Assembly: GCA_027031765.1 (NCBI GenBank)
Contig: JALVPN010000061.1
Location: forward strand, 1-16,629
Direction of reading: 5' to 3'
Source of the DNA: Promethearchaeota archaeon
Lineage (GTDB): Archaea > Asgardarchaeota > Thorarchaeia > Thorarchaeales > Thorarchaeaceae
Length of the DNA: 16,629 nt
Shown in pieces: positions 1 through 16,629 of the stretch. Positions within the stretch are counted from its first letter, which is position 1; each line of letters opens with the position of its first letter. Both the position numbers and the translations under genes were made by a program. The notes under the pieces were generated by a model, which saw nothing but the letters and a program-made list of their open reading frames with translations, did not search any database and was not told the origin of the DNA.

Positions 1-20
1 TCTGTTACCTTTGGTCGCAC
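1..20 (-). CDS. possible 5' end of a divergent gene (MRPKVT...), truncated by the window edge
   Basis: On the minus strand GTG (plus 18-20) CGA CCA AAG GTA ACA GA stays open to the edge, downstream of a minus-strand BRE/TATA-like element at 231-243. Only 6 codons are visible. Confidence 0.25.
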
Positions 21-230
21 GGCGCCCAGATACCCATGCCAGCGAAAACGACACCTTCTGGCATGCCCCGTGGACTGCGTGACCCTGCTGCGGTCAGTGA
101 AGCCTCCACAACCCGGCCCGGTCCGGGCCGTCCTGTTGACTGGCACAGGGCCTCCGGGTTGGGTCCGACAGCCGGGCACTGCGGAGAGTCCATGGACTCC
201 CCTGTGAGCGGCACCGCGTTCTAGCTAGAC

Positions 231-243
231 TCAAAAGGGTTTG
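231..243 (-). promoter_or_regulatory. putative archaeal BRE-TATA promoter pointing toward the window start
   Basis: Minus strand reads caaacccTTTTGA, which resembles the element cgcaacccTTTTCT at 14339-14352. Confidence 0.35.
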
Positions 244-281
244 TACGTAATAGTCTTCCCGGACAGTACAGGCCCCACCTA

Positions 282-295
282 CGAAACAGTTATCA
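282..295 (+). promoter_or_regulatory. putative BRE-TATA promoter of the GTPase-domain gene
   Basis: cgaaacagTTATCA lies 35 nt upstream of ATG 331, which has a GGAGA ribosome-binding site at 324-328. It shares the TTATCA core with 3780-3794. Confidence 0.5.
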
Positions 296-330
296 TGCAC
301 GCCACTATCACCGAGTGCACAAAGGAGAGA

Positions 331-2217
331 ATGGCCCCATTGATAGTGCCGGGCACTACGATTGGCGTGACCCTCATCCCAGGGTTCGTGGAGATTAGGG
401 ATAAGGGTATAGTCAAGAAGCGCATCCCAATCCGCAGGAGGTCATTCGACGACGTACATGCAGACCTGAAGGCCTTCTTCAAAGCCCGTGGCAAGATTCT
501 TGCACCATACGTACTCCAAGATGTCCTCATCAAGATTGGACTCCCAAGGGTAAAGGTCATCCTCGACGAGTCCGACTTGGAAGAATCGGTCGAGGAGCCG
601 ACTGCGCCCTCAGTGGAAACGACTGCAACCACGCCGGACTCCGCTACCACTACTCCCAGTCCTCAGGTGGGTGCGACGTCTCGGCTGGCACTGGCAACCG
701 TACAGACAGGGCGGTCACAGGCAGCAGTACCGGGACCGACCCCGGTGGCAGCAAGTGACACGGACAAAGTTCCTGACAGCAGTGCAGCGGCGTCACCCGG
801 CGTCCAAGTGGCCCGCGCACCAGAAGAGGACACTACTGCGACAGGTGCCACTGCAGCACCAGGGGCAATGACACTGACAGCCTCGGAGGCCACGGCTCCA
901 GGAGCTGGGGGCCCGGCCATGCCAGTCGAGGGTACCGCTGCCGAGAGCGGCGCCGGTATACCACAGGCGGAAACACCGTCTTCCGGGCCAGCTGAAGTGG
1001 CCACTGCGTCCATACCTACCGACCATGGCGCCCCGACTGGCACGGCGAGCTCACAGCGGAGCGTTTCCGAGGAGAGTGGGGCCGTTCCCGCTGCGTCAGA
1101 GGGCCCTGAGAGCGCACCACGAACAGCAGCGGCAACGACGGGTGTGGAAGGATATGATCCGGTGACGGAGGGCACTCCTATCGCGGATGTCGGCCGTGGG
1201 ACGTTTCAACAGGCTGCCGCAGCTGGTCCCACGACGTCTGATGGCGCGGCGCCGTCAGTGGAGGACCCGCTTGCTGATATTCCCGTGTCGCGGCTGAGCC
1301 CGGACGAATTTAGCAGTGTGGAGGAAGCACTGCGTATTGTCGAGCAGCTGGGCGAGTCGTCACTGGTCAGCGCACCTTCTGTCGGGGGGCCGAAGGCAAA
1401 GATACGGGTTGCCGTCCCGACAACGGACGAGATTGCTGCTGCCCCGACCTCTGTTGCGGCCGCGCCGGAGCCGGAAATCCAAGATGAACATGCCACCCCC
1501 GTGGCAGGACTGGGTGAGGAGCAAGGTGTGGTGGTCACTCAGAGTCTGACGACGACGGGTAGGACTGCCGCTGCAGATGGTACGAGCACTCTCGTTGCCC
1601 CATCAGCAGTTGATAGGACGACCCCCTCGTCTGTGACACGTCACGTCGTGAAGCCGGAGGTGTGTGCCAAGGTCATCGTCCTTGGAGAGGACGGTGTCGG
1701 GAAGTCGTCACTGCTGGAGAACGCAGGTTTTGAGGCACCTCCCCACGCAGACGGCTACAGCACCTACCGGGTGGAACGGGTGTTCGAGCTGTCAGAGTAT
1801 AGGGTGAGACTCGACGCGTGGTCCTTTGACGATGCGGTCGGTGCCCGCGTGCGGCGCCGTGAGTTCTATGCCGGTGCCCATGTGGTAGTCATCGTCTTCT
1901 CCGTCTGCGACCGGTGGAGCTTCGAGAGCGTTGAGTTCTGGGTACGTGAAACGCAGCTGGTCAACGAGTCCATGCCGCCTGTCGTCATTGTCGGCAACAA
2001 GAAGGATCTGCGGGAGTCGTATGATGCCGAGTCGGGAGAGCCCCCGGTCTCTACCAAGGAGGCTATTGTCATGGCCGAGAAACTTGCTAGGTCTCTGAGT
2101 CCGGGCGGACTGCACCCGGTCGCATACGTGGAGACGTCGTGCCTGTCAGGCGATGGTGTCGAAGAGGTCTTCGTGACCGCGGCCGAGCTCCACGTCAAGT
2201 CAATCGCTGGTGGGTGA
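331..2217 (+). CDS. multidomain protein: small N-terminal domain + long disordered Ala/Thr/Pro/Ser/Glu linker + C-terminal Ras-superfamily (Rab/Rho-like) small GTPase domain with degenerate G3
   Basis: G1 GEDGVGKS (1684-1707), FYAGAHVVVIVFSV..RWSFE (alpha2-beta4 pattern), G4 NKKD (1996-2007), G5 ETSCL (2131-2145). G3 is replaced by WSFDDA. The ORF track starts at TTG 241, but ATG 331 has a strong RBS (aaaggagaga) and a promoter, giving 628 aa. Confidence 0.88.
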   Translation: MAPLIVPGTTIGVTLIPGFVEIRDKGIVKKRIPIRRRSFDDVHADLKAFFKARGKILAPYVLQDVLIKIGLPRVKVILDESDLEESVEEPTAPSVETTATTPDSATTTPSPQVGATSRLALATVQTGRSQAAVPGPTPVAASDTDKVPDSSAAASPGVQVARAPEEDTTATGATAAPGAMTLTASEATAPGAGGPAMPVEGTAAESGAGIPQAETPSSGPAEVATASIPTDHGAPTGTASSQRSVSEESGAVPAASEGPESAPRTAAATTGVEGYDPVTEGTPIADVGRGTFQQAAAAGPTTSDGAAPSVEDPLADIPVSRLSPDEFSSVEEALRIVEQLGESSLVSAPSVGGPKAKIRVAVPTTDEIAAAPTSVAAAPEPEIQDEHATPVAGLGEEQGVVVTQSLTTTGRTAAADGTSTLVAPSAVDRTTPSSVTRHVVKPEVCAKVIVLGEDGVGKSSLLENAGFEAPPHADGYSTYRVERVFELSEYRVRLDAWSFDDAVGARVRRREFYAGAHVVVIVFSVCDRWSFESVEFWVRETQLVNESMPPVVIVGNKKDLRESYDAESGEPPVSTKEAIVMAEKLARSLSPGGLHPVAYVETSCLSGDGVEEVFVTAAELHVKSIAGG

Positions 2218-2509
2218 GGACAGCCAGAGCTTGAGTGGGTCTGTTCCGGAGTGCGTGAGACAAGGCCCTTCAGTCCGGATGTGTCCTGGAGCACGAGTGG
2301 TGGCCCTCTCGGGCTACCGTTGCGTGAAGGGAGTACGTCGGCCAGCCACTGCTCCCAGTAGGGCCTATAGGCCTGTCCACGGCCCCCGTTCATGGCCTTC
2401 TTGGAAGGGCCTGACCACCTATCTGCGCCGGGAGTGCAGGTACCATAACGCTTCTGTGCAGGAGATGCCTGTCTGGGAAGAGTAAAATACCCATGTTGCG
2501 AGTGACGGC

Positions 2510-2854
2510 GTGGTGCCCCCAGGGGCACACCCCGTGGGTCTGGTGAACGTCAAGGTGGTACTGTGCGAGAGCTGCGGTAACCCAGTGGAGCCTGTTGGCG
2601 CTGCGAAGACCCTTGAAGAGAACTTCACAAACGAGCAGCGCCAGCGCCTACACCTCTGCATATCGTGCTTCCACAAACGTTTCAAAGTGACCACAAGACG
2701 CAGCAGCGGCTATGGCGGGACAATCTACACCCTTGAGCACAAGCCGCCCCCACGGTTCGGTCTCGGTAGCAAGAGGTTCACGTGCCTCAAGTGCGACTGG
2801 GTGGCCTGGACGGAAGCGGGCCTGCGGGCACACATGGAACAGCGTCACTCGTGA
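2510..2854 (+). CDS. small zinc-finger protein (CxxC-x27-CxxC plus C-terminal C2H2 finger)
   Basis: CESC (2564-2575), CISC (2657-2668), and F-T-C-x2-C-x12-H-x4-H (2777-2848) with Leu three residues before the first His. The start is uncertain; GTG 2543 (MNVKVVLC) is equally plausible. Confidence 0.8.
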   Translation: MVPPGAHPVGLVNVKVVLCESCGNPVEPVGAAKTLEENFTNEQRQRLHLCISCFHKRFKVTTRRSSGYGGTIYTLEHKPPPRFGLGSKRFTCLKCDWVAWTEAGLRAHMEQRHS

Positions 2855-3108
2855 CAATGACCCCGGACGGCAACGGCCCTCGGTTGTCGTGAAGTGCTGC
2901 TACACACATCTCACATGCGCCACCATCTTGTGTGGGCCTGACGTATGGGTGTCCATCCCCGGGCGGGCCTCATTGGTCGCAGATGTCAGCGTCAGCGTCA
3001 GCCCCGCGTACGTAGCCATTGTCTGCTGTCCGCTTTCCCCAGTCCGTTGCCGTCGATGTTATACTGTCGGCAGTTCCTGGTGGCGCCGCGAGGCCATTGG
3101 CTGCCCGG

Positions 3109-3735
3109 CTACTCTTTTTCAGTGCGGACTACTTCATGGCCGACAATTGAGAGTCCACTGACCCTCCTGACCGCAGACTCCAGCATCCCCATCCGGTACG
3201 TGGCTGTACGTGCCCCAACACTTTTCAGCCACGACAGCGTTGTGAGGTCAAGCACATCGTGGCTGCGGAAATAGTCCTCAAGGTCGTCGGCTATCCGGTT
3301 GGCCCTGTCGAACATTGCGACGGTCAGGCCGATGCTCGGTGCCAGGAAGCTGAATATCACCCAGAAGATTGCGAAGGGGTCGGTCTCAAGGTACTGGAAG
3401 AAGAAGACGTAGGTGCTCAGTGTCGGCTGTATCAGGGCGAGGATTACAAGGAACAGCGACAGGTTCTGCGTGGCATCGTCACTGCCTAGACCCGCGATAC
3501 CGATTACGTCCTGGTCCGGTGGGAAGAGGTACACGAGTACCGCCCCCGACGCCACGCCCACGGTGACGGCGGACACCACTATCAGGAGCGTGTACTCCAC
3601 GGCCCGCTCCTGCCACACCGCTGGAAAGCTCACGAGCGACTCCACAGTCATGACAAGCGCTATTGTCACTGCCCCCGCGACAGCACCCCAAGTGCTGAAG
3701 AACTCGTAGCGCATCGTCATGATTGGCTCGCTCAT
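3109..3735 (-). CDS. hypothetical membrane protein, 4 TM helices plus ~60-aa soluble C-terminal domain
   Basis: 208-aa ORF with four hydrophobic segments (WGAVAGAVTIALVMTV, YTLLIVVSAVTVGVASGAVLVYLFP, LSLFLVILALIQPTLSTYVFFF, FAIFWVIFSFLAPSIGLTVAMF), an ATG start and a clear upstream promoter. Confidence 0.82.
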   Translation of the reverse strand: MSEPIMTMRYEFFSTWGAVAGAVTIALVMTVESLVSFPAVWQERAVEYTLLIVVSAVTVGVASGAVLVYLFPPDQDVIGIAGLGSDDATQNLSLFLVILALIQPTLSTYVFFFQYLETDPFAIFWVIFSFLAPSIGLTVAMFDRANRIADDLEDYFRSHDVLDLTTLSWLKSVGARTATYRMGMLESAVRRVSGLSIVGHEVVRTEKE

Positions 3736-3779
3736 CGCACGTGCCCCTGACTATTCTATGACCAGATAACTGCATCCAG

Positions 3780-3794
3780 TGATAAACCTTTGCG
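3780..3794 (-). promoter_or_regulatory. archaeal BRE-TATA promoter of the 4-TM gene
   Basis: Minus strand reads cgcaaaggTTTATCA, 45 nt upstream of the ATG at 3735. It matches the archaeal BRE (purine-rich, AAA) + TTTAWA layout well. Confidence 0.6.
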
Positions 3795-4038
3795 AGCCGC
3801 GGCCTGACCAGGCAGAGGTGACACATGTTGGTGGTCAGGCCACCACACACGCCTCCAAAGTCCCGGACTGTCCAAGTCGGGCTGCATGCCGACTGTCCTT
3901 ACTCCCCCACACTGCTCCGGGGGCCCCGTAGGTCGTGTTGTCTATTGGTGTGTCCCACCTCATCACCTGTCCCATCCCGTTGTGCTGAGTCAGAGTCTGT
4001 GCATGGATCCATGATTTGGGGGGGGCGCAGTTCTGTGC

Positions 4039-4051
4039 GTCAACCTTATTA
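4039..4051 (+). promoter_or_regulatory. putative BRE-TATA promoter of the ABC operon
   Basis: gtcaaccTTATTA, about 45 nt upstream of the TTG at 4097. Confidence 0.45.
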
Positions 4052-4096
4052 GTCCTGTACACCTGCGGCGGATGCCGGCCGATGGAGGGCTTCTCC

Positions 4097-4804
4097 TTGA
4101 GCACGAGACCGATTGTAGAACTCCATGATGTGTGCAAGGTCTACTCTCTCGGCGAAGTTCAAGTGCATGCCCTGCGTGGGGTGAGCCTCACTATTGAGCC
4201 CGGGGAGGCGATTGCTATCATGGGGCCCTCGGGCTCGGGGAAGACCACACTCCTCAACTTGATAGGAGCACTTGACAGGCCGAGTTCAGGATGTGTCATC
4301 ATAGACGGTACTGACATCACAGCACTCCCTGAGAGCGAGCTGACTCGCATCCGCAGGGAGAAGATCAGCTTCGTATTCCAGTTCTTCAACCTGCTGCCCG
4401 TGCTGACAGCATATGAGAATGTAGAGTTACCGCTACTCATTGCTGGGATTGAGGCCGCTGCCCGTCGTGAACGGGTCAAGCACCTCCTTGAGTTGGTCGG
4501 GCTCTCAGACCGTGCTGAGCATCGTCCGGATGAGCTGTCCGGGGGTGAGCAGCAGCGTGTGGCCATTGCACGGGCCCTCGCCAAGCCCCGGGCTGACGGC
4601 GGTTCGATTGTGGTACTCGCCGACGAGCCGACAGGTGACCTCGACACTCACACTGGAAACGAGGTCATGGAAGTGCTGATACAGCTGACCCGGGAAGAGG
4701 GCGGCACGCTTATCGTGGTCACCCACGATCCCGACGTTGGCAAGCGTCTTGGTAGAGTGTACCGTATGCGCGACGGCATGGTTGAGGGCATAGACTCGGG
4801 GTGA
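4097..4804 (+). CDS. ABC transporter ATP-binding protein, LolD/MacB/FtsE (type VII) family
   Basis: Walker A GPSGSGKT, Q-loop FQFFNLL, signature LSGGEQQRVAIARAL, Walker B/D-loop VLADEPTGDLD, H-loop VVTHD. TTG 4097 follows GGAGGG at 7 nt; ATG 4082 is the alternative start. Confidence 0.95.
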   Translation: MSTRPIVELHDVCKVYSLGEVQVHALRGVSLTIEPGEAIAIMGPSGSGKTTLLNLIGALDRPSSGCVIIDGTDITALPESELTRIRREKISFVFQFFNLLPVLTAYENVELPLLIAGIEAAARRERVKHLLELVGLSDRAEHRPDELSGGEQQRVAIARALAKPRADGGSIVVLADEPTGDLDTHTGNEVMEVLIQLTREEGGTLIVVTHDPDVGKRLGRVYRMRDGMVEGIDSG

Positions 4805-4811
4805 TCCTGCT

Positions 4812-7556
4812 TTGGCATTGCCGGCTACATACGAGGCCTTCCAGAACAGGAGGCGGCTCATGGTCACCCTGCTGTGCTTCTCCCTCATGTCGGCAATGAC
4901 CATGGGCATTGCCGTCTATATCGACTCCTACTCTGTCCACCTGTGGCACCAGTATACCGACATCCAGGCCCCGCCACTCCTCGTGTCAGGCCGCATCGTC
5001 GAGTCGATTCAGGACGGGATACTGTCAGTCGACGGGGTCGTCAAGGGTGCACTCCTCCCACGTATGTACTGTCGTATCTCTCGCAGCTACAACGACACGT
5101 TCTACGAGTTCGGTATGAACATGATTGGATACGACAGTCACTTCGTTGAGACCTTCCCCGACTTCTTCAACATCGCAGAGGGGCACCCACCTACCGGTCC
5201 CCGAGAGGTCTGCTTGGGCCCTAGGATGGAGGAGTTCCTCGACGCGGGACCGGGCGACCTTGTGAACCTCACCCTTGACCACGAGGACGAGCCGGTCACC
5301 GTGCTTGTCGTGGGGACGTACACTACAGTATACGAGTCGGTGCCGGGGTTTGGTCCTGCCGGCGGCTATGTCCTCATGTCACCTGACCTCTACGCTGGCT
5401 ACTGGCTCGACAGTGTCATGATATGTGAGGTCGACAGGTCACCACTGACACCCTTTGATGCACGCGGGTCGCTGAACTATCTCTACAACATCGACGAGTC
5501 CATCCGGATGCTTGACCCGAACTACCAGTCCAGGTCGTGGTCGGAGCTGGTGATTGATGACCTCCTCTTCAATGCCGTTGCCAACTTCATCTCGTGGCAG
5601 TTGAATGCACGGCTGACACAGTTGTTCCGTGCTGGGGGGACAGTGGTCCTGTTCATCATGCTGGATGTCCTTGCCATCCGCTATAACCTCTCTGAGCGGA
5701 GGCGTGAAATCAGCATGCTCCTGGCCCGGGGCGCCGACCGCAAGATGATTGAACGGGGCATATGGCGCGAGGCCATCCTTGTGACTCTGGGGGCCACCCT
5801 GGTCGGGCTCCTAGTAGGTGTGCTGCTCAGTCGTGTTGCACTGGCCAGCACCGGCTTTCTCCAAATCGACCCCTCCCTCGTGTTCACCGAGTACTTGTTG
5901 GTGTCGCTGGACTCGCTCATCATGGCTGTGATTACAGGGGTGCTGCTCCCACTGTTCTCCCTGTTCCTCTACCGTCGCTATACTGGCAAGCGGGAGTCAC
6001 TACGGGTCAGTCAGGGCCGTCTCGCCAAGCTGGTGAGGGGCCTCGAAATGGTGCGTTGGGATGTGCTCGCGCTCGTGTTGGCCGGACTGCTCATGTTCTC
6101 ACTCCAACAGATGGGGCCCATCCTCCGGTTCATGCCGCCCCTCATGCTCCTACTCTCCATTCTGCCCCTACTCGTGCTCGCGGCCGTTGCAAGCCTGACG
6201 GTCAAGGGCCTGCGTAGTGGTGCCACGGCGCTCTCCCACCTGCTGTCCCCGGTCTTCGGCGGGGTTCCAGCACGGGTCGGCATCAGGAGGGTAGGGCTCA
6301 CGGCGCCCTCCGCGGGAGCAGTGGCCACCGTCCTCGTACTGACCGTCAGTCTAGCATGGGGTGCCTCGGCTGTGGCCGCCACAACGCCCGTCACACTCCT
6401 CAACCAGCTGCGTTTCGCCACCGGCGCTGATGTCGCCATGTACGTAGAGCAAGAGGCGATAGACCAGTACCCAGAGCTGCTGGCGAACACCACAGCACAC
6501 CCCGACGTCACATCAGCCACGGTCGTGCGGCGGTTCGGCCTCTACCTGTCCACCGGGTATGGCGGGTACACACCCTTCGTCGGGATCAATGCCACCGAGT
6601 TTTCCGACGTTGGGTACGACTTCATGGGTGTCAGGTTGAACGAGTCGCAACAGTCTGAGCTCTTCCACCGTCTCACAGTTGAACCAATGGGCGCGATTAT
6701 CACCACTGAGATTGCGAGCGCATACGACCTTGAGCCTGGCGACCCCCTCCGGGCCTATACCCCCTACTCGGAGAATGCCAGTTCCATTGTCTTCAAGGTA
6801 CTCGGGGTGGTGGACGCTCTGCCCTGTATACCCATCTTCGACCCATATGGTATGTACTCGTGGTGGAGCGTCGCCGGTTCGGACGTGGTCTGTGTGAACT
6901 ACGACTACGTGGTGTCGCACATGGATGCGCCTGAGGATGCAGAGTGCATGGTCTGTGCAGCGGTGAGGCCCGACGGCAATGAGACCCGCGTCCTTGAGGA
7001 GCTCATGGATGCCGGTGCGTCTTCTGTCGTCCAGACTGGTTATGCGGCGGCCCCAAGGGCCATGTTGGAGGAGTACATGTCCTCGGAATACTATCACATG
7101 GACCGCGCTGTCGACACCATGCTGATGGTATCTCTTGCAGCTACGATCGTATCAATGTTCATCGTGTACGCTGCGGAAGAGCTGCCGGCACGTCGCCGTG
7201 AGATGGCGCTGCTGAGGGCAGCGGGCGCCCCCGGCTCCCTGGTCACCCGTGTCTTCGTCGCCGAGATGTCCGTGCTGTTGCTGGTCAGCCTCGGCCTCCT
7301 CGTCGTGTTTGCGCCGCTGTTCCTGTCAAACCTGATGTCCACTCTCTCCGTCTACTACAGTCCGGTCCCGTTGGTCTTCCCGGTCATGGTGTTCCCGGTC
7401 TATCCAGTCGCGGGCATGGCCCTGGTGCTCGTGCTGCTCGTGGTGACCGCACTGGTTGCCATTGCTGTCATTGCCCTCTATGCTGCACGCATCAGTCTTG
7501 CAGAGGCACTGAACGCCTCGTGGGCAGAGGCGGGCCCCTACGGAGGTGAGCTGTGA
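4812..7556 (+). CDS. FtsX/MacB-like ABC permease, internally duplicated (two extracytoplasmic domains, two FtsX TM blocks)
   Basis: N-terminal NRRR + TM1, large soluble domain, FtsX motif RRREISMLLARGA (5697-5735), further TMs, a second soluble domain and a second motif RRREMALLRAAGA (7191-7229). It starts 7 nt after the ATPase stop. Confidence 0.92.
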   Translation: MALPATYEAFQNRRRLMVTLLCFSLMSAMTMGIAVYIDSYSVHLWHQYTDIQAPPLLVSGRIVESIQDGILSVDGVVKGALLPRMYCRISRSYNDTFYEFGMNMIGYDSHFVETFPDFFNIAEGHPPTGPREVCLGPRMEEFLDAGPGDLVNLTLDHEDEPVTVLVVGTYTTVYESVPGFGPAGGYVLMSPDLYAGYWLDSVMICEVDRSPLTPFDARGSLNYLYNIDESIRMLDPNYQSRSWSELVIDDLLFNAVANFISWQLNARLTQLFRAGGTVVLFIMLDVLAIRYNLSERRREISMLLARGADRKMIERGIWREAILVTLGATLVGLLVGVLLSRVALASTGFLQIDPSLVFTEYLLVSLDSLIMAVITGVLLPLFSLFLYRRYTGKRESLRVSQGRLAKLVRGLEMVRWDVLALVLAGLLMFSLQQMGPILRFMPPLMLLLSILPLLVLAAVASLTVKGLRSGATALSHLLSPVFGGVPARVGIRRVGLTAPSAGAVATVLVLTVSLAWGASAVAATTPVTLLNQLRFATGADVAMYVEQEAIDQYPELLANTTAHPDVTSATVVRRFGLYLSTGYGGYTPFVGINATEFSDVGYDFMGVRLNESQQSELFHRLTVEPMGAIITTEIASAYDLEPGDPLRAYTPYSENASSIVFKVLGVVDALPCIPIFDPYGMYSWWSVAGSDVVCVNYDYVVSHMDAPEDAECMVCAAVRPDGNETRVLEELMDAGASSVVQTGYAAAPRAMLEEYMSSEYYHMDRAVDTMLMVSLAATIVSMFIVYAAEELPARRREMALLRAAGAPGSLVTRVFVAEMSVLLLVSLGLLVVFAPLFLSNLMSTLSVYYSPVPLVFPVMVFPVYPVAGMALVLVLLVVTALVAIAVIALYAARISLAEALNASWAEAGPYGGEL

Positions 7557-10360
7557 TGTTCCTGACGAGTCGTGTGGCCGCCCGCTGGGGCCAAGCACTT
7601 GTCACCGTAGTGGTGTTCTCGCTGGCTTCTGGAGTGGTCGGTGGGCTGCTGTTCTACATGGGGAGCTCTAGCTATGATGTCATCTCGACGCTGGCGGCGG
7701 AGAGTCCTGTAGACATGGACATCACTTTCTCGTCAACGTTCTACAGACAGGAGAACATCACCGTACAGGACGTACGGGACACAGTCCTAAGTATGGACGG
7801 GGTCGTTGCTGCCGACGTGCTGACCGCGGTGGAGTCAACAGAGTTGGACGCGTTCATAACGCTGGGGCTCAATGCCACTGTGCTGGAGACCTTCCCCGAT
7901 GCCCTGGACATCCCTCCAGGGACGCCGTTCCCTAATGAGAGCACCTGTCTGCTTGAGTCTGACTACTTCTGCAATATGGGCTATGAGATTGGTGACAACT
8001 TCACCCTTACAGTGATGCACTGGCAGCCCGGTGTTGGGATTATCACCGTCCGCAGGAACTACACAGTGGTGGGTGTGTTCGACTCCCACATCTACAACCC
8101 TCAAGAAGAAGAGCGCCAGTACACATATCTCCCGGTACTCAGAGTCGTCACCTCACAGGCCGGGCTGGACTCCCTCGCGTCAGAAGTCGGTCACGACCGC
8201 TATGAGGCCCCATTCCACAAGATCTGGGTCAAGTTCGACCGGGCATCGGTCTTCCACAACAGCCCGGCGGAGCTCGCGCAGTCGCTCCAAGAGTCCGCGC
8301 GACGGGTGGAGCAGGAGTTCCTCCCACACGTTGTTGTGGAGCGCTTTGCCCTCCTCGAGGCTGTAATGGCCTACAGCAGCTGGTCTATGAGCATGACCGT
8401 GATAATGGCAACGTTCTCTGTCCCAACGGTCATCATGGGCCTGATGCTTGTCAAGTACGACTCAACACTGGTCGCGGAGGACGAGCGCCGTGATGTAGGC
8501 ACGGTGAAGACGCGGGGCGCCTCGCGACTACAGGCGTTCTCGTGGGTGCTGGGGGATGCGGTTCTTGTCGGTTTCCTGGGCAGCCTTGGCGCAGTGATGC
8601 TCGGTGCCACGGCTGCATGGCTGGCTGGTGGTGTCCGCGGCCTCCTCAATATTGACCCGTCGCTGTTGTTGGGCTTCCGTGTGTTGGTCTCACCTATGGC
8701 CACTGTGGCAGTCTTCGTGTACTCGTTTGCTGTCGGCCTCGTGGTCGCGCTGCCTAGGGCGGTACGTGCATACCTGATGTCGCCTGCTGAGGCCCACAGT
8801 GTGATTGAGCGTGAGAGCCTCCTACAGGAAGAACAGCTCGGCACCCCGACGCTGGAGGTGCTGGCCGTCGCATTTAGCGGCTATTTCCTAGGCGTGTTCA
8901 TGTTCTACGCCGCACTGGCAATGCAGCAGGGCTTTGGAGCACCGGTCTCCTTCCTTGCCGGCGCCTCACCGTTGATTGTGGTGTTCGCAGTGGGCACCGT
9001 CCACCTGCTGTCGCGGCCTGCCCACCGTGCCAAGTCGTGGGTCTTCGGGAAGCTTGCCCGTGGCCATGTGGCGGTAGGCATGCAAGTGCTCAGCAGGATT
9101 GCAAGCATCTCTAGGAAGAGCGAGGCGCGTGCAGTTATGTTCATGGCCTTCGTGTTCACGACCGGCATTTTCGCACCGGTGGTGGCAACAACGGCTACCG
9201 TGCACACCCGTGACCTCGTCATGTTCGAACACGGGGCCGATATTGTCGTGTCGGTGAACCCGCTTGCCACGAACGTCACGCTCGACATGGTCGACAACAT
9301 CACGTCGATTGATGGCGTCCGGGTGGCGAGTGGAGCATTTGTGACATCTGGCCTGGTGTACTACGTCGAGGCAGCGACAGTTGGCTATGAGGTGTTCAAC
9401 AGGTCAATCACCATCGTCGGTGTGCAGCCCGACCTGTGGGCACAGTCCGCCTACTTCAGACCGTACTTCACAAAGGAGCTCGCACCTGATAGCGCACTCC
9501 ACCAGCTGGCGGCCGACCCGTCAAATGTGCTCACCAACTTCAAGCCGGTGGAGAGATATGTTGTCCGGAATGGCATCACCACCCCGGTATATGGCAACAG
9601 GATTCGTGTGGGTCTTGTGGGCCCCAGATGGAAGAACTGGAGCGACTGCACAGTTGTCGATGTCATGTCCCAGACCGAGGCCGACTACACCCCGACGTAT
9701 CTGCCAGGGTATTCGGGTCTCGGCAGTTTTGTCGTCATGGACCTGTCCTACGTCCACCGGTGCCTGAACACGACCCGTATCTCGAAGGTCTACGTTGCCC
9801 TTGAGGACGGTGCCAACAGGACCGCCGTGGTGGAGTCCATCCGCGCCCTCTCACTGACCGGCTTTGCGTCTGTTGTGTGTACGCTCGACTTGTTGGACGA
9901 CTTTGCAGCCCGGCGTACCACACAGGCATCACTGGGGACGTTCACTCTCGACCTAATATTCACTGTGGGCTACCTCACCTTCGGGACTGCAATTGCCACG
10001 GCTGTCAAGTCCCGCAGCACGCGCCGTCAGATGTCTGTCCTCAGGGCACTGGGCTGCGACCGGCAGTGGCTACTGGTGCCTGCTGTCGTCGACGTCCTCG
10101 TCTCGCTGGCCCTCGGACTACTGATCGGGGCCTTTGTATCCGGAGTGCTCGCGTCGTTCACGGTCGTGGTGCCGTTCTTGGACACCAGTCACGTGACGCC
10201 CCTCAGGTGGCTCAGGTTGCCGGTCCTGGTGGAGATCCCGTCCCTCCTCCTCGTTGCTGTGCTCGGGACATGCGTGGTCGTCGCAGTGGCGGCCTGTGCG
10301 GGTGTGACGTGGCGCTCGCTGAACCGTAGCATCGCGCAGGAGGTCCAATATGCGGAGTGA
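7553..10360 (+). CDS. second FtsX/MacB-like ABC permease, internally duplicated
   Basis: Same layout, with motifs RRDVGTVKTRGA (8486-8521) and RRQMSVLRALGC (10022-10057). It overlaps the upstream stop (GTGATG) and has an SD sequence GGAGGTGA at 7542-7549. The start is GTG 7553 or ATG 7556. Confidence 0.92.
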   Translation: MMFLTSRVAARWGQALVTVVVFSLASGVVGGLLFYMGSSSYDVISTLAAESPVDMDITFSSTFYRQENITVQDVRDTVLSMDGVVAADVLTAVESTELDAFITLGLNATVLETFPDALDIPPGTPFPNESTCLLESDYFCNMGYEIGDNFTLTVMHWQPGVGIITVRRNYTVVGVFDSHIYNPQEEERQYTYLPVLRVVTSQAGLDSLASEVGHDRYEAPFHKIWVKFDRASVFHNSPAELAQSLQESARRVEQEFLPHVVVERFALLEAVMAYSSWSMSMTVIMATFSVPTVIMGLMLVKYDSTLVAEDERRDVGTVKTRGASRLQAFSWVLGDAVLVGFLGSLGAVMLGATAAWLAGGVRGLLNIDPSLLLGFRVLVSPMATVAVFVYSFAVGLVVALPRAVRAYLMSPAEAHSVIERESLLQEEQLGTPTLEVLAVAFSGYFLGVFMFYAALAMQQGFGAPVSFLAGASPLIVVFAVGTVHLLSRPAHRAKSWVFGKLARGHVAVGMQVLSRIASISRKSEARAVMFMAFVFTTGIFAPVVATTATVHTRDLVMFEHGADIVVSVNPLATNVTLDMVDNITSIDGVRVASGAFVTSGLVYYVEAATVGYEVFNRSITIVGVQPDLWAQSAYFRPYFTKELAPDSALHQLAADPSNVLTNFKPVERYVVRNGITTPVYGNRIRVGLVGPRWKNWSDCTVVDVMSQTEADYTPTYLPGYSGLGSFVVMDLSYVHRCLNTTRISKVYVALEDGANRTAVVESIRALSLTGFASVVCTLDLLDDFAARRTTQASLGTFTLDLIFTVGYLTFGTAIATAVKSRSTRRQMSVLRALGCDRQWLLVPAVVDVLVSLALGLLIGAFVSGVLASFTVVVPFLDTSHVTPLRWLRLPVLVEIPSLLLVAVLGTCVVVAVAACAGVTWRSLNRSIAQEVQYAE

Positions 10361-10366
10361 TAGACT

Positions 10367-11266
10367 ATGAGTGAAGACTTGGAACAACTGGCTTCGGAGT
10401 ACAAGGTGGTGGTCCGTGACCTGATGAAGGTCTACAGGCGGGGTCTGAAGGAGGTCATCGCTCTCCGTGGCATCGACTTTGAAGTGCGTGCCTCGGAGTT
10501 CATCTCCATAGTGGGGCCCAGTGGGTCGGGCAAGTCAACGCTCCTGAAGATGATTGGTGCGCTTGACCGTCCGACCGCAGGCCTTGTCCTCTTCGAGGGC
10601 TTCAATGTCACCCAGCTCGACGACGTGCGGGCGATGGAGTACCGGCGCAACAAGGTGGGGTTTGTCTGGCAGGTGGGCAACCTAGTGCCGGGCCTGACGG
10701 CACTGAAGAACGTGATGCTACCAATGCGCCTTGCTGGCAAGAAGAAGTCCGAGGCCGAGTCGAGGGCAAGGGAGCTACTCCAGCGAATGGGCCTCAGTGA
10801 CCGCATGCGGCACAGGCCACACCAGCTCTCTGGCGGTGAGAACCAGCGTGTTGCCATCTGCGTCGCACTTGCGAACAGTCCCGAACTCCTACTTGCAGAT
10901 GAGGTCACGGGTGAGCTCGACACCGAGACCACAGACCATGTCATGGAGGCCCTGCGTGAGGTGAACCGTGACCTTGGTACCACCATCATCAATGTGACCC
11001 ACAACCCCCGGGTCGCGAGCTACGCCGGCCGCGTGCTCAGGATCCGGGACGGTCTCATTGAGGGGCAACGACACACCCTTTTCGGTGACATAAGCGAGGT
11101 CGACGCCAAGGGGCGGCTGGTGATCCCTGAGTCGGTGCGCCGACTTGCGGGTATCCGGAAGCGTGTTGTCCTAAGGGTGGTGCCCGAGGGCCTCCTCGTC
11201 GCACCACTGGAGTCCGTTGGCGAGAACAACAATGACGACGCGTCGGACGCTGAAGGGCACGGCTGA
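10367..11266 (+). CDS. ABC transporter ATP-binding protein (LolD/MacB family) with C-terminal AbrB/MazE/MraZ-like domain
   Basis: Walker A GPSGSGKS, Q-loop WQVGNL, LSGGENQRVAI, LLADEVTGELD, VTHN. The C-terminal extension ISEVDAKGRLVIPESVRRLAGI..RVVLRVVPEGLLVAP (11087-11212) fits the swapped-hairpin barrel pattern. Confidence 0.93.
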   Translation: MSEDLEQLASEYKVVVRDLMKVYRRGLKEVIALRGIDFEVRASEFISIVGPSGSGKSTLLKMIGALDRPTAGLVLFEGFNVTQLDDVRAMEYRRNKVGFVWQVGNLVPGLTALKNVMLPMRLAGKKKSEAESRARELLQRMGLSDRMRHRPHQLSGGENQRVAICVALANSPELLLADEVTGELDTETTDHVMEALREVNRDLGTTIINVTHNPRVASYAGRVLRIRDGLIEGQRHTLFGDISEVDAKGRLVIPESVRRLAGIRKRVVLRVVPEGLLVAPLESVGENNNDDASDAEGHG

Positions 11267-11280
11267 CAGGAGTGTTGGTC

Positions 11281-11556
11281 TTGACTGGTCAGAGTACAGT
11301 CCCTACCCGACTCCCGTTCTCCTTCTACGCAGTGCTCGTCACGTTCGGCGTGTTCTTCGCAAGTGTCCTCATCTATGTGATGACACGGCTGCTGGACCAC
11401 CCGTGGGCGAGTGACCTCTGGCTCGTGGGTGTCACAGTTGGCGCAGTCGGTCTGGTGGTGTCCATCCGTCTTGTCCGCCGCGACCAAGAGCGCATGGTCA
11501 GGGAACGGGCTGCACGCGGGGGCCAACAAGAGGAGGGGGCGGAGTCCCCGGCATAG
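11281..11556 (+). CDS. small hypothetical 2-TM membrane protein
   Basis: Two hydrophobic helices (FSFYAVLVTFGVFFASVLIYVM; LWLVGVTVGAVGLVVSI) followed by an Arg-rich tail. AGGAG lies 8 nt before TTG 11281; the ORF track uses GTG 11272. It directly follows the second ATPase. Confidence 0.7.
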   Translation: MTGQSTVPTRLPFSFYAVLVTFGVFFASVLIYVMTRLLDHPWASDLWLVGVTVGAVGLVVSIRLVRRDQERMVRERAARGGQQEEGAESPA

Positions 11557-11829
11557 TCCGGCTGCCAGCAGTGCCCAGTATGAGTGGGGCGACCTCGGTG
11601 CGCCCACCCCCGCCGGGTAGACATCCTCTGTGAGCCGGCCCTCTACACGCGCCCCCCGTGCTACGGGCTCTTGCATCCGGAATAGACATAATAGGACCAA
11701 CTGAGTACTCACCACAGGGACTGCTCGGGCCCAGCAGACGACAGGGGCGCCTGTGATGGGCACTGGTGCACGTGGGGCCCGGTACCACCTGGGCTCTGTC
11801 CGGGACTGACACAGCATGGTCATGCAACA

Positions 11830-13122
11830 GTGAGTGGATATCAGATGGGGTCAAGTGATGGAGCAAGACGACCAGCACTTGCGGGAGCTGGAGCGACGGC
11901 CCGCGACTACGCCGAGTTCTCCAACGAGAAGGTGCTGTTCATTCTCAACCGCCACACAGGACTGGCACCGTACTCGCACGAGTTCGTACCACATGGTATT
12001 GACCCTCAGGTGATGTCTGGTTTCGTGCAGGCCATGTCAAGTTTCATGGGGGAGGTCACGGGGACTGAGGAGACCCGTTGGGAAACAGTGTATGGTAAGG
12101 GTAACTCCTTCATAGTCGAGGGTGGCGAGTGGTCCATGGGCGTCATGGCGGTCAGTCGCAAGACCGCGGAAGTGCGTAGCCGCCTCCGGAAGGTAATCCG
12201 AGAGTTTGAAGAGAGCTACTCGTGCCTGCAGACATGCGATTCCTTTGACGGGAGCCTCTTCAGGGAGTTCGACAGGTTCGTCCAGCGTGTGTTCACAGAG
12301 GACAGGGTTTCCGGCCGGACGGTTGTGCTCAAGGGTGTCAACTGGCGGCAGGTCTCACGACCATACGTCTCTCCCAGACGAGCCTACAAGGTCACCAAGT
12401 TCCTCGTCCGCGTGCGGGACGGGCAGACCGTTGCAGAGGCTGCCGAGTGTCTGGGCTACTCCCTTGCTGAGGCGAAGGCACTGATATCAGACGCCTTCTG
12501 GCACAATGCGGTATTCCTGTTGTACGTGCCACGCGACGATGACATCCTCGAACTGTCAGAGGGTGCTTCTGCATTCATATTCGACCCGGACAACCCCCTT
12601 GGTATCTCGCCTGTGACCATGCGTCTGATAGGACTCCTCGACGGTAGGGTCTCTCTTGGCAAGCACCTTGAGGTGCTCGGGCTCGGTCAGAACGAGGCCG
12701 TGCTCGTTGAGCTGGGCGCCCTGATCAACCGTGGCTATGTCCAGAGGGTGCCAGTGGAACAGGTCCTCGTGCTCGCAAACGAGTGTACGCTGACCCATCT
12801 GCTAGAAGAGTACGGCTCCATAATCGGCTACACCCGTATCCGCGCCTACCTCGACAGCCTCTGTTCGGACGGCGTCCCGAATCAGCCATGGGTGTGCAGG
12901 GTGCGGGTCACTGACGATATGCGTGTGTACTGTCCACTGAACGAGTATCTCTCTCCCACTGAACTCGACATGGCCTACGACGCCCTCGAGCTGCTCATCA
13001 ACGGCCTCGTCGAGCGGGTGTCAGATGTGATTGGTGCGCAGCGTGCACGCGAGGTCCACTCCACCGCCCGCTACGAGTGCAACAGGAAGTGGGCCAGGTA
13101 TCTGGAGTCCGTGACAATATGA
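11830..13122 (+). CDS. Asgard-type longin-like domain protein with two winged-helix-like repeats
   Basis: VLFILNRHTGL..YS....IDPQVMSGFVQAMSSF..E followed by a beta-hairpin and EVRSRLRKVIREFEE (11926-12294) is the longin pattern. HTH-like segments lie at 12385-12522 (DGQTVAEAAECLGYSLAEAKALISDAFWHNAV) and 12610-12750 (LDGRVSLGKHL...LGALINRGYV). ATG 11845 is an alternative start. Confidence 0.78.
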   Translation: MSGYQMGSSDGARRPALAGAGATARDYAEFSNEKVLFILNRHTGLAPYSHEFVPHGIDPQVMSGFVQAMSSFMGEVTGTEETRWETVYGKGNSFIVEGGEWSMGVMAVSRKTAEVRSRLRKVIREFEESYSCLQTCDSFDGSLFREFDRFVQRVFTEDRVSGRTVVLKGVNWRQVSRPYVSPRRAYKVTKFLVRVRDGQTVAEAAECLGYSLAEAKALISDAFWHNAVFLLYVPRDDDILELSEGASAFIFDPDNPLGISPVTMRLIGLLDGRVSLGKHLEVLGLGQNEAVLVELGALINRGYVQRVPVEQVLVLANECTLTHLLEEYGSIIGYTRIRAYLDSLCSDGVPNQPWVCRVRVTDDMRVYCPLNEYLSPTELDMAYDALELLINGLVERVSDVIGAQRAREVHSTARYECNRKWARYLESVTI

Positions 13123-13241
13123 GCCCCCCTACAACAACATCGTGGTACTGGTACAGGTAGTACCGACCGTCCGGCGCAGGCGGGTGGCCCCGGTACTGGC
13201 ACATTGCCGTGACGCGTAGGTCCCACAGATGCACTGCCCGT

Positions 13242-14105
13242 CTATCTGTTTGCTGACAGCCCGACAATGAGCCGTCCCATCGACCTGAGCACCAGCTCTC
13301 GTGTCAGTCCTGCCGCCGTCGTTAGGTCTCCCGCCTCAATGATATGGCACCCCGCCTGTTTCCCACGTCCAACGAGGTACTCTTGGATTTCTCTCGTGGC
13401 TGCAAACTCCTCCTCCCTGACCTCAGTACGGTTGTCGACCGTGCGGAGTCCTGTGAGTCCCTTGCTAAGGAACATGGCCCGGTGCAGCTCCTCGGGTGGG
13501 TTGAGCACCACCTCCAACACATTGTCGCCGTTCCTGCTGTCCTCAAGCGTGCCCGGTACTAGATGGACACCCTCCACAACAGCATCGACTCCCTCGTATA
13601 TGACCCTCGCTACGAGTCCCGATATTGCTGGCTGCATCACAGCACACTGGGCAAGGTAGCCACGGACCGCCCTGTTCAGCCCCTCTGGCCCGGCCCTCCT
13701 ATACTTGTGTGCCTGATACGTATGGCAGAACAGCTCGGGGTACTGCTCCGCAGAGAGGACGGCTCGCAGGACCTGTCTCACTGTGTCTGTCGTCACCGTG
13801 CGTGTCGGGGCGAGGCACTGCACCATCTCAAGGGCCACAACGGACTTCCCGGTGGCGGAGGCACCCTCCAGCGCCAGCACGATGGGCCTGACAGTCCCTG
13901 AGGCCCTGAGCCTGTCGTACTCCAACACTATGCGGAGCCCATCACGGTGGTCTGATCCCACAACGTCAATGGCACTGTCATCGGGCCATGCGATACCGTG
14001 CGGCACCTCTGGCAGTGCGGCCAGCACCTGTTCGCGGGTGGAAGCATCGAGCCCGGCAAGCCTGAGTCTGCTCTCCACCACGACTCTTGGTGTACCTCTG
14101 ACCAT
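13242..14105 (-). CDS. 2-phosphoglycerate kinase family P-loop kinase (COG2074-like)
   Basis: PIVLALEGASATGKS (P-loop 13842-13865), TDTVRQVLR, PELFCHTYQA, VVEGVHLVPG and REIQEYL all match family motifs. SD sequence AGGTGA lies at plus 14115-14120. Confidence 0.85.
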   Translation of the reverse strand: MVRGTPRVVVESRLRLAGLDASTREQVLAALPEVPHGIAWPDDSAIDVVGSDHRDGLRIVLEYDRLRASGTVRPIVLALEGASATGKSVVALEMVQCLAPTRTVTTDTVRQVLRAVLSAEQYPELFCHTYQAHKYRRAGPEGLNRAVRGYLAQCAVMQPAISGLVARVIYEGVDAVVEGVHLVPGTLEDSRNGDNVLEVVLNPPEELHRAMFLSKGLTGLRTVDNRTEVREEEFAATREIQEYLVGRGKQAGCHIIEAGDLTTAAGLTRELVLRSMGRLIVGLSANR

Positions 14106-14338
14106 GTTGTCCCATCACCTGCACTCGTATCTGCACACTGTTGGAGAGGGTGACATGCGTCAGCACGGGTGGTACGGCCGTCCCGGTCCGGTCAGTCCAG
14201 GCTCTCCCACACACGTTTTGTGTGTTGTGGTCCAGCCGTCCGTTTCAATGACATGACCCCTGTCGGTGCCCGCCGTGGCGGGACGGTCCGCAGTGGTCTC
14301 AGCACTGGACTATCTCCACCGCGGACTAGCTACATGTC

Positions 14339-14352
14339 CGCAACCCTTTTCT
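14339..14352 (+). promoter_or_regulatory. putative BRE-TATA promoter
   Basis: cgcaacccTTTTCT, about 50 nt upstream of the likely start of the following membrane-protein gene. Confidence 0.35.
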
Positions 14353-14401
14353 TGTCCTGCTCTTGAATCTGGGTGGTGTGAACTCGACTAGAGGACTGGT
14401 G

Positions 14402-16009
14402 TTGCACTTGAACCGGAGAAACCTCATCCATGCAGTTGCCCTGATTGTGGCGGCGACCATTCTGTTCTCTGCTGCTGTTGCGCGTGCCCAGCCACCATCG
14501 GAACAGTTCATTGGTGGTGAGGACGACCCGCTACGGGTGTACCTCGCCCTCGACAGGAGGAGCGTCACAACCGCTGACGAGGACCACCCCATCCCCGTCC
14601 ACCTCGACAAGCTCATGCTACTACACATGCAGATCAACACGACAAGCGTTCATCCGCTCAATATCACGGGCATGATTACCTTCCTCTACCAAGGTTTCGA
14701 AGTCCTGCCAATCACCATTGTGAACCCGGAGAACAACAGGCCGTGGGTGGTCATCCCGCCTAGTGTCCAGATCGAGCCCATCGATGTATACATCAACTGG
14801 AGTCAGGCGCTCTCTATGGGCCCGGTGGACCTCATGACCGGTCTGTTCGAGGCCACTGTGAACTTCACCTACCAGGACATGGAAGACCCCGGTATCTCTG
14901 GTGTCATAGGTACTCGGTTCTACATGCTAATTGAGGCCTCCCTGATGGAGACCATCACCTCAGTCGCAGGCATTGCCACGGTGGCAGTCACAGGTGGTGC
15001 TGTCTACGGCCTCGGCTCGAGCATCTGGCAGCTGATTGACGGGTTCAAGACCGCATACAAACTACGTGGCATCCAGAAGAAGGCCTCCGAGATAAAGTCA
15101 CTACCAAACCTCACTGTGATTGGGGCACTGCCTCCACTGTTCACCCTACTTGCGTCACTGACACAGATGCGCACCACTGAGAAGGCGGAGGGTCATAGCA
15201 GCGCTGTCAGTGAGTATATGGTACGACAGAGACTCCGTGAGGTCGCTCCTAGTGCATGGCCCAGGAACCGCTGTCCCAAGTGCAAGAAGTCGTGGCCAAA
15301 GGACGAGGACACCTGCAAGAAGTGTGGGATTGACGAGGCCGAAGCGCGCCGGGAGTATGCGGAGCTCCTTGCATCGAAGGTGCCCTCCGTCATCAAGCTC
15401 CTCGGTAAGAAGAAGTCCATGTCGATAGACATGATTGCTAAGAAGACCAAGTCCAGTCAGTACAATGCCGGTGTCATCGCTTCGGCGCTTGTCGACACCG
15501 GCCTGACCGAGATCCAGAAGGTCAGGACACCGTTCCGGAGCTTTGTGACCAACCTGCTCGGGGTCGTGTTTGTCGTGCTGACGTGGCAGCAGCTACTGGG
15601 TGACAAGGCCAGCCACTGGCAGACCACCCTGACCCTAATGGGTGCAGCCCTTTCTGTAGGGGTCATAGTAGCGCTCTATGTCGCACGCAAGACACAGATA
15701 GAGAAGCTCCACATTGATACTGAGGGCCGGCCCAGTGGACTGACGCCCGCGACCGCTGACACGGGTGAGGAGTCACTGGTCTATGAGAGCGAGGACGAGG
15801 GCACTGGTGAGACCGAGACCGAGGCCGCTGGTCCCGGTGGGGGCGAAGGGGCCGCCCCGCCTGACAGTGCTCCTGCTGGTGGTGATGAGGAGGGCGGACA
15901 CGCTGGGGGCAGTGACGCGGACAGCGGCAGCGGAGGGTCTCCTCCAGAGGACGCAGATGCGCGTCTCCCATCGTTGACACCCGAGGAGCTTGACCGCGAG
16001 CGGGAATGA
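14402..16009 (+). CDS. membrane protein: signal peptide, extracellular beta-rich domain, TM, CxxC-x10-CxxC zinc ribbon, winged-helix-like domain, TM hairpin, acidic disordered tail
   Basis: Signal peptide NRRNLIHAVALIVAATILFSAAVARA/Q (cleavage near 14488), TM about 14954-15037, CPKC..CKKC (15272-15325), HTH-like 15377-15523, two TMs 15542-15685, E/D/G/A/P-rich tail. The start is TTG 14402 (GAGGA 6 nt upstream); 14363, 14378, 14399 and 14408 are alternatives. Confidence 0.85.
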   Translation: MHLNRRNLIHAVALIVAATILFSAAVARAQPPSEQFIGGEDDPLRVYLALDRRSVTTADEDHPIPVHLDKLMLLHMQINTTSVHPLNITGMITFLYQGFEVLPITIVNPENNRPWVVIPPSVQIEPIDVYINWSQALSMGPVDLMTGLFEATVNFTYQDMEDPGISGVIGTRFYMLIEASLMETITSVAGIATVAVTGGAVYGLGSSIWQLIDGFKTAYKLRGIQKKASEIKSLPNLTVIGALPPLFTLLASLTQMRTTEKAEGHSSAVSEYMVRQRLREVAPSAWPRNRCPKCKKSWPKDEDTCKKCGIDEAEARREYAELLASKVPSVIKLLGKKKSMSIDMIAKKTKSSQYNAGVIASALVDTGLTEIQKVRTPFRSFVTNLLGVVFVVLTWQQLLGDKASHWQTTLTLMGAALSVGVIVALYVARKTQIEKLHIDTEGRPSGLTPATADTGEESLVYESEDEGTGETETEAAGPGGGEGAAPPDSAPAGGDEEGGHAGGSDADSGSGGSPPEDADARLPSLTPEELDRERE

Positions 16010-16028
16010 CCCTGTGCAGACTGGTGCG

Positions 16029-16054
16029 ACGGGCAGCTGTCATTGGCTGCCCGT
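16029..16054 (+). terminator. GC-rich hairpin downstream of the membrane-protein gene (terminator or operator)
   Basis: Perfect 9-bp stem acgggcagc / gctgcccgt with an 8-nt loop, 19 nt after the stop at 16009. There is no U-tract. Confidence 0.35.
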
Positions 16055-16062
16055 GTCTCAGT

Positions 16063-16076
16063 CCCAAACATTGAAA
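16063..16076 (+). promoter_or_regulatory. putative BRE-TATA promoter of the flavoprotein gene
   Basis: cccaaacaTTGAAA, about 50 nt upstream of ATG 16126. Confidence 0.35.
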
Positions 16077-16125
16077 GACCCGACCCCACAAGGGCGCGCG
16101 CCAGAAGAATTGGAGCGCAAGAGCA

Positions 16126-16629
16126 ATGGCACGACGCATCGCAATAATCGGCTGTGGAGCAGCGGGTGCTACGGCGGCCCTGCAGGCACGGAAGTACGAC
16201 CGGAATGTCGAGGTCACAGTCTTTGACCGTGAGCCGTACTCGCAGTACTCAAGGTGCGGTCTCCCGTACACTCTGTCCGGACACGTCCGTTCTGTTGACG
16301 ACCTGGTACTGACACCACCTACCCGGTGGTCGTCACTGAAGATTGATGCGCACCTCTCGACCACCGTCCGGTCCATCGACCACAGGGCCAGGACCATCTC
16401 CTATGACGGGCCGGATGGGTGTGGCACACTGGAGTACGATGCACTCGTCTTCGCCACTGGTGCGCGCAGCGCGGCCCCTCCCATTGATGGCCTTGACACT
16501 CCGGGAGTCTACTATCTCCGTACTATCGACGACGCGAAGGCACTGGCCACAGGCATGGCCTCATCTTCGAAGGTCGTGGTCATTGGTGGCGGGCTCATCG
16601 GGATGGAGGTGGCTGAGGCTGCCCACGAG
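16126..16629 (+). CDS. FAD-dependent pyridine nucleotide-disulfide oxidoreductase, CoA-disulfide reductase / NADH oxidase family (5' part, runs off the window)
   Basis: Manual translation: MARRIAIIGCGAAGATAA (FAD GxGxxG), YSRCGLPY (single redox Cys44 at 16255-16257), YDALVFATGA, LRTIDDA, VVVIGGGLIGMEVAE (NAD(P)H-binding motif). It has no stop in the window, which is probably why it is absent from the ORF track. Confidence 0.93.
   Translation, partial: MARRIAIIGCGAAGATAALQARKYDRNVEVTVFDREPYSQYSRCGLPYTLSGHVRSVDDLVLTPPTRWSSLKIDAHLSTTVRSIDHRARTISYDGPDGCGTLEYDALVFATGARSAAPPIDGLDTPGVYYLRTIDDAKALATGMASSSKVVVIGGGLIGMEVAEAAHE

Follow-up and report, generated by a model that had tools for sequence, protein, structure and literature searches.

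The gene at positions 331–2217 of the window, by which we mean the whole 16,629-nucleotide stretch of DNA analysed here, is one real gene, and it encodes a Thorarchaeota-specific protein of three parts: a small basic head, a long acidic linker, and a Rab-like G domain. In its sequence the G domain keeps the phosphate- and guanine-binding motifs of small GTPases (GxxxxGK, NKxD, TSC) and has lost the residues for Mg2+ coordination, gamma-phosphate sensing, and hydrolysis. The reading we favour, and regard as fairly probable, is that the protein is a pseudo-GTPase that serves as a two-ended adaptor specific to Thorarchaeota, in which a novel head is joined by a motif-bearing disordered linker to a Rab-like domain that does not switch. 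The three-part architecture had been proposed in the original prediction; it is real and is conserved in every full-length homologue checked. The features of the locus are as follows.

331–2217, forward strand: the whole gene (P0001), 628 amino acids plus stop; an open frame whose homologues share the head, the acidic linker and the Rab-like pseudo-GTPase domain
331–567, forward strand: head, residues 1–79; a three-stranded meander plus two helices, basic (AlphaFold2, conservation, charge)
568–1299, forward strand: linker 1, residues 80–323; Ala/Thr/Pro/Ser/Gly/Glu-rich and acidic (pLDDT below 50, composition)
1300–1365, forward strand: amphipathic helix island, residues 324–345 (alignment; AlphaFold2 helix at residues 330–342, pLDDT 71–76)
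1390–1446, forward strand: second island, residues 354–372 (alignment; unordered in the AlphaFold2 model)
1642–1656, forward strand: HVVKP motif, residues 438–442, directly before strand 1 of the G domain and found in most family members
1654–2214, forward strand: Rab-like G domain, residues 442–628 (Pfam, PDB, Foldseek, AlphaFold2)
1684–1707, forward strand: G1 P-loop G-E-D-G-V-G-K-S, residues 452–459; canonical GxxxxGK[ST] in the window's copy
1819–1836, forward strand: G3/switch II equivalent W-S-F-D-D-A, residues 497–502 (HMMER alignments to Rab5 and Rab1a)
1996–2007, forward strand: G4 N-K-K-D, residues 556–559; N in 30/30, K in 29/30 and D in 30/30 homologues
2134–2142, forward strand: G5-like T-S-C, residues 602–604; T in 26/30, S in 28/30 and C in 29/30 homologues
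2543–2854, forward strand: C4 + C2H2 zinc-finger gene, next downstream and a conserved partner gene; its open reading frame opens at 2510
3109–3735, reverse strand: 4-TM gene, convergent; 208 amino acids, comprising four hydrophobic segments and, at the C-terminus, a soluble tail of ~65 amino acids (hydropathy)

Translation of the frame 331–2217 on the forward strand meets no internal stop, and a GGAG-like motif precedes the ATG at 331. The gene caller starts the protein at the ATG at 295, which gives 640 amino acids (P0003); starting at ATG 331 gives, by alignment, an N-terminus of the length seen in most homologues. The protein had been described as free of signal peptides and transmembrane segments, and it is: the highest hydropathy over 19 residues is 1.63, at residues 4–22, a Pro/Gly/Thr-rich stretch confidently modelled as a beta hairpin, and an N-terminal transmembrane segment or signal was therefore rejected. 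Rfam and tRNA scans of the window came back empty. A scan for sigma-70 promoters and terminators was uninformative, as is to be expected in an archaeon. There were no RNA runs among the holders of the sequence, the sole holder being the probable source metagenome, from a hydrothermal vent.

The head folds in the AlphaFold2 model as was foreseen from the letters alone, with a beta-beta-beta-alpha-alpha topology (strands at residues 11–16, 19–24, and 27–33; helices at 39–52 and 59/61–68). Its pLDDT lies in the range 84–93, being about 90 in the full-length model, with a mean of 83.6 when the head is modelled alone. The predicted richness in Lys and Arg is likewise borne out by a pI of 10.5 and a net charge of +8. 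Heads across the family are basic, with a median pI of 9.8 and a net charge of +3 to +8 in 33 of 35, and the heads of the 14 close homologues share the invariant elements PGTT, E-x-RDKG, K30, SF, and IG-x-P. Head-only paralogues of ~160 amino acids exist, and thus the head is an autonomous domain.

The suggestion that the head may represent an undescribed family also survives. It has no match in Pfam at E ≤ 0.01 or in NCBIfam at E ≤ 1, and when 35 heads were compared with Pfam, only single-member matches appeared, at E 0.009 or worse. A head profile reached at best E 0.15 against PDB sequences, and no structural neighbour was significant: the best Foldseek match in the PDB has E 0.31, and the best VIA-align score, to a de novo design, is Z 5.6 where the background is typically 7–8. 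In the ESM Atlas the head matches part of bacterial proteins of ~250 amino acids at TM 0.67, and one cluster of these matches is annotated DUF5996 in 29% of its members; a feature search of the same atlas with the head gave no usable match. By sequence and model, the head would thus be an undescribed basic alpha/beta domain of ~79 amino acids.

Residues 80–436 form an acidic linker of ~357 amino acids with a net charge of −32, no tandem repeats, and 86% disorder-promoting residues across its first 243 positions. Its pLDDT is below 50 except in the helix at 330–342. Among the 14 homologues the net charge of the linker ranges from −16 to −43, and its length varies freely between species, from ~140 to ~360 amino acids; linker 1 of the window is ~110–200 amino acids longer than in these close relatives and is gapped in every homologue in the alignment. 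The earlier description of a long low-complexity linker holds as regards disorder, but the linker is not featureless. By composition and model it is intrinsically disordered, and it keeps two short conserved islands. The helix island has the family consensus D-F-x-D-I-x-x-A-L-x-x-V-E-S-L-S-D-S-F-M; at three positions where the family hardly varies, the window's copy has G for S, E for D, and S for F. A profile of this island finds no match among all open reading frames of the genome beyond the 331–2217 gene itself. The second island has the consensus K-P-x-I-R-I-x-V-x-G-x-E-E-I-x-A, with a strand-like segment I-R-I-x-V-x-G-x-E-E, and the window carries Pro where Gly is nearly invariant, so that both islands are partly degenerate here. 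Since short motifs are conserved within it, the linker is more than a spacer.

Of the 70 family genomes with the zinc-finger gene, 65 carry it immediately after the head-GTPase gene, on one contig and in the same orientation, and all 16 genera are represented; in the other five the two genes are on different contigs or there is no head match. The GTG start at 2543 fits the length of the homologues, and all eight Cys/His ligands are invariant. The spacing between the two genes is 0 to ~170 nt in six fetched loci and ~325 nt in the window, making co-transcription less certain for this genome. The zinc-finger gene is absent from the called genes in three fetched NCBI loci. Stop-codon read-through into the finger was considered and rejected, as the finger is in another frame in the window and in three fetched loci; it follows in frame directly after the stop in two loci (L005, with L008 holding the same gene, and L009). 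The 4-TM protein is 50–60% identical across relatives, matches no Pfam family, and is encoded next to the zinc finger whenever both genes are found on one contig (16/16 genera); being convergent, its gene is not co-transcribed with the head-GTPase gene. A phosphoribosyltransferase gene stands divergently upstream of the homologue in L004 and L005 and nearby downstream in L002, and is absent from positions 1–400 of the window. Within a single archaeal family, such constancy of gene order may stem from common descent and not from function. In the search for partners, the zinc-finger and 4-TM genes next door are the most tangible starting points.

One reading, which we think unlikely but the best of the alternatives, makes the protein a nucleic-acid module: its head would bind DNA or RNA and be masked by the acidic linker, with specificity added by the zinc-finger partner. 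A head of pI ~10 with an acidic tail is in keeping with such a role, as is a partner made of a C4 ribbon and a C2H2 finger. Furthermore, in one genus the head-only paralogues adjoin a helix-hairpin-helix/DUF4332 gene, and ribosomal proteins are among the weak structural neighbours of the head (Z 4–5). However, structural matches at this level are background, the helix-hairpin-helix association is limited to the one genus, and C2H2-like fingers mediate protein contacts too.

Slightly less likely is the tether of the original prediction in its membrane form, in which the head would sit directly on the cell membrane, as in an inverted Rab with an N-terminal anchor, a hypervariable linker, and a distant G domain. 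The basic head and the conserved membrane-protein neighbour are consistent with it, as is the linker, which in its variability and disorder parallels the hypervariable region of Rabs, and Thorarchaeota Rabs lack prenylation (PMC10933270). Yet the head shows neither an amphipathic helix nor a lipidation motif or hydrophobic patch, no lipid-binding domain rises above background among its structural matches, and the partner gene that runs in the same direction encodes a zinc finger and not a membrane protein.

In the G domain, Pfam Ras (PF00071) matches residues 447–619 with 64.9 bits against a cut-off of 21.6 (E 8.4e-18), and the best PDB sequence matches are Rab5 and Rab1 (E 1e-13) and include Ypt1. 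In the AlphaFold2 model the Ras fold is complete, with all its six strands and five helices at pLDDT ~90. The best Foldseek match is the Thorarchaeota Rab 7EZB (E 8e-13, TM 0.82 by target), and Rab structures as a group give TM 0.7–0.85 by target. A Roc match of 39.7 bits raised the possibility of a ROCO (Roc-COR) protein, which was rejected as there is no COR and the protein ends at the G domain. The C-terminus, S-I-A-G-G, carries no prenylatable Cys motif, and there is no Cys within the last 20 residues. The original prediction of a complete small-GTPase fold is therefore right about the fold, but the G2 and G3 motifs are lost.

This loss is seen in the motif columns of 30 aligned homologues. 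For switch I, no column of residues 466–492 holds a conserved Thr, the maximum being 11/30. At G3 the W-D-T-A-G-Q of Rabs aligns with W-S-F-D-D-A, which contains neither DxxG nor the catalytic Gln; in the HMMER alignments switch II, in and around which RabF motifs would lie, is replaced. W, F, and A of this motif are each present in 30/30, so that Ala stands in place of the catalytic Gln throughout, and the Asp of DxxG has become Ser or Cys. The genome has 27 Ras-family matches, and 12 other Ras-like open reading frames provide a comparison: they have GKT in 12/12 and WD-x-AGQ in 8, the G3 of the canonical paralogues being WD-x-[AG]-G-Q. What has been lost is thus the Asp of Walker B, the Gly of DxxG, the catalytic Gln, a conserved Thr in switch I, and, for the majority of members, the Ser of the P-loop. 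The domain is a pseudo-GTPase in the operational sense of a Ras-like fold without its catalytic and switch motifs. With these residues missing, it is probably no working molecular switch.

It could be argued that the protein is still a GTPase switch of unconventional mechanism, binding and hydrolysing GTP with substitute residues and targeted by its head; we consider this improbable. Candidate substitutes would be the invariant Asp500 or Arg491, or a catalytic residue supplied by a partner, by analogy with GTPases that have a hydrophobic residue for the catalytic Gln. Conservation of GxxxxGK in 30/30 and near invariance of NKxD and TSC speak for continuing selection on nucleotide binding, the motif W-[SC]-F-D-[DE]-A that stands in for G3 is invariant and not decayed, and the window's copy has canonical GKS, NKKD, and TSC. 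Nevertheless, each of the three Mg2+ ligands has been lost or is not conserved, namely the Ser of the P-loop (missing in 22/30, with S in 8/30), the Thr of switch I, and the Asp of Walker B. The Gly that senses the gamma-phosphate is Asp or Glu in 23/30 and Gly in 0/30. Even the P-loop Lys is gone in more distant paralogues, where Met or Val replaces it.

The 14 close homologues, of 404–640 amino acids, all align over the head, the helix, the second island, HVVKP, and the G domain. A profile search of 1.84 billion proteins gave 41 matches, of which 39 were scanned with Pfam: 28 have Ras, three more with changed P-loops have Ras when scanned singly, and the rest are short or incomplete entries. 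The head is present in 76 of 85 genomes of its own family, in the single genome of the sister family (1/1), and in 0 of 314 from other orders of the phylum. In the probable source run, Logan contigs cover 232–972 and 998–3000 without differences. Positions 973–997, in linker 1, are uncovered, and no repeat was found that accounts for the contig break there; the gap is not evidence of misassembly. The concern that misassembly had joined two genes is answered by the homologues, as head and G domain form one gene in every full-length homologue checked. An artefact, whether head and GTPase genes fused in a misassembly or non-coding spacer DNA mistaken for a linker, draws on the extra length of linker 1 and is hardly credible, given the single frame in independent assemblies that include closed genomes of 2.6–3.2 Mb, the lack of stops, repeats, or frame changes in 331–2217, and the conserved islands, which lie between the two domains and share their reading frame.

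For the pseudo-GTPase adaptor that we favour, the following mechanism is proposed. The G domain would perhaps still hold a guanine nucleotide, would not cycle as a switch, and would act as a constitutive binding module. Head and G domain would be the two binding ends, and the linker islands would be docking motifs. The likeliest partner would be the zinc-finger protein encoded next on the same strand, with the convergent 4-TM protein as a possible membrane anchor. The basic head with its acidic tail suggests a polyanion ligand (nucleic acid or acidic lipid), and the linker may mask the head electrostatically, a form of self-masking; these charges fit polyanion binding and are no proof of it. 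A complex prediction of the head with its own C-terminal half (helix, second island, and G domain) scored 0.00, which says nothing on docking. A bolder version, which we offer as a long shot, is that no prokaryotic pseudo-GTPase family would have been described before this one: a nucleotide-holding, non-switching Rab-like adaptor that, with a dedicated C2H2-type finger and the 4-TM protein, tethers nucleic-acid or protein cargo, bound by head and finger, to the membrane via a length-tunable acidic leash, as a polarity-inverted archaeal counterpart of the Rab hypervariable tail invented within Thorarchaeota.

Several known systems can be compared. Eukaryotic pseudo-GTPases and atypical Ras members, such as RGK proteins (non-DxxG G3, terminal extensions), Rnd/RhoH, CENP-M, and the pG domains of p190RhoGAP, have put the Ras-like fold to use as a scaffold or a module for interactions, in many cases with extensions, and have lost catalytic and switch motifs. 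The protein studied here resembles them in keeping the fold and losing these motifs, but there is no sequence kinship beyond the superfamily, and the present family is archaeal with its own motif W-[SC]-F-D-[DE]-A. A full-text literature search found no paper containing both 'Asgard' and 'pseudoGTPase'. Eukaryotic Rabs likewise link their G domain to a targeting element by a tether that is long, variable, and disordered. In contrast, tether and head are N-terminal here (inverted polarity), the putative targeting element is a folded domain and no lipid, and the switch motifs are lost.

Thor-Rab (PDB 7EZB/7EZD/7EZE) is a stand-alone protein of ~175 amino acids; it binds GDP/Mg2+, and its phosphate release resembles that of Rab11B (Tran et al. 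2024, PMC10933270). It comes from the same lineage, is the best structural match, and shares the lack of C-terminal prenylation cysteines; however, the window's protein is only 23% identical to it, lacks DxxGQ and the Mg2+ ligands, and has a 440-amino-acid N-terminal extension with a novel head. Multidomain Asgard GTPases, which are longin- or roadblock-fused Rag/Arf-like proteins together with some carrying '?' domains (PMC10933270 Fig. 1f), also fuse a Ras-superfamily domain to extra domains in an Asgard genome. They differ in being Rag/Arf-like, with folded longin or roadblock partners and without a long disordered linker, whereas the partner domain here matches no known family.

The Asgard catalogue gains from this locus an undescribed domain and a zinc-finger gene left uncalled in the three fetched NCBI loci, and the locus offers three small expressible proteins for interaction tests: the head, the zinc finger, and the 4-TM tail. 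Asgard small GTPases attract study as forerunners of the switches that govern membrane traffic in eukaryotes. It appears that a Rab-derived domain in which switching was probably given up also arose in Thorarchaeota and is retained there almost universally. The combination of a pseudo-enzyme, a disordered region, and short linear motifs is a design usually deemed eukaryotic; in Thorarchaeota, the Rab-derived domain would be wired to a new domain in just this way, via a disordered, motif-bearing linker.

The gene at 331–2217 (+) encodes a protein of 628 aa in which a disordered acidic leash bearing short conserved motifs joins two domains, one of them a G domain that has lost its switch chemistry. 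Its frame translates through 628 codons free of interruptions, and the gene is single copy in the window's genome. The ATG at 331 is preceded by a GGAG-like motif and gives an N-terminus matching most homologues in length; theirs start 1–3 residues ahead of a conserved I-V-P-G-T-T. The gene caller's alternative start, an ATG at 295, would give a protein of 640 aa (P0003). Pfam recognises a single region, at the C-terminus: the Ras family matches residues 447–619 at 64.9 bits (cut-off 21.6), and Roc and Arf match more weakly. AlphaFold2, run on a 14-sequence alignment, and Pfam bear out the three-part layout originally described, and alignments of 14 and 30 homologues add conserved features to it.

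Parts of the main protein
Residues 1–79: basic head; strands 11–16, 19–24 and 27–33, helices 39–52 and 61–68, pLDDT ~90 in the full-length AlphaFold2 model.
Residues 80–436: acidic linker, with a modelled helix at 330–342 (pLDDT 71–76, AlphaFold2).
Residues 324–345: conserved amphipathic helix, consensus D-F-x-D-I-x-x-A-L-x-x-V-E-S-L-S-D-S-F-M.
Residues 354–372: conserved strand-like island, consensus K-P-x-I-R-I-x-V-x-G-x-E-E-I-x-A.
Directly ahead of G-domain strand 1: H-V-V-K-P, seen in the homologue alignments.
Residues 442–628: Rab-like G domain; Ras fold over 443–626, six strands and five helices, pLDDT ~90 (AlphaFold2).

That head and G domain are separate genes joined by misassembly is ruled out, as the two share one frame in all full-length homologues, including those in closed genomes of 2.6–3.2 Mb. 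Neither tandem nor notable direct repeats were found in the gene. The protein has no TM-like segment, as originally stated; its hydropathy peaks at 1.63 in a Pro/Gly/Thr-rich hairpin (residues 4–22).

Head and linker carry opposite charges: the basic head has a pI of 10.5 and a net charge of +8 (median pI across the family 9.8), and the acidic linker a net charge of −32 in the window's copy and between −16 and −43 in 14 homologues. The low-complexity linker of the original prediction is indeed disordered: AlphaFold2 models residues 86–320 and 344–438 at pLDDT below 50, and disorder-promoting residues make up 86% of its first 243 positions. It is not featureless, however, since the amphipathic helix and the strand-like island lie within it and H-V-V-K-P ends it. 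Elsewhere its sequence and length vary freely; whole proteins span 404–640 aa, the window's copy being the longest. Both islands are partly degenerate here: relative to consensus, Gly stands for Ser, Glu for Asp and Ser for Phe in the helix, and Pro for Gly in the second. The helix motif does not occur again in the window's genome.

The head is an undescribed domain, as had been suggested. Modelled by itself from 35 sequences it keeps its topology (pLDDT 83.6, pTM 0.70). Pfam leaves the head unmatched in the main protein, and a scan of 35 heads gave only scattered one-member matches at E 0.009 or worse; NCBIfam matched neither residues 1–90 nor 300–445. A PDB profile search reached E 0.15 at best, and the best Foldseek match in the PDB had E 0.31, most matches there being to the initial beta-beta-beta-alpha unit of actin-like ATPases. 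Among 48,161 chains compared by VIA-align, a de novo design came highest at Z 5.6 and ribosomal proteins reached Z 4–5, below the 7–8 that the tool states as background. In the ESM Atlas, 76 residues align at TM 0.67 with a portion of bacterial proteins ~250 aa long; in one cluster of these, 29% of the members carry DUF5996. None of the PDB, VIA-align or ESM Atlas matches establishes a fold relationship.

The G domain was thought to be a complete small-GTPase fold. The full Ras fold is modelled, but the switch and catalytic residues are gone across 30 homologues. In HMMER alignments with Rab5 and Rab1a, W-S-F-D-D-A falls where Rab has W-D-T-A-G-Q/L. At this G3 equivalent W, F and A are invariant; the Walker B Asp is Ser or Cys, the DxxG Gly is kept in none of the 30 and is Asp or Glu in 23, and the catalytic Gln is Ala in all. 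The switch I region has no conserved Thr, and the Mg2+-binding P-loop Ser is Ser in 8/30, most others having Arg, Ala, His, Lys or Gln. Retained nucleotide motifs are GxxxxGK (30/30), NKxD (29–30/30) and T-S-C (26–29/30). All 12 other Ras-like ORFs checked in the window's genome retain GKT and 8 read WD-x-AGQ; in one genome search, the Pfam Ras scores of these other ORFs reached 168 bits, compared with 68 for the main gene. The closest structural neighbour is the solved structure of a Thorarchaeota Rab (7EZB; E 8e-13, TM 0.82 by target, 23% identity); this Rab binds GDP/Mg2+, and its phosphate release resembles that of human Rab11B (PMC10933270). Judged by its motifs, the main protein is probably a pseudo-GTPase that may still hold guanine nucleotide without being able to cycle.

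Relative to Rabs, there is an insert after NKKD at 1999–2055 (residues 557–575). A Rho-type insert helix there is unsupported by the AlphaFold2 model, which has no helix and a pLDDT down to ~61.

The head profile found 41 matches among 1.84 billion representative proteins. A Pfam scan of 39 of these placed Ras in 28. Scanned one by one, three further, more divergent members whose P-loops are modified also match Ras; the rest are short or incomplete entries. Across 400 genomes of the phylum Asgardarchaeota, the head is present in 76 of 85 from the window's own family (Thorarchaeaceae), in the one genome of a sister family of the same order and in none of 314 from other orders. The family is restricted to one archaeal order, and NCBI records label its organisms Candidatus Thorarchaeota. 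Four classes of head-bearing proteins can be distinguished.

Classes of head-bearing proteins
Class A: the window's type; matches at E ~1e-35, one such match in most head-bearing genomes.
Class B: 415–445 aa; head, helix and G domain laid out as in class A, linker motifs peculiar to the class (F-x-F-H-x-E-N-I/L-P and F-I-W-D-D/E), Val or Met in place of the P-loop Lys, sometimes tandem pairs (L022:2211-4881; L021:32-1366; P0051, P0052).
Class C: ~160 aa; head and helix only, without a G domain, in one genus; adjoins a 190-aa DUF4332 / helix-hairpin-helix gene (L018:2276-2770; L023:2353-2826 (−); L021:2100-2579).
Class D: 77–100 aa; weak stand-alone head-like ORFs.

Because classes without a G domain exist, the head is an autonomous module. 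The Rab-like domain is its only fusion partner. The sister-family homologue (P0043, L024:1882-3579 (−)) has a linker of E-T-K-V-E-A-P-A/T-I/T tandem repeats, carries Met where the P-loop Lys should be and reads W-P-L-N-E-A at G3.

Genes near the main gene
2510/2543–2854 (+): zinc-finger gene, a small ORF with a C4 ribbon and a C2H2 finger, all eight ligands invariant; its true start is likely the GTG at 2543.
3109–3735 (−): 4-TM gene, 208 aa, with four hydrophobic segments and ~65 aa of soluble tail at the C-terminus.
4016–11266 (+): MacB-type ABC operon of an ATPase, two FtsX permeases of ~920 aa and a second ATPase.
11830–13122 (+) and 14363–16009 (+): two long ORFs without a significant Pfam family.

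Gene coordinates from genome searches put the zinc-finger gene immediately after a class A gene, with strand and contig shared, in 65 of the 70 family genomes carrying it, and these cover all 16 genera; the remaining five have the two genes on separate contigs or gave no head match. The spacing is 0 to ~170 nt in six fetched loci versus ~325 nt in the window, where the spacer (2218–2542) is GC-rich and has no Rfam or tRNA match. The gene is missing from the called genes at three fetched NCBI loci (L002, L004, L005), and a phmmer query with the zinc-finger protein of the window gave no match in the 7-kb sister-family locus. The 4-TM protein, which has no Pfam family, is 50–60% identical across the family in all 16 genera, and its gene is convergent to the zinc-finger gene and adjoins it wherever both share a contig. 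Genomes free of head matches mostly lack both neighbours, as do most with only a class B copy. Such co-absence is trivial in incomplete assemblies; a 20-contig genome of 97% completeness lacks both neighbours and has just a weak head match. Two other Thorarchaeota genomes (L002, L004) likewise have a MacB-type ABC operon close to their homologue of the main gene.

The observation that started this work is confirmed, and its interpretation as a tether or scaffold is partly supported. The main protein may be a constitutive adaptor whose ends and linker motifs bind partners; the best candidate partner would be the co-directional zinc-finger protein, and the 4-TM protein might serve as a membrane anchor. 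The pairing of a basic head with an acidic tail suggests that the head binds a polyanion and that the tail masks it. Membrane, nucleic acid and protein are all candidate ligands for the head.

We found no paper describing the main gene's family, and a full-text search returned none with both 'Asgard' and 'pseudoGTPase'. The architectures mentioned in reviews and in a structural survey of Asgard GTPases (PMC10933270) are limited to stand-alone, longin-fused, roadblock-fused or '?'-domain ones. The Ras superfamily itself is already known; what is new is one of its domains in a lineage-specific, probable pseudo-GTPase architecture with a novel head.

Follow-up and report, generated by a model that had tools for sequence, protein, structure and literature searches.

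A gene from the Asgard order Thorarchaeales whose small-GTPase domain has lost its G3 motif belongs to a conserved family; most likely it is not in decay but encodes a binding module that does not switch. It lies in a 16,629-nucleotide stretch of DNA (contig JALVPN010000061.1, positions 1 to 16,629), which we call the window. Sequence comparison and structure models lead us to consider it fairly likely that the domain is a Rab-derived, Mg-independent, non-hydrolyzing and non-switching guanine-nucleotide binder that prefers GDP and serves as a docking module on a tether. Two parts of this reading can be graded separately: the family is very unlikely to hydrolyze GTP or to switch, and it probably still binds a guanine nucleotide, because the G1 Ser/Thr, the G2 Thr and the G3 Asp and Gly are lost and G4 and G5 are fixed. 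An earlier note, made from the DNA letters alone, had proposed a switch-dead domain repurposed as a nucleotide-bound interaction module; this remains the best reading, and the G3 loss is indeed under selection, but what that note said of G1, G2, the basic patch and the RGK proteins has to be amended as described below. The features of the window that bear on the argument are as follows.

340..2217, forward strand: whole gene, about 625 amino acids, open reading frame; start most likely TTG 340 (ATG 331 possible)
343..570, forward strand: basic N-terminal domain, conserved, 76 amino acids, no known family (alignment A2, 65% mean column identity)
571..1275, forward strand: low-complexity linker 1, 68% P/S/T/A/G
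1276..1443, forward strand: conserved linker island, an acidic amphipathic helix followed by a short beta-type motif (alignment A4)
1651..2214, forward strand: Rab-like G domain, complete fold (Pfam Ras, E 2.9e-19; model pLDDT 94.6)
1684..1707, forward strand: G1 P-loop, canonical in this lineage only (GK[S/T] in 7 of 71 orthologues, Lys in 70 of 71)
1729..1731, forward strand: probable guanine-stacking Phe, putative equivalent of Ras F28 (mostly Leu in the family)
1762..1764, forward strand: candidate G2 Thr, out of register (3 of 71 orthologues, 1 of 35 paralogues)
1819..1836, forward strand: replaced G3, W-S-F-D-D-A (in orthologues W 71/71, F 70/71, D 69/71, A 71/71)
1837..1869, forward strand: remaining switch II, with an invariant Arg (ancestral) and a conserved aromatic pair
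1909..1929, forward strand: DRWSF signature after beta4, invariant DRWSF-type; candidate binding surface
1996..2007, forward strand: G4, NKKD ([N/T]KxD in 106 of 106 members)
2131..2145, forward strand: G5, ETSCL (Ser in 105 of 106)
2510..2854, forward strand: small zinc-finger gene, downstream (beside 42 of 42 orthologues checked)
3109..3735, reverse strand: convergent membrane-protein gene (beside 42 of 42 orthologues checked)

The open frame at 241-2217 holds bases 1822-1860, which encode SFDDAVGARVRRR. We take TTG 340 as the most likely start because the conserved N-terminal motif is directly preceded by an NTG codon in all 23 orthologues checked, usually about 12 bases 3' of a GGAG; in the window, a GGAG precedes the start at 324-327. 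Non-ATG starts (TTG, CTG, GTG) predominate in the family (window 340-342; orthologous loci L002-L024), and public gene calls are therefore often truncated or over-extended. Read from its sequence, the protein consists of a basic N-terminal domain, a low-complexity linker with a conserved island, and a C-terminal G domain. The N-terminal domain is modeled with three strands and two helices (pLDDT 81) and carries 15 K/R against 8 D/E. It is without a recognized family: a Pfam search gave no match, a comparison with PDB sequences gave nothing below E 0.4, and Atlas gave no feature match, an absence of matches that does not make the fold new. Its best fold match is a ribosomal chain (Z 5.1), followed by three further ribosomal chains (Z 3.7 to 4.5), all under the tool's own trust level, and its shape matches in Atlas (TM 0.65) are parts of unnamed bacterial proteins. 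We rejected CCDC53/WASH-type repeat proteins as homologues, since those profile matches add up weak repeats, none of them above 8.4 bits, and likewise a PB1-domain match that was not significant (E 0.59).

The spacer between the N-terminal domain and the island helix is 255 amino acids long here, the longest among the orthologues measured (40 to 145 in the others), so that the helix begins 40 to 255 residues past the N-terminal domain in orthologues and 15 residues past it in paralogues. The window's own copy of the island (1276-1443) is a degenerate version. A complex prediction combining the mid-linker motif with the G domain, the N-terminal domain and GDP returned "no answer" (score 0.00), which is evidence neither way. 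The N-terminal domain and helix also occur without a G domain, in short proteins of one genus (open frames of 134 to 182 amino acids; L157:1173-1400, L158:2613-2840, L159:3078-3305, L160:2818-3045, L146:2121-2348 and L147:5191-5418). A stand-alone protein of about 77 amino acids (L161:2886-3113, reverse strand) matches the N-terminal domain weakly (29 bits), has no Pfam match and adjoins a gene that by eye resembles glycyl-tRNA synthetase. Elsewhere, a 609-amino-acid open frame (L156:3018, reverse strand, genome G341) joins the N-terminal domain to a much more divergent G domain (40 bits).

The family is confined to one order among the genomes searched. A profile of the N-terminal domain matched 77 of 87 genomes of Thorarchaeales and 0 of 313 other genomes of the phylum, and a G-domain profile found members in 79 of the 87 and none outside, with a clear gap between family members (at least 141 bits) and ordinary Rab-like GTPases (at most 113 bits). 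One 97%-complete genome of the order (G009) gave no family match by profile. After removal of duplicates we aligned 106 members, comprising 71 orthologues (clade A, a count that includes a sister-family member) and 35 paralogues (clade B). In a quick IQ-TREE run, the inner order of which is uncertain, the family forms one clade (SH-aLRT 99) on a long stem off canonical Rab-like GTPases. Homologues are annotated as Candidatus Thorarchaeota proteins, either "Rab family GTPase" or "hypothetical."

The fold of the G domain is that of a small GTPase. The last 188 residues match Pfam Ras above its cutoff and match structures of Rab5, Rab1 and Ypt1 by sequence (E about 1e-13). The model has the six strands and five helices of the Ras superfamily (Z 21 to 22 to Rab and Ras); among solved structures, Thor-Rab (7EZB) comes closest in fold (Z 22.4, rmsd 1.7 Å over 156 residues), and many Rab and Ras entries score within one Z unit of it. 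HMMER aligns beta3 and switch II without gaps to Rab1a (2rhd) and Ypt1 (1yzn) and sets SFDDA on DTAGQ, so the claim that G3 is destroyed, with its Asp, Gly and Gln positions all replaced, was correct. In 105 of 106 members, the beta3 Trp and the switch II Tyr stand the canonical 17 residues apart, and within this frame neither DxxG nor the Gln occurs in any of the 106; the G3 Asp is in register in one member, and the RGK-type G3 (DxWEx) is absent. In the AlphaFold model (pLDDT 94.6), beta3 (residues 51-58) runs straight into a helix (59-64) and not into a DxxG loop. The pattern goes beyond chance: of 17 other small GTPases in the same genome, the G3 Asp survives in 16, the Gly in 16 and the G1 Ser/Thr in every one. 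Odd G3 motifs were seen in two other GTPases of this genome (G000), DMGSQ with a shifted Gly and SATGQ in an MglA-like protein without the Asp (contigs C135:1518-2054 and C40:81639-82340).

The remaining nucleotide motifs have fared unequally. The earlier note had called G1, G4 and G5 intact, and for G4 this holds without exception. For G1 it describes the window's protein, whose P-loop by its sequence is among the least eroded in the family, but not the family as a whole: 64 of 71 orthologues and all 35 clade B paralogues lack GK[S/T] (present in 7 of 106 members overall), the Mg-binding position in the remaining orthologues is R, E, K, H, G or Q, and the P-loop Lys is lost in 31 of the 35 clade B paralogues and in the sister-family member. 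The two glycines of the P-loop do not vary across the family. G5 keeps its Ser but is better called near-canonical, reading SCL instead of SAK or SAL in the window's protein; across the family its Ala has given way to Cys, Thr or Ser. The Thr codon at 1762, put forward as G2, is where it was said to be, but it stands three residues off the canonical position (counted back from the beta3 Trp) and is rare among orthologues. The RabF1 stretch (IGxDF) is absent from the alignment, as had been noted, and with it a defining mark of canonical Rabs. The conserved hydrophobic residue after helix 1 (Phe here) lies 9 residues past the Lys rather than at +12, where 12 of 14 Rab-like paralogues have Phe, so that helix 1 is one turn shorter. 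Family members carry an acidic insert after G4. The protein ends right after helix 5 without a Cys, and the prenylation Cys of eukaryotic Rabs is thus not present.

Switch II beyond the replaced motif combines old and new features. The basic patch (RVRRR) reported earlier exists, with four K/R over seven positions in the window's protein and an average of 3.1 in orthologues, but it is partly inherited: the family-invariant Arg at its center also occurs in 12 of 17 canonical paralogues of the same genome, and clade B is nearly neutral at these positions. The P-loop Lys goes together with the new switch II Asp: 69 members have both, 32 have neither, and none has the Asp while lacking the Lys; in one further homologue (P0034), Arg replaces the Lys and the Asp is kept. 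This co-occurrence fits a Lys-Asp contact but goes back to only two or three independent losses. The beta4-alpha3 segment, with a pN/pS of 0.03, is the most constrained region tested.

Selection on the domain is strong. Median dN/dS of the G domain is 0.079 across 16 independent orthologue sister pairs (dS < 1.5) and again 0.079 over nine paralogue pairs; these values come from relatives, the window's own protein being too distant from its nearest relative, with silent sites saturated. At the five replaced G3 codons, orthologue pairs differ by 30 synonymous changes and 0 nonsynonymous ones. Loss of G3 is thus shared throughout the order and maintained by purifying selection, which answers two of the checks that had been proposed, the one on whether the loss is conserved or strain specific (no member has an in-register DxxG, so it is conserved) and the one on dN/dS. 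The retention of DxxG by orthologues, named beforehand as a refuting outcome, was seen in 0 of 106 members. Strain-specific decay, a pseudogene or an assembly error is left with a negligible probability. Only the unusually long low-complexity linker of the window's copy speaks for it; 71 orthologues share the same replaced motif, with open frames, dN/dS of about 0.08 and conserved synteny, and the orthologue alignment refutes strain-specific decay.

In canonical small GTPases, the Mg ligands are the G1 Ser/Thr, the G2 Thr and the G3 Asp; the gamma-phosphate is detected by the G3 Gly, and guanine recognition falls to G4 and G5 (PMC4359372, PMC5593906). In a non-switching binder of the kind we favor, the guanine base would be held by the invariant G4 Asp and Lys and the G5 Ser, and the alpha- and beta-phosphates by the P-loop backbone plus the Lys. 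The new invariant Asp (1828-1830) would lie at the gamma-phosphate side, possibly paired with the P-loop Lys, and such a pairing may favor GDP over GTP. Binding would probably be weaker and faster exchanging than in Ras, because there are no Mg ligands and helix 1 is shortened; the full G1 of the window's protein means that weak Mg-nucleotide binding is still possible there. The conservation of G4 and G5 is not proof of nucleotide binding, since the same residues form a structural hydrogen-bond network, and the loss of the P-loop Lys in 31 of 35 paralogues shows that some of the family can do without phosphate binding. A rigid switch II together with the DRWSF surface would dock a protein partner regardless of nucleotide state. 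The basic N-terminal domain may serve as an anchor on a polyanion, whether a membrane, nucleic acid or an acidic protein, and the linker, predicted to be disordered, would be a long flexible tether with the fixed docking surface at its far end.

With G2 and G3 absent and the fold intact, the domain falls within the published definition of a pseudoGTPase (PMC5593906), and the question becomes which kind. Invariant G4 and G5 combined with lost Mg ligands point to class ii, which binds nucleotide without catalysis; the degraded G4/G5 typical of class i is not seen in the family. A class i protein would have a closed pocket (for example, through a Lys-Asp pair), would bind no nucleotide and would act purely as a scaffold, with fungal dynein light intermediate chain (LIC), CENP-M, AAGAB and p190 pG1 as parallels. 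We consider this unlikely, yet it draws on real features of the family: the Mg ligands are all lost family-wide, purifying selection persists in the paralogue clade and the sister-family member where the P-loop Lys is gone, and the pocket of fungal LIC is shut by a contact between P-loop and switch II (PMC4359372). More broadly, p190RhoGAP pG1/pG2, CENP-M and AAGAB reuse the GTPase fold for protein binding, as is proposed for the family. However, G4 and G5 are degraded or displaced in p190 pG1 and AAGAB, where nothing binds (PMC5593906, PMC12490416), whereas G4 is complete in 106 of 106 family members and two P-loop glycines are invariant. The opposite alternative, an atypical but active GTPase or switch on the model of RGK proteins or MglA, would need its missing residues to have migrated (DAVG, the conserved Asp, the switch II Arg) or to be supplied by a partner, and strikes us as very unlikely. 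The window's protein taken by itself invites the idea, with its full G1, a Thr close by and a shifted DxxG (DAVG, 1831-1842), and RGK proteins hydrolyze GTP despite divergent motifs (PMC5593906). Across the family, though, the shifted DxxG is found in 2 of 106 members, the Thr in 4 and GK[S/T] in 7; the switch II Arg is ancestral; and the MglA-like paralogue of the same genome that lacks the Asp keeps both the Gly-Gln and a G1 Thr. Because so few members carry DAVG and it is predicted to lie in a helix or at the end of one, we take it as incidental and rejected it as a migrated DxxG.

A further alternative turns on whether occupancy changes in the cell, which is all that separates it from the GDP-preferring binder we favor and otherwise overlaps with it. 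Here loose, Mg-independent binding would report the guanine pool (GDP, GMP or a ppGpp-like compound) through empty and filled states. Base-reading motifs are invariant and phosphate-reading motifs erode stepwise, as a metabolite sensor would predict, and a phosphoribosyltransferase gene stands head-to-head with the gene at all 36 orthologue loci that reach that far. The whole block is syntenic, however, so the neighbor may reflect gene order alone, and the paralogues sit elsewhere, beside an LRR gene; we regard this alternative as quite unlikely. A wider synthesis would join several of these elements: a near-core Thorarchaeales guanine reader, Mg free and independent of eukaryotes, that lost its switch stepwise (G3 and G2, then the G1 Ser/Thr, then the P-loop Lys) and combines metabolite-tuned docking with a basic anchor of a new type in an archaeal signaling or membrane system. 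As a whole it is a tentative proposal, and an unlikely one.

Comparison with known systems narrows the precedents for a non-switching binder. Thor-Rab (7EZB, 7EZD, 7EZE) and Rab1, Rab4 and Rab11 share with the family the fold, G4, the beta3 Trp and the switch II aromatics, and Thor-Rab, like the window's protein, has no C-terminal prenylation Cys. Thor-Rab binds GDP/Mg and GTP-gamma-S and hydrolyzes GTP like Rab11B (PMC10933270). Unlike these proteins, the family lacks DxxGQ, the G2 Thr, IGxDF and, in most members, the G1 Ser/Thr; its helix 1 is shorter, and it has the acidic insert after G4 and an N-terminal extension of 200 to 440 amino acids with its own domain. Metazoan dynein LIC is likewise Ras/Rab derived and has a P-loop and G4 without DxxG, forming a GDP-bound, non-switch binding module. 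Human LIC1 has no DxxG in the equivalent loop and prefers GDP, with stability as the proposed use, and fungal LIC went on to lose the P-loop Lys and all binding (PMC4359372), a loss that parallels clade B. LIC differs in its large inserts, its N-terminally placed G domain and its binding of dynein; the window's protein gave no match to the DLIC family in Pfam, and LIC was absent from the listed fold matches, which were filled by Rab and Ras entries. By analogy, and not by membership, LIC is the closest functional precedent, more so than RGK.

The RGK proteins (Rem, Rem2, Rad, Gem) share the Ras fold, altered G2 and G3 and an intact G4, and Rem1 (2NZJ) matches the fold at Z 21.6, tied with many Ras and Rab entries. 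RGK proteins retain the Asp of G3 (DxWEx) as well as the G1 Ser/Thr, and their C-terminal tail binds calmodulin; the Thorarchaeales family shows none of these features. Their choice as a model in the earlier note was a weak one, since they are classed as still catalytic (PMC5593906, Table 2). Judged by the defining motifs of the Rab and RGK families, the protein belongs to neither. A likeness to Rnd proteins would lie in nucleotide binding without hydrolysis, which the Thorarchaeales family putatively shares. Rnd proteins keep their Mg ligands and are locked on GTP; with the Mg ligands gone, a tight GTP-locked state is unlikely in the family. Rnd proteins are placed among the class ii pseudoGTPases, which bind nucleotide without hydrolysis (PMC5593906).

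Pseudo-GTPases are a known kind of protein (PMC5593906, PMC12490416), and Rab-like GTPases of Asgard archaea are already known as well (PMC10933270, PMC4915359). Small GTPases of Asgard archaea are generally taken for ancestral Rab-like switches, and the single Thorarchaeota protein that has been assayed is enzymatically active (PMC10933270). Our literature search, outside which most subscription journals lay, found no publication on this family or on any Asgard or archaeal pseudo-GTPase. If our reading is correct, a whole Asgard order maintains a dead switch under strong selection; the conversion of GTPases into adaptors, as in dynein LIC, CENP-M and AAGAB, would then not be limited to eukaryotes, and counts that ignore motifs would put the number of Asgard switches too high. 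Members of the family, moreover, range from a full G1 through loss of the Ser/Thr to loss of the Lys, a natural gradient for testing which G motifs nucleotide binding requires.

The gene neighborhood is stable around orthologues, with ABC-transporter genes further along in orthologous loci, but since the whole block is syntenic, the neighboring genes show no functional link. The phosphoribosyltransferase gene that usually lies upstream was not found in the G000 assembly (tblastn, E under 1e-20); it is probably unassembled, because the window starts at a contig end. Clade B copies have a different setting: they usually stand head-to-head with an LRR gene, and some form tandem pairs. Near many of them lie a gene that by eye resembles aspartyl-tRNA synthetase and an ESCRT-II-type gene (Pfam EAP30, E 6e-7; N terminus Vps28-like by eye), for example at L135:3-674 (reverse strand), L032:668-1471 (reverse strand) and L150:5996-6820, an association that may be gene order only. 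Farther along the window, positions 11830-13122 (forward strand) encode a 430-amino-acid protein without a Pfam match whose N-terminal 130 or so residues look longin/roadblock-like by eye; longin and roadblock domains regulate small GTPases. Positions 13242-14105 (reverse strand) encode a P-loop protein that by eye resembles 2-phosphoglycerate kinase and has only weak AAA-type Pfam matches, and positions 14363-16009 (forward strand) encode a predicted 548-amino-acid membrane protein with a double zinc ribbon (weak Pfam DZR match) and an acidic disordered tail.
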